Origin: an uncultured Gammaproteobacteria bacterium
GTDB lineage: Bacteria; Patescibacteriota; Microgenomatia; Woykebacterales; RBG-16-39-9b
Assembly: GCA_964367355.1 (NCBI GenBank)
Contig: CAYIWY010000007.1
Coordinates: 37,961 to 82,253, forward strand
DNA length: 44,293 nt
Direction: 5' to 3'
In this document: positions 1 to 44,293 of the stretch, piece after piece
Position numbering within the stretch: the stretch's first letter is position 1
How the letters are laid out: every line of letters starts with the position of its first letter
The notes under the pieces: model-generated
What the model saw: only the letters and a program-made list of their open reading frames with translations
What the model was told of the DNA's origin: nothing
The model's database searches: none
Program-made: the position numbers and the translations under genes

Positions 1-3000
1 GGTAAGAGATTACCGGCAGACCGTCGGTGCCGATGGCAATCGACGTGTAGTAGCCAACGCTGTTAGCATTAGCGATGGTGGTGGTGGTGCGGGAGACAGT
101 CGTGGTGAAAGGTGAGGTAGTTGGGTTAAGAACGACCCCAGAACTAATACCAGAGCTACAAGCTGAGAATTGGCTGCTTTGGAAAACACAATCCCAACCA
201 GTCCCGATGTTGATGGCAGTTTCGGTGGCGTTTCCTGGAGAGGTCAGAGCAGCTATGTTTATCCCATTTAGACTTCCAGCAGCCGGACCGGAAGTGGTTG
301 GTGCGACGATGTTGATCCCGTTCATTGTCCCACCGGTTACGATAGCGCCCGAGACTGGAATAGTTAGGCGGATACCATCAGCGGTTATAGCCCCAAGTGT
401 TTGGGTGATTTTAGGAAGATTAATATCAACACCGCGCCAGTCAATGACAGCAGACGCATTATTTACAGCTAAATCCCCAGCAGCAGAAAAGTTAAAGCCT
501 TTGAAGATGAAATCGTTGGAATTTGATTCGGTATAGGCAGGCGTTGACAAGGACACTCCGTTCCAAGTACAAGTAGTCAGGCTGAAACAAAAGGTAATAA
601 TTGGGGTATTAATCTGGATTACGTCTATTTGTTTGCTGCCGGTTGTGGCTCCTGAATTAAAAGTTGAATTAAGAGTAATACCTCTAGTGGCTTCAACCGT
701 GCCAACTCCAGCCGATGCGTCGGTAAAACTCAAAGTGACCAAGGAACTAGTAGCACTACTGAGATTGTTGTAACTGTAGCCGGATATATTAATAGCTGAT
801 TGAGTGGTTAAGCCGGTTTGTGTTCCGGTCATTGCCAATCCGGTATCCCAACCAGTCCCGATGTTGATGGCGGTTTTGGTGGTGGCGGATCCGGCAGAGT
901 TAGCGATATTAATCCCGTAGGAATTTGCACTGGCTGTTTGGCCGGAGATATTAATTCCGTAGGATGAAGAAGTCAATGCGTTGCCTTGATCAGTAATATC
1001 AACCCCAAAAGAAGTGGTAGGTGCGCCGGCTGTCCAAGTTGGAGCAATAAGACGAACTCCGTAACTGGCACCAACAGTTCCAGTATTACCACTTGTGGTA
1101 GAGTTTTTGATCCGGATACCTTCGAGTGTATTTGAGCCAGTACTTGTATTATGGTAGTTAGCTTGGAAAAGACCGCCAATTATACCACCAAGACTATTAT
1201 TGCTGTTTGCTGCATCAAAAGTTGCTGTGGCGGAAATTCCTCTTGCGCCTATGGTACCTGAAGCAGTGTTAGTTTGTGTTATATCAAACAAACCACCAAT
1301 AGAGTTTCCAGCTGCGACAGAAATCGATTCCTTAACCTCTAAAACTTCCGAAGTACTAATTGCCGAAGTTGCTCCGATGGCAGTATGGCCAACACCGTTA
1401 ACAGTAAAGTTTGGAGAAGCTATAGCATTGTCCCAACCAGTCCCGATGTTGATGGCGGTTTCAGTTCCGGCTCCACCACCGGTAATATTGCCGACATTGA
1501 TACCAGTTAGAGTTGTAGCTGCTGTAGCAGTAGCAGTGGAGGTGGGAATATTGAGCGAAGTTACATTAGTGATGACCCCAACGCCTGCGGCGGTTGAGAC
1601 TGTTGGCAACTGCAAACCACTCCAAGCACAGGCGTTGCTACTACCAGTGCAGAAACTAAAGGTAGGGGAGGCAACGTTGATGCCGTTTATTGTTTTGGTA
1701 CCCCCGCCAGTAGTAGCAGTGACATTGACATTTGAGACAATATTTATCCCATTGGTCGTAGTTGTTGCAGCTGTATCAAGTGAGGTAGCGTCGTTAATTT
1801 TAAGATCAACTAAACTGCCTGTTTGAGTAGCATTGTGGTTGTAGGTATTGTTGCCCGAGGCATTTAGAAAACCTCCAGTGGTTAAGGCAATGGGTGGCCC
1901 ACCCAAAGAAAGGGCTGATCCAGTTGTCAGGCCAGTGGCGCTAATATTGATAACTCCAGTGGTACTTACACTATTGGCAACAATGCCGATCGAATTGGTA
2001 TCGGCAGTATGTGTCAAAAGCAATGGGTTAACTAACGAGGCGCCAGTGTTGATTGAAGTTGCTCCGGTCGTGGCAACGGTGAAGTTGGCAAAAGTAATCA
2101 ATGAACTAGCTCCGGTACCTCTCAATACTAAGCTAGTATTGGTATTGGTGCTTTGGCCGATGATTATGGTATTGATAGTTGTGGTGAGTGCACCGGTAGC
2201 AATATTGACGTTTTGGGAAGCGGTTGAAGCGGCAGTGAAGAGGTTAAAGGTAGCTGTACCAGAAGTGTAAGCTGTGGTCCCAATATTTATTGTATCTCCA
2301 CCAACACCTCCACCAGTCGCAATATTGATTGTATCGGCACCAGTACCGGTACCGATATTAAAGGTTCTTGCTAAGGTTCCACCAGCCCCAATGTTGATCG
2401 CTGTGGCAGCAGTAGTTCCAATAGTAATCGTTGCGGCAGTTGTATTACCCAAATTAAGAACCCCAGCAGCAATGGTATCAAGACCATAACCAGCTCCGGA
2501 ATAATAGTTGCCATCAACCGATAGGTTGCCGACTCCAGAACCTGTGTTGATAATACTTAGAGTCGGAGTATTGAGGGCAGAGTTTCCAAAGCCAATTATT
2601 GGGTCAGTGTCGAGAAATTGAAGCTCATAATCCCAACCAGTGCCAATTTTGATGGCGGAGGCAGAGATTGTTCCAGCGGTTTCAGTTTGAGTCAAGTTAC
2701 CAATATTCAAGCCATTGATTGTTCCGGTATCTCCAGCCGCATTTTGAGTGGCGGTAAAAGCATCAATGTCGATAATATTGTAGGTTTCTGGTGTACTGAT
2801 AGCGGCTGTGTCGGAATAGGAAGGAGTAATGTCGATAACATTCCCAGAAGCAGCCGAGACCCCAAAGGTGAGCTGAAGGGCATCAACCCCGTCGGTAGCC
2901 GAAGATAAACCGCTGTCAGTAAACTTGACTAGATCGATGGTTGGGGCAACGGTTGCTGCGACTTGGAAGTTGGTTCCAGCGATTGTTTGGAAAATAATAC

Positions 3001-6000
3001 TACCGTCAGCAGCTGTCATAAGAACAGTTGCATCAGCACCAGCATCATTGTCGTAAGCTATTTGCAATGTCGTGGCCGTGACGCCAGCGTCAGTCTGACA
3101 AGAAAATAGATTGGTTGTGTCATCATAATGAAGTTTGCCAGTGACTGAGTTACAACCAGTCGGTAAGCCAGCACCAGAAACACCTTCACCAGAAGTATTT
3201 GAAAAGACAAGCTCGGCGTTGTTGACAGTAATCGTGTCTGGGGTTGCTGTCGAGTCAAAGACAAATCTACCCGCAGTTGAACCGAGACCGAACGATGTAG
3301 CGGTCGGAACTAACAAATCCCCACCACTTGGGGTGATGGTCAGATCTCCGGCTGAGTCTGTGGTCAGAGAAGTGTAGACTGTACCATCAGTGTAGGTAAG
3401 TCGAAGCTGCTCGGTGGTTGCAAGAACATCTAATTTTGCATCAGGACCGACAGTTCCAATACCAGTTCTTCCACCTGCATTTACATTTATATATGTGTTG
3501 GCAGCGATGTCTTGGATATAAAGGGCGACGCCACTGGTCTCCAGGTCAATATTGGTACTTAGATCGGTTCTAATTCGGAGGTAACTTGCGTCCGCCGGGT
3601 CGTCAACTTGAAGGTAGCCAGTAGTTACCCGGACCGAACCATTGACACTATTATCAATCGTCTCGCCGTTGGCCAAACTAATATCCGCTCCGGTACCGGA
3701 GTTACTTATATTGAGGACAGCTCCGGAGGCGGAAGCATAACTTTGGGTTAGCGACAGGACATTGGCAGTGTTAGTACAAACGTCATTACCAGCCCCAATA
3801 CTACAATTGTCTGTTATTGAGACGACGGGACTACTGACTGTCAGGGTAACCACTGGAGCTCCACCATCATTAATTGTTAAGCTGCGGGAAAGGTCAGCGA
3901 TATTTCCCGAGACCGTTTGAGCAGTAGTGTAGGTCGCAGTGTGGTCGCCCTGGATCAGGTCAGAAGAGGTCGCCAGCGTCGAGGAAGAGCTAAGATCAAG
4001 AGCATTTCCAGTGGTGAGCCCAGTTGCAGATAAACCTATTACATTGGTAGTTGTCGCAGCGGAAGCAACCGCCAAGGCTGTATCCCAGCCCGTGCCGATG
4101 TTGATGGCGGTTTCATTTCCCGCCCCAGGCGTGGAAAGGGTACCGATATTGATACCGTAAAGAGTATCACCTGCTTCAGATGCTCCAGAGGTAGCATCGA
4201 TCTTAAGGACAGAGTTGGTTCGGGTTCCGACAACCGCAACTTGGGTAAAGTTTAGTGAGGCGAGATTGACCGCATCGACATTGGTCCCAAAACCAGTGTT
4301 GGTAACTTGGAAAAGATCAACACTTTGGTCGGCGATAGAAGTGTCAACTTTCAAACCATAATCCTCAGCTTGGGCGGCGGTAAAGTGGATCTGATCATTG
4401 ACGAAAGAGGTGTCCTTTTTGATTTCCCCCGCAGAGGAGATGAACGGTGAGTTAGCCCCAGTGGCACAAGAGGCCCAAGTTGGTGCTCCAGTACCAGCAG
4501 TACCAGATTGCAAACAGAATCCAGCTCCACCAGCAACAGCAGTTAGCTCGAAACTATCTGAGTCAGAGTAAACAACTGCTCCGGCTGCTGCAGTAATATT
4601 TTTGTTAGTTCCACCAAGTGAAAGTGGCAACAACGAATTTACACTCCAAGTTCCAGCTGAAATTGAAGGAACTCCGGTTGAAGCACTAGTATTTATTCCA
4701 GTACCACCGTACTGAGCACCAACTGCAGTTGCATTCCAAGCTCCGGTAGTGATAACGCCGGTATTGGTAGTCACTACCAGACCGTTGAAACCGGTAGCTC
4801 CAGTAACTGCTCCAGCGGCTGAGATATTAATAGTAGGGCTGGTTAGGAAATTATTAAAACCAGTTCCGAAAGTTAGGCCGTTAAAGGTATTGCCAGCAAT
4901 TGGGGTGACGTTTGCAAATTGAATTCCGGTAACTGTGTTGGCTCCGGAAGTTGCTGTTCCCACAAGAGACAAACTTTGTCCAAAGACACCAATTGTTCCG
5001 GAAGCAGCTGAATTGGTTATTGAAAAAGTTTCACCGGAAGTTGAAGTTGTACCTGAGGAAAACACTTTTATTAGAGTTGAGTCAGCGTCCAGATTGATCG
5101 TTAAATCATTGGTAGCTGATGGGGTGAAGGTATTGTTGCCAGTGAAAGTGAAACCAAAAGTCTGGTCAACGGAAACCGCGTTGGCGGCCCGTGTGACGCC
5201 GTTGCTGAAGGTAAGCGGGTTTTCGTAATCGACTCCGGCAGCTGCAATTGAAAGCCTGCCGGTAGTTACAGCGGCTTTAACAAGACCACCAGCACTGAGA
5301 GATGAGAAATCAATGTTACCGGAAGAAACCACCCCAGTCGCGCCGCTGATAGCTCCTGTAGTAGAAATGTTGACCGTGCCATTGACATTAAAAGCATCAT
5401 CGGTCTTGAGAGTGTCGTTTGCAGAACGATATAGATTGACAGAGTTTGCATCGGTGCCAAACTGGATTCCCGAAGCCACCGTACTTGCTGTCCAAGTCCC
5501 ATCACAGTCAAAACACAGACCTACGGCAGTGGTTGAGGTAGTCTGCGGGTCGATGTAAAGACCAAAAGCATTTTCACCGGAAATCTGACCTTGATTACCA
5601 ATCCTCAATCCGTAAGAAGTCTGGGTTCCAGCCCCAGCTGCACCAGCAATATCTTGGATCCTGATCCCGTAATTTTCATGAGTGCCACCCGCTCCAGCAG
5701 CGTTATTGGTGGCGGCAATGTTCAGTCCGGTTGTCACCGCTATACCAGATACCGAGGTAGAACCATTGCTAAAGGTTAGGTTAACAAGATTACCAATTCC
5801 AGCAGCGGCGACGACAAAAGAAGGATCAGCGAGAGTGTTAACGTTACCGGTAGTGGTGGTCGAAGTCTTACTTGAAGTCCCGTAACCAGTAATTGATTCA
5901 GAACCAGAAGTCGCGGTTAAAGTTAAAGCTCCGGTAGTTTGAGTCAGACCATTGGAGGCAGTTAAGAGTCCAGCTGAGGTAACGGTTCCCGTACTTGAGG

Positions 6001-9000
6001 TGGAGATATTACCGCTGGTGGTGACATTGTCCCCGGCGGTTGAAGGTGTTATTGAGTTAGGACCAGTCGATCGGTTCCAGTAACCAACAATTCCAGTAGC
6101 AGCACAGGTTTGTCCGGAAACACAAATGGTTGCTGAACTAGCTGCTGCCAAGTCGGGTAAGTTAAATGTTTGGCTGCCGATAGTGAGATCGGAAGATGAA
6201 ATCGTCGCCGTAAAGGCAGCTGCACTTGTACTATTTGGTTTTAAGGCGATTGAGTCAGAATTGGCTGTGGTTGATGAAAAGAGTGCGGAGTTTGTTGTGG
6301 TTAAAGTAGCAGCAAAAGCGCCAGAACTTTGGGTGTAGCCAGTAACTCCAGACAAAGCCCCAGCAGTTGTTACGTTCAGGCCTCCTGAAGAAGTAAGTGC
6401 GAAAGTTCCCGAGGTATTACCAACCGAGATGGCGGAGGCATTAGTTGTCCCGATAGATATTGTACCTTTGGTCCCGGAAGTGACAGCGCCAACATCAAGG
6501 CTTAAATTCCCAGAATTTCCTGAGGTACCCCCACCAGCGCCAGTCAGGATCGATATTGTGCCGCCATTGCCAGACGCACCACCTGCACCTGAGCGTAAGT
6601 TTAGCGTCCCACCATTGCCAGAAGTGCTGCCAGCCCCCGCCCTAATAGTTAAAATACCTCCCAAGGCTGTGGCTGTAGTGGAATTGTCAACGGAGATGAC
6701 ATGATCTCGCTCCTTTTGGAAACCAATAGAAGAGCCAGTACCGACATTGCTGATCTGCAAGACATTCCCAGAAGCATTAACGTGAGATTGAGTTAAGGCT
6801 AATACGTTAGCAGAGTCGGTACAAACGTCGTTGGTACCAGTACTACAGTTGCTAGACAAAGAAGCGAGGGCACCAGTTAGGGTTAAAGTTACCGCTGAAG
6901 CTAAGCTATCATCTATAGTGAGGGAGCGGTTAAGGTTAATTAAGTTGGAATTGTTGGTATTGTTAGCGGTGTAAGTTGCGCTGTGATCTAATTCAGCTAA
7001 ATTGGTAGTGGTTCTCAGCCCTGTTGAAGAGAAGCGTGATTTTTGAGTAGCTGCCGCGTCAACAGTGAAATTTGCTGAAGTCAAGGTTATAGCTAAATCA
7101 CCTTTAGTGCTGAGGGCGCTGATGGTGTTACCTATCACATAGGTATCTTGCAGAGATTGACCTGCTCCGCCACCCCCGCCGCCCGCATCAGCTGAACAAG
7201 TCCAGCTGCCGGTGACTTTTTTCAGAATTAAGTCGTCAGAACAAGAAAGTAGACTCAAACCACCGGTAGTAGCGTTTGTGATTTTCTGCAAACCAGAGAA
7301 GCTGGCAGTCGCAGCTCCTCCAGTAGTGGCCAATCTAAAAGTTACGTTAGCAGTGTTTCCAACCGGTTCTGTAACATTAAAGACATCATCATTAAAATCT
7401 AATATAGATAGTGATGAGACCACAGGGACAGTTCTTAAACTGACTGAAGCAGCCCCGGCACCGGTGTTATCCGAGTTACACTCCCAACGGTCACTTGTTT
7501 CATTCCATTTAAGAATTTGACCAGTAGAACAGCCTTGCAATAGGGTAAGACCCGGCGCAAGAAGTTCCAGACCAGAGCCAGAAAAAGTTGTCGTAGATAG
7601 CCCATCAGTTGGGGATGGTAGAAGTATCCCCAAGCTAGCGCCTTCTGTTCCTGTTAGCGTTAGACCACCGCTGGCAGTAGCACTAGATACGTAGTTTCCA
7701 GTCGTATCAGTACCTAAGGCAACAGAATCAAGTGCAATAGTAAGAGCAGTAGTACCACCAGCGCCTAAAGTGGCGGTGACATCGCCGGTGAAAGTGTGGC
7801 CGGAGAGAATAATTGTGCCGGAGGCATCAGGTATTGTGATAGTTTTGTCTGTAGTTGTTGGGTCGGTGACGGCTATGTAGGTTTCGATCAAATTATCCGT
7901 TAACCCTTCAAAGATCAGACCAGACTGACCAAACTTTGCTTGGTTAGTCGTGAGTGTATGATCACTAGATAGGGCAGCGCTGGTATCAAAGCTCAACGTT
8001 ACCGCACCAGCCAAACCACCGCCGGTTAGACCAAGACCAGCAGCGACAGATGTGATGACACCAGAGACTTCAGTTTCATCAATACCCCCATCCAGGACAT
8101 TTAGTTCAGCAGAACTAATGGAAACACTGTTGGAAAGAATATCGTTAGCTCCGATATTAATGGCGTTAACAATACCGGCAGCAGATACATCAATCGCGTC
8201 AGTGATGGTACCAACAGTTGTAGTAAAAAGAATCCCATCAGTGTAGGCGAGGGCTACGTTGGCGTCAAAGGTTAGGTTATTTCCAAGGGCATCGCCTAAA
8301 TTAACTTTTAGGTTGCCGGTAGTAGTCAGCAGAGAAATAATTGGCCCCCCAGTATAGGCATCCTGCAAACTAGCAGCTCCGGTGTTGTCGTCAGAACAAC
8401 TAATGACACCGGACGCGTTGGCTGTTAATGCACCTCCGGCGGAGTTTCCAGTACAGTTAAATCCGGAAAAGGTGAGGTTGCCAGTGCCTTTATCTAAAGT
8501 AAGACCATTAGCAGAAACAGTACCGCCTTCATTCGTATCACCCAATACTAGATTTACATCGTTCGAGATCCCATCGTTGTCGTTTAGTGTCAAAGTCCCA
8601 GTGAGGGTACCGCCAGTTAGTGGGAGGTAGTTGGAAGCAGTAATTGTGTCTGGTATATCACCGTCCACTATTGCACTAACGGTAAATGTGCCACCGGCAG
8701 AACTTTGTCGAACAAATTGATTAGCACCACCAGTTGCTGAGAGATCAGCCCCAGTCCCACCATTTGCAAGAGCAACGATTCCAGTTACGTTACCAGCAGT
8801 AGTTGCCGTTGTTGATGTAGCAGCATTTCCATTAATATTAATAGAATAGGTTCCCGCAGAAAGAGCATTGGCAGTAATTGTTCCAGTACCTGTTGGTGAA
8901 AGTGTGCTGAGATTACCAACCTGTAAAGCTTGATTTGTATTAATTCCTGATGTAATTGTGGCGAAGGTTGGTGTCCCACCGGTCGTATCCGCTGCACAAG

Positions 9001-10162
9001 TTAAACTGTCGTTGATTGCCTGAACATAGAAACCAACTCCACAGTCAGCTGGGTAGTTATTCAGGGCTGCCCAGTCAACACTTCCCGAAGCATTGATAGT
9101 TAAAGTATCAGAAATATAGGTATCTGTTATAGACACAGCGGCCCAAGTACCGGAAGTTATGGTTCCTACAGTTGAGATTGAACCCTGGCCAGAGTAGTTG
9201 CTGGCGATATCAACCTGACTTCCAGAAACCGTTATTCGATTGGTTGTTCCATTTACTGAACCAGCCGTGGCCGAGATGACTGCGTTCTGCCCACCGCTAA
9301 TCGAAACATTGGTCCCCGCAGTCAGCGAGTAGATGACATTGCTGGCAGTCAATTTGCCGGTCCCAGCATCGACATCTGTGTTGGCGGTTGTGATCCCACC
9401 ACCAGCAGTTAAATGGGCCTTGATATTAGTCGGAACATTTATCCCCAGATAACCTAGCTCTGTTGTAGTTCCTAAGGCAGAGCCCGGAATTTGTAGAGAA
9501 GGTAAGCTGCTCTTATCAATCTGCGCAACCTGCTTCTTGTTATTATTTGAGGTATTTTGATACCCTAGCCAAGCAGCCAGACCAACTGCTAAAACTAAGA
9601 CAATAGCCCCGACGACACCGGATGCAACTAAAAATTTAGCCGTCGGGGTTTTGCTTCCCCTGAAGTATTTGAAACGATCAAGGCTTGAGACCTCATTACT
9701 CGTATTATCCAGACTAGCAATCGTCGGTTGCTCAACAGACGTATTAAAATTGCCGGGCATATTAATATCTGAAAGCCCAGATTCATTTTCAGTGGTCTGT
9801 GGCGGGAAAGTGCTTGCCGTAGCGGGAATTGAAGCTGGTATATTAATAATAGTTGGCTCAGATTCAATCCCGGAGAGGTCGATAGTTTGGCCGGTTACTT
9901 CCTTAATAATTGTTTGGATACTTTTGCCGGACTTTATGTCATTGTCAATCTCGACCAATTTATCGACAGTATTTATTGGCAAGGCACCGGCGGGTGGGAG
10001 ACCGTTAAAAGATTTACGCAGCGCTTTGGGAAGTAGACCTATTTTGATGTAGTAACGTAGGCGATTGTATGGGTCACCTTTGCCGAAGTTAACTCCCTTT
10101 AGCTTTGCTAAATTAATTACCTCGTCAAAGGATATTAGATTCTGAGTATTATCTTTGTTCAT
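1..10162 (-). CDS. Giant membrane-anchored tail-fibre-like surface protein, 3'-partial (at least 3387 codons, continues beyond the left edge of the window)
   Basis: Not in the supplied track, which lists only complete ORFs. I translated it by hand from ATG 10162-10160: MNKDNTQNLISFDEVINLAKLKGVNFGKGDPYNRLRYYIKIGLLPK... I checked every codon of this frame down to nt 2 and found no in-frame tta/cta/tca. The nearest upstream in-frame stop is at 10235-10237. All seven minus-strand ORFs the track reports in 1-10 kb are in another frame (end coordinate mod 3 = 0, versus 1 here). Domains by eye: MerR-like HTH (RLRYYIKIGLLP...VDKLVEIDNDIKSGKSIQTIIKEV) and one TM helix FLVASGVVGAIVLVLAVGLAAWLGY (about nt 9560-9634). 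These are followed by G/T/S/N/A-rich repeats with the tail-fibre motif DIPDTITASNYLPLTGGTLTG and five modules ending TAINIGTGWD. The last residues in the window read SVGYYTSIAIGTDGLPVISY. Confidence 0.9.
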   Translation of the reverse strand, partial: MNKDNTQNLISFDEVINLAKLKGVNFGKGDPYNRLRYYIKIGLLPKALRKSFNGLPPAGALPINTVDKLVEIDNDIKSGKSIQTIIKEVTGQTIDLSGIESEPTIINIPASIPATASTFPPQTTENESGLSDINMPGNFNTSVEQPTIASLDNTSNEVSSLDRFKYFRGSKTPTAKFLVASGVVGAIVLVLAVGLAAWLGYQNTSNNNKKQVAQIDKSSLPSLQIPGSALGTTTELGYLGINVPTNIKAHLTAGGGITTANTDVDAGTGKLTASNVIYSLTAGTNVSISGGQNAVISATAGSVNGTTNRITVSGSQVDIASNYSGQGSISTVGTITSGTWAAVSITDTYISDTLTINASGSVDWAALNNYPADCGVGFYVQAINDSLTCAADTTGGTPTFATITSGINTNQALQVGNLSTLSPTGTGTITANALSAGTYSININGNAATSTTATTAGNVTGIVALANGGTGADLSATGGANQFVRQSSAGGTFTVSAIVDGDIPDTITASNYLPLTGGTLTGTLTLNDNDGISNDVNLVLGDTNEGGTVSANGLTLDKGTGNLTFSGFNCTGNSAGGALTANASGVISCSDDNTGAASLQDAYTGGPIISLLTTTGNLKVNLGDALGNNLTFDANVALAYTDGILFTTTVGTITDAIDVSAAGIVNAINIGANDILSNSVSISSAELNVLDGGIDETEVSGVITSVAAGLGLTGGGLAGAVTLSFDTSAALSSDHTLTTNQAKFGQSGLIFEGLTDNLIETYIAVTDPTTTDKTITIPDASGTIILSGHTFTGDVTATLGAGGTTALTIALDSVALGTDTTGNYVSSATASGGLTLTGTEGASLGILLPSPTDGLSTTTFSGSGLELLAPGLTLLQGCSTGQILKWNETSDRWECNSDNTGAGAASVSLRTVPVVSSLSILDFNDDVFNVTEPVGNTANVTFRLATTGGAATASFSGLQKITNATTGGLSLLSCSDDLILKKVTGSWTCSADAGGGGGGAGQSLQDTYVIGNTISALSTKGDLAITLTSANFTVDAAATQKSRFSSTGLRTTTNLAELDHSATYTANNTNNSNLINLNRSLTIDDSLASAVTLTLTGALASLSSNCSTGTNDVCTDSANVLALTQSHVNASGNVLQISNVGTGSSIGFQKERDHVISVDNSTTATALGGILTIRAGAGSTSGNGGTLNLRSGAGGASGNGGTISILTGAGGGTSGNSGNLSLDVGAVTSGTKGTISIGTTNASAISVGNTSGTFALTSSGGLNVTTAGALSGVTGYTQSSGAFAATLTTTNSALFSSTTANSDSIALKPNSTSAAAFTATISSSDLTIGSQTFNLPDLAAASSATICVSGQTCAATGIVGYWNRSTGPNSITPSTAGDNVTTSGNISTSSTGTVTSAGLLTASNGLTQTTGALTLTATSGSESITGYGTSSKTSTTTTGNVNTLADPSFVVAAAGIGNLVNLTFSNGSTSVSGIAVTTGLNIAATNNAAGAGGTHENYGIRIQDIAGAAGAGTQTSYGLRIGNQGQISGENAFGLYIDPQTTSTTAVGLCFDCDGTWTASTVASGIQFGTDANSVNLYRSANDTLKTDDAFNVNGTVNISTTGAISGATGVVSSGNIDFSSLSAGGLVKAAVTTGRLSIAAAGVDYENPLTFSNGVTRAANAVSVDQTFGFTFTGNNTFTPSATNDLTINLDADSTLIKVFSSGTTSTSGETFSITNSAASGTIGVFGQSLSLVGTATSGANTVTGIQFANVTPIAGNTFNGLTFGTGFNNFLTSPTINISAAGAVTGATGFNGLVVTTNTGVITTGAWNATAVGAQYGGTGINTSASTGVPSISAGTWSVNSLLPLSLGGTNKNITAAAGAVVYSDSDSFELTAVAGGAGFCLQSGTAGTGAPTWASCATGANSPFISSAGEIKKDTSFVNDQIHFTAAQAEDYGLKVDTSIADQSVDLFQVTNTGFGTNVDAVNLASLNFTQVAVVGTRTNSVLKIDATSGASEAGDTLYGINIGTLSTPGAGNETAINIGTGWDTALAVASAATTTNVIGLSATGLTTGNALDLSSSSTLATSSDLIQGDHTATYTTAQTVSGNIADLSRSLTINDGGAPVVTLTVSSPVVSITDNCSIGAGNDVCTNTANVLSLTQSYASASGAVLNISNSGTGADISLANGETIDNSVNGSVRVTTGYLQVDDPADASYLRIRTDLSTNIDLETSGVALYIQDIAANTYINVNAGGRTGIGTVGPDAKLDVLATTEQLRLTYTDGTVYTSLTTDSAGDLTITPSGGDLLVPTATSFGLGSTAGRFVFDSTATPDTITVNNAELVFSNTSGEGVSGAGLPTGCNSVTGKLHYDDTTNLFSCQTDAGVTATTLQIAYDNDAGADATVLMTAADGSIIFQTIAGTNFQVAATVAPTIDLVKFTDSGLSSATDGVDALQLTFGVSAASGNVIDITPSYSDTAAISTPETYNIIDIDAFTATQNAAGDTGTINGLNIGNLTQTETAGTISASAIKIGTGWDYELQFLDTDPIIGFGNSALNTPTLSIINTGSGVGNLSVDGNYYSGAGYGLDTIAAGVLNLGNTTAATITIGTTAATAINIGAGGTLARTFNIGTGTGADTINIATGGGVGGDTINIGTTAYTSGTATFNLFTAASTASQNVNIATGALTTTINTIIIGQSTNTNTSLVLRGTGASSLITFANFTVATTGATSINTGASLVNPLLLTHTADTNSIGIVANSVSTTGVINISATGLTTGSALSLGGPPIALTTGGFLNASGNNTYNHNATQTGSLVDLKINDATSLDTAATTTTNGINIVSNVNVTATTGGGTKTINGINVASPTFSFCTGSSNACAWSGLQLPTVSTAAGVGVITNVTSLNIPTSTATATAATTLTGINVGNITGGGAGTETAINIGTGWDNAIASPNFTVNGVGHTAIGATSAISTSEVLEVKESISVAAGNSIGGLFDITQTNTASGTIGARGISATATFDAANSNNSLGGIIGGLFQANYHNTSTGSNTLEGIRIKNSTTSGNTGTVGASYGVRLIAPTWTAGAPTTSFGVDITDQGNALTSSSYGINISGQTASANSYGINIANSAGSATTKTAINIGTGWDTGLAMTGTQTGLTTQSAINISGYSYNNLSSATSSLVTLSFTDASAGVGTVEATRGITLNSTFNSGATTGSKQIDVIQINTPIITFCFSLTTCTWNGVSLSTPAYTESNSNDFIFKGFNFSAAGDLAVNNASAVIDWRGVDINLPKITQTLGAITADGIRLTIPVSGAIVTGGTMNGINIVAPTTSGPAAGSLNGINIAALTSPGNATETAINIGTGWDCVFQSSQFSACSSGISSGVVLNPTTSPFTTTVSRTTTTIANANSVGYYTSIAIGTDGLPVISY

Positions 10163-10435
10163 CGGCAGGCCTGCAACAGCCCAATGATAATTTGGTTTTT
10201 CCCCAAGATTGGTATTTTTAGGTAGGAAGAGTACCTATGAATTTACCCTTGAAAGACACTTTGGAAGAGAGAGTTGTGAAAAGTGTCAAGGGGTCAAATT
10301 GAGTAATTTAGCCCCTCCATCGCGGGAAATTCATTTACCATTACGGGAAATCCTATCTAAATTATGACACCATCCGAAAATTAATGTCAAGAGTAACTTA
10401 CCTTTCTATATAGGAAAAATAATTTCCATGGTAAA

Positions 10436-10509
10436 ATTTCTTTAGAATAACAACCTTTGACAGCAAAGGTTGCGCCAAACTGCCACCTGGCAGCGTAAGC
10501 TAAAGAAAT
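10436..10509 (+). other. Candidate three-way-junction RNA structure in the long leader of the atp-like operon
   Basis: atttctttag (10436-10445) pairs with ctaaagaaat (10500-10509). This encloses the hairpins aacctttg-acag-caaaggtt (10452-10471) and ctgcca-cc-tggcag (10480-10493). Confidence 0.3.
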
Positions 10510-10662
10510 CCAAGTCGCTCGTATACGTCGACAACTCCTTCGATAAATCGGAGTCAAACACGTCCGACTTAATAGCTCGCTTGGTTGAATTTCTTTTAGA
10601 CGCTTACTTGCAACGGTGGTTAGTGAAGCGAGAATCTGGTACACGTGCTTGTAACGGCGGTT

Positions 10663-11472
10663 ATGAAAGATAAAACCATGGATTCTGCCTTGAAAGTGAA
10701 ATATTCAACAATAATCGCTGCTTTACTGCTTATCTTTAGCACTAACTTTGCTTTTGCTCAGATTAGTGATCAAATTGCCTACAGCGTCCAGTTAAATAAT
10801 CCGGACGCCTCTACTGGTCAAATCGTTAGCCAAACAGATGGGAAATATGCTCTTTCCACCAAAGAATATGATAGTGGAGTATATGGTGTGATAGTCAATG
10901 ATCCAGCAGTCTCGTTAAATCAAATTACAACCACGACAAAATATGTTGTTATCAACGGCCAAGCGAATGTGAGCGTTTCCAAGAAAAACGGCGACATCAA
11001 AGAAGGCAATTTAATAACTACTTCAAAAGACCTCGGAATAGGTCAAAAAGCTACAAAATCTGGACACGTACTCGGCAAGGCGCTGAGAGATTTTCCAAAC
11101 GAGACTGACAAAGGTGAAATTGGCAGTATTCCCATTTTAATTAATGTTAACTACAACCAAGTTTCCGCCCAATCTGAAAGTTTGACCCAAACCGGGCTTG
11201 ACCAAGTAACCAAAAAAGTTTCGTTGGCACTAGTCTCAGGAAATCTGCCGGATTTGCTCAAATATGTCTTTGCTCTCTTATTGGGATTAATTAGTTTCTT
11301 TGTTGGTCTTTACCATTTTGTAAAAAGCAACCGGACCGCAGTTGAGTCAATTGCCAGAAATCCAATGGCGAAGCATGATATCCAAAAGCAGCTGGTTATT
11401 GGAACTGCTGGCATTTTGGCGGTTTGTGGTATTGGTTTAGCAATTGGGGTTTTGATTCTGTTTTTCCTTTAG
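10663..11472 (+). CDS. Secreted beta-domain protein (paralogous to the fibre C-terminal domains) fused to a C-terminal F-ATPase c-subunit-like helical hairpin that has no membrane carboxylate
   Basis: The track ORF is 10645..11472 (GTG start). An ATG at 10663 (or 10678) gives a cleaner signal peptide, ..IIAALLLIFSTNFAFA/Q. The last 75 aa (nt 11245-11469) form two hydrophobic helices joined by AVESIARNPMAKHDI, which matches the R-(Q/N)-P loop of c subunits. The middle region (about nt 10852-11155) aligns with the C-terminal domains of ORFs 27969..32960 and 41313..42752. Confidence 0.75.
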   Translation: MKDKTMDSALKVKYSTIIAALLLIFSTNFAFAQISDQIAYSVQLNNPDASTGQIVSQTDGKYALSTKEYDSGVYGVIVNDPAVSLNQITTTTKYVVINGQANVSVSKKNGDIKEGNLITTSKDLGIGQKATKSGHVLGKALRDFPNETDKGEIGSIPILINVNYNQVSAQSESLTQTGLDQVTKKVSLALVSGNLPDLLKYVFALLLGLISFFVGLYHFVKSNRTAVESIARNPMAKHDIQKQLVIGTAGILAVCGIGLAIGVLILFFL

Positions 11473-11497
11473 AGGAGAAGGTTTATAGGAGGAAATT

Positions 11498-12097
11498 ATG
11501 TTGACAAACATTTTAATTTTTATTGCAATACTTACCAATATCGTGACTCTAGCTTTAGTGTATTTTCTTTTCAAAAAAAGTACTGAAAGTTCAAATACGA
11601 TTAAAACCAACGCTGCGTTTTTGGAAAATACTGAGAAGCAAATCGAAAGCTTGCAAAACCGTTTTAAAGAATCGTTAGAAAACATTATATCCAAAGACTC
11701 TTTAATGATCGAAAATACATCAAGTAACATCATCAAATACTATCAAGATACGGTCAATTCCCTGACCGCAAATTACAACTTCAACAGTCAAAAGTTGACG
11801 GAAAATCTAAACCTGGAGCTGAAGAAACGAGTCGATCAGTTAGCCACAATCGTAGCCGAGCAATCCGAGGAATCAAAAAAAGTTTTCAGCAGTGAAATAC
11901 AAAAAGACCTTGTCTTAATCAAAAGAGATTTGGCCAATTATAGTCAAGGAAAGTTTGCCCAAGTCGATGCTAAAGCTTATCAGATTATCTCGGAAACTGC
12001 TAAGAATACTGTGGGTAAAGTTATTAATATGGTCGATCACCAAGAGCTGGTTATGCAAGCCTTGGACGAGGCTAAAAAGGATAAGTTTTTTGGATGA
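11498..12097 (+). CDS. atpF: F-type ATPase subunit b-like (single N-terminal TM helix plus a long coiled coil)
   Basis: AGGAGG lies 5-10 nt upstream of the ATG. N-terminal helix ILIFIAILTNIVTLALVYFLF is followed by charged helical sequence. The stop overlaps the start of the delta gene (ATGA at 12094). The call rests on position in the operon and overall architecture, because the sequence itself is divergent. Confidence 0.6.
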   Translation: MLTNILIFIAILTNIVTLALVYFLFKKSTESSNTIKTNAAFLENTEKQIESLQNRFKESLENIISKDSLMIENTSSNIIKYYQDTVNSLTANYNFNSQKLTENLNLELKKRVDQLATIVAEQSEESKKVFSSEIQKDLVLIKRDLANYSQGKFAQVDAKAYQIISETAKNTVGKVINMVDHQELVMQALDEAKKDKFFG

Positions 12098-12597
12098 AAA
12101 AAGAATTTACGTTATTTACCACGGCAGTTTATGACACTAAAGGTTTATATCGCTTGATTGACCAGATTACCTCAATCAACAAAAACCTTTATCACAATTT
12201 GCCGGGAACGATTGTTAGTAAAACTAAAGGTCTTCTCGCGCCAAGTTTAGAGGCGATCTTTGGTTATATAGAAGAGGCGGGTTTAGAACCAGAAGGTGAC
12301 GGTGCCCAAAAACAATTTTTAGAACAAATCGTCACTGAATTAAAAGCAGTTCCACTGGTCAAGATAACCTTGGCTTTTGAACCGGATGATAGTTTTACCT
12401 CAAAACTAAATGAAACGATCAGTGCTCAGGCAGGGCAAAAGGTAATACTCGACATCAGTGTTAATCATCATATTGTTGCGGGAGCAGTGGTTGAGTACCT
12501 AGGAAGGTATAAGGACTACAGTTTGGAACCAAAAGTTGACCAGTACTTGAAAGAAACGGTTAAGAAAGAGATGTTAACCGAAAAGGAAAATATCTAA
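12094..12597 (+). CDS. atpH: F-type ATPase subunit delta (OSCP)
   Basis: 167 aa, located between the b and alpha genes. The C-terminal segment VILDISVNHHIVAGAVVEYLGRYKDYSL fits the delta/OSCP pattern (..GGi.v..g....D.S). Confidence 0.7.
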   Translation: MKKEFTLFTTAVYDTKGLYRLIDQITSINKNLYHNLPGTIVSKTKGLLAPSLEAIFGYIEEAGLEPEGDGAQKQFLEQIVTELKAVPLVKITLAFEPDDSFTSKLNETISAQAGQKVILDISVNHHIVAGAVVEYLGRYKDYSLEPKVDQYLKETVKKEMLTEKENI

Positions 12598-12619
12598 TTT
12601 CCACTCCGGGGGTGGAAAT
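12597..12619. repeat. REP-like hairpin (atttccac-tccgggg-gtggaaat) between atpH and atpA
   Basis: 8-bp perfect stem starting at the last base of the atpH stop codon. Its arm and loop are related to the hairpins flanking the RAYT gene. Confidence 0.6.
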
Positions 12620-12643
12620 ACGAGGCTAAAGAAATTTAAACAA

Positions 12644-14113
12644 ATGAAAGATTTCAATACATATTTAAAAGAAATTGGTGAAGTTGGCTACGTCGAGTCG
12701 ATCATTACTTCAGTTTTTTATGTCAACGGCTTGCCTGGAGCGAAGCTGAACGAGCTGATATTAGCGGAAAATGGTCAGATAGGGATTGTTCAAGGTATTT
12801 TGCCAGAGCTGATCGAAGTCATGCTTTTTCAAGGTGAGGGTTTAACTCACAACATGAAAGTTGCCAGAACCAATGAAATTTTTGAAATGCCCGTATCAGA
12901 AGATTACCTCGGCAGGATTATTAGCCCTTTTGGGACGGTGCTTGACGATCAGGGACCGATAAAAGGGACTTTTGTTAACTATCCAATTGATCCTAAAGCT
13001 CCCGGAATAAACGCCCGTAGTCGGGTTAATACCCCTATGGAAACTGGTTTGATGGCGGTTGATATGCAAGTTCCGATTGGCAAGGGTCAAAGAGAGTTAA
13101 TCTTGGGTGATCAGAAGACCGGCAAAACTACCTTTGCAATTCAAGCAATTGCCAATCAAGTTCGGGCCGGCGCAGTTTGTGTCTACGTCTCGATCGGTAA
13201 GAAAAAGTCAGATTTAAAATTTGTCCAAAAATCACTTCAAGAAATGGATGTTTTGAAAAGTACGGTGATTATTTCAGCTTCAGCTTCGGACCAAGCACCG
13301 TTGATTTATTTATCACCTTTTGCCGGATTGTCCGTGGCTGAATTTTTCCGCGATCGGGGACAAGAAGTTTTAGTAGTTTTTGATGATCTGACCACTCACG
13401 CCAAATTTTACCGCGAGACTTCTTTGATTTCGCGCCGCACTCCAGGTCGGCAAAGTTACCCGGGGGACATCTTCCATCTGCACGCCCGCCTTGTTGAACG
13501 CGCCGGCAATATTAAACTTCAAAACGGAAAAGTTGTCGCAATTACACTTTTGCCAATCGCTGAAACTCTCGAAGGCGATTTGGCCGGCTACATTCAAACT
13601 AATTTAATGGCGATGACCGACGGTCACGTCTTTTTTGATATTGCTGAAGCCAAGAAAGGTCGGCATCCGGCCGTGAGTTTCACTCTTTCGGTTTCCCGAG
13701 TCGGCAATCAGACAAAAACTCCACTCGAGCGAGAATTAACCGGTCTGATTACCGAAAAACTAACCGCTTACCGCAAAGCTGAAGAGGTTAGTCGGTTTGG
13801 GGTTGAGCTGACAACACAGACTTTGCAGGCACTGGATAGCGGCGAAAAATTGATCGCGCTTTTTGATCAGGAGAGTCAAATTGTTATCCCCAAACCGCTG
13901 CAACTGGTTTACCTGGGGTTGTTTTTTGGTGGAGCCTGGAACCGAAAAACGAGTAAAGAAGTCAGAGTCGAGAAAATTCGTTTGTTTGGGGAATATTTAA
14001 CCGGCAGGTTTGGTAATTTACCAGTGGAAGCTAAACTCAGTAACTCACTGAAGGAATTAGTTACTCGAGTGACCAGTTTCTTTAAGATACCGGAAGCAGC
14101 AAAGGCTAAATAA
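12644..14113 (+). CDS. atpA: F-type ATPase alpha subunit
   Basis: Walker A GDQKTGKTTFAIQAI. Also EFFRDRGQEVLVVFDDLTTHAKFYRETSLISRRTPGRQSYPGDIFHLHARLVERA, which tracks the canonical alpha motif (..YFRD.G...L...DDLsK.A.[31 protein letters not shown]). Confidence 0.95.
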   Translation: MKDFNTYLKEIGEVGYVESIITSVFYVNGLPGAKLNELILAENGQIGIVQGILPELIEVMLFQGEGLTHNMKVARTNEIFEMPVSEDYLGRIISPFGTVLDDQGPIKGTFVNYPIDPKAPGINARSRVNTPMETGLMAVDMQVPIGKGQRELILGDQKTGKTTFAIQAIANQVRAGAVCVYVSIGKKKSDLKFVQKSLQEMDVLKSTVIISASASDQAPLIYLSPFAGLSVAEFFRDRGQEVLVVFDDLTTHAKFYRETSLISRRTPGRQSYPGDIFHLHARLVERAGNIKLQNGKVVAITLLPIAETLEGDLAGYIQTNLMAMTDGHVFFDIAEAKKGRHPAVSFTLSVSRVGNQTKTPLERELTGLITEKLTAYRKAEEVSRFGVELTTQTLQALDSGEKLIALFDQESQIVIPKPLQLVYLGLFFGGAWNRKTSKEVRVEKIRLFGEYLTGRFGNLPVEAKLSNSLKELVTRVTSFFKIPEAAKAK

Positions 14114-14985
14114 TGTATTCAAAATCTGATTTAAAAAAATATTCTGAAGCAGTGGCCACCATAAAATCCATCACCCGGGTTTATGAAGAGGCGGCTGCAC
14201 GAAGAATCAAATTAATTCAAGTTTCAGTGGGGAAAGTGACAGAGTTTATTGGCGACGCCGCCGATACCTATATCAACGTCAAGTTTGGGGTCGTGGCGGA
14301 TCAAAAAGCTAAGGGCGGAGTGCAAAAAAATATTTTAAGTAAAAGCTTCCGTCCAAAAACAAAAAAAGGAGTTTTGGTTTTGATTTCATCGCGTGACCAA
14401 TATTTCGGAAATCTTATCCCCAACCTTTTTCGTGAATGGAAAGTCGAGATGGTGAAAACCGGGTTTGATGGAATTATTTTAGGTAACACTGGTAAACGAT
14501 TGTTGGATAAAACCGATTTTGTGCCAAAAAACTTAAAGACCCTTGACTTAGACGACAACAATCCAGACTGGAATCTGGTCAGTCAGGTTGGTAAGGAAAT
14601 CGGAATTTATGAAAAAGTAATTATTTTTCACGGTCAATACAAGACGGTTTTGAATCAAGTTGCAACTCGCGCCGATGTTTCCGAGACAATTACAGTTGGG
14701 CAAGTCCAAAACGTCAAGAGATACCTTTTTGAAGCCAATTCCGATTCGATTCTGGCCTTTTTTGAAGAAGCAGTGATCAACGCTATGTTGCAGCTCAAAA
14801 TTTATGAATCACAAATCGCCCGCTATGCCGCCAGAATAAAAATTTTGGAAATCGGTCAGGTGGCTGAAAAAATGAGCCAAGTGATTGGGGACCTTTCTCG
14901 TGGTAAGCGCAAGGTACGGAAATCTTTGTCGAATAAGAAACAGCTCCAGCTTTACACCGGAGTAGATCTTTGGAGTGGAGGTTAG
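14113..14985 (+). CDS. atpG: F-type ATPase gamma subunit
   Basis: 290 aa, between the alpha and beta genes. Its start overlaps the alpha stop (TAATG). Both termini are helical, as in gamma. The sequence is divergent. Confidence 0.8.
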   Translation: MYSKSDLKKYSEAVATIKSITRVYEEAAARRIKLIQVSVGKVTEFIGDAADTYINVKFGVVADQKAKGGVQKNILSKSFRPKTKKGVLVLISSRDQYFGNLIPNLFREWKVEMVKTGFDGIILGNTGKRLLDKTDFVPKNLKTLDLDDNNPDWNLVSQVGKEIGIYEKVIIFHGQYKTVLNQVATRADVSETITVGQVQNVKRYLFEANSDSILAFFEEAVINAMLQLKIYESQIARYAARIKILEIGQVAEKMSQVIGDLSRGKRKVRKSLSNKKQLQLYTGVDLWSGG

Positions 14986-15112
14986 ATATGAACCATAGGT
15001 TATCAAAACTTAAAGTAATTGTTTTTTCATTCTCGGAAGAAAGTAAAAAACAGCTGCAGCTTTATACCGGGGTTGATTTATGGGGAGAATAGTAGCGAAT
15101 TAAGAATTATTA

Positions 15113-15137
15113 AATGTACACCTCCGAGGTGTACATT
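15113..15137. repeat. REP-like hairpin (aatgtacacc-tccga-ggtgtacatt) between atpG and atpD
   Basis: 10-bp perfect stem. The arm tgtacacc is identical to the arm of the hairpin immediately upstream of the RAYT gene. Confidence 0.7.
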
Positions 15138-15147
15138 GGAGGAATAG

Positions 15148-16521
<1,374 letters not shown>

Positions 16522-16527
16522 CAACAC

Positions 16528-16545
16528 GACAAGGACGGGCCTTGG
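16528..16545. repeat. Copy A of the caagg-N5-ccttg palindrome family (gacaaggacgggccttgg), between atpD and atpC
   Basis: The core caaggacgggccttg is identical to the copies at 40388 and 41186. Its 3' arm runs into the GGAGGA Shine-Dalgarno sequence of atpC. Confidence 0.6.
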
Positions 16546-16553
16546 AGGATAAA

Positions 16554-16865
16554 ATGGATATTGATGTAACAAAATTATCAACTGCTTCAAAATATAAGAT
16601 TGATCGACTGTTTGTCACGGTCTATTTAACTGATAAACTCGAAAAACCGGGCTTTAAAGGTTTCGCCAAATCCTTAACTTCGTTTGATAAAAAAGGAACA
16701 TTTGATGTTTTACCAATGCATGAAAATTTTGTCACTGAGTTTTCAAAGAATTTAGAAATAATTCCTGAAGAAGGGGAGAAGGTCTCTTATCAGAATTCAA
16801 CCGGAGTTATTGAAGTTGCCAATAATGTTGTCAGGGTTTTTTTGGAGGAAAAAAATAATCAATAG
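16554..16865 (+). CDS. atpC: F-type ATPase epsilon subunit, short form (beta-sandwich only)
   Basis: The track starts at TTG 16542. An ATG at 16554 sits 5 nt after GGAGGA, so I prefer it. GTFDVLPMHENFVTEF matches the epsilon motif G.fgiLp.H.p. At 104 aa it has no C-terminal helical hairpin. Confidence 0.75.
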   Translation: MDIDVTKLSTASKYKIDRLFVTVYLTDKLEKPGFKGFAKSLTSFDKKGTFDVLPMHENFVTEFSKNLEIIPEEGEKVSYQNSTGVIEVANNVVRVFLEEKNNQ

Positions 16866-17005
16866 ACAACTATCTGTTACAATACTATTTTCGCGGGCCG
16901 AAAACCGTGGATTCTTAATCCACGGACGAAGGCCAAAGAAAACGAAACTTTAGAGATGAAACCGAGGATTTTAACCCTCGGAGGTTCATTAATTGGAGGT
17001 TTATT

Positions 17006-17446
17006 TTGAAAACTGATGCGCAACTGCTAAAAACATTTAAGATCGAAAAGCTAGAAAAGAATATTATTTTTGTTGAGATGTTTGGTTCAGAAAGCGAAGA
17101 TGCTAACAATGGTCGTCAGGCGGAACTCGTTTCCGAAGCAATAATGAAAGTTGTCAACCAAGATCCAAAAACACTATACAATTTTTTGGTTGACATGACG
17201 CTTACTGGAACTGTTAGTCGTATTTCCCCACATGCCAAAGAGGTTTATATCAATTTATCCAAAATTTCAAACCAAGACAAAGCTGCAGTTATTGGAAACA
17301 ATTTAATGCTGGAGGTTTCGGTCAACCTTTTGATGCAAGCTACTGGTCGAGGCAGCAGTTTCAAATGGTTTAAAGATCGGGAGGAAGCATTGGAATGGTT
17401 GAAAACAGAAGTATCTACGACCGCGAAAACACCTAATTTTCCATAA
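17006..17446 (+). CDS. STAS/SpoIIAA-like fold protein (low-confidence family call)
   Basis: TTG start 6 nt after GGAGG. 146 aa, with an alternating beta/alpha pattern and a C-terminal FKWFKDREEALEWLK typical of STAS-like (DUF3478-type) proteins. Judged by eye only. Confidence 0.4.
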   Translation: MKTDAQLLKTFKIEKLEKNIIFVEMFGSESEDANNGRQAELVSEAIMKVVNQDPKTLYNFLVDMTLTGTVSRISPHAKEVYINLSKISNQDKAAVIGNNLMLEVSVNLLMQATGRGSSFKWFKDREEALEWLKTEVSTTAKTPNFP

Positions 17447-17512
17447 ATATATTGCAGATCGCCAAAACTAACCACCAAATTGCTAGCACTAACAGCTAAG
17501 ATTGCTAGTCGT

Positions 17513-17533
17513 TGTCCATCCCCGGAATGGACA
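17513..17533. repeat. REP-like hairpin (tgtccat-ccccgga-atggaca)
   Basis: 7-bp stem followed by tttt. The arm resembles the tgtccac arm downstream of the RAYT gene, and the loop is the reverse complement of the tccgggg loop at 12605-12611. Confidence 0.55.
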
Positions 17534-17588
17534 TTTTCTCCACAAGTAAGGTTTAATTTGTTGTCGAATCGTGGTATAGTTTTTTTAT

Positions 17589-17711
17589 GAAGCTCCCTCG
17601 ACCTTACGGTCGGGGTATCTTCTCCCCACGCTTCGTCGGGAGCAGAATCCCTCCGAAGCGAAAACATCTTCGCTTTCATCCGCGGGCTTACGCCCGGGGT
17701 ATTTCGCGAAG
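17589..17711. other. GC-rich block of three consecutive hairpins (candidate structured RNA or compound repeat); strand unresolved
   Basis: H1 17589-17622, H2 17629-17660, H3 17668-17711. H1 and H3 share the inner unit cg(a/g)(c/g)c-ttac-g(g/c)(t/c)cggggtat. On the minus strand both loops read GUAA, a GNRA tetraloop. Confidence 0.35.
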
Positions 17712-17757
17712 GGGGATAAAATGCCGAAAGATTATTAACTTGAGTTAGGGGAAAATT

Positions 17758-17825
17758 ATAGCGCTCTAAAGACCGATGTTTTCCAAAAGATAAGAAAAAT
17801 AGCGCTCTAAAGACCGATACTTTCC
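17758..17825 (+). promoter_or_regulatory. Two perfect 20-nt direct repeats (atagcgctctaaagaccgat, 41-nt period) just upstream of the receiver gene
   Basis: 17758-17777 and 17799-17818 are identical. The flanks also match (aaaat before, (g/a)(t/c)tttcc after). The second copy ends 21 nt before ATG 17839. Confidence 0.5.
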
Positions 17826-17838
17826 TTAAGAAAGAAAA

Positions 17839-18210
17839 ATGACAAAAATTTTAATAGTTGAGGACGATATCAGCCTATTAAATCTTTACAACGAAGTATT
17901 AAAAAAAGAAGGTTTTGAAATTGAGCTAGCTGACGACGGTCAGCAGGCTTTACTAAAAGCTGAGACGTTTATTCCAGATGTGGTCTTGCTTGATCTAATG
18001 CTGCCGTATATTGATGGTTTTGAAGTTCTGGAAAAACTAAAATCAAATCCAATCACAAAGGACGCTAGGGTAATAGTTCAGACCAATCTTGATTCAGAAA
18101 TCCAAAAAGAAAAAGCGCTTAAACTTGGAGCCTCTGAATTTTTAGTAAAATCAGACGATAATCCAGGAAGTTTACTCAAAGAAATCAAGAAACTCCTCGC
18201 AATATATTGA
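17839..18210 (+). CDS. Single-domain CheY-like response-regulator receiver
   Basis: KILIVEDD...VVLLDLMLPYIDGFEVLEKLK...VIVQTNL...K. 123 aa with no output domain. Confidence 0.9.
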   Translation: MTKILIVEDDISLLNLYNEVLKKEGFEIELADDGQQALLKAETFIPDVVLLDLMLPYIDGFEVLEKLKSNPITKDARVIVQTNLDSEIQKEKALKLGASEFLVKSDDNPGSLLKEIKKLLAIY

Positions 18211-18237
18211 CAAGGCCCGTCCTTGTCAATATTTTTT
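18204..18237 (+). terminator. Copy B of the palindrome family: atattgacaagg-cccgt-ccttgtcaatat plus a T-run. It resembles an intrinsic terminator and also reads as TTGACA-N17-TATTTT
   Basis: 12-bp perfect stem that includes the receiver gene stop codon (tga 18208-18210), a 5-nt loop, then ttttt. The same bases give a consensus -35 hexamer (18207-18212) and a -10-like tatttt (18230-18235), 43 nt upstream of ATG 18278. Confidence 0.5.
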
Positions 18238-18277
18238 GGGTTTGATTAGTTACGTTGTTTCCTCTAAAATAGAAGTA

Positions 18278-20536
18278 ATGCCCAAGTTTGTTAAAAAACT
18301 AGTTTCAGTAGCAATCGTTGTCGGAATTGCTTTTCAGCTTGTTCCAACCACCGAAGTAAAAGCAGTAATTTCTTCTTGTGGTGCTGAAGTAGATATTCAT
18401 GATGTCGTCCCGACAAGCGAGAATCTTTTTAACTTCACTGTTAACAATACTGATTCAAACACTGTGCAATGGGTAACCATCACCAGACCTTCCGGCAACT
18501 TTACTCTTATCGGAGCACAGGTGAATGGTTGGGGCAGTTCTGTGACAGCTGAAGTTGCTACTTTCACCCTTGGATCAATTGTTTCTGGCGGAAGCCACAG
18601 TTTTGGAATTCGAGCTTCGGCTGCCGATGTTCAAGCAAGTTCAGCCAATTGGGTCGTTAAAGTGTCAGACGACCCAAACGGTGCCAACCCTTTTAGTTGT
18701 GCTGGGGCTTTGGGTACTTCGATTAGTGGTTCAGCACCCGATACCACACCCCCGACGATTTCAAACATTTCAATGTCAGGTCTGACCTCCAACTCGATTA
18801 CCATCAGCTGGATGACTGACGAGCTGGCAACTTCAAAAATTTACTATGGATTGGATGATAGCTACGGTTCTGAAAAAAGTGACTTAGCTTTGAAAACAAG
18901 TCACACAGTTACTTTAACAGGATTAACTTCAGATATCGGTTACCATTTTCAGGTGGAAAGTGTTGACGGGTCTGGAAATAGCGCTCAATCTGGGGACAAT
19001 ACTTTTCTCACACCAGTTCCTAGTCAGTCTGGATTTACAAATAATGCTAGTTCCAGTAACTTTTCTTCCAGCGAAAGTACTTTGAAAAAATTGAAATTAA
19101 CTTCAACTGAAAAAATTCCCCCCACAATCACAATTGCAACCGATTTTTCCAAGCCTTTCGTGACTGCTCCGACAATAGTTGGGACAGCTGCCGATAATGT
19201 TGGTGTTTACAGTGTTGAGTATTCCACTGACTCTGGTAAAAATTGGCTGCCGGCCGATAAACAAACTGGTCTGGGCGGGAAAAGTGTTAGCTTTGAGTTT
19301 AAACCGCTAAATCTTGATGATGGAAATTATAAGATCGTCGCTCGGGCGACCGATACTTCCGGCAATCAAACCCTCTCGCAAACTTACACGTTGATTATTG
19401 ACCGTCTGCCGCCAACTGTTGGGGGTAGTGTTATTTCCATCGGTCCGCAAATCCTCAAACCCGATAAAGATGGAATCGTCACTACGGTTGTCGGTATTGA
19501 TCAAAAAGTTACGGTTAGTTCGGTGGGTGGGGCAACGCAAGTCAGTATCCGTGCGATTACTAGTACATCTAAGACAAATTCCGACGGCAATGTTTTTGCG
19601 CTTTCACGCTCGAACCAAACCGGTCTTTGGTCAGGAATCTTAAGTTTTTCCAAAAAAGGCCTGCACAATTTAATAGTCGAAGCAAGTGATGGAGCCGGCA
19701 ACAAGACAAAACGGGACTTTGGCAAAATCTACGCTTTGTCTGGTGGTCAAATAACCGAGAAAGATTCTAAAAAAGTAGTAACTCAAGCCAAAATTACCCT
19801 CTTTTATCTCGAGCCGGATTCAAATTCCTGGGTGGTTTGGGACGGCTCTTCCTACGGGCAGCAAAATCCGCAGACGAGTAAGGCTGGTCAGTTTAGACTT
19901 TTTACCCCAGCCGGAAAGTACTATCTGCAGGTTGCTGGGGATGGTTACAAAACCGTGATCAGTAAGATTTTTGAGGTAAATCAAACGATGCCGCTAGCTA
20001 AAAAAATTTCCCTCGAGAAAGCTACCAAGATTGGTTTTGGCGCTTTTTCCTTCACTATCCCGTCTTTGACAATTGAAAAAATCTCTCTACAGCAAGCCCC
20101 TGAAAAAGTTAACCCAACCAAGAGCATAGGATCTCTGGTAAACAAAACCCTACCGAGTTTTAACCTTGAGAAAACTAGTGGGGGAACAATCAATCAAGTG
20201 CAGTTGGCCGGTAAGCCAACTCTCCTTAGTTTTGTCTCAACCTGGTCGCCAGCTTCACAGGAGCAGTTTCAGGTTTTGGATAAATTGCAACAAAACCAGG
20301 ATTTAAATATCACCCCGATTGCAGTTATGGAATCTTCAGCGAAAATTGTCGCCTACAAAGTAATTTCGAAACTAAAATTGGATTATTTAGTTGACCCGGA
20401 TGGAGCGACCATAAATTCTTTCGGCTACCAAAGCTTGCCGACCCACTATTTTGTCAACCGTAAAGGTCTTATCAAAAGAATAGTGGTTGGAGTATTATCA
20501 GAGAAGGAAATAATCAACGGTCTAGGAGGTTTATAA
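18278..20536 (+). CDS. Secreted multidomain protein: FN3-like, Ig-like, CarboxypepD_reg-like and a C-terminal thioredoxin-fold (TlpA/redoxin-like) domain lacking the CxxC cysteines
   Basis: The track starts at TTG 18236. An ATG at 18278 gives the signal peptide MPKFVKKLVSVAIVVGIAFQLVPTTEVKA. FN3-like segment: PPTISNISMSGLTSNSITISWMTDELATSKIYYG...YHFQVESVDGSGN. C-terminal redoxin-like segment: LAGKPTLLSFVSTWSPASQEQ...LPTHYFVNRKG. Confidence 0.7.
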   Translation: MPKFVKKLVSVAIVVGIAFQLVPTTEVKAVISSCGAEVDIHDVVPTSENLFNFTVNNTDSNTVQWVTITRPSGNFTLIGAQVNGWGSSVTAEVATFTLGSIVSGGSHSFGIRASAADVQASSANWVVKVSDDPNGANPFSCAGALGTSISGSAPDTTPPTISNISMSGLTSNSITISWMTDELATSKIYYGLDDSYGSEKSDLALKTSHTVTLTGLTSDIGYHFQVESVDGSGNSAQSGDNTFLTPVPSQSGFTNNASSSNFSSSESTLKKLKLTSTEKIPPTITIATDFSKPFVTAPTIVGTAADNVGVYSVEYSTDSGKNWLPADKQTGLGGKSVSFEFKPLNLDDGNYKIVARATDTSGNQTLSQTYTLIIDRLPPTVGGSVISIGPQILKPDKDGIVTTVVGIDQKVTVSSVGGATQVSIRAITSTSKTNSDGNVFALSRSNQTGLWSGILSFSKKGLHNLIVEASDGAGNKTKRDFGKIYALSGGQITEKDSKKVVTQAKITLFYLEPDSNSWVVWDGSSYGQQNPQTSKAGQFRLFTPAGKYYLQVAGDGYKTVISKIFEVNQTMPLAKKISLEKATKIGFGAFSFTIPSLTIEKISLQQAPEKVNPTKSIGSLVNKTLPSFNLEKTSGGTINQVQLAGKPTLLSFVSTWSPASQEQFQVLDKLQQNQDLNITPIAVMESSAKIVAYKVISKLKLDYLVDPDGATINSFGYQSLPTHYFVNRKGLIKRIVVGVLSEKEIINGLGGL

Positions 20537-20539
20537 CAT

Positions 20540-22138
20540 ATGCTGTCCCTTGTGTTTATCAGTCAAAACTTACACTTCGCAATCAACCTCTTTGCTGCAT
20601 TAGTGTGTTTTGCTGTTTTTTGGCTCTATTTTGACGCTTGGTTATCCCGAACGAAGAAGAAACAGACCCTGCTTTGGTTGGGATTTCTGCTGCTGTGTGT
20701 TTCTTTCTTGGTTCAGGCTACGGTGATCGAACAAGCTGTTTTGGGGAATTCTTTTCTAGGCAATTTTTCCGAAGGGTTATCTAGTGCAATTAGGATCTTG
20801 GGGTATTTACTGATCATTTTTGGTCAGATCAGAGACCCACTGCAGGCTGTTCCTACTACCGAAGGGCTCAAACTAGAAAAAGCCCCAGCTATATCTGGCC
20901 TTGGGTTTATTAGTAATAGTTTAGTGTTGCTACCACCAGTCGGTAGTTTGGTCTGTGGGTTGCTCTATTGGAGGAGGGCAACTACTGGTCTGGAAAAACA
21001 TTTACGCCGCGTGGCCCTAGCTTTTTTTGGTTTAAGTCTTTTTGAGTTGCTGTCTTTATCAAAGTTCTTGCAAGGCTCCGACAATCCTTTTTTGTACAGC
21101 CTGTCATCGAGTTTTGGTTTGATTTGGTATCTGGAACAGATAGTTTTAGTAGTCAGTATCGCTCTTCTTGGTTTATGGGTCTGGCAATACCTGGTGACGC
21201 GTCTGCAGAGCCAACTGTTTATGATTTTTACAAGTGCGGTTCTGGGAATTTTCCTGCTGACAACGGTCAGTTTTACCTTCCTTTTGTTGAATAATATCCA
21301 GAATGAGTCTTTGAGCAATCTCGCCACAGCCACGAATGTTTTGAATTACTCACTCGGTTCCAAAAAAGAGGAAATTTTGTCGACAACCGAGAGTCTCGCA
21401 TCCAATCCCGATATCGTCAGGGCACTTGCTGAAAAGGATCACAAAAAGTTGAATAGCTTGGTTCAAAAACTTCTGGAAACAAAAGCAAAATCATCGATTC
21501 TAGTTACGGATGAGTCCGGAATGGTACTCTCAAGAGCCGAAGAACCCGATCGTTGGGGTGACTCAATCTCTGATGACCCACTGACGCGGCGGGCGCTAGT
21601 CGGGCTTGCAGGAACAAGTACGGTCGCGCAGGAAGGAGTACTCGCGCCTTTAGTTTATATCAAATCAGCAGTTCCGGTGCGGGATGCCAACAAAAACATT
21701 ATTGGCAGTTTGACCTCTGGGGTTTTGATCGACAATGCCTTTGTGGATGGAGTAAAAACTACAACGGGGTTGGACAGTGCGATCTATGCCGGCAATGTCC
21801 GATCTGCCACTACCTTTCTGGCAGCCGATGGCAAGTCGCGCTGGATCGGGGTCAAGGAAGAAAATCCGGAAATCAAAGACCAAGTTCTCAAAAAAGGGGA
21901 CACCTTCAAAGGTAGCGTCGAGGTGCTCAACAGACCCTTTATTGGCGCCTACAGCCCGCTGCGCGATGTCAATAACGACATTGTCGGTATGATCTTTATC
22001 GGCAAGCCGCAAAGCTCAATCTTGTTGGTGGCAGGCAAGAGTATCGAACTGACCTTTTTAGTGGCAGTACTTCTGATCTCACTATCGATAATTCCGTCTT
22101 TCTTGGTGTCGCGTTACCTGAGTAAGCAGCTTTCTTAA
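20540..22138 (+). CDS. Polytopic membrane sensor with an extracytoplasmic double-Cache-like domain and no output domain
   Basis: About 7 N-terminal TM helices, then a ~270-aa soluble region between two TM helices (size and pattern fit dCache). The protein ends just after the last TM (..SRYLSKQLS), where a HAMP domain would begin. The next gene starts 4 nt later. Confidence 0.55.
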   Translation: MLSLVFISQNLHFAINLFAALVCFAVFWLYFDAWLSRTKKKQTLLWLGFLLLCVSFLVQATVIEQAVLGNSFLGNFSEGLSSAIRILGYLLIIFGQIRDPLQAVPTTEGLKLEKAPAISGLGFISNSLVLLPPVGSLVCGLLYWRRATTGLEKHLRRVALAFFGLSLFELLSLSKFLQGSDNPFLYSLSSSFGLIWYLEQIVLVVSIALLGLWVWQYLVTRLQSQLFMIFTSAVLGIFLLTTVSFTFLLLNNIQNESLSNLATATNVLNYSLGSKKEEILSTTESLASNPDIVRALAEKDHKKLNSLVQKLLETKAKSSILVTDESGMVLSRAEEPDRWGDSISDDPLTRRALVGLAGTSTVAQEGVLAPLVYIKSAVPVRDANKNIIGSLTSGVLIDNAFVDGVKTTTGLDSAIYAGNVRSATTFLAADGKSRWIGVKEENPEIKDQVLKKGDTFKGSVEVLNRPFIGAYSPLRDVNNDIVGMIFIGKPQSSILLVAGKSIELTFLVAVLLISLSIIPSFLVSRYLSKQLS

Positions 22139-22141
22139 ACT

Positions 22142-23284
22142 ATGAACAAAGTCCAAACAAAATTAATTATCTTTGCATTTTTTCTCGCTATTGGTTTGGG
22201 TATTGGTTCATTTTATTTTAGTTACTCAAATCTTCAAAGTGTCGAACAATTATTCAACTCAAGGCAAGAAGAAAAGGAGACTCTTTTTGATAGTCTAACC
22301 AAGCTTAAATCTTCTTCCTTGTTGGCCTATGCTTACGATTACACTTACTGGGATGATATGGTGAATCTGGTTGAGAAGGGTGATGACAAATTTGCCAAAG
22401 AAAATATTGATCCCAGCCTTTCCACGTATAAAGCCAACGCGGCTTGGGTGTATCGACTAGATTTCTCGGGAGTATACGCAGTAAACGACCTTGAAGATGA
22501 GGACTTAAAAACCTTTCCTTTACCAACAGCGTCTCTTAAAAAAATCTTTGTCGGTAGCCTTTTTCCGCATTTTTACGTTCTCACCCCCAAGGGTGTTATG
22601 GAGATAGCCGGTGCTCCAATCCAGCCCAGTACTGATGTTGAGCGCAAAAGCTCACCTCGTGGTTATTTTCTAGTCGGAAGGCTTTGGGACAAAGCCTATC
22701 TTGATGAATTGTCTACTTTTATGGCAGGCGAGGTCGAGCGGGATGCTACAGATGATACCAAACACGAGTTTGTGAGCGATCTGAAGCAGGGTATTGTTAT
22801 TTTTCGACGCGAATTGACTGGCTTTGATGGGAAAAGTGTCGATCGTATCCACGTTGAGGTCAAAACACCCATAACCACAGTCTTGAATAAAACCTCAACC
22901 AACCAATTTGCTTTCCAAATCATTGGACCGCTTTCGGCAGCTATTTTGATGATGGCTGTTCTTTTTCTTTGGGTAATTCGACCGCTTGGTTTGGTTTCCA
23001 AAAGTTTGGAAAAAGGAGATTCTAAGTTTATCGAACGTTTGCGTAATAGTAAATCTGAGTTTGGTCAGATTGCTAACATGATCGCCAAGTTCCTCGAACA
23101 GAAGACTTCTTTGGAGAAAGAAGTGTCAGAGCATTTTCGGGCGCAGAAGGAATTGGAAAAACAAAAAGACGAACTAGAGCGGATCAATAAAACCATGATT
23201 GACCGGGAACTGCGAATGGTTGGGCTGAAAAAAGAAATTGAAAATTATAAAGACCAGCTTTCCCAAAAGGAGAAAAAAACTTAA
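22142..23284 (+). CDS. Membrane sensor with a CHASE4-like periplasmic domain, a second TM helix and a C-terminal coiled coil; no output domain
   Basis: AYAYDYTYWDDMVNLVEKGDDKFAKENID matches the CHASE4 signature (dYa.WDDty.fv). TM helices lie at about aa 8-28 and about aa 258-280. The C-terminus reads ..INKTMIDRELRMVGLKKEIENYK. Confidence 0.6.
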   Translation: MNKVQTKLIIFAFFLAIGLGIGSFYFSYSNLQSVEQLFNSRQEEKETLFDSLTKLKSSSLLAYAYDYTYWDDMVNLVEKGDDKFAKENIDPSLSTYKANAAWVYRLDFSGVYAVNDLEDEDLKTFPLPTASLKKIFVGSLFPHFYVLTPKGVMEIAGAPIQPSTDVERKSSPRGYFLVGRLWDKAYLDELSTFMAGEVERDATDDTKHEFVSDLKQGIVIFRRELTGFDGKSVDRIHVEVKTPITTVLNKTSTNQFAFQIIGPLSAAILMMAVLFLWVIRPLGLVSKSLEKGDSKFIERLRNSKSEFGQIANMIAKFLEQKTSLEKEVSEHFRAQKELEKQKDELERINKTMIDRELRMVGLKKEIENYKDQLSQKEKKT

Positions 23285-23286
23285 AC

Positions 23287-24189
23287 ATGGTTGAAAGTCT
23301 GTTAACCCCAATCTCAAAGGATGCAAAAGAAATAAAAACGAAAGCCAGGCTGAGCGCGCTTCTAGGTGCCTTGGAAAAAATTGCCATAGTTTCCGCGACC
23401 GATATAGGTGGAAATATAACCTACGTCAATGAAAAATTTATTGATATTTCCAAATATTCCCGAGAGGAACTCATCGGCAAAAACCACCGCATTCTGAAGT
23501 CCGGTTACCACGACGAAGCATTTTTTAAAAATCTCTGGGAGACGATTTCGACTGGGGAAATTTGGCGCGGAGAAATCAAAAATAAGGCCAAAGACGGTAG
23601 CTTCTATTGGGTTGATTCCTCAATTAGCCCGACATTTGACGACAGCGGCAAAATCATGGGCTATGTTGCCGCGCGTTTTCCGATAACCGAGCTGAAGCAG
23701 GAGCAAGAGGCCTTGAATGAAAGCGAGAAAAAATTCCGTGCTCTAATCGAGAATTCAAAAGATCTCATTTCAATTCTTAGTTTTGACGGGACGATAAAAT
23801 ACGAATCGCCTTCGATTAAGGAAATGTTGGGCTATAGTCAAGATGAGCTTGTGGGGGAAAATGCCTTTAATTTTATTCACCCGGATGATTTGGCAGCCGT
23901 GAAAGAAAAATTTGCAGAAGTAATTAAAAATCCGGGAAAAGTGCAGAAGGTCGACTTCCGTTTCCTTCACAAAAGTGGTACTTGGCTGGTTTTGGAGTCA
24001 ATTGGAAATTATGATACTAAAGATGCTGTCCCAGAAGTGGTGGTTAATTCTCGGGATATCACTGCTAGAAAAGAAGCTGAAAACAATCTTGAAAAGATGA
24101 ACCAATTTATGATTGACCGCGAACTGAAAATGATTGAGTTGAAGCAAAAGATCGCCGAACTTGAAGGTAAGCCGAAGGAAGAGAAATAA
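23287..24189 (+). CDS. Cytoplasmic tandem PAS-domain protein, no output domain
   Basis: Two PAS-like segments: IVSATDIGGNITYVNEKFIDISKYSREELIGKNHRIL.. and LISILSFDGTIKYESPSIKEMLGYSQDELVGENAFNFIHPDD. The C-terminus reads ..MNQFMIDRELKMIELKQKIAEL. Confidence 0.75.
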   Translation: MVESLLTPISKDAKEIKTKARLSALLGALEKIAIVSATDIGGNITYVNEKFIDISKYSREELIGKNHRILKSGYHDEAFFKNLWETISTGEIWRGEIKNKAKDGSFYWVDSSISPTFDDSGKIMGYVAARFPITELKQEQEALNESEKKFRALIENSKDLISILSFDGTIKYESPSIKEMLGYSQDELVGENAFNFIHPDDLAAVKEKFAEVIKNPGKVQKVDFRFLHKSGTWLVLESIGNYDTKDAVPEVVVNSRDITARKEAENNLEKMNQFMIDRELKMIELKQKIAELEGKPKEEK

Positions 24190-26517
24190 ATGGACACCCC
24201 AGAAAAAGTTTCGGGTAATATTGATTTTTCTCAGAAGACCAAACTGATTTATCAGTTTTCCAGTGTTGGTTTTGTCTCTTTGATTATTTTCGGAATCGTT
24301 AACTTATCGCAAGGGCAGACTTCTTCCGGAATAGCTGAGCTTGTTTTTGGCCTGGCTATTTTAGGTAATGTTGTCTATCTGCGCTGGCAGAAAAGTGTAG
24401 AATTTGCCACCAACGGTGTACTTTTCTTGATGTTGGGCGTTTTAGCTTTTCTCTTGGTTGATGGGGGGATTGATAAATCCGGGCTTTTTTGGTTTTATAC
24501 CTACCCAGCTTTAGCCTTTTTTCTCAAAGGCCGCAAGAAGGGATTATATTGGATTTTAGTACTATTATTGATGATCGCCACAGTTACAGTTATGAGTATG
24601 TTAGCTTTGGTGGAAATACCTTTTTCCGAGGTGATTGTCCGTCAGCTCTTGGTTAGTTTAGTGGCGGTTTCCTTTTTAATCTATTTCTACCAACAGGTTA
24701 ATGAAAAAAAAGAAAAATTGCTCGACATTGATCGAGCCGACCATGAAGAACAAGCAAAGATTCTTGTGGAGAAGGACCAAGTTATCGAGGAAACGCTAAA
24801 AAGCATTGAAGGGCAAAATCAAAATTTGTCCAATACTAAAATGGCCATGCTCAATGTTTTGGAGGATGCCAAAGAACTGCAGAATAAACTAGAATCCCAA
24901 GCTGACGATTTGCGCAAATTCCAACTCGCCACCCAAAGTTCCTATGAGCACATTATCATCACGGATAGTAAAGGTGTGATACTTTATGCCAATCCCGGGG
25001 CGGCTCGAAACACTGGTTACTCAATTGAAGAAATGATTGGCAAGACCACCGCTCTTTGGGGTGGGCAAATGGATAAAGAGTATTACAAGGAGATGTGGCA
25101 GATATTGGTAGTCAAAAAACAGCCCTTCGTTAATGAGATTACCAACAAACGCAAGAACGGGGATAAGTATATCGCACAGCTAAAAGTATCACCGATATTG
25201 GACGATCAAGGTGAGATTAAGTTTTTTGTTGGGTTGGAAAATGATGTTACCACAGAACGAAAATTGGCAGCCAATTTGCGAGAAGAGAAAGAGGGTGTTG
25301 AGATCAAGGTTAAAGAGCGGACTAAAGAACTGCAAGCAGAGCAAGGGAAACTACAAGCCTCAATCAACAGCTTAAACGTTGGTTTCGTCATGACCGACAC
25401 GCAGTTTAAGGTTGTTAATATCAACTCTACTGCCAAAAGAATCCTTTGTATCGACGATTTCAAAGCAATATTGCATGCTCCGGGTAATATTGGTTCCAAC
25501 TGTAGTCTCGAAGATATTGAGGAGAACCTTAAAGGTGTGGTTGATATTCGAGAAAATATCAAAAAATGTTTGAACGAGAAAAATATTATCAATATTGATG
25601 ACATCAGTTTTAACAATCGCTTTCTACATTTCTTCCTCTCCCCAATTGCACTCTACAGAGAAAAACTGGACATCATCGGGGTGGTAATTTTGGTAGAGGA
25701 TGTTACGGAAGCCAAGATTTTGGCCAGAAGTAAAGACGAGTTTTTCTCGATTGCTTCCCATGAACTGCGCACACCACTGACCGCGATCCGCGGTAATACT
25801 GCTTTGATGAAGGACTACTACTTTGACAAAATTGAGGATAAAGATCTGAAAGTTATGATCGGTGATATTCATGAATCCTCGGTACGTCTGATCCAGATCG
25901 TCAATGATTTCTTGGATACTTCCCGTTTGGAACAGCGCCGAATCGAGTTTCACAATGAAGATTTCGACCTGCCGACTGTAATTGAGGAAGTCAGCAAGGA
26001 ACTGGAGCCCAATCTGGCAACTTCAGAGCTATATTTAAAACTGAAACCTTCTAATGTGCCGGTTCCACTGGTGATTGCCGATCGTGACAGAGTTAAACAA
26101 ATATTGATCAACTTAATTGGCAACGCCATTAAATTTACCAAAGAAGGTGGGATCACAATTGCTCTTACACCAACTGGTTCGGTTGTAAAAATCTCAATTA
26201 CTGATACTGGCCAAGGTTTGACTGAGGTGAGTAAGAACTTACTTTTCCGTAAATTCCAGCAAGCAGAAGACAACATTCTGACTCGAGACGCGACCAGAGG
26301 AACAGGGCTGGGGCTTTATATCTCCAAACTTCTGGTTGAAGGTATGGGCGGAAAAATTTATCTGGAAAACTCGCAGGAAAAGAAAGGCTCAACCTTTAGT
26401 TTTGAGCTGCAGGCAGTAGCTAAGACAGAAGTGATCGCCCCGAAGGAAGAGGTTAAAAAGAAAAGAGTGTTCAAATCAAAAGCTAAAAAGGGAAAGAAGA
26501 AGGTTGCTAAAAAATAG
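24190..26517 (+). CDS. Sensor histidine kinase (multi-TM N-terminus, coiled coil, PAS, HisKA, HATPase_c, polybasic tail)
   Basis: H-box FFSIASHELRTPLTAIRGN, N-box LINLIGNAIKFT, G-boxes DTGQGL and GTGLGLYISKLLVEGMGGKI. The ATG directly abuts the upstream stop (TAAATG). The C-terminal tail is KKKRVFKSKAKKGKKKVAKK. Confidence 0.9.
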   Translation: MDTPEKVSGNIDFSQKTKLIYQFSSVGFVSLIIFGIVNLSQGQTSSGIAELVFGLAILGNVVYLRWQKSVEFATNGVLFLMLGVLAFLLVDGGIDKSGLFWFYTYPALAFFLKGRKKGLYWILVLLLMIATVTVMSMLALVEIPFSEVIVRQLLVSLVAVSFLIYFYQQVNEKKEKLLDIDRADHEEQAKILVEKDQVIEETLKSIEGQNQNLSNTKMAMLNVLEDAKELQNKLESQADDLRKFQLATQSSYEHIIITDSKGVILYANPGAARNTGYSIEEMIGKTTALWGGQMDKEYYKEMWQILVVKKQPFVNEITNKRKNGDKYIAQLKVSPILDDQGEIKFFVGLENDVTTERKLAANLREEKEGVEIKVKERTKELQAEQGKLQASINSLNVGFVMTDTQFKVVNINSTAKRILCIDDFKAILHAPGNIGSNCSLEDIEENLKGVVDIRENIKKCLNEKNIINIDDISFNNRFLHFFLSPIALYREKLDIIGVVILVEDVTEAKILARSKDEFFSIASHELRTPLTAIRGNTALMKDYYFDKIEDKDLKVMIGDIHESSVRLIQIVNDFLDTSRLEQRRIEFHNEDFDLPTVIEEVSKELEPNLATSELYLKLKPSNVPVPLVIADRDRVKQILINLIGNAIKFTKEGGITIALTPTGSVVKISITDTGQGLTEVSKNLLFRKFQQAEDNILTRDATRGTGLGLYISKLLVEGMGGKIYLENSQEKKGSTFSFELQAVAKTEVIAPKEEVKKKRVFKSKAKKGKKKVAKK

Positions 26518-26542
26518 CTGCTAGCAGTATAATTTTTCTAAT

Positions 26543-26938
26543 ATGGCTAAACTTTTAATCGTTGAAGACGACCAACTTATTTCCAGGTTGTATGAGAAAA
26601 TTTTTACCTTTGAAAAATACGAGGTTATTTTAGCGGATAACGGTCAGGATGGTTTAGATAAGGCCAGAACCGAGAGTCCGACAATGATACTGCTCGATAT
26701 TATGATGCCGAAGATGAACGGTTTGCAGGTACTGGAGAAGCTTAAGGCCGACCCGGACCTGAAAAAGATCCCGGTGGTGATGCTCACCAATCTTGCCGGG
26801 GATAAAGATGCCGAGACCGCGCTTTCCAAAGGTGCGGTCAAATACATCATCAAATCCAACCAAGACCCCAAGCAAGTTTCCGATATGGTCAAAGAAGTTC
26901 TCGCTGGTTACACCCGCGACGAAGTCCCCGGTGGTTGA
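26543..26938 (+). CDS. Single-domain CheY-like response-regulator receiver
   Basis: KLLIVEDD...MILLDIMMPKMNGLQVLEKLK...VVMLTNL...K. 131 aa with no output domain. Confidence 0.9.
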   Translation: MAKLLIVEDDQLISRLYEKIFTFEKYEVILADNGQDGLDKARTESPTMILLDIMMPKMNGLQVLEKLKADPDLKKIPVVMLTNLAGDKDAETALSKGAVKYIIKSNQDPKQVSDMVKEVLAGYTRDEVPGG

Positions 26939-26999
26939 TTGTGCAACCCGTCGTTCTCCTATTGTTTCAAGTCTCAAAATAGGATAATATTTTGCAATC

Positions 27000-27938
27000 G
27001 TGAAAATAAATACAACTGTTTTAAAGATAGCTGTTGTGGTGAGCCTAATACTCAATATCGGTCTTTCCGTTTTTATTTTTACCAGACCAGAATTGGGGAA
27101 TAATGAACAAGCAAATTTGCCCTATCTTTCGAAGAGAGTATTTCTTGAAGACCCAAACGATATTTTGATTAATTTTGTTCCTTTGAGGACTAAGCTTCGT
27201 TCTTTCTTGGATACTAAACCAAACGTCAGTATTTATTTTGAATATTTACCCTCTGGTACTTCGATTGGGATAAACGATACTACCAACTTTGCTCAAGCAA
27301 GTTTAGTCAAAGTACCGGTAGCGATGGCAATTTACAAGCAAATTGAGAACGGCCAACTTAACCTTGGAAAAACCTTAGAACTGAAAAATGAGCATCTTGA
27401 TAACCAGTTTGGCGAACTTTGGAAAAAAGGGGAGGGTGCCCAAATTACAGTTGAGCAAGCAGTTTTACTTAGTCTCATAGAGTCCGATAATACCGCAACG
27501 AAGCTTTTGATTTCTATTCTACCATTGGGGTTTGCGGATCAAGTCTATGACTATCTTGATATACCAAAGCAAAGCCTTGGAAACATGCCAATTATATCGG
27601 CAAAAAATTATTCCTCTATTTTCCGAAGTTTGTATTTGGCTGCCTATCTGACAGAAGAAAACTCGAATGAGATTCTTGATATACTCACCCGGACAAAATT
27701 TAACGACAAACTACCAGCTGCGGTTCCAACTGACATAAAAATAGCCCACAAAGTAGGAGAGTTTGAGGATCAAAAATCTAACAAATCAGTTTACAGTGAC
27801 TGCGGTATCGTTTTCCTGCCTAAAAGAACCTACAATCTTTGTATTATGGTCTCCGATTCCACCGAAGCGGACGCCGCTTCCAGCATACAGCAAACCTCCA
27901 AAATAGTATTTGAGTACGTTCATTCAGTCAACAGATAA
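27000..27938 (+). CDS. Membrane-anchored class-A beta-lactamase-like serine hydrolase
   Basis: GTG start. N-terminal TM helix. SxxK (FAQASLVKV), SDN (IESDNTA) and a K(T/S)G-like motif (AHKVGE) occur in the canonical order and spacing. Confidence 0.65.
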   Translation: MKINTTVLKIAVVVSLILNIGLSVFIFTRPELGNNEQANLPYLSKRVFLEDPNDILINFVPLRTKLRSFLDTKPNVSIYFEYLPSGTSIGINDTTNFAQASLVKVPVAMAIYKQIENGQLNLGKTLELKNEHLDNQFGELWKKGEGAQITVEQAVLLSLIESDNTATKLLISILPLGFADQVYDYLDIPKQSLGNMPIISAKNYSSIFRSLYLAAYLTEENSNEILDILTRTKFNDKLPAAVPTDIKIAHKVGEFEDQKSNKSVYSDCGIVFLPKRTYNLCIMVSDSTEADAASSIQQTSKIVFEYVHSVNR

Positions 27939-27968
27939 AAGCTATTAAACATAAGTTAAAGAATTGAG

Positions 27969-30900
27969 CTATTGTTGGTTGAGGACGAACCAAGTAAACT
28001 TGATCGCTTGCGCTGCCGACGCAGTCGCTTGGTCTGGTAGATCACCACTGTTGCGCTCCAGAGCCACTACAAAGCCTTCTCCGGTTTTTTTCTCTTTGAC
28101 GTAGAGCGACAGACCTCCAGTTTTGGTTGAGGCTGTTATGTTAACTAAAGATTCTTCAGTTATCTTGTCACTTTCGACGAATACCTCAGTTTCATTCTGT
28201 GCAAAACTCGCTTCACCAGCCGTCTTGGCCTCTTTCTTGACCACGGCTTCGCCAAAGACCAACTTTGTAAATTCTCCCAAAGCTGCGGTTACAGATTTAA
28301 AGAAAGCTTCGCCAGTGTCAGACACCCAGGCTACTACTTGACCGGCTGAATTTTCCCAGGCAAATTTCAGGCCAGCAGAGATAGTCGCCACCAAGTTATT
28401 GTCCGAATCTAGCGAAATCAAAGCAGATGAAGTTGCAGCGGTGGGACTTGCTGAGGCAATAGCAACGGAAGGATCAAGCTCAATTAGTTTTTGTGGGTCA
28501 GCGTAGTGAGTATTCACAAAGACCACAACCATTCCCTGACCAGCGCCATCAAAGGATGTCAACGCTCTACCCAGGACGTAGCCGGGTTTGCTCGCCTTCA
28601 TACCTACACCAGCAACAGAAGAACTGGTGATTAGATCCCCAGGCCTTATCGGACCGTTTTCCGTAGTTACTTTCACTGGTACCCTACCGACTAGGGCAAC
28701 CGGTATAGGTCGGCCGTAACCAGCGCCAAAACCATCATCCAAAATTTTCCCTGGTTTGGTAGATACAGCACCCAGTACTTGGTTGTCGTAAGGTCGTCCA
28801 CTCTTAGCTGTTCCAGAAGGAATGGCAGGGTCTATGCTGACTATATCACCGGCAACAATCGTACCATCTCTAGTGTAGTAATTCTCAGCTAGGTCAGCTC
28901 CTACTTGCAGGAGTGCAACGGTGATGGTACCAATGGTACCATCGTCAGAGCCGCTACCGGAAGTACAGATGGTGTAGTTGACCTGTGAGGTGGTCGAAGG
29001 GTAGTCAATAAAAGTGGCACTGGCTGCTGTTTGTTGCCCGCTTGTGGTTCTGAACGTTCCCCAGAAATCAGTGCCGACAATGGTACTGGTACAAGCAGCT
29101 GCTGAGCCAATGTTGCGGCGGACGTGAAATTCCGGTTCTTCATCGTTTGCTTCGTCAGAATTGAGCTGTATTGTGACTGCAATCAATACACCCTGACTAG
29201 TGGCAGTAGGGGTCATATTTGGTTGAGTACCATCCCAGACATCATTTGCCGAAGTGTAAGCCACAGTTTCACCGGTTGAGTCGGTAAAGAAAGCTGAGTC
29301 TGGTAAACCACTTCCACAACTAACTACCCCTGATCCATTTGTAGTTAAACTAGCGCAGCTGGTCAGCCCACCAAATGTAATAGTCCCGCCAGTGGAGTTG
29401 CCAATCGTAATAGTCTGGGCTCTTGCGGCTGTACCAATGAGAATTGAACCGTTACCAGAGGTCGAGGTACCGACGTCCAGCGAGATGTTGCCAGCCGTTC
29501 CCGCCGAAGCATTACCTGTTACCAAAGTAATTCCACCAGTCGCAGTGGTACCGGTCCCAGTATTTAGAGTCACCAAACCAGAGGCTCCAGCACCGTTGTT
29601 GGCCGAGCCGATGGTAGTCGCTGCTCTCGAAGTTAAGTTGGGACCAAAATCGAGCAGGGAAAAATTGTCTGCATCAATGTCACTTGTCCAAGGGGTTTGG
29701 GAGCCACCCCCACAAGCACCGTCAGTTAAGTTACAAAGAATTTTAGGTCCAGTAGCCTCATAAATTTTGAATTTGCTAGCATTTGTGTCGTACCAAATGT
29801 CGCCAGCTGCTGCTCCGGTCACACCGGCGACACTCGTTTTCAAGAAATCCCCAGTAGCAATTGCCACTCGACCATCGGCTGAGTCCAGAGTCAGCCCGGC
29901 TGCGCCGGAGGATATTGTCAAAGCACCACCGGCAGTCATTGTTGTCGTAGTTCCGAGGGAAAGGGTATTGTTGGCACTGCGGAAAAGTTGAACTGGGCTA
30001 GTTACCCCAAGTGATATACCCGATGTTGCTGTTCCGCCGTCATCCCAGGTTTGAATTCTTGATACGATTGTACCGCCAGCCGGATCCCCGACAAAGAACC
30101 TGCCGACTCCGGAGTCGCCGTCAATACCTAAAGCCGGCTGACCGTTGGCCACGAAACTCATCCGATTAGTAAGGCCGCCGACAGTAGCTCGGTAGAGTCC
30201 TAGGTTAGTTCGGTTAGTGAAACCAAATGCGGGCGAGTTAACAGCCCCGTCAGGAATAAATATTTGTCCTGTTGATATTAAATAAGGACCGGTATTAGCG
30301 ATACCGCGGTAAAGAGTAACCGCGTTGGCATCATTGCCCCATTGAATTCCGTTGGCCGGTTGGACGTTGTTGTAGGTGGCTCCATTACAGTCAAAACAAA
30401 TTCCGTAGTGGGTACCAGTAGCATTATATTGATCAGCGATGTTGATAACAACCGAAGTTTGGTCAGCGTCAGCAATTGCGTAAGAACCAATGTTAATAGC
30501 GTTGTTGCGGCAGGTCGCGGTTGCCGGGCAAGCCCCAGCAATCGTGGTTAAATCTAGTGAGTTGGTGGTGTAGGCATTAGCTGCGGCCGTTCCGGCAATT
30601 GTCGGCGAGATTTGTAAACCAGTGGTGGTTGTGCCGGTAGCCGTGAGTGCAGAGGTAAAACTAAGCGCAGCCAATTTTCCGGTGGTCAGGGCGGTGTCAC
30701 TTAGAGCAAAAGCGTTACCGGAAGCTGTAGCCGAGCTAGCAATAATTACCCCGGTAGTGTCTGGGGTTAAGGTAATATTACCGGCACTTCCAGTCCCAAT
30801 GGTTAAACCTGCGGCTGCAGTTAAGTTTGTTCCCAGACCAGTGATATTATTCGAATTGAACGCTAGTCCAGTTGAGGAGAAGTTGTATTCATCCGCTCCG

Positions 30901-32960
30901 GCAATCTGCAGGTTTATTGTTTTCCCACTCACAGCGTTGATATTTAAATCTCCGGTATTGTCTCGGAAGATTGAGTTCACTGTTCCAGCTGGTGGGCTGG
31001 CATCGTCGCTTGTAAAGGTCAGCGAACCATTGGTAGTGGTATCGACTTCTCCGGAAAAACTACCCCCCGGACAGGCTCCCCAGACAGGGATACCGCTAGC
31101 ACCTGCCCCAGAAAGAAGACACTGGCTGCCAGTCTCAGTCTCAACCACTCGGGTGACCACCCCACCAGTAGTAGTGTAAAGAACAGCATTCGCATCGGTA
31201 ATCATGGTGGAGAAAGTGATTGTGCCCGAAGAAGTTAGTCCAGTGGCGCCGGTGATTGCTCCAGCGCCGGTAATATCAATAGTTGGTGTGTTTAAGAAAT
31301 TGGTGTAACCGCCACCGCCACTATTCGAGAAATTGAGACCATCAGCGATTGCAACACTGTCATCGGCATTGTCAATGGCGATTCCCACGTCCAAACCATT
31401 GGTATTGGCACTGGCGGCTTGTTGGATAAACAGCCCTTGGGTTGTCCCGGCGGAGGCAGACGGTGTGCCAATGATTGAAATAACATCAACTGTTCCAGCC
31501 AGGTCTGAAGTCATAGCGACATTTTCTGTACCCAGTAAAGTAAAGTTTGTATCGGTTGTAAAAGTAGGTACGCCGTTAACAGTAATCGTATCCCCGGTAG
31601 TATTACCGATTGCAATTGTGCTGGAGTTTATATTTGTAGTTGAACCATCTGCGCCAGTTAATGTTGTCCCGGAGTCAAATGTCAGGGTTCCCGAGATAAA
31701 GTTGTCAGTCGTATCGCTTCTTAAGAAAGATAATGAGTCGATACCGTCCAAGGAGTCGGAGTTTAGGGCGTAACTAGATGAAGCAATTCTTTGACGTGGG
31801 GTGGCCTCAGCATCGGCACCAATCTTTACGCCTAGGTAGAGTGTGGAGTTGTCAGAGAAAAGACTTGCAGGGATAGCGGTATCGGCTTGTCCAGTGTCTC
31901 CAAGTTGAACTGAAAAGATCCCGTTTTGATCTGGTGTCACTGACCAAGTTTTGGATTCCCAAAGACAAGTGTTGGCACAAGGAGATCCCGTGTCCCCACT
32001 GGTTGAGGTGTAAATCCGATAGACTATGTTGGTTGCGGCAGTCACTGGGTTTCCCGAGGGATCGGTCAATCTTCCCTGGAAAGACAATATTCGAGGTGGA
32101 GTAGCTGCCAGAACAAAACCTTTCTGGATCTCAGTTTTTAGATTGGTAATATCAAGTGGTTTCGGTGCAAACAAGCCTTCCCAGACAAGCAGACCAACCA
32201 CCAAAACTGCTCCAGCACTAGCTGCCCAATTAACGTATTCGCTCATCGGGTGACCACGATAAGCATGCCACCAGCGTGGTTTTTTTACTTTAAACCGTTG
32301 CCAGAAACGCCCACCGTTGACAAGGCCCGGCCTTGTCAAGTTAACAGGATTTGTTTCGTAGACAATGTCTTCCTTATGGAAGTTGAAGAAGTCTTTTAAT
32401 GAGTAGAGGTAACGGTTAATCGATGCTGGTGAAACCTGTTTGGCTTTAAGAAAAGAAGTATATCGGTTTATATCAATCCGACTCACATGGTCAATAACTT
32501 TTTGGTTAATACCGCTGCCCGCAGGTTTTAGCCAGGCAAAAAAGGAGTTGAGATCAGAACGATATTGCTTGGTCGTACTTTCAGGTGCGCCCTGTTCCTG
32601 GATGTGTTCAACGTAGGTTTGAATTGGAGATACTTTGATTACTTCTGATACATTTACTGTGGTTATGGGTAAGACTTGCTCAACTTTATTTAAGTCGTAG
32701 CCTTTTAAAGCCAACCAGTTGGTAAAAGCCTTTAAACTGTAGCCAAAGCGACGAATCGTGCTTTCGGAAAAGTCGGCTTTTAAAATTGCGAGAGCAGCGC
32801 TAATGTGCGAATTATCAAGTTGCGTTTCCGCTGGGAGTTTTTCTAAAACACGGCGAAGATCGGAAACGTAGTTCTTTACTGTGGAACGAGAAGAGTTAGT
32901 TGAGATAAGGTGATTTATGAACTCCGGTAGGAGATTTTGTAGATTTTGAGCTGTTAACAT
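27969..32960 (-). CDS. Giant (1663 aa) membrane-anchored tail-fibre-like surface protein with two N-terminal integrase SAM-like (core-binding) domains and a C-terminal IMC/Peptidase_G2-like domain
   Basis: Complete ORF in the track. The N-terminal ~200 aa are two copies of the Phage_int_SAM pattern (..STVKNYVSDLRRVLEKL...TIRRFGYSLKAFTNWL and ..TTKQYRSDLNSFFAWL...SINRYLYSLKDFFNF), with no recombinase catalytic domain. TM helix VNWAASAGAVLVVGLLVWEGLF. Fibre motif DGIDSLSFLRSDTTDNFISGTLTF. C-terminal segment VALVGRVPVKVTTENGPIRPGDLITSSSVAGVGMKASKPGYVLGRAL. Confidence 0.85.
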   Translation of the reverse strand: MLTAQNLQNLLPEFINHLISTNSSRSTVKNYVSDLRRVLEKLPAETQLDNSHISAALAILKADFSESTIRRFGYSLKAFTNWLALKGYDLNKVEQVLPITTVNVSEVIKVSPIQTYVEHIQEQGAPESTTKQYRSDLNSFFAWLKPAGSGINQKVIDHVSRIDINRYTSFLKAKQVSPASINRYLYSLKDFFNFHKEDIVYETNPVNLTRPGLVNGGRFWQRFKVKKPRWWHAYRGHPMSEYVNWAASAGAVLVVGLLVWEGLFAPKPLDITNLKTEIQKGFVLAATPPRILSFQGRLTDPSGNPVTAATNIVYRIYTSTSGDTGSPCANTCLWESKTWSVTPDQNGIFSVQLGDTGQADTAIPASLFSDNSTLYLGVKIGADAEATPRQRIASSSYALNSDSLDGIDSLSFLRSDTTDNFISGTLTFDSGTTLTGADGSTTNINSSTIAIGNTTGDTITVNGVPTFTTDTNFTLLGTENVAMTSDLAGTVDVISIIGTPSASAGTTQGLFIQQAASANTNGLDVGIAIDNADDSVAIADGLNFSNSGGGGYTNFLNTPTIDITGAGAITGATGLTSSGTITFSTMITDANAVLYTTTGGVVTRVVETETGSQCLLSGAGASGIPVWGACPGGSFSGEVDTTTNGSLTFTSDDASPPAGTVNSIFRDNTGDLNINAVSGKTINLQIAGADEYNFSSTGLAFNSNNITGLGTNLTAAAGLTIGTGSAGNITLTPDTTGVIIASSATASGNAFALSDTALTTGKLAALSFTSALTATGTTTTGLQISPTIAGTAAANAYTTNSLDLTTIAGACPATATCRNNAINIGSYAIADADQTSVVINIADQYNATGTHYGICFDCNGATYNNVQPANGIQWGNDANAVTLYRGIANTGPYLISTGQIFIPDGAVNSPAFGFTNRTNLGLYRATVGGLTNRMSFVANGQPALGIDGDSGVGRFFVGDPAGGTIVSRIQTWDDGGTATSGISLGVTSPVQLFRSANNTLSLGTTTTMTAGGALTISSGAAGLTLDSADGRVAIATGDFLKTSVAGVTGAAAGDIWYDTNASKFKIYEATGPKILCNLTDGACGGGSQTPWTSDIDADNFSLLDFGPNLTSRAATTIGSANNGAGASGLVTLNTGTGTTATGGITLVTGNASAGTAGNISLDVGTSTSGNGSILIGTAARAQTITIGNSTGGTITFGGLTSCASLTTNGSGVVSCGSGLPDSAFFTDSTGETVAYTSANDVWDGTQPNMTPTATSQGVLIAVTIQLNSDEANDEEPEFHVRRNIGSAAACTSTIVGTDFWGTFRTTSGQQTAASATFIDYPSTTSQVNYTICTSGSGSDDGTIGTITVALLQVGADLAENYYTRDGTIVAGDIVSIDPAIPSGTAKSGRPYDNQVLGAVSTKPGKILDDGFGAGYGRPIPVALVGRVPVKVTTENGPIRPGDLITSSSVAGVGMKASKPGYVLGRALTSFDGAGQGMVVVFVNTHYADPQKLIELDPSVAIASASPTAATSSALISLDSDNNLVATISAGLKFAWENSAGQVVAWVSDTGEAFFKSVTAALGEFTKLVFGEAVVKKEAKTAGEASFAQNETEVFVESDKITEESLVNITASTKTGGLSLYVKEKKTGEGFVVALERNSGDLPDQATASAAQAIKFTWFVLNQQ
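32318..32339. repeat. Copy C of the palindrome family (tgacaaggcccggccttgtcaa) inside the coding sequence of 27969..32960
   Basis: Identical 22-mer to copy F. Translated on the minus strand as NLTRPGLVN. Confidence 0.7.
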
Positions 32961-32984
32961 TGGGCAGAATGTTGCTGATTTATT

Positions 32985-33016
32985 GTATAACTTCTTGATA
33001 AATCAATCAGTTATAC
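32985..33016. promoter_or_regulatory. 32-bp near-perfect palindrome, GTATAACT-tc-TTGAT-aa-ATCAA-tc-AGTTATAC, upstream of the 27969..32960 gene
   Basis: 13 of 15 arm positions pair. Lies 25-56 nt upstream of ATG 32960. AGTTATAC recurs at 33170-33177 and 33204-33211. Confidence 0.45.
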
Positions 33017-33221
33017 TTAAATTCTAGACTAAAAAGAGGTAGGTTGTCAAGTAAGATTGAGTAATAAAATTATCATGTGGAAACCTGAGCGGTTGGGGTT
33101 TGAAAAGTCTAGAAAAAGTTAATTGTGGAAAGAAAAAAGTACCAGCAAAAAAAGATTGATAACTCAAAGAGTTATACGATTCGAAGAAGACTATAATTCA
33201 GCCAGTTATACCAAGAGAATA

Positions 33222-33273
33222 ATATACACCTGAAATGTACACCCGGAAATGTACACCCGGCGGGTGTACATTT
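33222..33273. repeat. REP cluster upstream of RAYT: three direct half-sites plus an inverted copy
   Basis: atatacacc (33222-33230), aaatgtacaccc (33233-33244) and aaatgtacaccc (33247-33258), then gggtgtacattt (33262-33273). The last two form a 12-bp stem with a 3-nt loop. Confidence 0.8.
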
Positions 33274-33299
33274 ATTTGCACTTATTGTAGAGTGGAAGT

Positions 33300-33926
33300 A
33301 TGGCAACAAAGAAACGTTATTTTGTTAATGGAAATTATTATCACGTCTTTAATCGGGGAGTCGAGAAGAGAAAAGTATTTCTAAAGGATAACGATTATAA
33401 AAGATTTTCTGAAACGATGGAGCATTGTTTAAAAAATGCCGGTCAGATAACGCGAAAATCTTTAAGGAAAAACACTCAACTTGCACTAGCTCCCGTTGAT
33501 GTAGTCGCTTATTGCTTAATGTCGAACCATTTTCATCTTTTAGTCAAGCAGAACTCTGAGAATGGTATTTCAACCTTCTTCAGTCGTCTGTCTAATAGCT
33601 ATACTAAGTATTTCAATACGAAATACGATCGGGTCGGGCCGTTGTTTCAAGGACCATTCAAGACGGTAAATATTGAAACTGATAGCCAACTCTTGCATCT
33701 CTCACGTTACATTCACCTCAACCCGGTTGTTTCAGGTATTACAGACGATCCTAGGGCGTTCCAGTGGTCTTCGTACAAGGATTATATTAGCGACAATGAG
33801 ACTTTTATTAAGCCTGAGATTGTTCTTGGAAATTTTATCAGTCGAGAGGACTACCAGCAGTTTGTCTTAGATCAAATAGATTACGCTCGAACATTGGAGG
33901 AACTAAAACATCTCTCCCTTGACTAA
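33300..33926 (+). CDS. REP-associated tyrosine transposase (RAYT; IS200-like HUH/Y1 transposase)
   Basis: YYHVFNRG, HUH motif SNHFHLLV and catalytic-Tyr motif SRYIHLNPV, in the order expected for Y1_Tnp/RAYT proteins. 208 aa. Flanked on both sides by related hairpins. Confidence 0.85.
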   Translation: MATKKRYFVNGNYYHVFNRGVEKRKVFLKDNDYKRFSETMEHCLKNAGQITRKSLRKNTQLALAPVDVVAYCLMSNHFHLLVKQNSENGISTFFSRLSNSYTKYFNTKYDRVGPLFQGPFKTVNIETDSQLLHLSRYIHLNPVVSGITDDPRAFQWSSYKDYISDNETFIKPEIVLGNFISREDYQQFVLDQIDYARTLEELKHLSLD

Positions 33927-33930
33927 GAAA

Positions 33931-33953
33931 GTGTCCACCCTCCGGGTGGACAT
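33931..33953. repeat. REP hairpin downstream of RAYT (gtgtccaccc-tcc-gggtggacat)
   Basis: 9-bp perfect stem beginning 5 nt after the RAYT stop, followed by ttt. Confidence 0.75.
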
Positions 33954-34166
33954 TTTACGATTAATTCAGCACAAAAAGTTTAACTCTAGTTACACTTTAT
34001 TATTTATTCGGAAAGTTTGTTTGGGACAGAGAATTACTGCTTGTTTTGAGCTTTCTTGACGATCCAGGCGTTGTATACGAATTAATTCTTGGAAGATGCT
34101 TTGGATATTATCCAAGCATTGTATCGGAATCAACCACAAAATTTAGTTAAATAAATGAAGAAGATT

Positions 34167-35147
34167 TTATGCAACGGTTTTGTTGTTAGACTTAGAAATT
34201 ATCCAGTGGTTGTATCGCTTGATGGCGAAGTAGAGAGCCACAATGAGAAGTATCAGTAGGACAGCTAATACTAAGAGCGTCATCCAGGGGATAATCCAGA
34301 AAGAAGTTTGAGATGTTATTGTTTGTGCTGGACTACCATAATTTAATGTGATAGTGGCCGTGTAATAGCCAAGTTTAAAGCCTGGGTCTTTCCAAACAGT
34401 GTCAAAAATTCTATCAGAACCAGGTAATATGTTGGCAGAGAGTTGATTCACGTCAGCTGCAGCTACTTGTCCGCCAAATATATTCTTAATAGTAATAACA
34501 CCTTTTGGTTGAACGTGAACGTTGCCGTTGTTGGTTACAGTTGTACTGAACTTTACTGCAGAAGCATTGTCGTAACTTTGTTTGTCAGAAGTAAATGATT
34601 TTATGACTGCCGATTCTTTAGCCGTACCAGCAACTCTTACTAAAACTAGAGAACCAACTTTAGAAGCCAATCCAATCTGATTGGTACCAGTTGGGTCTGG
34701 AGGTTGAGTTGAGAAAAGTATTCCAGCATAGTGTCCACCAGGTTCGGCATCAGCGGGAACGGTGATGTTGAAGTTAAGTGCAGCTGATTCGTTTGGACTT
34801 AGGGTAATTCCCACACTGGAAACACTAACCCATTTGGCTAGGGAATAAGTTCCTGAATCTTCACCTTTGTTGAGGAAAATCGGAGTACCGGATTTGTTGT
34901 CAGATTTAAAATCAAGGACTTCTGGATAGTATGTTTGCTCTGAGCCACCAACATTTTTGATCTTGATAATATCTTGTTGGACTTTCCCTGCGGCAATTGT
35001 GTACTCGTAAAGCGGCGAGCTGACCTCAATACCAACACCGCTGTTTCCTGAGGATTGTTGTGCAAAAATTGCAGGAGCAAATAAGCTTGATGCAATTACC
35101 GCACCAGCGGTTATTTTAGCGATTTTGGACAGATTTTTCATTTTCAA
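34167..35147 (-). CDS. Cell-surface protein, DUF916/DUF3324 (CscA)-like, with signal peptide and C-terminal TM anchor
   Basis: Signal peptide ..SSLFAPAIFAQ. PGGHYAGILFS and VLPGS-type segments follow the pattern I recall for DUF916/DUF3324. C-terminal anchor WMTLLVLAVLLILLIVALYFAIKRY. The family call is from memory. Confidence 0.5.
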   Translation of the reverse strand: MKMKNLSKIAKITAGAVIASSLFAPAIFAQQSSGNSGVGIEVSSPLYEYTIAAGKVQQDIIKIKNVGGSEQTYYPEVLDFKSDNKSGTPIFLNKGEDSGTYSLAKWVSVSSVGITLSPNESAALNFNITVPADAEPGGHYAGILFSTQPPDPTGTNQIGLASKVGSLVLVRVAGTAKESAVIKSFTSDKQSYDNASAVKFSTTVTNNGNVHVQPKGVITIKNIFGGQVAAADVNQLSANILPGSDRIFDTVWKDPGFKLGYYTATITLNYGSPAQTITSQTSFWIIPWMTLLVLAVLLILLIVALYFAIKRYNHWIISKSNNKTVA

Positions 35148-35180
35148 AAATTATACACTAACCGTTTATTCTGTAAAGAC

Positions 35181-36290
35181 TTAAAAAGTACCAGTTGTAA
35201 TGTGAGTCACGATGTGACTGTAAGCACCAGCTGGTGTCGAACCAAGTATTGAGGCACTGTGACAAACAGCTGTAACTGCAGCAGAAACCGGACCAGTATC
35301 TCCATCACCACTGTCAGCATAAACCTTGGCTGTTCCAGTAATAGCAGTGGCGGCTTCTAATATGCCGCTGTCATCACAGCCAGTACTATCAACAATATCC
35401 TGGGTACCTATCGCATCGTTACTAGAAACGCCGTATTCCTCGGTGCCTTCGTCAACATCATTGTCACCGGTCTCATCGTCAATATTGTTGGTACAGACAG
35501 CAACTGAAGGTGAGCAGAGGTTCCCATTCTCTACAATAGTTGAAACATAGCCTGAAGAGGCATTGGTACTTACAGTATTATTATAAGTACAGAATCTTAT
35601 CGCGCCACTACTAAGAGAACCAGGGCCCAGTGCACAGGTGCTAGCGGATAAGAGTGAAGTAACGGAAGGATCCACTGTGGCACTAACAGTTACCTGATCT
35701 TCAGTCATAATCGCAACCGCAAGTGTTCCGGAGTCGGAGGCACCGGCAGTGATTGCTATTGATTTGCTTCCGTTAGAACCAGGGTTGCTGATTTGAGCAT
35801 TTCCACCAGCGGCGGCAAGGCCAATGGTGATAATCACTTTGTCACCAGCGGTAACAGTTCCTGTACAAGAAGTTATGGTCAATACATTTGTGGCAAAAGC
35901 AGCTCCCCAGGTTGTGCCCGTACAAGTAGCAGCTAAAACTTCGCTTGTTTCCAGACCGGTCGTTGCACCATGGGTAAAGTCAACATCACCAAATTCAGTA
36001 CTACCTGAGGAGAAACCACTGGTGTTAAAGTTAATCGTTATTGTTCCGGCGGCAGCGACTCCAGTCGGAGTAGTAAATTTGATAACATGGTCAGAAGCTT
36101 GGCTTAGTTTTAGCCTTGTCATTGTATCAGACATTGCGGTCAAACTAGCTGAGCTAACAATTGTTGAGAAAAGAGGATAAACTACCGTAACAATAAGAAG
36201 GGCAGTAAGTAAAATTCTGATAGCTTTATTTGATACAGCAGTGTTCATCTGAGTAAATAGATTATCCGTTAGGCTAGGCTTTACTGTCAA
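35181..36290 (-). CDS. Secreted T/S/G/A-rich surface (fibre or pilin-like) protein
   Basis: The likely real start is ATG at 36246 (MNTAVSNKAIRILLTALLIVTVVYPLF). Shares GTEEYGVSS and the C-terminal strand PAGAYSHIVTHITTGTF with the next gene. Confidence 0.5.
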   Translation of the reverse strand: MTVKPSLTDNLFTQMNTAVSNKAIRILLTALLIVTVVYPLFSTIVSSASLTAMSDTMTRLKLSQASDHVIKFTTPTGVAAAGTITINFNTSGFSSGSTEFGDVDFTHGATTGLETSEVLAATCTGTTWGAAFATNVLTITSCTGTVTAGDKVIITIGLAAAGGNAQISNPGSNGSKSIAITAGASDSGTLAVAIMTEDQVTVSATVDPSVTSLLSASTCALGPGSLSSGAIRFCTYNNTVSTNASSGYVSTIVENGNLCSPSVAVCTNNIDDETGDNDVDEGTEEYGVSSNDAIGTQDIVDSTGCDDSGILEAATAITGTAKVYADSGDGDTGPVSAAVTAVCHSASILGSTPAGAYSHIVTHITTGTF

Positions 36291-36297
36291 GTATTTC

Positions 36298-36996
36298 TTA
36301 AAAAGCTCCAGTAGTTATGTATGTTAAAACTTGTTGGTAGGTTCCAGCGGCAGTAGTTGCAGCATTGATTGAAGCTGCATAACAAAGTGTTGTCGTCTCG
36401 GCAGTGTAGGTAGGACCGTTTTTGTAGGCAACTGATTGTGGTGCAGCGGTGATTGGACTTGCAGTAAACGGAGTATTACTACAATCAGTGTCCTGAGAAA
36501 TATCTCGGCCAGCTTGAGAAGTTGCTAGACCGTATTCTTCTGCGCCTGCAGTCACAGCCCCATCACCAACCTGATCAATATCTGCTGTTCCATAACGAAG
36601 TTCACCATCTTCAACTACCCTTGTTGTATAACCCCCCACATTTGTTGTAACTGCAACAGAATGGCTTAGGGTTGAAACAGCAGAACCTGTAAGTGTACCG
36701 AGATTAATAACGTTTGAACTGAGTGTTACTGTGATTTTTGGAATGTCAGCGATAACACATTGAAAACCACTACAAGCTCGGTAATTGGTTGAGTTACCGA
36801 TACCAGGAGCAAAGCCGCCACCGGTGTCGGTCAAATTGTAACTAGCCGAGTTTTTTGCGCCCCCAAAATCACCAAACTCGCCTTCAAGTTTATAGTTGGT
36901 TGAGCTCGAGGGAAAAGCATAAGCTAGGCCAGCAAAAGAAAAGGATAGCAGAAAGAGGGTGAGATAGATTAAAATTGTACCAGAGAGTTTTGGCAT
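36298..36996 (-). CDS. Secreted surface (fibre or pilin-like) protein, paralog of 35181..36290
   Basis: Signal peptide LIYLTLFLLSFSFAGLAYA. GAEEYGLATS and the C-terminal AAGTYQQVLTYITTGAF parallel the upstream gene. Confidence 0.5.
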   Translation of the reverse strand: MPKLSGTILIYLTLFLLSFSFAGLAYAFPSSSTNYKLEGEFGDFGGAKNSASYNLTDTGGGFAPGIGNSTNYRACSGFQCVIADIPKITVTLSSNVINLGTLTGSAVSTLSHSVAVTTNVGGYTTRVVEDGELRYGTADIDQVGDGAVTAGAEEYGLATSQAGRDISQDTDCSNTPFTASPITAAPQSVAYKNGPTYTAETTTLCYAASINAATTAAGTYQQVLTYITTGAF

Positions 36997-37109
36997 AATT
37001 AAATTTTAGTGTAGTTAAAATAGATTAGCAAATTACAGGTTCTTGAAAACGCGGCAAAAGTATGTGAAAATTAGCCGAAAGTTTAAAAGTGAAACTTTTC
37101 GAATATAAA

Positions 37110-39881
37110 ATGTCTACAGAACGATACAACCCGAAAAAAATACAGGCCAGGTGGCAGAAGAAATGGTCGACTGACAAGATTTTTGTGGTTGATTTGCAAA
37201 AATCTGCAAGGCCTTTTTTAGCCCAAGGGTCGCAAGATTTTGGCGTTAAGCCAAAATTTTACAATCTGATGATGTTCCCTTACCCCTCAGGGGATGGTCT
37301 TCACGTCGGTCACGTCTATGCTTTCGGCGGTGCCGATACCTACGGCCACTTCAAAAAAATGCAGGGTTTTGACGTTTTTGAACCCATGGGCTTTGATTCT
37401 TTCGGGATTCATTCGGAGAATTACGCACTCAAAATCAAGAAGCATCCACAACAGTTGATCGATGAGACCACAAAATACTTCCGAGAAGAGCAGCTCCAGA
37501 AGCTCGGAGCCTTGTTCGACTGGGATCACGAGGTGATCACTTCTGACATACATTATTATAGATGGACACAGTGGCTCTTTGTCCAATTGTTTAAAGCGGG
37601 GTTAGCGGTCAGAAAGAAGGCCGCGGTTGATTGGTGCCCAAGTTGTAAAACAGTTTTAGCCGACGAGCAAGTGATAGCCGGTAACTGTGAGCGCTGCGGT
37701 ACCGAAGTGATTCAGAAGGAGCTTGAACAATGGTTCTTTAAAATTACCGTTTACGCACAAAAACTACTGGATAATCTCGAGACTATCGATTGGTCTGAAA
37801 CCACCAAAACAATGCAGCGTAATTGGATTGGTAGAAGTGAAGGAGCTGAGATTGAATTTAGAGTTAAGAATTCAGAGTTACAACATGCGCTAGGAAGCGC
37901 GGCATTTGCTGACGCAAAAGTATCGGAATCATTTGCTGACGCAAAAGTAAAAGTTTATACAACCAGGCCAGACACAATTTTTGGTGCTACCTTTATGGTC
38001 ATTGCGCCCGAACACCCACAAATAGATCAATTAATAACAAAAGACAACACAACAAAAGTATCAGACTATATCAATCAGGCTAGGAACAAGAGTGAAGTTG
38101 AAAGAGCCGCGGAAAAGAGTGGAGTTTTTACTGGAAGTTACGCCATTAACCCGTTAACTAAAAACGAAGTCCCGATTTGGGTGGCCGACTACGTTCTGAT
38201 GGGGTATGGAACCGGGGCAGTCATGGCCGTTCCGGCCCACGATCAGAGAGACTTTGAGTTTGCCAAGAAGTACGATTTGGAGATTAAAGCTGTCATCTCG
38301 AGTGAGTCTGCGAGCGAGAGATCTCTCACTGGCGTTCGAGATGACAAAGAAGACAATTTGAAAGAGGCCTTCGTAGGTGAGGGAAAGTTAGTTAATTCAG
38401 GAGAGTTTAACGGACTAACTTCAGAAGAGGCTAAAGAGAAGATATCAGAATATATCGAAAGCAAAAATATTGGATCAAGAAAAGTTAACTTTCATTTGCG
38501 TGATTGGTTAATCTCCAGGCAGCGTTACTGGGGCCCACCAATCCCAATGATTCACTGTGAAAACTGCGCAAAACAAGGCAAGAGTTGGTTTACGACTGAA
38601 GAAGCAGAGAAAAGATTAAAGGATCAAAGCTCACAGATGAAAGAAAAAAACACTAGCCAAGATCTTAAATCTGAAATGCCTGGTTGGCCCGCCCGCCACG
38701 CGAGCGAGAGCGTTGCGGGTTGGTACCCAGTTGCGGAAGAAGATTTACCGGTGAAACTTCCGGAGGTTGAGGACTATCAACCAAAAGGTTCAGGCGTTAG
38801 TCCGTTGGCGGCGTTGGAAGATTTCGTCAACGTCAAATGCCCAGCCTGCGGTTCAAATGCAAAAAGGGAAACCGACGTCTCCGACACATTTTTAGATTCG
38901 AGTTGGTATTTTCTTAGGTATCCCTCTGTTGGAATTAAGAATTCAGAGCATGCGCTCGGAAGCGCGGCATTTGCTAACGCAAAAGTATCGGAATCATTTG
39001 CTAACGCAAAAGTTGAGCTTCCCTGGAACCAAGAAATAACCAAGAAATGGTTGCCGGTTGACAGCTACATTGGCGGCAATGAACACGCTGTTCTGCATTT
39101 GCTTTACAGCCGGTTTATCACCATGGCGCTGCACGACATGGGTTTGATCGATTTTGAAGAACCATTCAAAAAGTTTCGCGCTCACGGCTTGATAATTTAC
39201 AAGGGTGCCAAGATGAGTAAGTCGCGCGGAAACGTGGTCAACCCCAACGAATATATCGATGCCTACGGCAGCGACGCTCTGAAAATGTACCTGCTATTCA
39301 TTGGGCCGTTTGAGCTTGGGGGAGAGTTTAACGATCGGGCGATAACCGGTGTCTACCGCTTTTTGAATAGAGTTTGGACTTTGGTTCAAGAAGGTAAGTT
39401 TGTAACTAACACAGACCCAGTCTTAGCAAACGAGCTAAATAAACTCAATTCTAAGGTTGAATCAGATCTGGAAAACCTGAAATTTAATACAGCCATCGCC
39501 GCATTAATGGAGTTTTTAAACGAACTTTATAAAAACCGTTCAAGCCTATCGCGGGAAATCGTGGTTAATTACCTACTTTTACTAGCCCCACTTGCACCAT
39601 TCACAACTGAAGAACTTTGGGAAATTCTGGGCGAAACAAGCTCAATTCACCTGCAGAAATGGCCAGATCAACTTAATACCACGGTCAAAGAAGAGCAAGA
39701 TACGATTATTATCCAAGTCAACGGTCGTTTCCGCGATAAAATTGAGGTTGACAAAGATGTTTCTAAGGAAGAAGTTAGCCGCTTGGCTCTTGACCAACCC
39801 AAAGTGAAGACTTACACTCAAAATAAGCAGCCTAAAAATATTATCTACGTGGCTGGTAAGTTGATTAACATTGTAATTTAA
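37110..39881 (+). CDS. leuS: Leucyl-tRNA synthetase with lineage-specific insertions
   Basis: The track starts at GTG 37089. An ATG at 37110 gives MSTERYNPKKIQARWQKKW, the canonical LeuRS N-terminus. HIGH motif (HVGHVY), TTRPDTIFGATF of the CP1 editing domain, and KMSKS (GAKMSKSRGN). Confidence 0.95.
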   Translation: MSTERYNPKKIQARWQKKWSTDKIFVVDLQKSARPFLAQGSQDFGVKPKFYNLMMFPYPSGDGLHVGHVYAFGGADTYGHFKKMQGFDVFEPMGFDSFGIHSENYALKIKKHPQQLIDETTKYFREEQLQKLGALFDWDHEVITSDIHYYRWTQWLFVQLFKAGLAVRKKAAVDWCPSCKTVLADEQVIAGNCERCGTEVIQKELEQWFFKITVYAQKLLDNLETIDWSETTKTMQRNWIGRSEGAEIEFRVKNSELQHALGSAAFADAKVSESFADAKVKVYTTRPDTIFGATFMVIAPEHPQIDQLITKDNTTKVSDYINQARNKSEVERAAEKSGVFTGSYAINPLTKNEVPIWVADYVLMGYGTGAVMAVPAHDQRDFEFAKKYDLEIKAVISSESASERSLTGVRDDKEDNLKEAFVGEGKLVNSGEFNGLTSEEAKEKISEYIESKNIGSRKVNFHLRDWLISRQRYWGPPIPMIHCENCAKQGKSWFTTEEAEKRLKDQSSQMKEKNTSQDLKSEMPGWPARHASESVAGWYPVAEEDLPVKLPEVEDYQPKGSGVSPLAALEDFVNVKCPACGSNAKRETDVSDTFLDSSWYFLRYPSVGIKNSEHALGSAAFANAKVSESFANAKVELPWNQEITKKWLPVDSYIGGNEHAVLHLLYSRFITMALHDMGLIDFEEPFKKFRAHGLIIYKGAKMSKSRGNVVNPNEYIDAYGSDALKMYLLFIGPFELGGEFNDRAITGVYRFLNRVWTLVQEGKFVTNTDPVLANELNKLNSKVESDLENLKFNTAIAALMEFLNELYKNRSSLSREIVVNYLLLLAPLAPFTTEELWEILGETSSIHLQKWPDQLNTTVKEEQDTIIIQVNGRFRDKIEVDKDVSKEEVSRLALDQPKVKTYTQNKQPKNIIYVAGKLINIVI
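37864..37948 (+). repeat. In-frame repeat element, copy 1, inside leuS
   Basis: ttaagaattcagag(ttacaa)catgcgctaggaagcgcggcatttgctgacgcaaaagtatcggaatcatttgctgacgcaaaagt. Encodes KNSELQHALGSAAFADAKVSESFADAKV. Confidence 0.8.
38935..39013 (+). repeat. In-frame repeat element, copy 2, inside leuS
   Basis: 79 nt. Differs from copy 1 by three substitutions and one 6-nt indel (counted by eye). Encodes KNSEHALGSAAFANAKVSESFANAKV. Confidence 0.8.
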
Positions 39882-39890
39882 TTTCCCTTA

Positions 39891-40307
39891 ATGACTAGTA
39901 ATCTCAGAGATGACAACTACCTTATTTCTCGGCTCGATCATTTATGGAGCACTTATTTTGGTGATGTAACCCAAACCAATAAAGTTTTTATCAAGTTTGG
40001 ACGTTCTTCAAAATACCGCTTTGGTTCGATCCGTTTAACTCCAAAAGACAAAAGTAGCCGAGTCATAATTAACGGTATGTTTCGCGACCCAAAGTACCCA
40101 AGCGAAATTATCGATCATACAATTGCCCATGAACTAGTTCATTACACGCAAGGTTTTTCCTCACCGCATCCAAAAATGCATGCCTATCCTCATCGTGGGG
40201 GAGTAATCGATAAAGAACTTAACGCCCGCGGACTCAAACATCTGGTTTTTATCTATAATGTTTGGGTTGTGGATTATAAACGTTCTCTAGGAATAGTAAC
40301 TAAATAA
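39891..40307 (+). CDS. HExxH zinc-metallopeptidase-like protein (SprT/DUF45-like)
   Basis: IIDHTIAHELVHYTQG..H motif. 138 aa. Starts 10 nt after the leuS stop. Confidence 0.45.
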   Translation: MTSNLRDDNYLISRLDHLWSTYFGDVTQTNKVFIKFGRSSKYRFGSIRLTPKDKSSRVIINGMFRDPKYPSEIIDHTIAHELVHYTQGFSSPHPKMHAYPHRGGVIDKELNARGLKHLVFIYNVWVVDYKRSLGIVTK

Positions 40308-40370
40308 GGTTGGAACGTTTCATTTTCACTTTGTGAAAAAGTAAACGGAGTTTGGGCTAAAAGTTAAAAT

Positions 40371-40406
40371 TAGCCTGCAATATACTCCAAGGACGGGCCT
40401 TGTCAA
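40371..40406. repeat. Copy D: 36-bp direct repeat tagcctgcaatatactccaaggacgggccttgtcaa. On the minus strand it reads TTGACA-N16-TATATT
   Basis: 35/36 identical to 41169-41204. Lies 5 nt beyond the brnA stop codon. Confidence 0.7.
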
Positions 40407-40411
40407 TGATA

Positions 40412-40672
40412 TTATTCTTTGGTAGAGCGGTGGAGGATAGAGGATGCAAGGGTTTGATATGGTATTCCTTCCTCGGCTGCTTTAACTTTCAACTTGTGTA
40501 AATCCCTTTCGGTCAAGCGAATATTAATGTTTCTGGTTTTATTTAATGTATTTCTGGCCGCTTCTTCAAGCAATGCTTTTTCCTTGGCAAAATCTTTAAC
40601 TCTAACTAATTTGCCTTCTTCAAAGGCCTTTACGATTTCTTCTTCTTCTTCATCTAAAGTATAGTACTTCAT
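40412..40672 (-). CDS. brnA: BrnA-like (RHH/CopG-type) antitoxin
   Basis: C-terminal INIRLTERDLHKLKVKAAEEGIPYQTLASSILH matches the BrnA pattern (ISLRLP...L..LK..A....VPYQSLIK..L). Lies 4 nt downstream of the toxin gene. Confidence 0.7.
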   Translation of the reverse strand: MKYYTLDEEEEEIVKAFEEGKLVRVKDFAKEKALLEEAARNTLNKTRNINIRLTERDLHKLKVKAAEEGIPYQTLASSILHRSTKE

Positions 40673-40675
40673 AAT

Positions 40676-40948
40676 TTATTTACTCCTTAAATATTTTTTA
40701 GTCGCCTTTCTGTTAGGAATAATAGTTTTTAAAAAAGTTTTTTTCTCCTCCCTAACATAAGGCACTAAGTAAGCATAATTATTAATTTCTACAACCATAA
40801 TTCTTTGATTAGGATAACGTCTTTGGTTGGGGTGAGGGAACGTATCCAGTAATCGACCTTCTTCTACAGCTAATTTTACTTCTTCAAAACCAATGTTTCT
40901 TTCTTTGTTTAACTTTTTATTCTTTTCCTCATCCCAATCAAAGTACAC
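40676..40948 (-). CDS. brnT: BrnT-like (DUF497) ribonuclease toxin
   Basis: N-terminal YFDWDEEKNKKLNKERNIGFEEV matches (F/I)xWDExKxxxNxxKHGxxFeE. C-terminal IIPNRKATKKY matches ISxRxAxxxE. Toxin-first gene order, as in brnTA. Confidence 0.75.
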   Translation of the reverse strand: MYFDWDEEKNKKLNKERNIGFEEVKLAVEEGRLLDTFPHPNQRRYPNQRIMVVEINNYAYLVPYVREEKKTFLKTIIPNRKATKKYLRSK

Positions 40949-40954
40949 ACGATT

Positions 40955-40983
40955 ATTTTATGACAAAACATATGATTTGTCAA
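40955..40983 (-). promoter_or_regulatory. Consensus-like sigma70 promoter of brnTA with an embedded inverted repeat
   Basis: The minus strand reads TTGACA (40983-40978), a 17-nt spacer, then TAAAAT (40960-40955). The spacer carries TGACAAA-N8-TTTGTCA. The GTG start at 40948 is only 6 nt past the -10 element, which suggests a leaderless or near-leaderless mRNA. Confidence 0.55.
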
Positions 40984-41168
40984 TTTTAAACAGTTGGAAA
41001 ATTTTTCCTGCGGAAACTAGAGGACAGCCCTGCACTTTTTTAACCTGTCTGCCGACAGGCAGGCGCGTCGAAGCTAACGCCGGTTTTAACCCACTTTACG
41101 AGCATTGCGTTAAGCGATAATTTAATATTCATCTTTATCCTTAATACTTGTAACATGACACTTGTTTC

Positions 41169-41204
41169 TAGCCTGTAATATACTCCAAGGACGGGCCTTG
41201 TCAA
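41169..41204. repeat. Copy E: 36-bp direct repeat tagcctgtaatatactccaaggacgggccttgtcaa. On the minus strand it reads TTGACA-N16-TATATT
   Basis: 35/36 identical to 40371-40406. Lies about 110 nt beyond the stop of 41313..42752. Confidence 0.7.
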
Positions 41205-41312
41205 AAATCAAAAGACTAAAGATAAAAGACAAAAGATTAAAGAACAGATCTCCTAACCCTAACCTTTGATCTTTCATCTGGAATCTCTCATCCTTCGTCT
41301 GTAATCTGTAAT

Positions 41313-42752
41313 CTAATTGACAATCCACCAATCGAAGGATAGGTCAAAGTTTAGAGCTTGATCGAGTTCAACTGTGAAATCTTGATCAGGATTTTTTGAA
41401 GCAATAAATAGCGATTGGCCTTTGGCCGAATTCAAGAGCGAGGTGAATATTTTCGAATTAGCCTTAACCAAGCTTGATTCTATAATTACCGAAGTTTCTC
41501 CGGCTTTAATTACCATCGTGCCGGAAGTTTTATCGCCGGCTATTTTGAGTTCGCCGGTAGTTAGATCCTCTGTCTCGATCGACTTGGCAATCAGTTTATT
41601 GGAAATTGTCAGATCGCCAATTAAGTTAATGGAACCGGAGATTTCAAGCTGACCTTTACTATCAAGCTTGATCAGGTTGGACCCAAGAGTGATCGAGTTA
41701 TTGACAACCAAGTTGTCAGTCGTGATGTTGATCGCGACCAAGTCGGCGGTGGTAATATTTTCCATTCCGGTTAATGTGGTTGGCAGCCCAGCGTTTAGTG
41801 GTGGTGCCCAGTAACCACCTTGGACAAAAACCAGGATTTTCCCCTGACAAGGCCCGGCCTTGTCAATGTCGCAGGCAAAACTTTCAAGTGCCTTTCCAAC
41901 AATCGGTCCAGGTTGAGTGGCTTTCATTGCAACCCCAGGGGTTGAAGAAGACGTTAGATAATCACCAACTTCAATTGGGCCGTTCTCACTTGAAACTTTG
42001 GTTGGCACGCGTCCCGCGAGTGCAAGTTTCGCCAAGTATTGTGGTTTTCCAAGTTCGTCAGGATTATCAATAAATGTTGGATCGGTACTTTGAATTCCCA
42101 GTAAGGTTTTTTGATAAGGCGAACCAGATTTCTTGACCGTAAAATCAGTTGCAGCCGTATCAATTGCCAAAACATCACCAGCTTCTAAGGACTCACTGGC
42201 AACTGCTCGTTCGGCGATATCAAAGGTTCCGGTCCGGTTCCAGTAGCTACAAGTTCCACCAGTTCCTTTCCAGAAAATTCGAGTATTAGTGGAGTCAAAA
42301 CCAAAGTCACCATTGGCTAGGGAAGCACAAGTTGGTGCGGCTTGGGCGGTATTAAGATTGAAACCAACGGCGGTGGTTGAGCCACCCGAGGCAGTAATTG
42401 CTCCACTAAAATAATTGAGTCCACCAGCAGAGTAGATCGAATAGCTAGTCGTAGATCCAAATTGGTTGGCGATATACAAACCATAACTGGTGGTTGTACT
42501 GGCATCCCCAAAATTAACAATATTGATTCCATATGCAGTTGTTGGCACTGAACTTAACCAAGTTTTTGATAAGCTGAGTCCGTAAGCGGTGGTAATTGCA
42601 CCACCAATTCCACCTGCGGATCTTACAGCAATAAATGTACCGTAAAGAGAGGTAATTGCAGTATTGGAAGATTGGTATGCGGTAATTTGAGCGCCTAGTA
42701 CTGAGGAAGCGGTTGAACCAACCCCACCCTGCCAGTTGGCGCTGGTGACCAA
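41313..42752 (-). CDS. C-terminal fragment of a frameshifted fibre gene (IMC/G2-like domain plus a conserved tail module)
   Basis: The track ORF begins at an arbitrary TTG. The same frame stays open upstream to the stop at 42927-42929 and reads fibre-like sequence there (GNSAFGGNASVNANRIIYADESFTGSG..). It contains LALAGRVPTKVSSENGPIEVGDYLTSSSTPGVAMKATQPGPIVGKAL. Confidence 0.8.
   Translation of the reverse strand: MVTSANWQGGVGSTASSVLGAQITAYQSSNTAITSLYGTFIAVRSAGGIGGAITTAYGLSLSKTWLSSVPTTAYGINIVNFGDASTTTSYGLYIANQFGSTTSYSIYSAGGLNYFSGAITASGGSTTAVGFNLNTAQAAPTCASLANGDFGFDSTNTRIFWKGTGGTCSYWNRTGTFDIAERAVASESLEAGDVLAIDTAATDFTVKKSGSPYQKTLLGIQSTDPTFIDNPDELGKPQYLAKLALAGRVPTKVSSENGPIEVGDYLTSSSTPGVAMKATQPGPIVGKALESFACDIDKAGPCQGKILVFVQGGYWAPPLNAGLPTTLTGMENITTADLVAINITTDNLVVNNSITLGSNLIKLDSKGQLEISGSINLIGDLTISNKLIAKSIETEDLTTGELKIAGDKTSGTMVIKAGETSVIIESSLVKANSKIFTSLLNSAKGQSLFIASKNPDQDFTVELDQALNFDLSFDWWIVN
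41845..41866. repeat. Copy F of the palindrome family (tgacaaggcccggccttgtcaa) inside the coding sequence of 41313..42752
   Basis: Identical 22-mer to copy C but read in a different frame, as DIDKAGPCQ. Confidence 0.7.
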
Positions 42753-42850
42753 ACCCTCTAAAATTATTGGCGTATTTGTTCCAGTATAGAAAGCGTTAAG
42801 CTCTTCTCCATAAAAGGTACCGCTACCGGTGAAACTCTCATCGGCATAAA

Positions 42851-44251
42851 TTATTCGGTTAGCGTTGACACTGGCGTTGCCACCAAAAGCGGAGTTTCCC
42901 CAGCAACAGCCAGAGTAGTAGCGATACTAAGGCCACCACCGGCGGTGAAGTTAGTCCCGGCGGCACCAATATTGGTTGCGAGATTATTATTAAAATTTAT
43001 GTTTCCGGCCATAGTTCCACCGCCTAAAGGAAGGTAATTTGAAGCAGTAATTGTATCGGGAATGGCAGCGTCACCAACACAATTAGTACAAGTGAAGGTT
43101 CCCAAGACACTCAAAGTCGTTCCGGCATCAAGTGTCAAAGTTCCGGAGGTAAAGTTATCCGAAGTATCAGATCGTAAGAATTGAGTTGAATCGATTGAAT
43201 CAAGCAAGTCAGCATCAACCCCACTGCCAGCTAAATTAAATGTGATCGTGTTGTTGGCATCATTAGCTGTGATCGTGACTCCGGCACCAGCAACAAAGGA
43301 AATATCCCCACCATTATTTTTAACTCCAGCAATACTGGAAACAGCTTCGTTGATTAGTGAAAGAGCAAAAGTATTACCGGTTCGGGCGACATTTATTCCG
43401 GTTCCGGTCAGGTTTAATCCCGAAAGGCCAGTGTTAACCGAGGTATCGGCAATATCTTTTATCGTCGCGGCTGTCCAAAATTGATCAGAACTACAGGTTA
43501 AAAGCTGGGCAATGTCGAGGGTTAGCACACACGCCCCAGTTGCTCCGGAGAGGTTAGGAAAGGTAATTTCTTTACTCAAAATCTTTTTTACATCGATCGT
43601 TTCAACCTCTAGGCTATCGTTAGTAATCAGAGAATTATCGGCAGAAATAGGAGCCGAGGAGTCAGAGATAATGGTTTTTTGGATTACGACTTCTTGTTTT
43701 TCGTTAATTGTTATAACTTTGTTCACATTGGTTAAGCCTAGTGGATCAGTTGAATTGGAGTTAGCAGGTTTGGCTTCTTTGATAAATTCCGCTAGAACTT
43801 TACCTACGGGGCGACCAACACTTTTTTTAAAGCTCGAATCGGGGAGGTTGATAAACACACTGGTTGATAAAAAGATGACAAAACCGACCGATCCGAGCAT
43901 TAACAGAGATTTACTAGCACCTTTGTAAGCGCTTACCAGGGTCGAGAGATCCATTGGTTTTTTTAGAAATTTCTTTCTCTCTTCGTCCAAAATCTTTTTT
44001 ATTTCCTCGACACTTTTTCCTGCCTTCAACATATTGTCAATAAAAACTAGACGATCAAGAGCAGTGGCGGGAAACTGACCGTTGAGAAGGCGGGGGACTA
44101 GGCTCGCATTAACATAATTTTCAATTGTTTGGTGGTGGTTATCCCCAAGCTCAACACCGTGGTCTAAAGCACGGCCGATGAGTTGGTCAATATTAATTAA
44201 TTGATCGCGTTGATATGGACTTTGTTCTAAATACATGGGATGAGTTCGCAA
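42851..44251 (-). CDS. N-terminal fragment of the same fibre gene (MerR-like HTH, TM helix, tail-fibre repeats)
   Basis: TTG at 44251, or ATG at 44236 (MYLEQSPYQ..). MerR-like segment TIENYVNASLVPRLL...LDRLVFIDNMLKAGKSVEEIKKIL. TM helix SLLMLGSVGFVIFLSTSVFINL. Fibre motifs DSIDSTQFLRSDTSDNFTSGTLTL and IPDTITASNYLPLGGGTMAG. Confidence 0.8.
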   Translation of the reverse strand: MRTHPMYLEQSPYQRDQLINIDQLIGRALDHGVELGDNHHQTIENYVNASLVPRLLNGQFPATALDRLVFIDNMLKAGKSVEEIKKILDEERKKFLKKPMDLSTLVSAYKGASKSLLMLGSVGFVIFLSTSVFINLPDSSFKKSVGRPVGKVLAEFIKEAKPANSNSTDPLGLTNVNKVITINEKQEVVIQKTIISDSSAPISADNSLITNDSLEVETIDVKKILSKEITFPNLSGATGACVLTLDIAQLLTCSSDQFWTAATIKDIADTSVNTGLSGLNLTGTGINVARTGNTFALSLINEAVSSIAGVKNNGGDISFVAGAGVTITANDANNTITFNLAGSGVDADLLDSIDSTQFLRSDTSDNFTSGTLTLDAGTTLSVLGTFTCTNCVGDAAIPDTITASNYLPLGGGTMAGNINFNNNLATNIGAAGTNFTAGGGLSIATTLAVAGETPLLVATPVSTLTE

Positions 44252-44293
44252 ACGAAATGCACCACTTAAGGTAAAATTACTAACCTTAAGGAG

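Follow-up and report, generated by a model that had tools for sequence, protein, structure and literature searches.

Dispersed palindromes in a Patescibacteria contig are probably REP-type repeats of a RAYT nuclease clade

A short palindrome recurs in the 44,293-nt stretch of groundwater Patescibacteria DNA analyzed here (the window), where it resembles a hairpin and a promoter at the same time. The earlier note had offered three roles for it: a terminator or mRNA-stability hairpin, an operator of a dimeric regulator, or a mobile, promoter-bearing miniature element. To which kind of element do these copies belong? We consider it highly probable that the six palindromes are copies of the REP-type repeat of a RAYT (REP-associated tyrosine transposase), a Y1 HUH nuclease whose clade is widespread in CPR/Patescibacteria. 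The repeat is thus of a known bacterial kind in a little-studied host.

Six single copies in the window

A scan of the window found exact matches to CAAGGNNNNNCCTTG at 16530, 18211, 32321, 40388, 41186, and 41848. These six occurrences of CAAGG-N5-CCTTG compare with 0.10 expected from shuffles; none of 100 shuffled windows contained six or more, and allowing up to two mismatches revealed no extra copy in the window. The coordinates and core variants reported before were therefore confirmed, with the loop being ACGGG in three copies, its reverse complement CCCGT in one, and CCCGG in two. In its full form, the palindrome spans 23 bp (TTGACAAGG-N5-CCTTGTCAA); the copies at 18207 and 32317 match it exactly, and that at 41844 contains a single mismatch. 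The conserved tag at the foot of the hairpin is TTGA, with TCAA on the other side, and is neither GTAG nor CGTC. At approximately one copy per 7 kb, all six are singletons: inverted doublets (REPIN/BIME) were absent from the window and were seen only in a distant relative (L139). Searches of the whole window with Rfam (gathering thresholds) and a tRNA scan gave no match, and a search for RNA-seq runs covering the region yielded none.

Table 1. Coordinates of the palindrome copies and associated features in the window
Feature	Position	Strand	Context
Core-only copy CAAGGACGGGCCTTG, without TTGA/TCAA tags	16530..16544		atpD-atpC spacer
Full 23-bp palindrome TTGACAAGGCCCGTCCTTGTCAA	18207..18229	+	Corresponds to the palindrome at the left end of the relatives' RAYT gene unit
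Beta-lactamase-2-like ORF (27000-27938) where relatives have the cognate RAYT and its two flanking palindromes	26939..27968		Synteny with L029, L129, and L132
Full palindrome in 1663-aa surface-protein ORF (27969-32960, minus strand)	32317..32339		Read as LTRPGLVN
The window's own RAYT (33300-33926) with flanking other family AAATGTACACCC..GGGTGTACATTT (33247-33273, 33928-33956)	33247..33956	+	
36-nt right-end-type unit TTGACAAGGCCCGTCCTTG-GAGTATATT-GCAGGCTA	40371..40406	-	6 nt past brnA stop
Second 36-nt right-end-type unit	41169..41204	-	97% identical to 40371-40406
Palindrome CTGA...TCAA in 479-aa ORF (41313-42752, minus strand)	41844..41866		Read as IDKAGPCQ

Four of the six copies are extragenic and two are intragenic. 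As described before, the intergenic copies lie past gene 3' ends, at about 0 nt for the receiver gene, 6 nt for brnA, 9 nt for atpD, and 109 to 113 nt for the 479-aa gene (ORF coordinates). A scan of approximately 131 kb of the lineage counted 35 copies, including those at RAYT genes; seven of them provide a TGA stop, and most of the intergenic copies are situated 1 to 13 nt beyond a gene end.

The window copies fold as stems of 5 to 12 bp with loops of 3 to 5 nt. At 18204-18232, a 12-bp stem closes a 5-nt loop and is followed by a T-run (−17.4 kcal/mol, z = −4.4), which verified the terminator-like structure proposed for 18204-18237. The latter is also the only one of the six copies in intrinsic-terminator form, that is, a hairpin followed by a T-run on the strand of the upstream gene, and judged by its sequence this copy may serve as a terminator in an acquired secondary role. 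In the orthologous copy of L027, the palindrome is kept and the long stem and T-run are lost. The TGA stop of the receiver gene (18208-18210) falls within the TTGACA of the 18207 copy, which would thereby provide the stop codon. Likewise, the 3' arm of the 16530 copy, a weak hairpin (5-bp stem, z = −1.8), overlaps the atpC Shine-Dalgarno sequence GGAGG (16544-16548) and would supply the ribosome-binding site of that gene.

The claim of a hairpin family held for the six occurrences but not for the folding of the copies at 40388 and 41186, whose stems measure just 5 bp and whose fold z scores against shuffles are about 0. These two copies belong to a longer repeat, the 36-nt pair listed in Table 1. 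The first unit (fold z = −0.25) matches what follows the RAYT gene at its right end in relatives, TAG/TGA-CAGCCTcAAAtTTACTC-CAAGG..CCTTG-TCAA; the second is located ~110 nt past the 479-aa gene and ~220 nt upstream of brnT, oriented towards brnT. We found no RAYT gene remnants beside either unit by tblastn.

Both intragenic copies lie within long ORFs and are read in different frames. The copy at 32317 encodes a linker stretch after the SAM-like domains of the 1663-aa protein and is conserved at the orthologous site of L129 (15636-15658). The 41844 copy belongs to the C-terminal domain of the 479-aa protein, where it occupies a variable loop; in the 1663-aa protein, which is its paralogue in the window and lacks that copy, the loop is six residues shorter. 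In the homologues from L137 (3225) and L029 (2213), this loop likewise contains a copy, which in L029 is in a different frame. An in-frame copy was also present in recJ of two other CPR genomes (L028 and L045).

The palindrome at RAYT genes of related bacteria

In relatives, the same palindrome flanks a RAYT gene; the window itself shows no such arrangement, as it lacks the cognate RAYT. We scanned 185,579 species genomes for the palindrome motif, and Patescibacteria accounted for about a quarter of the matches listed. At five of these Patescibacteria loci (L009, L012, L029, L042, and L048), the palindrome flanks a RAYT homologue, and a scan of metagenomes added a complete unit (L121). As an unbiased test, eleven loci (L129 to L139) were picked by RAYT protein similarity alone; nine of their RAYTs are 73 to 83% identical to the query and two are 46 to 52% identical. 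ACAAGG-N5-CCTTGT precedes the start codon in all of these wherever the contig covers the region, follows or overlaps the stop codon in 10 of 11, and occurs inside the ORF at about residue 55 in 10 of 11.

Altogether, the palindrome adjoins the gene at each of the 15 RAYT loci of the clade examined in related Patescibacteria. In 11 close relatives, it occurs at both ends of the gene and also within the ORF. An upstream palindrome was seen at 14 of the 15, the contig ending there in the remaining one, and a palindrome after or overlapping the stop codon at 12. The downstream hairpin of L029 and L048 is degenerate or of another sequence, and L138 is ambiguous, its downstream copy only overlapping the stop. 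The upstream copy lies 14 to 22 nt ahead of the start codon and the downstream copy, if there is one, 1 to 34 nt past the stop codon or overlapping it, with the outer tags TTGA and TCAA pointing outward. Both ends of the unit extend past the hairpin into an inverted repeat of ~30 nt, and most relatives have an extra copy within the RAYT ORF. The stem ACAAGG/CCTTGT is conserved across many CPR lineages while the loop varies. A complete 802-kb Woesebacteria genome contains just three motif sites, two of which adjoin the RAYT gene.

Loop orientation, CCCGT or ACGGG, did not follow the TTGA tag by any consistent rule, since right ends occur with either loop in L121, L131, and L135. We also discarded a conserved RNA common to CPR and DPANN archaea: of the five archaeal motif loci, three fall in FtsZ coding sequence (VTRPGLVN) and another in a reverse-transcriptase gene, which marks them as coincidental matches to coding DNA. 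H51-bin110_1, a GTDB genome that comes from the same well, has a different loop variant and a RAYT that is only 43% identical.

The enzyme scores above threshold for Pfam Y1_Tnp. Its sole relevant NCBIfam match is REP_Tyr_transpos, at 43 to 55 bits against a curated cut-off of 80, which makes the RAYT a distant member. Neither the HUH motif nor the tyrosine of YIHxNP varies among these RAYTs, which comprise 210 to 240 residues and include the extra C-terminal region of RAYTs. A search of solved structures with the single sequence returned no match; with a RAYT profile, the best match was 4ER8, TnpA(REP). In line with this, an AlphaFold model (pLDDT 84) matched 4ER8_A best (E = 3e-7, TM 0.74), with the transposases of IS608 and ISDra2 ranking lower. 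At E ≤ 1e-20, the clade numbers at least 7,285 homologues, and it recurs in Microgenomates, Saccharibacteria, and related groups.

The left end of this gene unit also bears on the promoter-like appearance of the repeat. Because TTGA and the CA of the stem together spell TTGACA, the −35 look-alike is intrinsic to the element, and dispersed copies therefore bear half or the whole of a promoter. TTGACA opens the left-end palindrome in 13 of 15 RAYT loci and is followed 16 to 19 nt downstream by a −10-like hexamer, which is TAAATT-like, not always canonical, and 4 to 8 nt ahead of the start codon. This arrangement suggests that the left-end TTGACA acts as the −35 element in transcribing a nearly leaderless RAYT mRNA, which would account for the double appearance of the repeat as a hairpin and a promoter. 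Hexamer pairs exist at three of the six window copies, just as had been described: TTGACA-17-TATTTT at 18207-18235 on the plus strand and TTGACA-16-TATATT at 40406-40379 and 41204-41177 on the minus strand. A −10-like hexamer lies 16 to 18 nt downstream in 18 of 41 tagged half-sites.

In one relative, the cognate gene directly follows the counterpart of a window copy. Contig L131 is 87 to 97% identical to window positions 9209-18229, then carries the RAYT, and resumes at 27967. Over 17800-18229, the identity is 97%, and the same palindrome leads into GTAAATTGTTCCC-ATG of the RAYT, and synteny breaks exactly at 18229, the end of the 18207 copy. A contig from the same aquifer, L132, matches window 26463-26931 at 97% identity and continues into a left end and RAYT, where the window has the beta-lactamase-2-like ORF; in L129 and L029, the RAYT sits between the same two genes. 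The cognate RAYT was absent from the 44-kb window, including the syntenic position where close relatives have the gene. A possible decayed left end at ~26936-26958 gave an alignment match too weak to count. A 9.7-kb sensor-kinase block of the window starts exactly at a palindrome copy.

The RAYT neighbourhood (atp operon, response regulator, and giant surface-protein gene) is kept across relatives that are 66 to 97% identical. It is the same in L029, L129, L131, L132, L135, and L137, with one gene copy per contig, and no second copy of the cognate RAYT type was found in any locus examined. Individual copies of the palindrome differ in presence between orthologous sites. The atpD-atpC spacer holds one in the window and in L131 (7373), and in L035, L137, and L129 there is none at this site; the atpB-atpE spacer has a copy only in L069; and the atpG-atpD spacer contains the CAAGG family in L035 and the other palindrome family of Table 1 in the window and L131.

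The window encodes a RAYT of its own, flanked by the other family (Table 1), of which a third copy lies at 15111-15137; L129 additionally carries an orthologue of this gene. The earlier note had set the CAAGG palindromes apart from the hairpins at that gene. By sequence, this distinction is sound, but it misses that the family has a paralogous RAYT of its own, which is absent from the window. The palindrome family may be an orphan in this genome.

Taken together, the palindromes are probably a small mobile hairpin, a REP element. By analogy with E. coli TnpA(REP) and the IS200/IS605 transposases, the RAYT would bind the folded single-stranded hairpin together with its tetranucleotide tag, and would cut and rejoin DNA, spreading copies chiefly just beyond gene 3' ends and occasionally in frame into tolerant protein loops. 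Of the roles proposed earlier, the mobile promoter-bearing miniature element came closest, the repeat being the terminal palindrome of a RAYT gene unit. The repeat may be better described as a ~30-nt terminal inverted repeat that consists of TTGA, the hairpin CAAGG-N5-CCTTG, and the TAAATT-like hexamer.

Weighing other explanations

Several points do not sit easily with a REP assignment: the cognate RAYT is not in the window, the tag is TTGA as opposed to the GTAG/CGTC of described REP super-families, the window copies are singletons and not REPINs, the intragenic share (two of six) is above the REP norm, and the figures for copy number and extragenic bias come from extrapolating ~131 kb of the lineage. 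One alternative is that the palindromes are primarily RNA elements selected at gene 3' ends, either as intrinsic terminators or as mRNA-stabilizing hairpins. All four intergenic copies follow gene ends, the 18204-18232 hairpin with its 12-bp stem and T-run folds far better than shuffles, and E. coli REPs are known to affect 3' ends (PMC8266576). A terminator or mRNA hairpin, as the earlier note had envisaged, suits only the 18204-18237 copy. A T-run is found at only one of six copies, the stems at 40388 and 41186 are 5 bp with z about 0, two copies are within ORFs, and the L027 orthologue keeps the palindrome without the long stem and T-run. Moreover, the symmetry reaches to within one base of the center, which an RNA hairpin does not need, and the association with RAYT goes unexplained. 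We regard this account as unlikely. It is quite improbable, too, that the copies are ends, solo ends, or miniature derivatives of an autonomous IS200/IS605 element instead of parts of a domesticated RAYT/REP system. In favor of this view, the gene for the Y1 HUH transposase has palindromic ends that extend past the hairpin as a ~30-nt inverted repeat, and gene presence differs between contigs that are 97% identical. Against it speak the one syntenic neighbourhood of the gene without a second copy in the loci examined, the 210 to 240 residues with a RAYT C-terminal region, a predicted structure that resembles TnpA(REP) more than the IS608, ISDra2, or IS200 transposases, and short hairpins far more numerous than the gene.

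Near-perfect dyad symmetry over 23 bp, the overlap with a consensus −35, and the −10-like hexamers at the tagged half-sites would be expected of a double-stranded operator, bound by a dimeric transcription factor at the promoters of a regulon. This reading, also raised before, is not supported and is very improbable: copies lie in ORFs in different frames, follow gene ends and do not precede gene starts, vary in occupancy at orthologous sites, adjoin genes without a common functional theme, and co-occur with a transposase, not a regulon, the palindrome adjoining the RAYT gene at all 15 loci. Because copies lie within genes and after them, we rejected operators of the MerR type or any other. 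The RAYT could conceivably be an autoregulator that binds its own left end, a possibility that would belong to the main RAYT explanation. Uptake sequences for natural competence, such as those of Neisseria or Haemophilus, often form inverted pairs at terminators and also occur within genes. The palindrome is likewise found both within and between genes, with a stem common to many CPR lineages. Classical uptake sequences number about one per kb, and the density here is too low (~1 per 7 kb in the window and three sites in the 802-kb Woesebacteria genome); the loop varies among lineages, and the link to the transposase gene is strict. On density and the RAYT link, we dismissed this scarcely credible option. 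A more speculative extension of the RAYT explanation, which we think has little chance of being correct, treats the TTGA palindrome as a portable CPR control module (a −35 or promoter, sometimes a terminator), with RAYT binding regulating both the RAYT itself and its neighbours. Under such a scheme, the RAYT would bind both the dispersed sites and the hairpin conserved within its ORF; candidate targets in the window would be brnTA, after 41204, and the sensor-kinase operon that follows 18207; and in-frame copies in giant surface-protein genes would add variation.

Implications and comparison with known systems

Recognizing the repeat matters since a recurrent palindrome in small CPR genomes could otherwise be mistaken for a terminator, an operator, or a promoter. 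Its copies also mark rearrangement junctions. The putative element-borne promoter and the hairpin in the RAYT ORF, as well as copies that would donate stop codons, a ribosome-binding site, or in-frame peptides, could inform how RAYTs are expressed and controlled. REP/RAYT systems have been characterized mainly in Proteobacteria, and in the literature searched, we found no description of one in CPR/Patescibacteria.

The closest counterparts are the REPtrons of Proteobacteria such as E. coli and Pseudomonas (PMC3116915, PMC3479197, PMC8266576, PMC5581495), which likewise have a short palindrome with a foot tetranucleotide. In both systems, judged here from the loci examined, inverted copies flank a Y1 HUH transposase gene at one syntenic locus; dispersed copies lie mostly just past 3' ends, sometimes giving a stop codon and sometimes in frame within genes; and presence varies between related genomes. 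Published REP families also lie mostly just past gene ends, with some supplying the stop, and in-frame intragenic copies are documented (PMC3733652). The 4ER8 match by both profile and structure points the same way. The system described here differs in its TTGA tag in place of GTAG, its CPR/Patescibacteria host, an NCBIfam score of 55 against a cut-off of 80 bits, the palindrome or another hairpin at a conserved position within the RAYT ORF, a left-end palindrome that seems to double as the −35 of the RAYT promoter, and window copies that are single, not doublets, at modest local density.

TIRtrons (TIRYT) are RAYT-like genes with terminal inverted repeats, some of them self-complementary and moderately repeated (Di Nocera et al. 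2013, PMC3733652). With these, our family shares ~30-nt inverted-repeat ends that include a self-complementary tract, and a moderately abundant repeat without a GTAG/CGTC tag. The described TIR families, however, have other motifs (GGGGWSAS) and come from other phyla, and here the hairpin alone, at 19 to 23 nt, is the commonest dispersed form. IS200/IS605 elements (IS608, ISDra2) and their miniature derivatives appear, by sequence features, to have in common with it the Y1 HUH chemistry, subterminal hairpins recognized in single-stranded form, and short tetra- or pentanucleotide motifs for cleavage or target choice. Those elements are multicopy and autonomous, with transposases of ~130 to 155 residues and non-identical left and right ends, whereas the RAYT looks single-locus, larger, and TnpA(REP)-like, and its ends are inverted copies. 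Most described families of Rickettsia palindromic elements (RPE) are much longer than 23 bp and, unlike the window palindromes, have no linked transposase. Nevertheless, the copies at 32317 and 41844 are in-frame loop inserts like RPEs and intragenic REPs (PMC3733652).

Copies of the palindrome in the window

The 44,293-base window contains six exact matches to CAAGG-N5-CCTTG, against 0.10 expected from dinucleotide-preserving shuffles, and no further copy was found when up to two mismatches were allowed. This bore out the six copies described in an earlier note made from the sequence alone, as well as its loop variants (ACGGG in three copies, CCCGT in one and CCCGG in two); the promoter-like hexamer pairs that it listed were likewise found at the positions named. 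The symmetry of the motif runs nearly to its centre (TTGACAAGGnC-S-GnCCTTGTCAA). Three points of the earlier description required correction: two copies, 32321 and 41848, fall within long ORFs, where they are read in different frames as LTRPGLVN and IDKAGPCQ; those at 40388 and 41186, with their short stems, fold no better than shuffled sequence; and these latter two belong to a longer repeat whose units are 97% identical. The proposed hairpin held for the copy at 18211.

Exact matches of its proteins assign the window to groundwater metagenomes from the 0.1-um fraction of the Hainich aquifer. The gene content of the window, including an atp operon and giant surface proteins, is typical of CPR/Patescibacteria, and no Rfam RNA family or tRNA was matched in the 44 kb. 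Even at E <= 1, Rfam gave no match to the G+C-rich stretch at 17590-17725, nor is this stretch a tRNA. Its depth in groundwater runs is 15-25x that of its flanks and many short unrelated contigs match it; it may represent a further dispersed structured element or an RNA not yet described.

Features of the window and their positions
Feature	Position	Description
CAAGG-N5-CCTTG copy	16530	
CAAGG-N5-CCTTG copy	18211	full 23-bp form TTGACAAGG-N5-CCTTGTCAA exact from 18207; 12-bp stem and T-run at 18204-18232, folding z = -4.4
CAAGG-N5-CCTTG copy	32321	full 23-bp form exact from 32317
CAAGG-N5-CCTTG copy	40388	5-bp stem; in 36-nt repeat unit 40371-40406
CAAGG-N5-CCTTG copy	41186	5-bp stem; in 36-nt repeat unit 41169-41204
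CAAGG-N5-CCTTG copy	41848	full 23-bp form with one mismatch from 41844
Other palindrome family, AAATGTACACC..GGTGTACATTT	33247-33273, 33928-33956	flanks the window's RAYT (33300-33926)
Other palindrome family, third copy	15111-15137	atpG-atpD spacer
brnTA promoter-like site	40955-40983, minus strand	TTGACA-17-TAAAAT, with an unrelated palindrome of its own, TTGACAAATCATATGTTTTGTCA
Structured intergenic stretch	17590-17725	~130 nt, 3-4 strong hairpins, -67.6 kcal/mol, z = -5.2
Tandem duplication	17758-17839	41-nt unit, 83% identical, directly upstream of receiver gene start codon
leuS	37089-39881	leucyl-tRNA synthetase gene; 65-nt direct repeat at 37884-37948 and 38949-39013, 95% identical, 1,065 nt apart; each copy holds a short internal duplication
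Very large gene	1-10450, minus strand	seemingly continues beyond the left end; repeated 43-93-nt units (e.g. TCCCAACCAGTCCCGATGTTGATGGCGGTTT) at 180, 834, 1419, 2619, 4071

A RAYT gene beside the palindrome in other genomes

A search for CAAGGNCSGNCCTTGTCAA across 185,579 species genomes yielded 95 loci; among the matches listed, Patescibacteria of several classes accounted for about one quarter, most commonly with the loops TCCGA or TCGGA. Archaeal matches, located in FtsZ and reverse-transcriptase coding sequence, were dismissed as chance. Several Patescibacteria loci carry 3-5 copies within 1 kb. At locus L012, a 228-aa ORF is surrounded by the copies and also contains them; its PNHFH and YIHxNP motifs are those of a Y1 HUH transposase. 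With tblastn, homologues of the encoded protein turned up beside the palindrome in L009, L012, L029, L042 and L048. A metagenome scan added L121, while L032, with a RAYT (REP-associated tyrosine transposase) homologue but a different flanking palindrome, was left out of the count. Because these loci had been found via the motif, protein similarity served as an unbiased test. A protein database search returned at least 7,285 homologues of the L029 RAYT at E <= 1e-20, which their sources name as transposases of Saccharimonadales, Woesebacteria and Shapirobacteria. Nine homologous proteins led to contigs that provided eleven loci (L129-L139), and the palindrome lay beside the RAYT gene in all eleven.

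Pfam Y1_Tnp scored above threshold in all six RAYT proteins tested, and REP_Tyr_transpos was the only relevant NCBIfam match, at a score under its curated cut-off. The HUH motif and catalytic tyrosine are invariant in alignments of 8 and 32 sequences. Among solved structures, the RAYT profile best matched 4ER8, E. coli TnpA(REP) (E = 2e-4); an AlphaFold model (pLDDT 84) also gave 4ER8_A as the best match (E = 3e-7, TM 0.74), followed by the IS608, ISDra2 and IS200 transposases.

Most of the eleven protein-fetched loci share a three-part layout, consisting of a left end, (A/C)TTGA-CAAGGCCCGTCCTTG-TCAAGTAAATTnTTCCC-ATG; an internal copy at about residue 55 of the RAYT ORF, ACTC-CAAGGACGGGCCTTG-GAGAGG; and a right end directly after the stop codon, Stop-CAGCCTcAAAtTTACTC-CAAGG..CCTTG-TCAA. 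The L134 contig is cut before the left end, and in L138 the right end overlaps the stop codon. Two distant homologues (46-52% identical), one of which, L139, has inverted doublets, retain the ACAAGG/CCTTGT stem around a TCTAA or TCTCT loop. In the outward direction from the gene, each end reads as a ~30-nt inverted repeat (TTGACAAGG-loop-CCTTG, ~4 bases, TAAATT); the two 36-nt units in the window match the right-end type and the copy at 18207-18229 matches the left-end type.

The internal copy occupies its conserved position in L009, L012, L029, L042, L048, L121 and L129-L139, with a hairpin of another sequence there in L138 and L139, and some ORFs have a further palindrome at about residue 155. 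A hairpin inside the RAYT ORF suggests a role at the nucleic-acid level, e.g., autoregulation. The window's own RAYT is a 36-41% identical paralogue that has no internal hairpin and is flanked by the other palindrome family, not by CAAGG-N5-CCTTG.

Synteny, turnover and placement

The 88-kb contig CAYHXX010000003.1 (source of L021, L027, L029, L035 and L069), from a MAG labelled Gammaproteobacteria, aligns collinearly with window 7122-31853 (70-85% identity) and shares its loop variants; given this collinearity and its CPR gene content, it is probably mis-binned. L129 is collinear with the window from atpD to leuS and has both RAYTs: the cognate one sits between a 131-aa response regulator and the giant gene, with the window-type one further along. 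L131 is 87-97% identical to window 9209-18229, continues into the cognate RAYT and rejoins the window at 27967. The break falls precisely on the final base of the palindrome, 18229, and the exact match in L131 puts the copy at 18207-18229 where that genome has its RAYT left end. A contig from Hainich well H41, L132, matches window 26463-26931 at 97% identity and then enters the left end and RAYT; in the window this place is taken by a beta-lactamase-2-like ORF. The cognate RAYT is therefore missing from the window at both positions occupied in relatives, and as judged from these contigs its presence is variable within one aquifer population.

The 9.7-kb block at 18230-27966, which starts at a repeat copy and has its junctions marked by the repeat, is missing in L131, with the RAYT gene in its place. 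It encodes a 766-aa protein, Cache and CHASE4 sensors, PAS proteins, a histidine kinase, a response regulator and the beta-lactamase-like ORF. A paralogous block with ORFs of 740, 533 and 126 aa is found in L035, between atpD and atpC.

Individual copies come and go between relatives. The atpD-atpC spacer has a copy in the window and L131 and is empty in L035, L137 and L129; the atpB-atpE spacer has one in L069 and is empty or otherwise occupied in the window. In the atpG-atpD spacer, L035 carries the TTGACAAGG family in place of the other family, which is present in the window and, as two copies, in L131. The receiver gene 3' end has a copy in the window, L027, L131 and L135, and a right-end-type copy in L129. 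Within ORFs, the giant gene N-terminal linker has a copy in the window and L129, and a C-terminal-domain loop has one in the window's 479-aa protein, L137 and L029 and none in the window's 1663-aa paralogue.

In a census of 35 copies in ~131 kb, most intergenic copies lay 1-13 nt beyond a gene end, and seven of the 35 supplied a TGA stop. The pattern is the same in published REP families, which sit just past 3' ends, have tags giving stop codons and include in-frame intragenic copies (PMC3733652). In two unrelated CPR genomes the palindrome lies inside recJ (L028 2652-2674, L045 2617-2639), directly before the LIITVDNG motif and in different reading frames, which recalls the published finding that DNA-repair genes hold an excess of intragenic REPs.

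Candidate roles and comparison with known REP systems

The earlier note had offered a terminator or a mobile promoter-bearing element among its options. A terminator is plausible at 18204-18237 only, where the long stem is followed by a T-run, and not at the other copies; the L027 orthologue has kept the palindrome but lost the long stem and T-run. Promoter likeness is intrinsic to the element, since TTGA joined to the CA of the stem makes TTGACA. The left-end palindrome starts with this hexamer in 13 of 15 RAYT loci; there, a -10-like hexamer, which is not canonical in every case, comes 16-19 nt further downstream and leaves 4-8 nt to the start codon, a spacing that points to a RAYT mRNA with almost no leader. 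At the right end the same hexamers occur, pointing inward. With these hexamers built in, dispersed copies bring half or all of a predicted promoter, as in the third option of the earlier note, a mobile promoter-bearing miniature element. Between the end of the brnTA promoter-like site and the GTG start lie 4 nt, leaderless as at the RAYT genes, and the palindrome of this site is probably the BrnA operator.

RAYT-unit architecture, enzyme family, synteny and copy turnover are established by these comparisons. By analogy with E. coli TnpA(REP) and IS200/IS605 (PMC8266576), the RAYT would recognise a folded single strand together with a tetranucleotide tag, and would cut and rejoin hairpin DNA, thereby dispersing copies.

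The CAAGG-N5-CCTTG family appears to work like a REP/RAYT system and shows most of the testable defining features. A literature search turned up no account of such a system in CPR. In contrast to known systems, the tag is TTGA, not GTAG or CGTC, the window copies are singletons, a hairpin lies inside the RAYT ORF and the hosts are CPR bacteria. The family also fits the description of TIRtrons (Di Nocera et al., PMC3733652).

Follow-up and report, generated by a model that had tools for sequence, protein, structure and literature searches.

Sequence analysis suggests that giant surface proteins of a Patescibacteria bacterium may be membrane-tethered DNA binders that regulate their own genes

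Three surface proteins are encoded in the 44,293-nucleotide stretch of DNA analysed here (the window), and their sequences suggest that such proteins may bind DNA and, while anchored in the membrane, regulate their own genes. We tentatively favour the reading that they are bitopic, ToxR-like, self-regulating DNA binders, in which the cytoplasmic domain would bind repeats at the promoter of its own gene. The original prediction on this DNA had argued for a functional link between N-terminal domain and surface fibre rather than a chance fusion. That they are functionally linked, membrane-tethered DNA-binding modules is well supported, albeit indirectly, by the recurrence of the architecture, the exchange of the N-terminal domain, the predicted N-in topology and the class-specific DNA elements described below.

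Domain architecture and topology of the surface proteins

The features of ORF B, which carries the SAM-like domains, are as follows.

27969..32960, minus strand: ORF B, a 1663-aa bitopic surface protein with two SAM-like domains, one helix and a large ectodomain
32703..32924, minus strand: SAM-like (core-binding) domain 1, aa 13-86, a PF02899 match
32376..32624, minus strand: SAM-like (core-binding) domain 2, aa 113-195, the best Pfam stretch
32247..32282, minus strand: conserved cytoplasmic juxtamembrane motif KPRWWHAYRGHP
32166..32222, minus strand: single transmembrane helix, aa 247-265 (Kyte-Doolittle)
31761..32120, minus strand: first ectodomain (KGFVLAATPPRILSFQGRLT...), limits approximate, conserved in relatives

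The first 250 residues of ORF B matched PF02899 (Phage_int_SAM_1) with E=6e-26 and 91 bits. When scanned alone, residues 1-95 and residues 108-210 scored 40.1 and 47.5 bits, respectively (cut-off 22.3), and the two halves are 32% identical to each other. A scan of all 1663 residues detected no recombinase catalytic domain (PF00589), and the proposal that ORF B begins with two tandem SAM-like domains without a catalytic domain was thereby borne out. Domain 2 resembles the N-termini of XerD and XerC as well as PDB entry 3nrw; the XerD and XerC models align to ORF B over their first 90-100 positions only, with scores far below cut-off. The NCBIfam model for FliZ gave a weak match (E=0.006). Trans_reg_C, the OmpR-type winged helix, was not among the Pfam matches, SAM-like or MerR-like domains being found instead. 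AlphaFold, run on the single sequence, modelled the N-terminus of ORF B poorly (pLDDT 49).

Residues 247-265 are the sole 19-residue segment of ORF B with a Kyte-Doolittle hydropathy of at least 1.6, and homologues have a helix at the corresponding place. The predicted cytoplasmic part has a pI of 9.7, and the roughly 1400 residues after the helix are rich in Gly, Thr and Ser. In an alignment of ORF B relatives (A3) the KPRWWHAYRGHP motif is invariant or nearly so, and distant SAM-like proteins have it as RPxWYxxYH. A protein identical to ORF B is encoded on 10 contigs of other assemblies.

The other two proteins start with a different domain.

2..10162, minus strand: ORF A, a surface protein (at least 3387 aa, incomplete at the window edge) that has one helix and a MerR-like N-domain
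9893..10141, minus strand: MerR-like winged-helix domain of ORF A, aa 8-90
9578..9634, minus strand: transmembrane helix of ORF A, aa 177-195, hydropathy 2.69
42851..44251, minus strand: ORF C, 466 aa, the N-terminal half of a third surface-protein gene
43994..44203, minus strand: MerR-like domain of ORF C, a divergent copy with 38% identity to that of ORF A
43850..43906, minus strand: transmembrane helix of ORF C, aa 111-129 counted from MYLEQ, hydropathy 2.27
42891..42904, minus strand: frameshift site GCTGGGGAAACTCC, joining the ORF C frame to the ORF 41313-42752 frame
41313..42752, minus strand: C-terminal half of the ORF C gene, with a C-terminal domain common to ORF B

ORF A and ORF C have homologous N-termini (38% identity across 80 aa, E=8e-10), which share a domain of about 90 residues. 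The Pfam MerR and MerR_1 models scored 16-18 bits on this domain, below their cut-offs of 21.6-28.2, and 10 of 12 family members match Pfam MerR weakly. A profile of 12 such sequences placed MerR, GlnR and TnrA at the top of the PDB matches (E=0.009 to about 1). The AlphaFold model of the domain (pLDDT 86) has the order beta-alpha-alpha-beta-beta-alpha-alpha. Its top five Foldseek matches were all MerR-family DNA-binding domains, including those of GlnR, CarH and SoxR, with probabilities of 0.85-0.97, TM scores of 0.47-0.59 and E-values of only 0.03-0.4. Profile, model and Foldseek search support a predicted MerR-type fold, as originally proposed for both proteins, whereas the Pfam scores are sub-threshold and the ORF C copy is divergent.

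The ORF A domain is basic (pI 9.4). A low-complexity linker connects its helix 4 (aa 82-90) to the transmembrane helix, and neither the dimerisation helix nor the effector-binding region of MerR proteins is present. Five Lys/Arg residues lie among the 15 residues on the N-terminal side of the transmembrane helix, and two on the C-terminal side. In ORF C the domain is acidic (pI 5.5) and does not have the conserved basic RLRYY helix. The likely start of ORF C is MYLEQ at 44236; the orthologue fragment P0004 begins MYLEE. ORF C and ORF 41313-42752 are one gene of about 960 aa halved by a frameshift at 42891-42904: the downstream frame is open upstream into ORF C, the ORF C frame is intact as far as the frameshift, and C-terminal motifs are common to ORF 41313-42752 and ORF B. 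The sequence of the frameshift site is identical in an independent assembly (L001).

Pfam and fold matches together with hydropathy uphold the claim that three proteins carry an N-terminal DNA-binding-type domain and a single helix. They are not three independent cases, because ORF A and ORF C share one paralogous module. The label "tail-fibre-like" likewise has to be dropped, as no Pfam or PHROGs profile backs it for the window proteins. An origin as a phage tail fibre or from a prophage was considered and rejected: no IMG/VR relative was found for either N-module, and no tail-fibre PHROG matched. The PHROGs search gave an integrase match at the N-terminus only, and the flanking genes are housekeeping genes.

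No signal peptide was found in these surface proteins. In other phyla (Chloroflexota-type proteins), the ORF B-type first ectodomain sits directly behind ordinary signal peptides, which supports its location outside the cell. The sequence data fit an N-terminus in the cytoplasm. The predicted layout, with a DNA-binding-type domain at the cytoplasmic N-terminus, a single transmembrane helix and the C-terminal domain outside, is that of ToxR, TcpP, CadC and VtrA.

Recurrence of the architecture and exchange of the N-terminal domain

With ORF B residues 1-281 as the query, a word-index search found no homologue, but an exhaustive search did. The latter gave at least 53 (about 55) cluster representatives with one or more SAM-like domains, one helix and a long ectodomain, the longest up to 5432 aa. 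Nine representatives, 596-3849 aa in length, match the query at E<1e-60. Among the best 150, a hydrophobic helix is present in 68 and a catalytic domain in only 13. The MerR-like module was found at 163 loci in a metagenome scan. Of 18 genome loci, 10 show the membrane-tethered architecture, as do nearly all of 80 metagenome loci, and the survey of relatives that had been proposed found it in many lineages within the Microgenomates/Patescibacteria. Ectodomain length varies across the family, from about 100 residues to over 5000; Peptidase_S74, Gly_rich_2, Laminin_G_3, PA14 or FG-GAP domains are present in some homologues only. The MerR-like module also occurs on small proteins of 218-233 aa and is therefore not specific to giant fibres.

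The N-terminal domain is also exchanged on an otherwise similar protein. In P0020 and P0164 (the latter a 262-aa fragment), a canonical MerR/HTH_17 domain that scores above the Pfam cut-offs replaces the SAM-like domains, while the juxtamembrane motif and the start of the ectodomain are shared with ORF B; the C-terminal domain of P0020 is that of ORF B.

DNA elements beside the predicted promoters

Every N-domain class (SAM-like, MerR-like and canonical MerR) has conserved repeats of its own shortly past the predicted promoter of the gene. The features in the window are as follows; promoters and transcription start sites were predicted from sequence.

33021..33064, minus strand: predicted ORF B promoter, a TTACTCAAT element followed by TTGACA, 18 nt and TAGAAT (promoter scan 11/12)
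32985..33016, minus strand: ORF B proximal dyad GTATAACTGATTGATTTATCAAGAAGTTATAC, starting 5 nt past the -10 box
33156..33211, minus strand: two further GTATAACT boxes (33156-33177 and 33191-33211)
10361..10390, minus strand: predicted ORF A promoter, TTGACA, 18 nt and CATAAT with a TG extension (promoter scan 11/12)
10312..10351, minus strand: the family palindrome, present twice (ATTTCCCGTAATGGTAAAT and ATTTCCCGCGATGGAGGGG), from 10 nt past the ORF A -10 box onwards
44265..44290, minus strand: palindrome CTTAAGGT, 10 nt, ACCTTAAG, upstream of ORF C

The palindromes at 32985-33211, which had been put forward as targets of the N-domains, are conserved in orthologues. The predicted ORF B promoter is kept in loci L004 and L006-L009, and the proximal dyad in five orthologous loci whose proteins are only 46-57% identical. 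All four matches to GTATAACTNNNTGANNTAT in the window lie within 32985-33211 (chance expectation 0.27), and none of 100 shuffles reached four. Orthologues carry copies of the distal GTATAACT boxes at the same positions; GTATAACT dyads were seen in the window and five orthologues. A second SAM-like clade has RTATAATC direct repeats at 9-bp spacing upstream of six genes, besides which a single stray match was seen. The density of the GTATAA hexamer is 7.3 per kb in the DNA upstream of 16 SAM-type genes, versus a background of 0.44 per kb and 0.71 per kb upstream of MerR-like genes.

The element of the MerR-like family is TTCCCGTnACGGGAA. The sequence TTCC(C)GTnAC(G)GGAA adjoins the gene at 56 of 75 eligible MerR-like loci and is rare elsewhere (783 kb). 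AAATCTAnnn repeats were found at the two canonical-MerR genes only. Elements are missing at two SAM-like genes (L023 and L106) and at the remaining 19 of the 75 MerR-like loci. The pairs of element and domain are short and well defined.

Could the N-domains do something other than bind these elements? We consider it unlikely, but deserving of serious weight, that they are protein adaptors or simple anchors and that the repeats are unrelated leader features. A small and stably folded domain would then hold the long fibre in the membrane or dock a cytoplasmic partner, and the leader features would belong to highly expressed or very long genes. The precedent is RodZ, which like the family here is bitopic and joins a cytoplasmic helix-turn-helix at its N-terminus through one helix to a domain outside. 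Its helix-turn-helix is of the Xre type and binds MreB, showing that such a domain on a bitopic protein can bind protein instead of DNA. The interchange of unrelated small helical domains on one fibre type would suit an adaptor, as would the ORF C copy, which is acidic and has lost the basic helix and yet has kept its frame intact up to the frameshift. Nor does box number track domain number: a correspondence with the number of SAM-like domains was rejected, since L012, L018 and L021 have two domains and three boxes. Against adaptors, every N-domain type found so far (SAM-like, canonical MerR/HTH_17 and MerR-like) comes from a DNA-binding family, and across 80 MerR-like loci there is almost no variation in either the recognition helix RLRYYxKIGLLPH or the palindrome that partners it. 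Moreover, all class-specific elements are rare elsewhere in about 1.1 Mb, over which the element classes track the domain classes.

A second question is whether the elements work as DNA. They start 5-10 nt past the predicted -10 boxes and are therefore probably transcribed, so they could act as 5' hairpins in RNA, and the -10-like boxes could act as sigma-dependent pause sites. A 5' stem-loop might stabilise the mRNA or be bound by the nascent N-domain; alternatively, the boxes might pause sigma-bound polymerase and load an antitermination factor for very long genes. In the MerR-like family, leaders L032, L034 and L035 extend into long hairpins followed by T runs, and the GTATAAT boxes resemble -10 hexamers. 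However, direct repeats at 9-10-bp spacing cannot form hairpins, the distal GTATAACT copies have no pairing partner, and no Rfam family was detected in three leaders. The palindrome also accompanies the 218-233-aa proteins, which would have no need for antitermination, and there it lies past the stop codon, just upstream of the -35 box of the next gene. A pair-by-pair count over 51 instances found deviations in the right half to be mostly uncompensated, a count that we take as weak evidence since the instances were chosen by their left half. The position in the small members and the uncompensated changes lead us to lean towards a DNA site, and we judge an action in RNA or on transcribing polymerase, rather than as classical repressor operators, to be quite improbable.

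Two further explanations accept that DNA is bound. Nucleoid anchoring at the fibre bases, the second option of the original prediction, might be non-specific or at many sites and have no regulatory role; the basic cytoplasmic parts of ORF A and ORF B and the presence of several such proteins in one 44-kb window are in keeping with this. In the DNA examined, however, conserved elements occur only beside the proteins' own genes, which points to a local, specific role and makes general tethering very unlikely. Least credible is that the GTATAACT dyads are promoter-inversion (phase-variation) sites of a separate tyrosine recombinase at which the core-binding domains of the fibre compete: palindromic sites (33156-33177 and 32985-33016) do flank the predicted promoter, core-binding domains bind the inverted repeats of recombination sites (PMC3367168), and here, as in two other loci, the fibre gene has a tyrosine-type Y1 transposase gene as its neighbour. 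On the other hand, the promoter points at the gene in six of six orthologous loci, the flanks showed no gene for a recombinase of the Xer type, Y1 transposases belong to another enzyme family, and the second SAM-like clade has direct repeats instead.

A possible mechanism and its relation to known systems

Under self-regulation by a tethered DNA binder, a small DNA-binding-type domain inside the cell, joined via one transmembrane helix to the surface ectodomain, would bind the class-specific repeats that closely follow its own promoter or, where the family member is small, precede the neighbouring gene. Such binding may repress or tune expression of the gene. Since the protein is fixed in the membrane, the gene would be kept there too while the long chain is synthesised and inserted. 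The scheme would resemble ToxR/CadC-type one-component regulators and the transertion described for VtrA/VtrB. Clustering, contact or load of the ectodomain might conceivably modulate binding. We infer this binding, and its consequences, from the conserved pairing of domains and elements; the basic N-domains of ORF A and ORF B are consistent with it. Gene and leader are inherited together, and the pairing of domain class and element class could therefore reflect common descent rather than recognition.

Several known regulators share parts of this design. The target sites of ToxR-like regulators lie at or beside their own locus, as do the candidate sites here, and two papers link these regulators to membrane recruitment of genes (PMC6320335, PMC9977878). 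Their DNA-binding domain is an OmpR-type winged helix and their periplasmic sensor is small, whereas the family here has tandem core-binding or MerR-type domains and an ectodomain of up to thousands of residues. FliZ of Escherichia coli is a repressor with an integrase core-binding-like domain and no catalytic domain, and it binds -10-like boxes, one of them just downstream of the flhDC start site (PMC3367168). ORF B has the same combination, and the enriched GTATAA(C/T) boxes are putative counterparts of the FliZ-type boxes; FliZ, however, is small and soluble with one domain, whereas family members have one or two (ORF B two), a membrane tether and a large ectodomain. XerC, XerD and phage integrases have the N-terminal core-binding domain (PF02899) in common with ORF B, which has no catalytic domain and carries two copies of the core-binding domain ahead of a transmembrane helix. 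The MerR-like domain shares its order of strands and helices with GlnR, TnrA and HiNmlR, members of the MerR family without a long sensor that are its best fold and profile matches. It differs from the MerR family in its sub-threshold Pfam scores, a 5-residue insertion in the turn and the linker and transmembrane helix that take the place of the dimerisation helix. Its palindrome also lies past the -10 box and not inside a 19-20-bp MerR-type spacer, the predicted ORF A spacer being 18 nt.

Bacteria of the candidate phyla radiation live on other cells, to which they attach, and their genomes code for many giant surface proteins. To our knowledge, hardly anything has been established about the regulation or anchoring of these proteins. 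It is possible, although we are doubtful, that the family represents an undescribed, widespread class of surface-to-DNA one-component systems in these bacteria, in which adhesin-like giant fibres would act directly on transcription via tethered core-binding or MerR-type domains that recognise their own promoters. Host contact, load or clustering of the fibre would then alter expression, and the giant gene would be kept at the membrane during synthesis. We found no published description of the architecture in a literature search of incomplete coverage, and an earlier description may exist. If the domains do bind the elements, the proteins would connect the cell surface with the genome in a simple way, in organisms that possess few classical regulators. 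They would also be a second case, after FliZ, of a recombinase core-binding domain used as a transcription factor, here bound to the membrane, and a natural example of a protein that keeps its own gene at the membrane.

Architecture of the surface proteins

The genes under study are the following:
2-10162, minus strand: ORF A, at least 3387 aa, with a MerR-like N-terminal domain and one helix, running off the window
27969-32960, minus strand: ORF B, 1663 aa, with two SAM-like domains, one transmembrane helix and a large ectodomain
42851-44251, minus strand: ORF C, 466 aa, with a divergent MerR-like N-terminal domain; the C-terminal half of the gene is ORF 41313-42752

The first 250 residues of ORF B match the integrase N-terminal SAM-like (core-binding) domain of Pfam (E=6e-26). 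Residues 1-95 and 108-210, which share 32% identity, both exceeded the Pfam cut-off of 22.3 bits when scanned alone (40.1 and 47.5 bits, respectively). The XerD and XerC models match ORF B solely over their own first 90-100 positions, and a scan of the full-length protein detected no recombinase catalytic domain. The original prediction of tandem SAM-like domains lacking a catalytic domain was thus borne out, as was that of a single transmembrane helix, with one hydrophobic segment present (aa 247-265). This segment is preceded by a conserved basic motif, KPRWWHAYRGHP, and the cytoplasmic part of the protein has a pI of 9.7.

ORF A and ORF C have homologous N-termini (38% identity, E=8e-10), and ten more members of this MerR-like family are present as fragments. 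Pfam MerR matches of the ORF A and ORF C N-termini fall below the cut-off, and 10 of the 12 family members match MerR weakly. When the family profile was compared with the PDB, the first matches were MerR, GlnR and TnrA (E=0.009 to about 1). An alignment-based AlphaFold model of the domain is confident (pLDDT 86, pTM 0.73) and has the element order beta-alpha-alpha-beta-beta-alpha-alpha; its top five Foldseek matches all come from the DNA-binding domains of MerR-family proteins (GlnR, CarH, two SoxR entries and CvkR; probability 0.85-0.97, TM 0.47-0.59). From the profile, model and structure comparisons we accept a predicted MerR-type fold for both N-termini, but not membership of the Pfam family, such that the proposed MerR-like helix-turn-helix starts stand as a fold and fall short of the Pfam threshold. 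The two domains differ in charge, that of ORF A being basic (pI 9.4) and that of ORF C acidic (pI 5.5), and the conserved RLRYY helix is missing from the ORF C domain; each protein contains one strong hydrophobic helix. ORF C and ORF 41313-42752 are the two parts of a single gene that is interrupted by a frameshift; the frameshift site (42891-42904) comprises a short G run and an A run. Because the sequence at this position is identical in an independent assembly (locus L001), the frameshift is not a one-off assembly error, and this third surface-protein gene may be a pseudogene or carry a phase-variable tract.

A survey of related genomes showed that the fusion is real and recurrent. An exhaustive search with residues 1-281 of ORF B returned nine representatives (596-3849 aa) that match over the whole stretch with E<1e-60. 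Among the best 150 SAM-like representatives, the SAM-like region is followed by a hydrophobic helix in 68, of which 53 are at least 550 aa and up to 5432 aa long, and only 13 of the 150 contain a recombinase catalytic domain. Intact ORFs at genome loci encode 2422, 2510 and 3232 aa, plus one of >3743 aa. A metagenome scan for the MerR-like module yielded 163 loci, of which 80 were retained; in these the module nearly always precedes a linker and a single helix, with about 100 to >3000 residues after the helix. Since proteins of this family range from small to giant, the module is general to membrane proteins rather than specific to giant ones. The sole further domain of the small members (218-233 aa) is the C-terminal one also present at the end of ORF B and ORF 41313-42752. 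A similar terminal motif, F.W(W/F)(I/L/V), is seen in ORF B, ORF 41313-42752 and these small MerR-like membrane proteins (loci L090-L104), and a segment ...GPI.PGDLITSS..GVGMKA... is common to ORF B, ORF 41313-42752 and the 275-aa ORF 10645-11472.

The N-terminal domain can also be exchanged. The homologous protein P0020 (984 aa) shares the juxtamembrane motif, helix, ectodomain start and C-terminal domain with ORF B, and its N-terminus is a canonical MerR/HTH_17 domain above Pfam cut-offs; a second homologue, the 262-aa fragment P0164, has the same N-terminal arrangement over its extent. The presence of different DNA-binding-type folds on one fibre type argues for a shared role of the cytoplasmic domain. 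Proteins of the ORF A, B and C type have no signal peptide, the first ectodomain (…LSFQGRLT…) is found directly behind ordinary signal peptides in Chloroflexota-type proteins, and basic residues lie N-terminal to the helix in ORF A and also in ORF B, for which a count from the sequence covered 30 residues. Together these features predict a cytoplasmic N-terminus. The label "tail-fibre-like" fared less well: outside the N-terminus the surface proteins of the window have no Pfam or PHROGs match, and no relatives of either N-terminal module were found among the viral contigs of IMG/VR. Some homologues bear Peptidase_S74, Gly_rich_2, Laminin_G_3, PA14, LVIVD or FG-GAP domains, and "large surface protein" is the safer description.

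DNA elements at the gene starts

The predicted promoter of ORF B (TTGACA, 18 nt, TAGAAT) is followed after 5 nt by a 32-bp dyad, GTATAACTGATTGATTTATCAAGAAGTTATAC (32985-33016), and two further GTATAACT boxes lie upstream of this proximal dyad. All four matches to the GTATAACT motif in the window fall within 32985-33211 (chance expectation 0.27), and none of 100 shuffles reached four. Five orthologous loci, whose proteins are just 46-57% identical, have kept the promoter in place together with at least the proximal dyad, and four of the five retain the upstream boxes as well. Leaders of a second SAM-like clade (22-25% identity to ORF B in the N-terminal region) carry two or three direct RTATAATC repeats with 9-bp spacing, a pattern that across 108 loci occurs at six second-clade genes and one stray site. 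The density of GTATAA in the 300 nt upstream of 16 SAM-type genes is 7.3 per kb, compared to a background of 0.44 per kb and 0.71 per kb upstream of MerR-like genes. The GTATAA(T/C) boxes are similar to -10 hexamers.

The element of the MerR-like family is unlike that of the SAM-type genes. It is a palindrome, TTCC(C)GTnAC(G)GGAA (e.g. ATTTCCCGTAATGGTAAAT at ORF A). Of 75 eligible loci, 56 have it next to the gene, and it occurs only rarely in the rest of the 783 kb. ORF A has two copies, the first 10 nt after the predicted promoter. In the small members the palindrome is 3' of the stop codon and immediately precedes the -35 box of the following gene, whose product is an O-antigen ligase-related membrane protein. 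Both canonical MerR/HTH_17 genes have a third element, AAATCTAnnn repeats (AAATCTATAC at P0020), not found elsewhere in the loci examined. That each N-domain class has its own DNA elements appears to be a new finding. Many medium-sized MerR-like genes additionally have a long conserved leader hairpin (GAAGGCCCGC, about 80 nt, GCGGGCCTTC) between palindrome and start codon (upstream regions of L033, L036, L038 and L042-L077), for which Rfam gave no match.

We propose that the cytoplasmic N-domains are DNA binders at the elements of their own genes, which are candidate sites. Common descent could instead account for the match between domain and element classes, because gene and leader are inherited together. 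A cytoplasmic domain can also bind a protein rather than DNA, as in RodZ, a bitopic protein whose cytoplasmic helix-turn-helix can do so. The evidence leans against the elements acting as RNA hairpins: some leaders form long hairpins followed by T runs, but direct repeats are unable to fold in this way, the distal GTATAACT boxes have no pairing partner, the palindrome of the small MerR-like members precedes a -35 box after a stop codon, most right-half deviations of the palindrome have no compensating change (in instances whose selection was biased towards the left half), and nothing in Rfam matched three leaders. We lean towards DNA sites rather than RNA elements.

Genomic setting

The window derives from the chromosome of a Microgenomates-type (Patescibacteria) bacterium. 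Besides a cluster of surface-protein genes it contains those for ATP synthase, leucyl-tRNA synthetase and two-component systems. Ten contigs of other public assemblies encode a protein identical to ORF B. Samples ERR3858112, SRR32696699 and SRR32696706 carry the identical gene, and an orthologue is present on contig JAUYID010000009.1 (938 kb) of the near-complete genome GCA_030704665.1. Named relatives belong to Roizmanbacteria, Shapirobacteria, Levyibacteriota, Woykebacteria, Beckwithbacteria and unclassified Patescibacteria. Neighbouring features, with those of the related loci L004 and L006, are:
Window 26543-26938 and 17839-18210; L004 12211-12582; L006 9364-9759: receiver-only response regulators / histidine kinases
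Window 33233-33273 and 33300-33926: IS200/IS605-type Y1 transposase gene, divergent from ORF B, and nested hairpin repeats
Window 34167-36996; L004 629-2684; L006 172-3027: three-gene cluster of small surface proteins
Window 37858-37948 and 38929-39013: insert copies in the leucyl-tRNA synthetase gene, 95% identical over 65 nt
Window 40412-40948: BrnT/BrnA-type toxin-antitoxin pair

The response regulators, which have no output domain, and histidine kinases adjoin the ORF B-type gene in conserved order and may target the fibre protein's cytoplasmic domain. In several genomes the conserved three-gene cluster is flanked by the leucyl-tRNA synthetase gene on one side and the ORF B-type gene on the other, and one of its members weakly matches WxLIP_PGBD. 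Nested hairpin repeats (AAATGTACACCCG / CGGGTGTACATTT) adjoin the Y1 transposase gene, and such genes also directly flank related fibre genes in L005 and at the locus of the homologue P0050. The two ~90-nt copies in the leucyl-tRNA synthetase gene are inserted in frame, 1.07 kb apart, each adding HALGSAAFA(D/N)AKVSESFA(D/N)AKV to the protein. The toxin-antitoxin assignment is based on a Pfam BrnT_toxin match and a weak CopG_antitoxin match of the identical genes in L001.

Proposed mode of action

These proteins may be membrane-tethered, self-regulating DNA binders. The cytoplasmic domain would bind the boxes at its own gene's start, which would limit expression of that gene and keep it at the membrane while the long protein is synthesised. 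ToxR and CadC are parallel in architecture, and transertion has reportedly been described for VtrA/VtrB, a parallel to the proposed membrane recruitment. For the SAM-like module, FliZ provides a direct precedent: it contains an integrase core-binding-like domain, lacks a catalytic domain and represses via boxes resembling the -10 element, one of them just downstream of the flhDC start site (PMC3367168). The GTATAA(T/C) boxes described here are likewise -10-like. We found no description of the architecture in the searchable literature. The parts are known, namely bitopic regulators, FliZ and MerR folds; what appears to be new is their combination with giant ectodomains and class-specific elements.

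What the first reader, a model, noticed from the sequence alone, without database searches (positions are those of the whole stretch)
37864..39013. Two copies of an ~80-nt repeat inserted in-frame at different sites of leuS
Copies at 37864-37948 and 38935-39013 differ only by 3 substitutions and a 6-nt indel (counted by eye). They lie about 1.07 kb apart inside an essential gene. Both are read in the same frame, as KNSE(LQ)HALGSAAFA(D/N)AKVSESFA(D/N)AKV. One falls just before the TTRPDT start of the CP1 editing domain. The other falls between the FLRYP segment and WLPVDxYIGGxEH. These are positions where, as I recall canonical LeuRS sequences, no such segment exists. Each copy contains an internal tandem duplication (catttgct(g/a)acgcaaaagt, twice) and small hairpins (tttgc-tgac-gcaaa; gcgct-agga-agcgc). 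Near-identity at the DNA level within one gene implies recent spread of a nucleotide element that is tolerated as extra peptide loops, analogous to RPE-type in-frame palindromic elements.
Basis: partly seen in the sequence, partly recalled or inferred. Interest (0 to 1): 0.7.

Follow-up and report, generated by a model that had tools for sequence, protein, structure and literature searches.

The report
Hairpin repeat copied twice into leuS
An ~80-base DNA repeat with three small hairpins sits twice, in frame, in two naturally variable surface loops of the leucyl-tRNA synthetase gene of an uncultured groundwater CPR bacterium (Woykebacteria); it is real, and it is a small new example of the known tolerance of short repeats inside essential genes.

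Summary
Window 37864-37948 and 38935-39013 differ by 3 substitutions and one 6-nt indel. Both are read in the leuS frame. The arrangement was assembled identically in at least 8 groundwater metagenomes from three studies, so it is not an artefact.

The five closest orthologues (70-78% nt identity) lack 21 codons at site 1 and 14 codons at site 2. A confident AlphaFold model places both inserts in low-confidence loops.

No further copy occurs in the 44-kb window, in 160 kb from relatives, or in two public contig collections. However, contigs of the same depth in four metagenomes carry at least four partial, diverged copies (33-54 nt, about 88-91% identity). So this is a low-copy interspersed family private to this genome.

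It has no terminal inverted repeats, no target duplication and no overall palindrome. The junctions share short homology with native leuS sequence.

Across 114 related LeuRS proteins both sites are length-hypervariable. In another lineage an unrelated palindromic DNA element also occupies both loops.

Best reading: a hairpin repeat entered one loop and was copied into the other by homology-assisted templated copying. It resembles RPE/REP elements in outcome but is not a member of those families. Moderate interest.

The parts
37089..39881 (+). leuS (leucyl-tRNA synthetase). The ORF runs from GTG 37089 (930 aa). The gene as called elsewhere starts at ATG 37110 (923 aa).
   Evidence: ORF. Pfam tRNA-synt_1, tRNA-synt_1_2 (editing) and Anticodon_1. 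Homologues are Woykebacteria/Patescibacteria LeuRS. PDB 1H3N match at E = 3e-203.
37864..37948 (+). Repeat copy 1 (85 nt) at site 1. It sits in the turn of the beta-hairpin just before TTRPDT. It adds a net 21 codons compared with the closest orthologues.
   Evidence: residues 253-278 are coil, pLDDT 48-66, between strands 242-252 and 279-284.
38935..39013 (+). Repeat copy 2 (79 nt) at site 2, in the loop between FLRYPSVG and ELPWN...WLPVD. It adds a net 14 codons compared with the closest orthologues.
   Evidence: between helix 593-606 and strand 634-636, pLDDT 60-77.
37878..37883 (+). TTACAA (Leu-Gln). This is the 6-nt indel, present in copy 1 and in external copy A1 and absent from copy 2.
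   Evidence: reported as 'put in behind 38948: TTACAA'. In one search, A1 aligns to 37868-37921 without gaps.
37886..37901 (+). Hairpin H1 of copy 1: TGCGCT-AGGA-AGCGCG. Its counterpart in copy 2 is 38951-38966, with loop CGGA.
   Evidence: Fold. Substitution 37892 is the first loop base.
37903..37948 (+). Motif M (CATTTGCTGACGCAAAAGT, hairpin TTTGC-TGAC-GCAAA) occurs twice, 27 nt apart: 37903-37921 and 37930-37948, separated by ATCGGAAT.
   Evidence: Substitutions 37911 and 37938 are the second loop base of each hairpin.
38968..39013 (+). The same M-spacer-M arrangement in copy 2. Both loops read TAAC (Asn instead of Asp).
37854..37880 (+). 14-nt tandem. Native GAATTTAGAGTTAA (Glu-Phe-Arg-Val-Lys) is directly followed by the start of the element, GAATTCAGAGTTAC (12/14 identical). 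This is possible junction homology.
   Evidence: TRF score 47. A coincidental tandem of similar score lies at 39027-39048, so this is only suggestive.
37215..37256 (+). Another in-frame insert in the same gene (FLAQGSQDFGVKPK, 42 nt, hairpin ATTTTGGC-GTTAA-GCCAAAAT). It is not part of the repeat family. It shows that this leuS carries five lineage-variable inserts.
38301..38357 (+). Another in-frame insert (SESASERSLTGVRDDKEDN), containing the palindrome GAGAGATCTCTC.
   Evidence: (I7), (pLDDT below 50 at residues 404-412).
38682..38723 (+). Another in-frame insert. A 30-nt GC-rich core (CCCGCCCGCCACGCGAGCGAGAGCGTTGCG) is flanked by direct GGTTGG repeats, a net gain of 12 codons.
   Evidence: and (pLDDT below 50 at residues 519-525).

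Best explanation
The two segments are copies of a short DNA repeat with three small hairpins. Its modules are a left part, hairpin H1, and the 19-nt hairpin motif M present twice 27 nt apart. The repeat belongs to a low-copy interspersed family private to this Woykebacteria genome.

One copy came to lie in one of two naturally length-hypervariable surface loops of LeuRS. The second leuS copy was most likely made from the first. The likely route is homology-assisted templated copying between the two loops, that is, non-allelic gene conversion or replication template switching at hairpin-prone DNA. Two independent transpositions are less likely.

Both copies are simply translated, as 25-27 residues (net +21 and +14), and are tolerated because they extend flexible loops outside the catalytic and editing cores.

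Shown: the repeat, its frame, its absence from orthologues, its loop location, the independent assemblies, and the extra partial copies elsewhere. Inferred: the copying mechanism, its direction, translation, and neutrality.
For: (1) The repeat and its frame are real.

(2) The five closest orthologues, whose genes are 70-78% identical in nt, lack 21 and 14 codons at the two sites. T. thermophilus LeuRS shows a clean 21-residue gap at site 1 and about 25 fewer residues at site 2.

(3) The exact 923-aa protein occurs on 11 contigs of independent assemblies. Eight runs from three studies (2019-2025) hold 100% of the k-mers. Single contigs span leuS with no differences.

(4) In the AF2 model (pLDDT 88.7, pTM 0.86) the only weak stretches are the five lineage-specific inserts.

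(5) Contigs A, B and C track the depth of the leuS contig in four runs: 15.2 vs 13.3/14.5/13.5; 23.6 vs 24.6/24.8/24.8; 13 vs 12.2-13.6; 11.7 vs 11.2-14.4. They carry partial copies of 33-54 nt with 3-6 differences. No full-length copy is seen outside leuS at 80% likeness or better.

(6) The leuS pair is mutually closest (96% vs about 88-91%).

(7) The shared tract begins with TTAAG. This is native at site 1 (GTT AAG = Val-Lys in all relatives) and not native at site 2. Both right junctions overlap native AAAG/AAAAGT.

(8) There are no TIRs and no TSD (read directly).

(9) The loops are hypervariable across 114 LeuRS proteins. In P0012 and P0053 an unrelated palindromic DNA element lies at both loops. 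In P0012 its two copies are read in different frames over their left halves.

(10) All 3 substitutions fall in the 12 loop bases of the 79 aligned positions. By my arithmetic (12/79)^3 = 0.0035, or 0.023 if the two G/A changes count as one event. This suggests the hairpins matter as DNA or RNA.
Against: The contigs that carry the external copies could not be retrieved. Their full sequence, copy number and context are therefore unknown. A full-length master copy could sit in unassembled or collapsed sequence, because contigs drop repeats.

The external copy A1 starts exactly at the proposed left end of the element (37868) and carries TTACAA. This shows exchange between loci, not only within leuS.

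Junction homologies are short (5-14 nt), and one equally good tandem in the gene is coincidental.

The left part of copy 2 (NSEHALGS) aligns in register with the native (N/S)SKxxLGG of relatives. Part of the 'repeat' may therefore be native to site 2, and the direction of copying is unresolved.

No transcript or peptide data exist.
Confidence: 0.5

Rival explanations
1. Two independent insertions of an active non-autonomous mobile element (RPE/MITE/REPIN-like) from a master copy elsewhere. Selection would keep only in-frame, stop-free insertions in permissive loops.
For: Partial copies exist on three other contigs of the same genome, apparently in non-coding or gene-end contexts. Three of the six frames of the element are open, so in-frame survival is plausible. 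A Y1 (IS200/RAYT-like) transposase gene lies 3.2 kb upstream. Intragenic REPs, sometimes twice in one ORF, are documented (PMC3733652), and so are RPEs (PMC10969869).
Against: No TIR, TSD or overall palindrome. No full-length copy outside leuS in four metagenomes. No copy elsewhere in the 44-kb window. The Y1 gene is flanked by a different palindrome family. Net insert sizes differ (63 vs 42 nt), and the junctions overlap native sequence.
Confidence: 0.25
2. Old protein features of this lineage's LeuRS, that is, ancient expansion segments. Their DNA would be kept nearly identical by continuing gene conversion between the two loops, possibly under selection for a paired peptide module.
For: Both loops are ancient hot spots of length variation. 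The left part of copy 2 aligns with native residues of relatives, and with P0015's NSRLAVGQAKFKSQ. In each copy both M units carry the same loop base (G,G vs A,A), which indicates local homogenisation. The P0012 and P0053 lineages keep an older, diverged pair at the same loops.
Against: All five closest relatives lack the extra codons. No orthologue among 8000 scored candidates, or in 1.84 billion representative proteins, carries the peptide. No function is indicated. The model gives no confident structure for the inserts.
Confidence: 0.15
3. Assembly artefact: a chimeric join or collapsed repeat between the two copies.
For: Short-read assemblers can mis-join at 65-nt repeats.
Against: The identical gene occurs on 11 contigs from independent assemblies. 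Eight runs from three studies hold all k-mers. Single contigs of 11-27 kb span both copies with no differences and even depth. The ORF is intact, and each copy has unique flanks collinear with orthologues.
Confidence: 0.01
4. Intervening sequences that are removed, either by translational bypass (as for mitochondrial byps or T4 gene 60) or as mini-inteins or introns, so that they never appear in LeuRS.
For: They are hairpin-bearing inserts in an essential gene.
Against: All five inserts in this gene are multiples of 3 nt and free of stops in frame. There is no take-off/landing codon pair with a stop, no intein-sized domain or splice residues, and no Rfam intron or other RNA family match.
Confidence: 0.03

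Closest known systems
Rickettsia palindromic elements (RPE)
   Same: A short non-coding-capacity repeat inserted in frame into housekeeping genes. It is translated as extra peptide at permissive surface positions. Copies also occur outside genes (PMC10969869).
   Different: RPEs are about 100-150 bp, palindromic over their length, and present in tens of copies per genome. Here the element is 79-85 nt with three 5-6 bp hairpins and no overall palindrome. Only about 6 mostly partial copies were detected, and it occurs in a different phylum.
REP/REPIN elements, including intragenic REPs (GTAG- and CGTC-tagged palindromes; PMC3733652)
   Same: Small hairpin units occurring singly or as dimers, in mosaic arrangements and downstream of or inside genes. 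Some ORFs carry the same unit twice. Y1 transposases are present in the genome.
   Different: Stems are 5 bp rather than 8-13 bp. There is no GTAG/CGTC head at the stem end. The units are direct (head-to-tail), not inverted dimers. The neighbouring Y1 gene is flanked by an unrelated palindrome.
MITEs
   Same: Small size, non-autonomous, able to create in-frame fusions.
   Different: No terminal inverted repeats and no target-site duplication were found. The junctions overlap native sequence.
Hairpin-associated replication template switching / ectopic gene conversion (quasipalindrome mutagenesis in E. coli, e.g. PMC7202029)
   Same: Hairpin-prone DNA, short junction homologies, templated copying of a nearby sequence, and homogenisation of tandem units.
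   Different: Known bacterial cases correct or copy a few bases within one quasipalindrome. Here about 80 nt would be copied over 1.07 kb, and related pieces occur on other contigs.
Lineage-specific expansion loops of aminoacyl-tRNA synthetases
   Same: Variable-length insertions at fixed permissive loops, with the core fold kept.
   Different: Here the loop content is recognisably a DNA-level repeat shared between two loops and with other loci.

Membership tests
RPE (Rickettsia palindromic element) | In-frame insertion into ORFs without stops, yielding an extra peptide | tested here: met
   both copies are in frame, with a net gain of 21 and 14 codons.
RPE (Rickettsia palindromic element) | About 100-150 bp, palindromic over its length (one long hairpin) | tested here: not met
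   79-85 nt. The folds show only three separate 5-6 bp hairpins, z = -2.1 to -3.1.
RPE (Rickettsia palindromic element) | Tens of dispersed copies in unrelated genes of the genome | tested here: inconclusive
   No further copy in the 44-kb window. At least four partial copies lie on three other contigs of equal depth. The whole genome is not available.
REP/REPIN (RAYT-mobilised) | 20-40 nt imperfect palindrome with a GTAG (or CGTC) head at one end | tested here: not met
   Stems are 5-6 bp. There is no GTAG. CGTC occurs only across the stem-loop junction on the minus strand (definition from PMC3733652).
REP/REPIN (RAYT-mobilised) | The cognate Y1 transposase gene is flanked by the same repeat | tested here: not met
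   Y1_Tnp 33300-33926 is flanked by AAATGTACACC..GGTGTACATT palindromes at 33247-33272 and 33929-33954. These are unrelated to the leuS repeat.
MITE | Terminal inverted repeats | tested here: not met
   The left end AAGAATTCAGAG and the reverse complement of the right end, ACTTTTGCGTC, are unrelated. The repeat finder reports no inverted arms at the element ends.
MITE | Target-site duplication flanking each copy | tested here: not met
   No common direct repeat flanks the two copies. Only AAAAGT|AAAAGT occurs at the right side of site 1, and it overlaps a native codon pair.
Intragenic templated duplication / non-allelic gene conversion | Copies share sequence that is native flank of one site; short homology at the junctions | tested here: inconclusive
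   TTAAG is native at site 1 and shared by both copies. AAAG/AAAAGT overlaps at the right junctions. There is a 14-nt tandem at 37854-37880. The homologies are short and the direction is unresolved.
Intragenic templated duplication / non-allelic gene conversion | No full-length donor elsewhere in the genome | tested here: inconclusive
   None was seen in the contigs of four metagenomes at 80% likeness or better. Contigs can drop repeats.
Intein / intron / translational bypass element | Splicing domain or ribozyme, or a take-off/landing pair with an in-frame stop | tested here: not met
   25-27 aa only. There are no stops and no Rfam match.

The most novel reading that the evidence does not exclude
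In Woykebacteria, two permissive loops of LeuRS behave as a linked pair of 'expansion sites' that repeatedly receive the same DNA element. At least two lineages, and probably three, show one element family at both loops. The window carries the hairpin repeat described here. P0012 and P0053 carry a GTAGAC-type palindrome; in P0012 its two copies are read in different frames. P0030 carries (CAAAATT)n heptanucleotide repeats read as QNSKFKI. This would point to one of two things. Either there is a recurrent, homology-guided inter-loop copying process seeded by simple repeats native to both loops, or there is selection for matched peptide modules on an essential translation enzyme of reduced-genome bacteria.
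Probability: 0.3. Interest if true: 0.65.

Novelty: new variant of a known kind. Interest (0 to 1): 0.45.

Why it matters
It shows that short hairpin repeats are tolerated as translated loops in an essential gene outside the Rickettsia/Proteobacteria cases. The host here is a CPR/Patescibacteria genome, where the held literature describes no such repeats. It also gives a young, datable example of how aminoacyl-tRNA synthetase expansion loops may be built from DNA-level repeats rather than by point-wise protein evolution. The two copies are 96% identical, while orthologues at 77% identity lack them. If the inter-loop copying is recurrent, it offers a tractable system for studying templated insertions and concerted evolution inside a single gene. 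Practically, such inserts inflate protein length and can mislead orthology or completeness checks in MAG annotation.

Tried and rejected
(1) I scanned genome contigs and metagenome contigs with the 19-mer CATTTGCTRACGCAAAAGT. This gave 19 and 17 single hits in unrelated taxa, none extending beyond 19-25 nt, which is chance level. The window's own species is evidently not in those collections.

(2) A word-index search with the concatenated peptides returned nothing. It also failed its positive control, because P0001 scores 80 bits locally. I do not count it as a negative.

(3) A full HMMER search of the 31-aa profile against 1.84 billion representatives found only P0121, an unrelated ALGSDAFRD-repeat protein. 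The representatives are clustered at 50% identity, so recent lineage-specific inserts in other proteins would be missed.

(4) Rfam found no family in 36900-40400.

(5) The first AF2 run with a 20-sequence alignment was useless (pLDDT 53). It was repeated with 114 sequences.

(6) No RNA runs hold the region.

(7) I tried to read the base differences of the external copies through read laying 'other letters'. They were not listed, so an alignment of the family could not be built.

(8) A link to the neighbouring Y1 transposase is rejected, because its flanking palindromes are a different family.

(9) I checked whether the 42-nt N-terminal insert is a dispersed element. It is not: no other copy occurs in four metagenomes.
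Full report
**1. The observation**

Window 37864-37948 (85 nt) and 38935-39013 (79 nt) are direct repeats, as described. The gapless 65-nt core is 95% identical, and the 14 nt TTAAGAATTCAGAG to its left are identical. The differences are three substitutions (37892 A/C, 37911 G/A, 37938 G/A) and one 6-nt indel, TTACAA, present only in copy 1.

The 20-mer core occurs four times, twice per copy and 27 nt apart, and nowhere else in the window. Shuffles expect zero occurrences.

Both copies lie in one ORF, 37089..39881, and are read in the same frame. The ORF is leuS (Pfam; PDB 1H3N at E = 3e-203).

**2. Not an artefact**

- The exact 923-aa product is on 11 contigs of independent assemblies.
- Three of these contigs (L001-L003) carry both copies at 100% identity.
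- Eight runs from three groundwater-metagenome studies (2019, 2021, 2025) hold all sampled 31-mers of 37700-39200.
- Single contigs of 11-27 kb span the gene with no differences and even depth.

**3. Organism and orthologues**

The nearest proteins are LeuRS of Candidatus Woykebacteria and other Patescibacteria. There is a gap between the window's protein (100%) and the next relatives (75-76% identity, 853-856 aa against 923).

I fetched the DNA of five close relatives and made a codon alignment. The genes are 70-78% identical in nucleotides. All five lack 21 codons at site 1 and 14 codons at site 2.

Against T. thermophilus LeuRS, site 1 is a clean 21-residue gap between ...FPVEGKE and VRIPVFTTRPDT. 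Site 2 has about 25 extra residues.

With a 114-sequence alignment, AlphaFold2 gives a confident model (pLDDT 88.7, pTM 0.86). Its only weak stretches are five lineage-specific inserts of this protein:
- Site 1: residues 253-278 are coil between strands 242-252 and 279-284.
- Site 2: it lies between helix 593-606 and strand 634-636.

So both are loop extensions.

**4. Is it a dispersed element?**

Negative results:
- There is no further copy in the 44-kb window, by 3-mismatch search and by nhmmer with --max.
- There is none in about 160 kb from ten relatives' loci.
- The two public contig collections gave only chance 19-25-nt hits.
- The peptide is not found in 1.84 billion representative proteins. 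That library would miss recent inserts.
- The word-index search failed its own control.

Positive result: I laid the contigs of four metagenomes on the element, and other contigs carry partial copies.
- Contig A has two pieces 411 nt apart. A1 matches 37868-37921 (54 nt, 6 differences, no gap, so it carries TTACAA). A2 matches 37916-37951 (3 differences).
- Contig B matches 37886-37921 (4 differences).
- Contig C matches 38968-39004 (4 differences). It then continues after a 1-nt deletion as a second M unit.

The depths of these contigs track the leuS contig in all four runs:

| Run | leuS contig | Contigs A, B, C |
|---|---|---|
| X1 | 15.2 | 13.3 / 14.5 / 13.5 |
| X4 | 23.6 | 24.6 / 24.8 / 24.8 |
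| X5 | 13 | 12.2-13.6 |
| X6 | 11.7 | 11.2-14.4 |

They are therefore most likely from the same genome.

The 30-nt flanks suggest that these copies are non-coding or lie at gene ends:
- B follows a TGTTAAAAT extended -10-like sequence, and has a TAA five codons upstream in the leuS frame.
- C and A2 run into stops within 1-6 codons after the element.

The family therefore exists but is low-copy and mosaic: left part + H1 + M in A1 and B, M-spacer-M in A2 and C. No full-length copy was seen outside leuS. I could not retrieve these contigs because the collection scans were exhausted.

**5. Anatomy against known element classes**

There are no terminal inverted repeats, no target-site duplication and no overall palindrome. 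The GC content equals that of the gene (0.44). Three of the six frames are open.

The net gains (63 and 42 nt) are smaller than the shared tract (85 and 79 nt). At both sites the repeat therefore overlaps or replaces native codons.
- The shared tract starts with TTAAG. At site 1 this is the native Val-Lys codon pair in every relative. At site 2 it is not native.
- At the right, GCAAAAGT overlaps native AAA-GTx at site 1 and AAAG..TTGAG at site 2.
- The start of the element, GAATTCAGAGTTAC, directly follows a 12/14-identical native GAATTTAGAGTTAA (TRF). This is only suggestive, because a coincidental tandem of similar score lies at 39027-39048.
- The left part of copy 2 (NSEHALGS) aligns in register with the native (N/S)SKxxLGG of relatives. 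The direction of copying is therefore open.

All three substitutions lie in the 4-nt loops of the three hairpins and none in the stems. By my arithmetic (12/79)^3 = 0.0035, or 0.023 if the two parallel G/A changes count as one event. In each copy both M units carry the same loop base. This indicates homogenisation between the tandem units.

**6. The wider pattern**

In 114 related LeuRS proteins both sites are length-hypervariable:

| Segment | Modal length | Range | Window |
|---|---|---|---|
| Site 1, IEFxV to TTRPDT | 10 aa | 8-35 aa | 31 aa |
| Site 2, FLRYP to WLPVD | 16 aa | 15-59 aa | 41 aa |

Several unrelated insert families occupy these loops.

- A palindromic 'GTAGAC' family (peptides like STDYxLQ..KQAVDSSQLAVD) is at site 1 in P0012, P0014, P0020, P0025, P0035 and P0053. 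It is also in the site-2 loop of P0012 and P0053.
- In P0012 the two copies align at the DNA level, have 16-20-nt inverted arms, and fold with z of -4.3 and -3.2. Their left halves are read in different frames, so the homology is nucleotide-level. No further copies were found in the 20-kb flanks.
- The frequent motif QNSKFKI is (CAAAATT)x3 read in frame. It occurs at both loops in different lineages. In P0030 a 21-nt match at 95% links the two loops.
- The native site-1 strand (I-E-F-K-I = ATC GAA TTC AAA ATT in P0030) already contains this heptad.

Shared simple sequence at both loops could supply the homology for inter-loop copying.

**7. Best explanation and rivals**

Best explanation (confidence 0.5): this is a low-copy interspersed hairpin repeat. 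It reached one hypervariable LeuRS loop and was copied to the other by homology-assisted templated copying or gene conversion. It is translated as flexible loops and tolerated.

Rivals:
- Two independent transpositions from an unseen master copy (0.25).
- Old expansion segments kept alike by gene conversion, or selected as a pair (0.15).
- Removal by translational bypass or splicing (0.03).
- Assembly artefact (0.01).

**8. Comparison with known systems**

It works like RPEs and intragenic REPs, which are in-frame, translated and sit at permissive positions. Some ORFs carry a REP twice (PMC10969869; PMC3733652). It fails their defining features:
- length and overall palindrome for RPE;
- GTAG/CGTC head, 8-13-bp stems and a cognate RAYT for REP;
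- TIR and TSD for MITE.

The Y1 transposase gene 3.2 kb upstream is flanked by a different palindrome family. Hairpin-associated template switching is established in E. coli (PMC7202029), but only over much shorter distances. The held literature links no REP-type repeats with Patescibacteria.

**9. Verdict**

This is a new variant of a known kind, of moderate interest (0.45). The more novel reading is recurrent pairing of the two LeuRS loops by the same DNA element in several Woykebacteria lineages. It rests on two clear cases and one simple-repeat case. I give it a probability of 0.3.

Noticed in passing
window 37215-37264; L006 (P0005 leuS): The 42-nt N-terminal in-frame insert (FLAQGSQDFGVKPK) plus 8 following bases is 100% identical (50-nt run) between the window and L006. 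The two genes are only 72% identical overall, and the three closest relatives lack the insert. It contains an 8-bp hairpin, ATTTTGGC-GTTAA-GCCAAAAT. P0006 and P0010 have diverged versions, doubled in P0010. It is not dispersed in four metagenomes. Nucleotide-level constraint or a short-patch transfer could explain it; this remains unexplained.
   Followed up: partly
window 38682-38723: A 30-nt GC-rich core (73% GC in a 44% GC gene) is inserted in frame (PGWPARHASESV) and flanked by direct GGTTGG repeats. This looks like a target duplication or slippage product. It shares GCGAGCGAGAG with the insert at 38310.
   Followed up: partly
window 38301-38357: An in-frame insert, SESASERSLTGVRDDKEDN, contains the perfect palindrome GAGAGATCTCTC. 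It is absent from four of the five close relatives.
   Followed up: partly
window 33247-33954 (also 15112-15137): A 208-aa Y1_Tnp (IS200/RAYT-like) gene at 33300-33926 is flanked on both sides by 26-nt palindromes, AAATGTACACC..GGTGTACATT. A third copy lies at 15112. The gene is syntenic in relative L009, and a Y1 gene with a TTGACACCCC/GGGGTGTCAA palindrome lies near leuS in L047. This resembles a domesticated RAYT/'TIRtron' arrangement.
   Followed up: partly
window 18208-18238, 32318-32348, 41845-41875; 40371-40406 and 41169-41204: A second palindrome family, TGACAAGGCCCGGCCTTGTCA, is present. Two 36-nt direct repeats (97% identical) that contain it flank a CopG-antitoxin/BrnT-toxin pair (about 40412-40948, annotated in L003). 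Relatives lack this pair at the same position, which suggests a small mobile cassette.
   Followed up: no
L003 8741-9745 (about 1 kb beyond the window's right end): An IS30-type transposase (HTH_38 + rve) lies just past the window end. Several assemblies break there.
   Followed up: no
window 1-10600 and 27969-32960: Very large minus-strand genes for repeat-rich surface-type proteins. One (1663 aa) has Phage_int_SAM-like N-terminal hits. Internal 43-93-nt repeats occur at 180-4175.
   Followed up: no
L046 2244-2332 and 3323-3419; L051 9150-9290 and 10161-10355; L047 10701-10787; L049 8898-9005: A GTAG-containing palindromic element (arms GTCTACAGACTAC.. / ..GTAGTCAG..CTGTAGAC) is inserted in frame at LeuRS site 1 in six lineages. 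It also lies in the site-2 loop of P0012 and P0053. The same DNA motif is read in up to three different frames.
   Followed up: partly
L050 808-945 and 1741-1767; proteins P0017, P0030, P0034, P0074 and others: The recurrent peptide QNSKFKI(Q/K)N in LeuRS loops is the in-frame reading of the heptanucleotide repeat (CAAAATT)n. It occurs at site 1, at site 2 and at a third site in the editing domain.
   Followed up: partly
tool behaviour: The word-index protein search returned no hit for a query made of two exact segments of P0001, although phmmer scores that pair at 80 bits. Negatives from that tool for short queries are unreliable.
   Followed up: yes

What the first reader, a model, noticed from the sequence alone, without database searches (positions are those of the whole stretch)
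41845..41866. An identical 22-nt perfect palindrome is embedded in two coding sequences in different reading frames
tgacaaggcccggccttgtcaa occurs at 32318-32339 inside gene 27969..32960, where it is read as NLTRPGLVN. It also occurs at 41845-41866 inside gene 41313..42752, where it is read as DIDKAGPCQ. The same DNA in two frames cannot be explained by protein homology. In the alignment of the three IMC-like domains, the copy at 41845 falls in a loop that is 6 aa longer than in the 27969..32960 paralog (FACDIDKAGPCQGK versus FDGAGQGM). That fits an in-frame insertion of a ~21-nt element. This is reminiscent of Rickettsia palindromic elements, which insert into ORFs, but here the element is much shorter and belongs to a family also found between genes.
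Basis: seen in the sequence. Interest (0 to 1): 0.75.

Follow-up and report, generated by a model that had tools for sequence, protein, structure and literature searches.

The report
REP-type palindrome inside two genes
The identical 22-base palindrome in two genes is real. It belongs to a family of small hairpin repeats that, in other genomes, flank a REP-associated (RAYT-like) transposase gene, so it is a new variant of a known kind of selfish repeat and not a new kind of element.

Summary
TGACAAGGCCCGGCCTTGTCAA occurs exactly at 32318-32339 and 41845-41866, inside two genes on the minus strand, read as NLTRPGLVN and DIDKAGPCQ. The core CAAGG-N5-CCTTG occurs 6 times in 44 kb, against 0.1 expected.

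The window is a Patescibacteria (CPR) chromosome, not a phage. Scans of public genomes and metagenomes show (T)TGACAAGG-N5-CCTTGTCA(A) as a multi-copy family. The arms are constant and the loops are genome-specific. In about 13 independent loci it lies 5-45 bp from both ends of one clade of Y1/HUH transposase genes, and also inside them. The best NCBIfam hit of these genes is REP-associated tyrosine transposase. That is the REP-RAYT arrangement.

The window has a paralogous RAYT-like gene (33300-33926), but a different palindrome family flanks it. The cognate transposase for this family was not found.

Only two of the three reading frames are stop-free, and both are used widely: 57 of 153 metagenome copies lie in long ORFs.

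A simple 21-nt insertion is not shown for the copy at 41845. Its right arm encodes the Cys-Gln of a CQGK motif that palindrome-free homologues also have. In conserved enzymes of other genomes the palindrome adds no length, while in other proteins it adds about 7 residues.

Verdict: a new variant of a known kind, of moderate interest.

The parts
41845..41866 (.). Genic copy of palindrome family F1 (TGACAAGGCC-C-GGCCTTGTCA, then A). It is read on the minus strand as (I)DKAGPCQ in the loop after GKALESF of the 479-aa protein.
32317..32339 (.). Genic copy of F1, a perfect 11+1+11 palindrome. It is read on the minus strand as LTRPGLVN, in the linker after the integrase SAM-like N-terminal domains and before the predicted membrane-spanning (hydrophobic) stretch of the 1663-aa protein.
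18204..18232 (.). Intergenic F1 copy (12+5+12, loop CCCGT). It starts within the last bases of ORF 17839-18210 and is followed by a T-run, so it looks like a terminator on the + strand. The minus strand reads TTGACA-N17-TATATT.
   Evidence: RNA fold -15.8 kcal/mol, z -4.7
16527..16547 (.). Intergenic F1 core CAAGGACGGGCCTTG between atpD (15148-16521) and atpC. The outer arms are degenerate.
40371..40406 (.). Intergenic F1 copy with a 17-nt extension (TAGCCTGCAATATACTC + CAAGGACGGGCCTTG + TCAA). The minus strand reads TTGACA-N16-TATATT. It lies just after the BrnA-like gene.
41169..41204 (.). Second intergenic F1 copy with the same 17-nt extension, upstream of the BrnT/BrnA-like pair (40412-40948, minus strand).
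41313..42752 (-). Host gene 1: a 479-aa surface-type protein whose C-terminal region resembles the autoproteolytic IMC type. The loop after GKALExF varies greatly in length among homologues.
27969..32960 (-). Host gene 2: a 1663-aa protein with an N-terminal Phage_int_SAM-like domain (aa 113-195), a hydrophobic stretch, a long Thr/Gly/Ser-rich region, and a C-terminal domain paralogous to host gene 1.
33300..33926 (+). RAYT-like Y1/HUH transposase gene (LMSNHFHLL and RYIHLNP motifs). It is 38-42% identical to the clade whose genes are flanked by F1 palindromes in other genomes, but here family F2 flanks it.
33247..33273 (.). F2 palindrome AAATGTACACCCG-g-CGGGTGTACATTT, 26 bp upstream of the RAYT-like gene, preceded by a direct duplicate of its left arm.
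33931..33953 (.). F2-variant palindrome TGTCCACCC-tcc-GGGTGGACA, 5 bp downstream of the RAYT-like gene.
15113..15137 (.). Dispersed F2 copy AATGTACACCTC-c-GAGGTGTACATT between atpG and atpD.
12597..12619 (.). F3 palindrome ATTTCCAC-tccgggg-GTGGAAAT between atpH and atpA. The same family flanks a second RAYT paralogue (P0142) in locus L176. L176 comes from the same run series, and for both P0142 and the window's own RAYT (P0123) the longest contig on record is 82,762 bp.

Best explanation
The 22-23-nt palindrome is a member of a REP-type repeat family, (T)TGACAAGG-N5-CCTTGTCA(A). This family is maintained together with one clade of RAYT-like Y1/HUH single-strand DNA transposases.

Inferred mechanism, from what is known of IS200/IS605 TnpA and E. 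coli TnpA-REP: the element folds into a hairpin on single-stranded DNA, and the transposase recognises the conserved stem and cuts and joins next to it. Copies are therefore made from masters within the genome, which would explain genome-specific loops on universal arms.

CPR genomes have very little intergenic space, so many copies end up in coding DNA. Only copies in the two stop-free frames survive (LTRxxLV and DKxxPCQ; the third frame contains TGA). They survive where the protein tolerates those residues, in linkers and surface loops.

The two copies in this window are such survivors. One sits in the linker after an integrase-SAM-like domain. The other sits in a Cys-bracketed, hypervariable loop. 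They most likely have no function for the host proteins.

Whether a given copy arrived by a 21-nt insertion or by a short conversion-like overwrite of similar native sequence is not resolved. Both outcomes are seen across genomes.
For: Shown:
(1) Non-random multi-copy family in the window: 6 cores against 0.1 expected.
(2) A genome scan by pattern alone found 50 stretches, with multi-copy families and genome-specific loops in Ca. Thiodubiliella, Woesebacteria, Shapirobacteria, Saccharibacteria and uncultured gammaproteobacterial MAGs.
(3) In 13 loci a Y1_Tnp gene (Pfam PF01797; only NCBIfam hit NF047646, REP-associated tyrosine transposase) has the palindrome 5-45 bp from one or both ends, and in most of them a copy inside as well. 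RAYT homologues of other subclades carry other palindromes.
(4) The same design holds in this genome for two other pairs: F2 flanks the window's RAYT, and F3 flanks paralogue P0142.
(5) A compensatory arm variant, TGACAGGG...CCCTGTCA, keeps the stem intact.
(6) 57 of 153 metagenome copies lie in ORFs of at least 150 codons, 35 in the LTR frame and 22 in the DK frame.
(7) The genic copies fold as 10-bp stems, -15 to -16 kcal/mol.
(8) Intragenic REPs are already documented for the GTAG and CGTC REP families (PMC3733652).
Against: No clade-A RAYT gene flanked by F1 was found in the 44-kb window or in the 13.6-kb sister contig, so the cognate enzyme of this genome is only inferred. The family lacks the GTAG/CGTC tag of classical REPs. 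The RAYT hits are below NCBIfam's equivalog cut-off (53 against 80 bits). No transposition or cleavage has been observed. No presence/absence polymorphism could be tested, because no close relative (above 45% identity) of the host protein exists in the databases searched. The length-neutral copies in conserved enzymes are not what simple transposition predicts. The genic hairpins are not significantly more stable than shuffles (z about -1.9).
Confidence: 0.72

Rival explanations
1. One reading: a very short RPE-like mobile element (about 21 nt) was inserted in frame and added 6-7 codons to the loop of the 479-aa protein, and likewise to the linker of the 1663-aa protein.
For: The loop is 6 aa longer than in the paralogue and in the closest homologue P0001. 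In other genomes some host proteins are 6-7 aa longer exactly at the palindrome: L126 +7, L165 +7, L037 +6, and tsaD +6 where the copy is a doublet. The same loop in homologue P0018 carries a palindromic segment of roughly 100 nt.
Against: The right arm encodes the Cys-Gln of a CQGK motif that palindrome-free homologues share. P0017 reads TATTGTCAGGGCAAGATCCTGG where the window reads CCTTGTCAGGGGAAAATCCTGG, and the window's loop is 2 aa shorter than P0017's. Copies in LigA, Nth, ArgRS, GltB and SerRS add no residues, and the Obg copy sits in a loop 3 residues shorter. There is no sequence or size relation to RPEs (106-150 bp, from my own knowledge).
Confidence: 0.3
2. The motif is a DNA uptake signal (USS/DUS-like). 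It would accumulate inside genes through biased uptake plus homologous recombination, which would explain length-neutral copies in housekeeping genes and conserved arms with lineage 'dialects'.
For: There are length-neutral copies in conserved enzymes, some at the same codon position in diverged orthologues: ArgRS in L021 and L031, and SerRS in L053, L078 and L167. The genic fraction is high. Patescibacteria commonly encode competence genes (my own knowledge, not tested here).
Against: It does not explain why the palindrome sits 5-45 bp from the ends of one RAYT clade in 13 loci, or why other RAYT subclades have other palindromes in the same positions. Known USS/DUS are not hairpins in themselves. 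Loops are homogeneous within a genome but differ between close lineages. The density in the window is low, about 1 per 7 kb.
Confidence: 0.07
3. The palindrome is a selected cis-regulatory site: an operator for a dimeric DNA-binding protein, a promoter -35 element (TTGACA on both strands), or a terminator/RNA hairpin. The genic copies would then be internal regulatory sites.
For: The intergenic copies at 40388 and 41186 are among the best sigma-70-like matches in the region scanned (TTGACA-N16-TATATT, 11 of 12) and share a 17-nt extension. In L176 the same extended element lies 160 bp upstream of a gene in the right orientation. The copy at 18204-18232 looks like an intrinsic terminator.
Against: The two genic copies have no -10-like hexamer at 16-18 bp on either strand and no T-run (sequence read directly). 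Promoter-like matches in the region scanned are not enriched over shuffles (36 against 30). The promoter at 40388 would point antisense into a convergent gene. A regulator site does not explain the RAYT flanking.
Confidence: 0.12
4. The two identical palindromes are crossover sites for a tyrosine recombinase (shufflon-like) that rearranges the two surface-protein genes. The idea comes from the integrase SAM-like domain next to the copy at 32318.
For: The sites are identical, both lie in surface-type protein genes, and one is adjacent to a Phage_int_SAM-like domain.
Against: The 1663-aa protein has no recombinase catalytic domain. The 9.5 kb between the sites includes leuS and the RAYT gene. 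The central region of 1-5 bp is unlike the 6-8-bp overlap regions of tyrosine recombinase sites (my own knowledge). The motif occurs in dozens of unrelated housekeeping genes elsewhere.
Confidence: 0.02

Closest known systems
REP / RAYT systems (E. coli REP-BIME with TnpA-REP; Pseudomonas REPINs with RAYTs)
   Same: Both are short (20-40 nt) GC-rich hairpin repeats, dispersed in many copies. Inverted copies flank a Y1/HUH transposase gene, each transposase lineage has its own repeat family, and several families can coexist in one genome (PMC3733652).
   Different: This family has no GTAG or CGTC tag. Copies are mostly single, not REPIN doublets. About a third of copies are inside long ORFs. 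A copy sits inside the transposase gene itself. The hosts are Patescibacteria and SUP05-type symbionts. No paper in the held library was found linking RAYTs or REPs to Patescibacteria.
Intragenic GTAG/CGTC REPs (Di Nocera et al. 2013, PMC3733652), including the short R. conorii RPE-4 and RPE-6
   Same: They are REP-size palindromes translated as part of known proteins, found in unrelated genes including replication and repair genes.
   Different: Those are described as insertions that add residues, often as dimers encoding 20-30 aa. Here many copies are length-neutral in conserved enzymes.
Rickettsia palindromic elements (RPE-1 type; Ogata et al. 2000, my own knowledge)
   Same: They are palindromic selfish DNA tolerated in frame inside protein-coding genes, on surface-exposed segments.
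   Different: RPEs are about 100-150 bp and add 30-50 residues. They have no known transposase partner and are confined to Rickettsia. There is no sequence similarity to this family.
IS200/IS605 TnpA and its subterminal hairpins
   Same: Same enzyme superfamily (PF01797, with HUH and Tyr motifs). DNA hairpins near the gene ends act as the recognition elements.
   Different: The gene here is not a multi-copy IS. The repeats are dispersed on their own. No tnpB is present.
DNA uptake sequences (Haemophilus USS, Neisseria DUS; my own knowledge)
   Same: They are short motifs that are abundant inside genes without changing protein length, used in preferred reading frames, sometimes paired as terminators.
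   Different: USS/DUS are not linked to a transposase gene and are not hairpins in themselves. Uptake bias was not tested here.

Membership tests
REP (repetitive extragenic palindrome) | Short (about 20-40 nt) palindrome able to form a stem-loop | tested here: met
   Arms of 10-12 bp with loops of 1-5 nt. Folds of -15 to -16 kcal/mol. Compensatory arm variant TGACAGGG/CCCTGTCA.
REP (repetitive extragenic palindrome) | Many dispersed copies per genome, well above chance | tested here: met
   Six cores in 44 kb against 0.1 expected. Two more in a 13.6-kb sister contig. At least 17 in Ca. Thiodubiliella. The whole genome of the window's organism was not available.
REP (repetitive extragenic palindrome) | Association with a RAYT gene flanked by the repeats (REPtron) | tested here: inconclusive
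   Met for the same palindrome in 13 loci of other genomes. In this window the RAYT-like gene is flanked by family F2, not F1, and no F1-flanked RAYT of this organism was found.
REP (repetitive extragenic palindrome) | GTAG or CGTC tetranucleotide tag at one end (the two superfamilies of PMC3733652) | tested here: not met
   No conserved flanking base beyond T/A next to the arms in 74, 30, 14 and 21 aligned copies.
REP (repetitive extragenic palindrome) | Extragenic location | tested here: not met
   Two of 6 copies in the window and 57 of 153 in metagenome loci are inside long ORFs.
RAYT (REP-associated tyrosine transposase), for ORF 33300-33926 | Y1/HUH fold with an HUH motif and a catalytic Tyr | tested here: met
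   PF01797 at E 1.4e-8. LMSNHFHLL and RYIHLNP align with homologues. NF047646 is the only NCBIfam hit, but at 52.9 bits against a cut-off of 80.
RAYT (REP-associated tyrosine transposase), for ORF 33300-33926 | Palindromic repeats flank the gene, and the same repeats are dispersed elsewhere | tested here: met
   F2 at 33247-33273 and 33931-33953, with a dispersed copy at 15113-15137.
REPIN (doublet of inverted REPs as the mobile unit) | Two REPs in inverted orientation separated by a short spacer | tested here: not met
   All six F1 copies in the window are singletons. Doublets do exist in other genomes, for example tsaD in L072 and the KGRTLF-TDKVRPCH type.
Rickettsia palindromic element (RPE) | A palindromic element of about 100-150 bp inserted in frame, adding tens of residues | tested here: not met
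   The element is 21-23 nt. Net insertion is not shown.
DNA uptake sequence (USS/DUS) | Preferential uptake of DNA carrying the motif by competent cells | not testable with these tools
   Only indirect features (length-neutral genic copies) are compatible. The RAYT flanking argues against it.
Intrinsic terminator | GC-rich hairpin followed directly by a T-run at a gene end | tested here: not met
   The two genic copies have no T-run. The intergenic copy at 18204-18232 does meet it.
Sigma-70-type promoter | A -35 hexamer with a -10 hexamer 16-18 bp downstream | tested here: not met
   The genic copies have TTGACA (or TGACA) but no -10 (sequence). The intergenic copies at 40388 and 41186 match 11 of 12 positions.

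The most novel reading that the evidence does not exclude
This RAYT-linked palindrome family spreads mainly by overwriting short stretches of coding sequence that already resemble it, through a conversion-like, length-neutral process, and not only by insertion. It would then act as a sequence drive inside essential genes (LigA, Nth, ArgRS, SerRS, GltB, Obg, and even the RAYT gene itself) across Patescibacteria and some symbiotic Gammaproteobacteria. Loops would be re-homogenised to each genome's master copy.
Probability: 0.25. Interest if true: 0.75.

Novelty: new variant of a known kind. Interest (0 to 1): 0.55.

Why it matters
REP/RAYT systems are known mainly from Proteobacteria, and as extragenic repeats. 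This case shows a tag-less REP family with the same arms in very distant lineages (CPR and SUP05 symbionts). About a third of its copies are translated, including copies inside essential enzymes and inside its own transposase gene.

Three consequences follow. First, annotation: peptides such as LTRxxLV and DKxxPCQ in CPR proteins are repeat-encoded, not homologous motifs. Second, it shows how ultra-compact genomes accommodate selfish DNA. Third, the length-neutral copies may point to a copying mechanism other than simple transposition.

For this window specifically, the identical 22-mer in two genes has an ordinary, already known kind of explanation.

Tried and rejected
- Phage origin. No megablast match to phages, and the window encodes ATP synthase, LeuRS and histidine kinases.
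- Known RNA families and tRNAs. None found.
- Literature search for the motif itself. It returned only primers and shRNAs.
- Close orthologues for a presence/absence test. The best homologue of the 479-aa protein is 45% identical. The N-terminal part of the 1663-aa protein has only 2 weak homologues, and the linker is not alignable.
- Same-organism contigs in the metagenome scan. None found.
- The window's own RAYT as partner of F1. Rejected, because F2 flanks it and none of its 241 closest homologues carries an F1-encoded peptide.
- Pre-existing similarity test. In six length-neutral cases, palindrome-free homologues match the arms at 47 of 96 positions (25% expected at random), about the same as flanking DNA identity (0.47-0.61). 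This is suggestive, but the sample is small and confounded by protein constraint.
- The apparent ORF-free stretch at 2270-9650. It is a giant minus-strand ORF that runs off the window.
- Recombinase-site (shufflon) idea. Rejected: no catalytic domain, and an essential gene lies between the sites.
Full report
**Observation.** The 22-mer TGACAAGGCCCGGCCTTGTCAA is present exactly at 32318-32339 and 41845-41866. A one-mismatch copy lies at 18208-18229. No shuffle of the window gave any match. As perfect palindromes the two copies span 32317-32339 (11+1+11) and 41845-41865 (10+1+10). The 15-nt core CAAGG-N5-CCTTG occurs six times against 0.10 expected. The four intergenic copies (16530, 18211, 40388, 41186) share the core CAAGGACGGGCCTTG or its reverse complement, one loop base different from the two genic copies. 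Both host ORFs are on the minus strand. They read the element as NLTRPGLVN and DIDKAGPCQ.

**Context.** The window is not a phage. It carries an F-type ATP synthase operon, leuS, sensor kinases and large surface proteins. Homologues of its proteins come from Patescibacteria, mostly the Microgenomates group. Positions 1-10162 are a single giant minus-strand ORF that leaves the window. Gene 27969-32960 encodes N-terminal integrase-SAM-like domains (Pfam match at aa 113-195). The palindrome follows at residues about 207-215, then a hydrophobic stretch, a long Thr/Gly/Ser-rich region, and a C-terminal domain paralogous to that of gene 41313-42752.

**What the element is.** A pattern scan of one genome per species for TTGACAAGG-N5-CCTTGTCAA returned 50 stretches. 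Several genomes hold multi-copy families, each with its own loop:
- Ca. Thiodubiliella: TCGAA, at least 17 copies
- Woesebacteria Ch104a: ACGGA
- Shapirobacteria: TTAGA
- Saccharibacteria: GCAGC
- uncultured gammaproteobacterial MAGs: GGGGC

. None of those was from the window's organism.

In these loci, chosen by the palindrome alone, a Y1/HUH transposase gene recurs (Pfam PF01797; its only NCBIfam hit is NF047646, REP-associated tyrosine transposase, below the cut-off). In 13 loci the palindrome lies 5-45 bp from one or both ends of that gene. In most of them another copy lies inside it, in the stretch between the catalytic RYIHLNP motif and YSSY. Homologues belonging to other subclades are flanked by other palindromes instead: ACACACAT..ATGTGTGT in L028 and TGCAGGC..GCCTGCA in L050. 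This is the REP-RAYT (REPtron) arrangement described in PMC3733652 and the REPIN/RAYT literature. A compensatory arm variant, TGACAGGG...CCCTGTCA, preserves the stem. No conserved flank or GTAG/CGTC tag exists.

**This genome.** The window itself encodes a RAYT-like protein (33300-33926; HUH and Tyr motifs; 38-42% identical to the F1-linked clade). It is flanked by a different palindrome family, F2 (ATGTACACC-N5-GGTGTACAT, at 33247-33273 and a variant at 33931-33953), which also occurs between atpG and atpD. A second paralogue (P0142, 52% identical) lies on locus L176. L176 comes from the same run series, and the longest contig on record for P0142 and for the window's RAYT (P0123) is 82,762 bp in both cases. 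P0142 is flanked by a third family, F3 (ATTTCCAC-N7-GTGGAAAT), which the window has between atpH and atpA. L176 also holds two more F1 copies. So the organism has at least three hairpin families of the same design, and two of them are visibly paired with their own RAYT. The RAYT for F1 is inferred, not seen. None of the 241 closest homologues of the window's RAYT carries an F1-encoded peptide, so the internal copy is specific to the F1-linked clade.

**Why two frames.** Of the three frames of the palindrome (the same on both strands), one contains TGA. The other two give LTRxxLV(N/K) and (I/L)DKxxPC(Q/H). Both are used widely. Of 153 copies in the metagenome loci, 57 lie in ORFs of at least 150 codons: 35 in the LTR frame and 22 in the DK frame. 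Hosts include LigA, Nth, Obg, ArgRS, SerRS, TsaD, QueA, UppP, GltB, a reverse transcriptase and glycosyltransferases. The window's two copies show exactly these two frames. One metagenome glycosyltransferase even carries the same 21-mer, read as LTRPGLV.

**Insertion or overwrite?** Results are mixed.

Against structure-solved homologues:
- LigA, Nth, ArgRS and GltB show no length change at the palindrome.
- Obg is 3 residues shorter.
- In Nth the native ELV lies under the right arm, and in GltB the native VE lies under the loop.

Among the loci themselves:
- SerRS, two other proteins, and the internal RAYT copies are length-neutral or shorter.
- Other hosts are longer by 6-7 residues (L126, L165, L037; tsaD, where the copy is a doublet) or by more.
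- In six length-neutral cases the palindrome-free homologue matches the arms at 47 of 96 positions, about the same as the flanking DNA identity. This is a small and confounded sample.

For the copy at 41845:
- The loop is 6 aa longer than in the paralogue and in homologue P0001.
- Many homologues have Cys-bracketed loops of variable length ending in CQGK.
- The window's loop is 2 aa shorter than that of P0017.
- The right arm CCTTGTCAG coincides with P0017's native TTGTCAGGG.
- The same loop in P0018 holds a strongly palindromic segment of roughly 100 nt (about 30 extra residues), so the site does tolerate repeats.

For the copy at 32318 the linker cannot be aligned with the few homologues available. 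A net 21-nt insertion is therefore possible but not demonstrated. A short overwrite of a native C-x7-CQGK loop fits the data equally well.

**Function.** The genic copies have no -10 hexamer and no T-run. Their hairpins (about -15 kcal/mol) are not significantly more stable than shuffles. I take them to be tolerated passengers. Some intergenic copies may have been put to use. The copy at 18204-18232 looks like a terminator. The copies at 40371-40406 and 41169-41204 carry a shared 17-nt extension that creates TTGACA-N16-TATATT on the minus strand, and they bracket a BrnT/BrnA-like pair. A similar extended copy lies upstream of a gene in L176. None of this can be tested here.

**Rivals.**
- An uptake-signal reading would explain the length-neutral genic copies but not the RAYT flanking.
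- A regulatory-site reading fits some intergenic copies but not the genic ones.
- A recombinase-site reading is contradicted by the missing catalytic domain and by the essential gene between the sites.
- Chance is excluded.

**Novelty and score.** The kind is known: REP/RAYT, and intragenic REPs (PMC3733652). What appears new is this tag-less family with cross-phylum constant arms, its high translated fraction, its copy inside the transposase gene, and the length-neutral copies in essential enzymes. I found no paper in the held library that links RAYTs or REPs to Patescibacteria. I rate it a new variant of a known kind, interest 0.55.

Noticed in passing
window 1-10162 (minus strand): One stop-free ORF of at least 3387 codons (ATG at 10162) runs off the left end of the window. 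It is a giant Thr/Gly/Ser-rich surface-type protein. The + strand ORFs listed in this stretch are spurious.
   Followed up: partly
window 12597-12619, 15113-15137, 33247-33273, 33931-33953; L176 7630-7658 and 8331-8379: There are two further palindrome families (F2 ATGTACACC-N5-GGTGTACAT; F3 ATTTCCAC-N7-GTGGAAAT). Each flanks its own RAYT paralogue, and each has dispersed copies in the intergenic gaps of the atp operon.
   Followed up: partly
window 40371-41204; L176 10950-11812: Toxin-antitoxin pairs are bracketed by two F1 copies: BrnT/BrnA-like at 40412-40948 in the window, and an 88-aa protein plus a PIN-domain protein in L176. The upstream copy carries a 17-nt extension that forms a sigma-70-like promoter on one strand. 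This could be cassette-like mobilisation or promoter delivery by the repeat.
   Followed up: no
L010, L015, L027, L034, L042, L076, L084, L112, L135, L155 (inside the RAYT genes): RAYT genes of the F1-linked clade carry an F1 copy inside their own coding sequence, between the catalytic RYIHLNP motif and YSSY. Most are in the LTR frame; the copy in L042 is in the DK frame, with a duplicated LDKV. The canonical sequence at that position in other RAYTs is NPVVSGLV-like, so the right arm overlaps native GLV codons.
   Followed up: partly
L021 about 5400-5430 and L031 about 2140-2170 (ArgRS): Two ArgRS genes with low overall identity (roughly 25-30%, judged by eye from the alignment) carry the palindrome at the same codon, after GFINF. 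Their loops differ, and the one in L031 matches the loop family of its own MAG (L010, same assembly). The 13 nt after the palindrome (YGAGCTTGAGAAG) are identical at 12 of 13 positions.
   Followed up: partly
metagenome loci L054-L173: The loop orientation is biased relative to the coding strand. ACGGA against TCCGT is 24:3 in genes and 17:8 between co-directional genes. TCGGA against TCCGA is 12:8 and 9:2. Redundant contigs were not removed. The bias could reflect a strand-specific single-strand DNA mechanism or peptide tolerance.
   Followed up: partly
window 33233-33262 and 41866-41876; L035 3350-3400; L039 about 1235-1270; L042 228-265: One arm, or the whole palindrome, is directly duplicated next to many copies. 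Examples are AAATGTACACCCGG twice upstream of the window's RAYT, and GACATTGACA at the copy at 41845. This suggests slippage or template switching at the hairpins.
   Followed up: no
L174 (gene for P0018), loop after GKALEDFTC: A homologue of the 479-aa protein has a strongly self-complementary segment of roughly 100 nt (the 159-nt loop region folds at -66 kcal/mol) in the same Cys-bracketed loop. It is translated as VIASEAKQSQ...SPRNDVIAIPTLRRGKQS. P0020 has an ENSLKIENCKLKI-type stretch at the same place.
   Followed up: partly
window 42851-44251 and 41313-42752 (minus strand): The 466-aa ORF (N-terminal region, a hydrophobic stretch, and a DSIDSTQFLRSDTSDNF motif like that of the 1663-aa protein) and the 479-aa ORF (TTG start, C-terminal domain) are separated by only 99 nt. 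Together they resemble one gene of the 1663-aa type, so this may be a split or mis-started gene.
   Followed up: no
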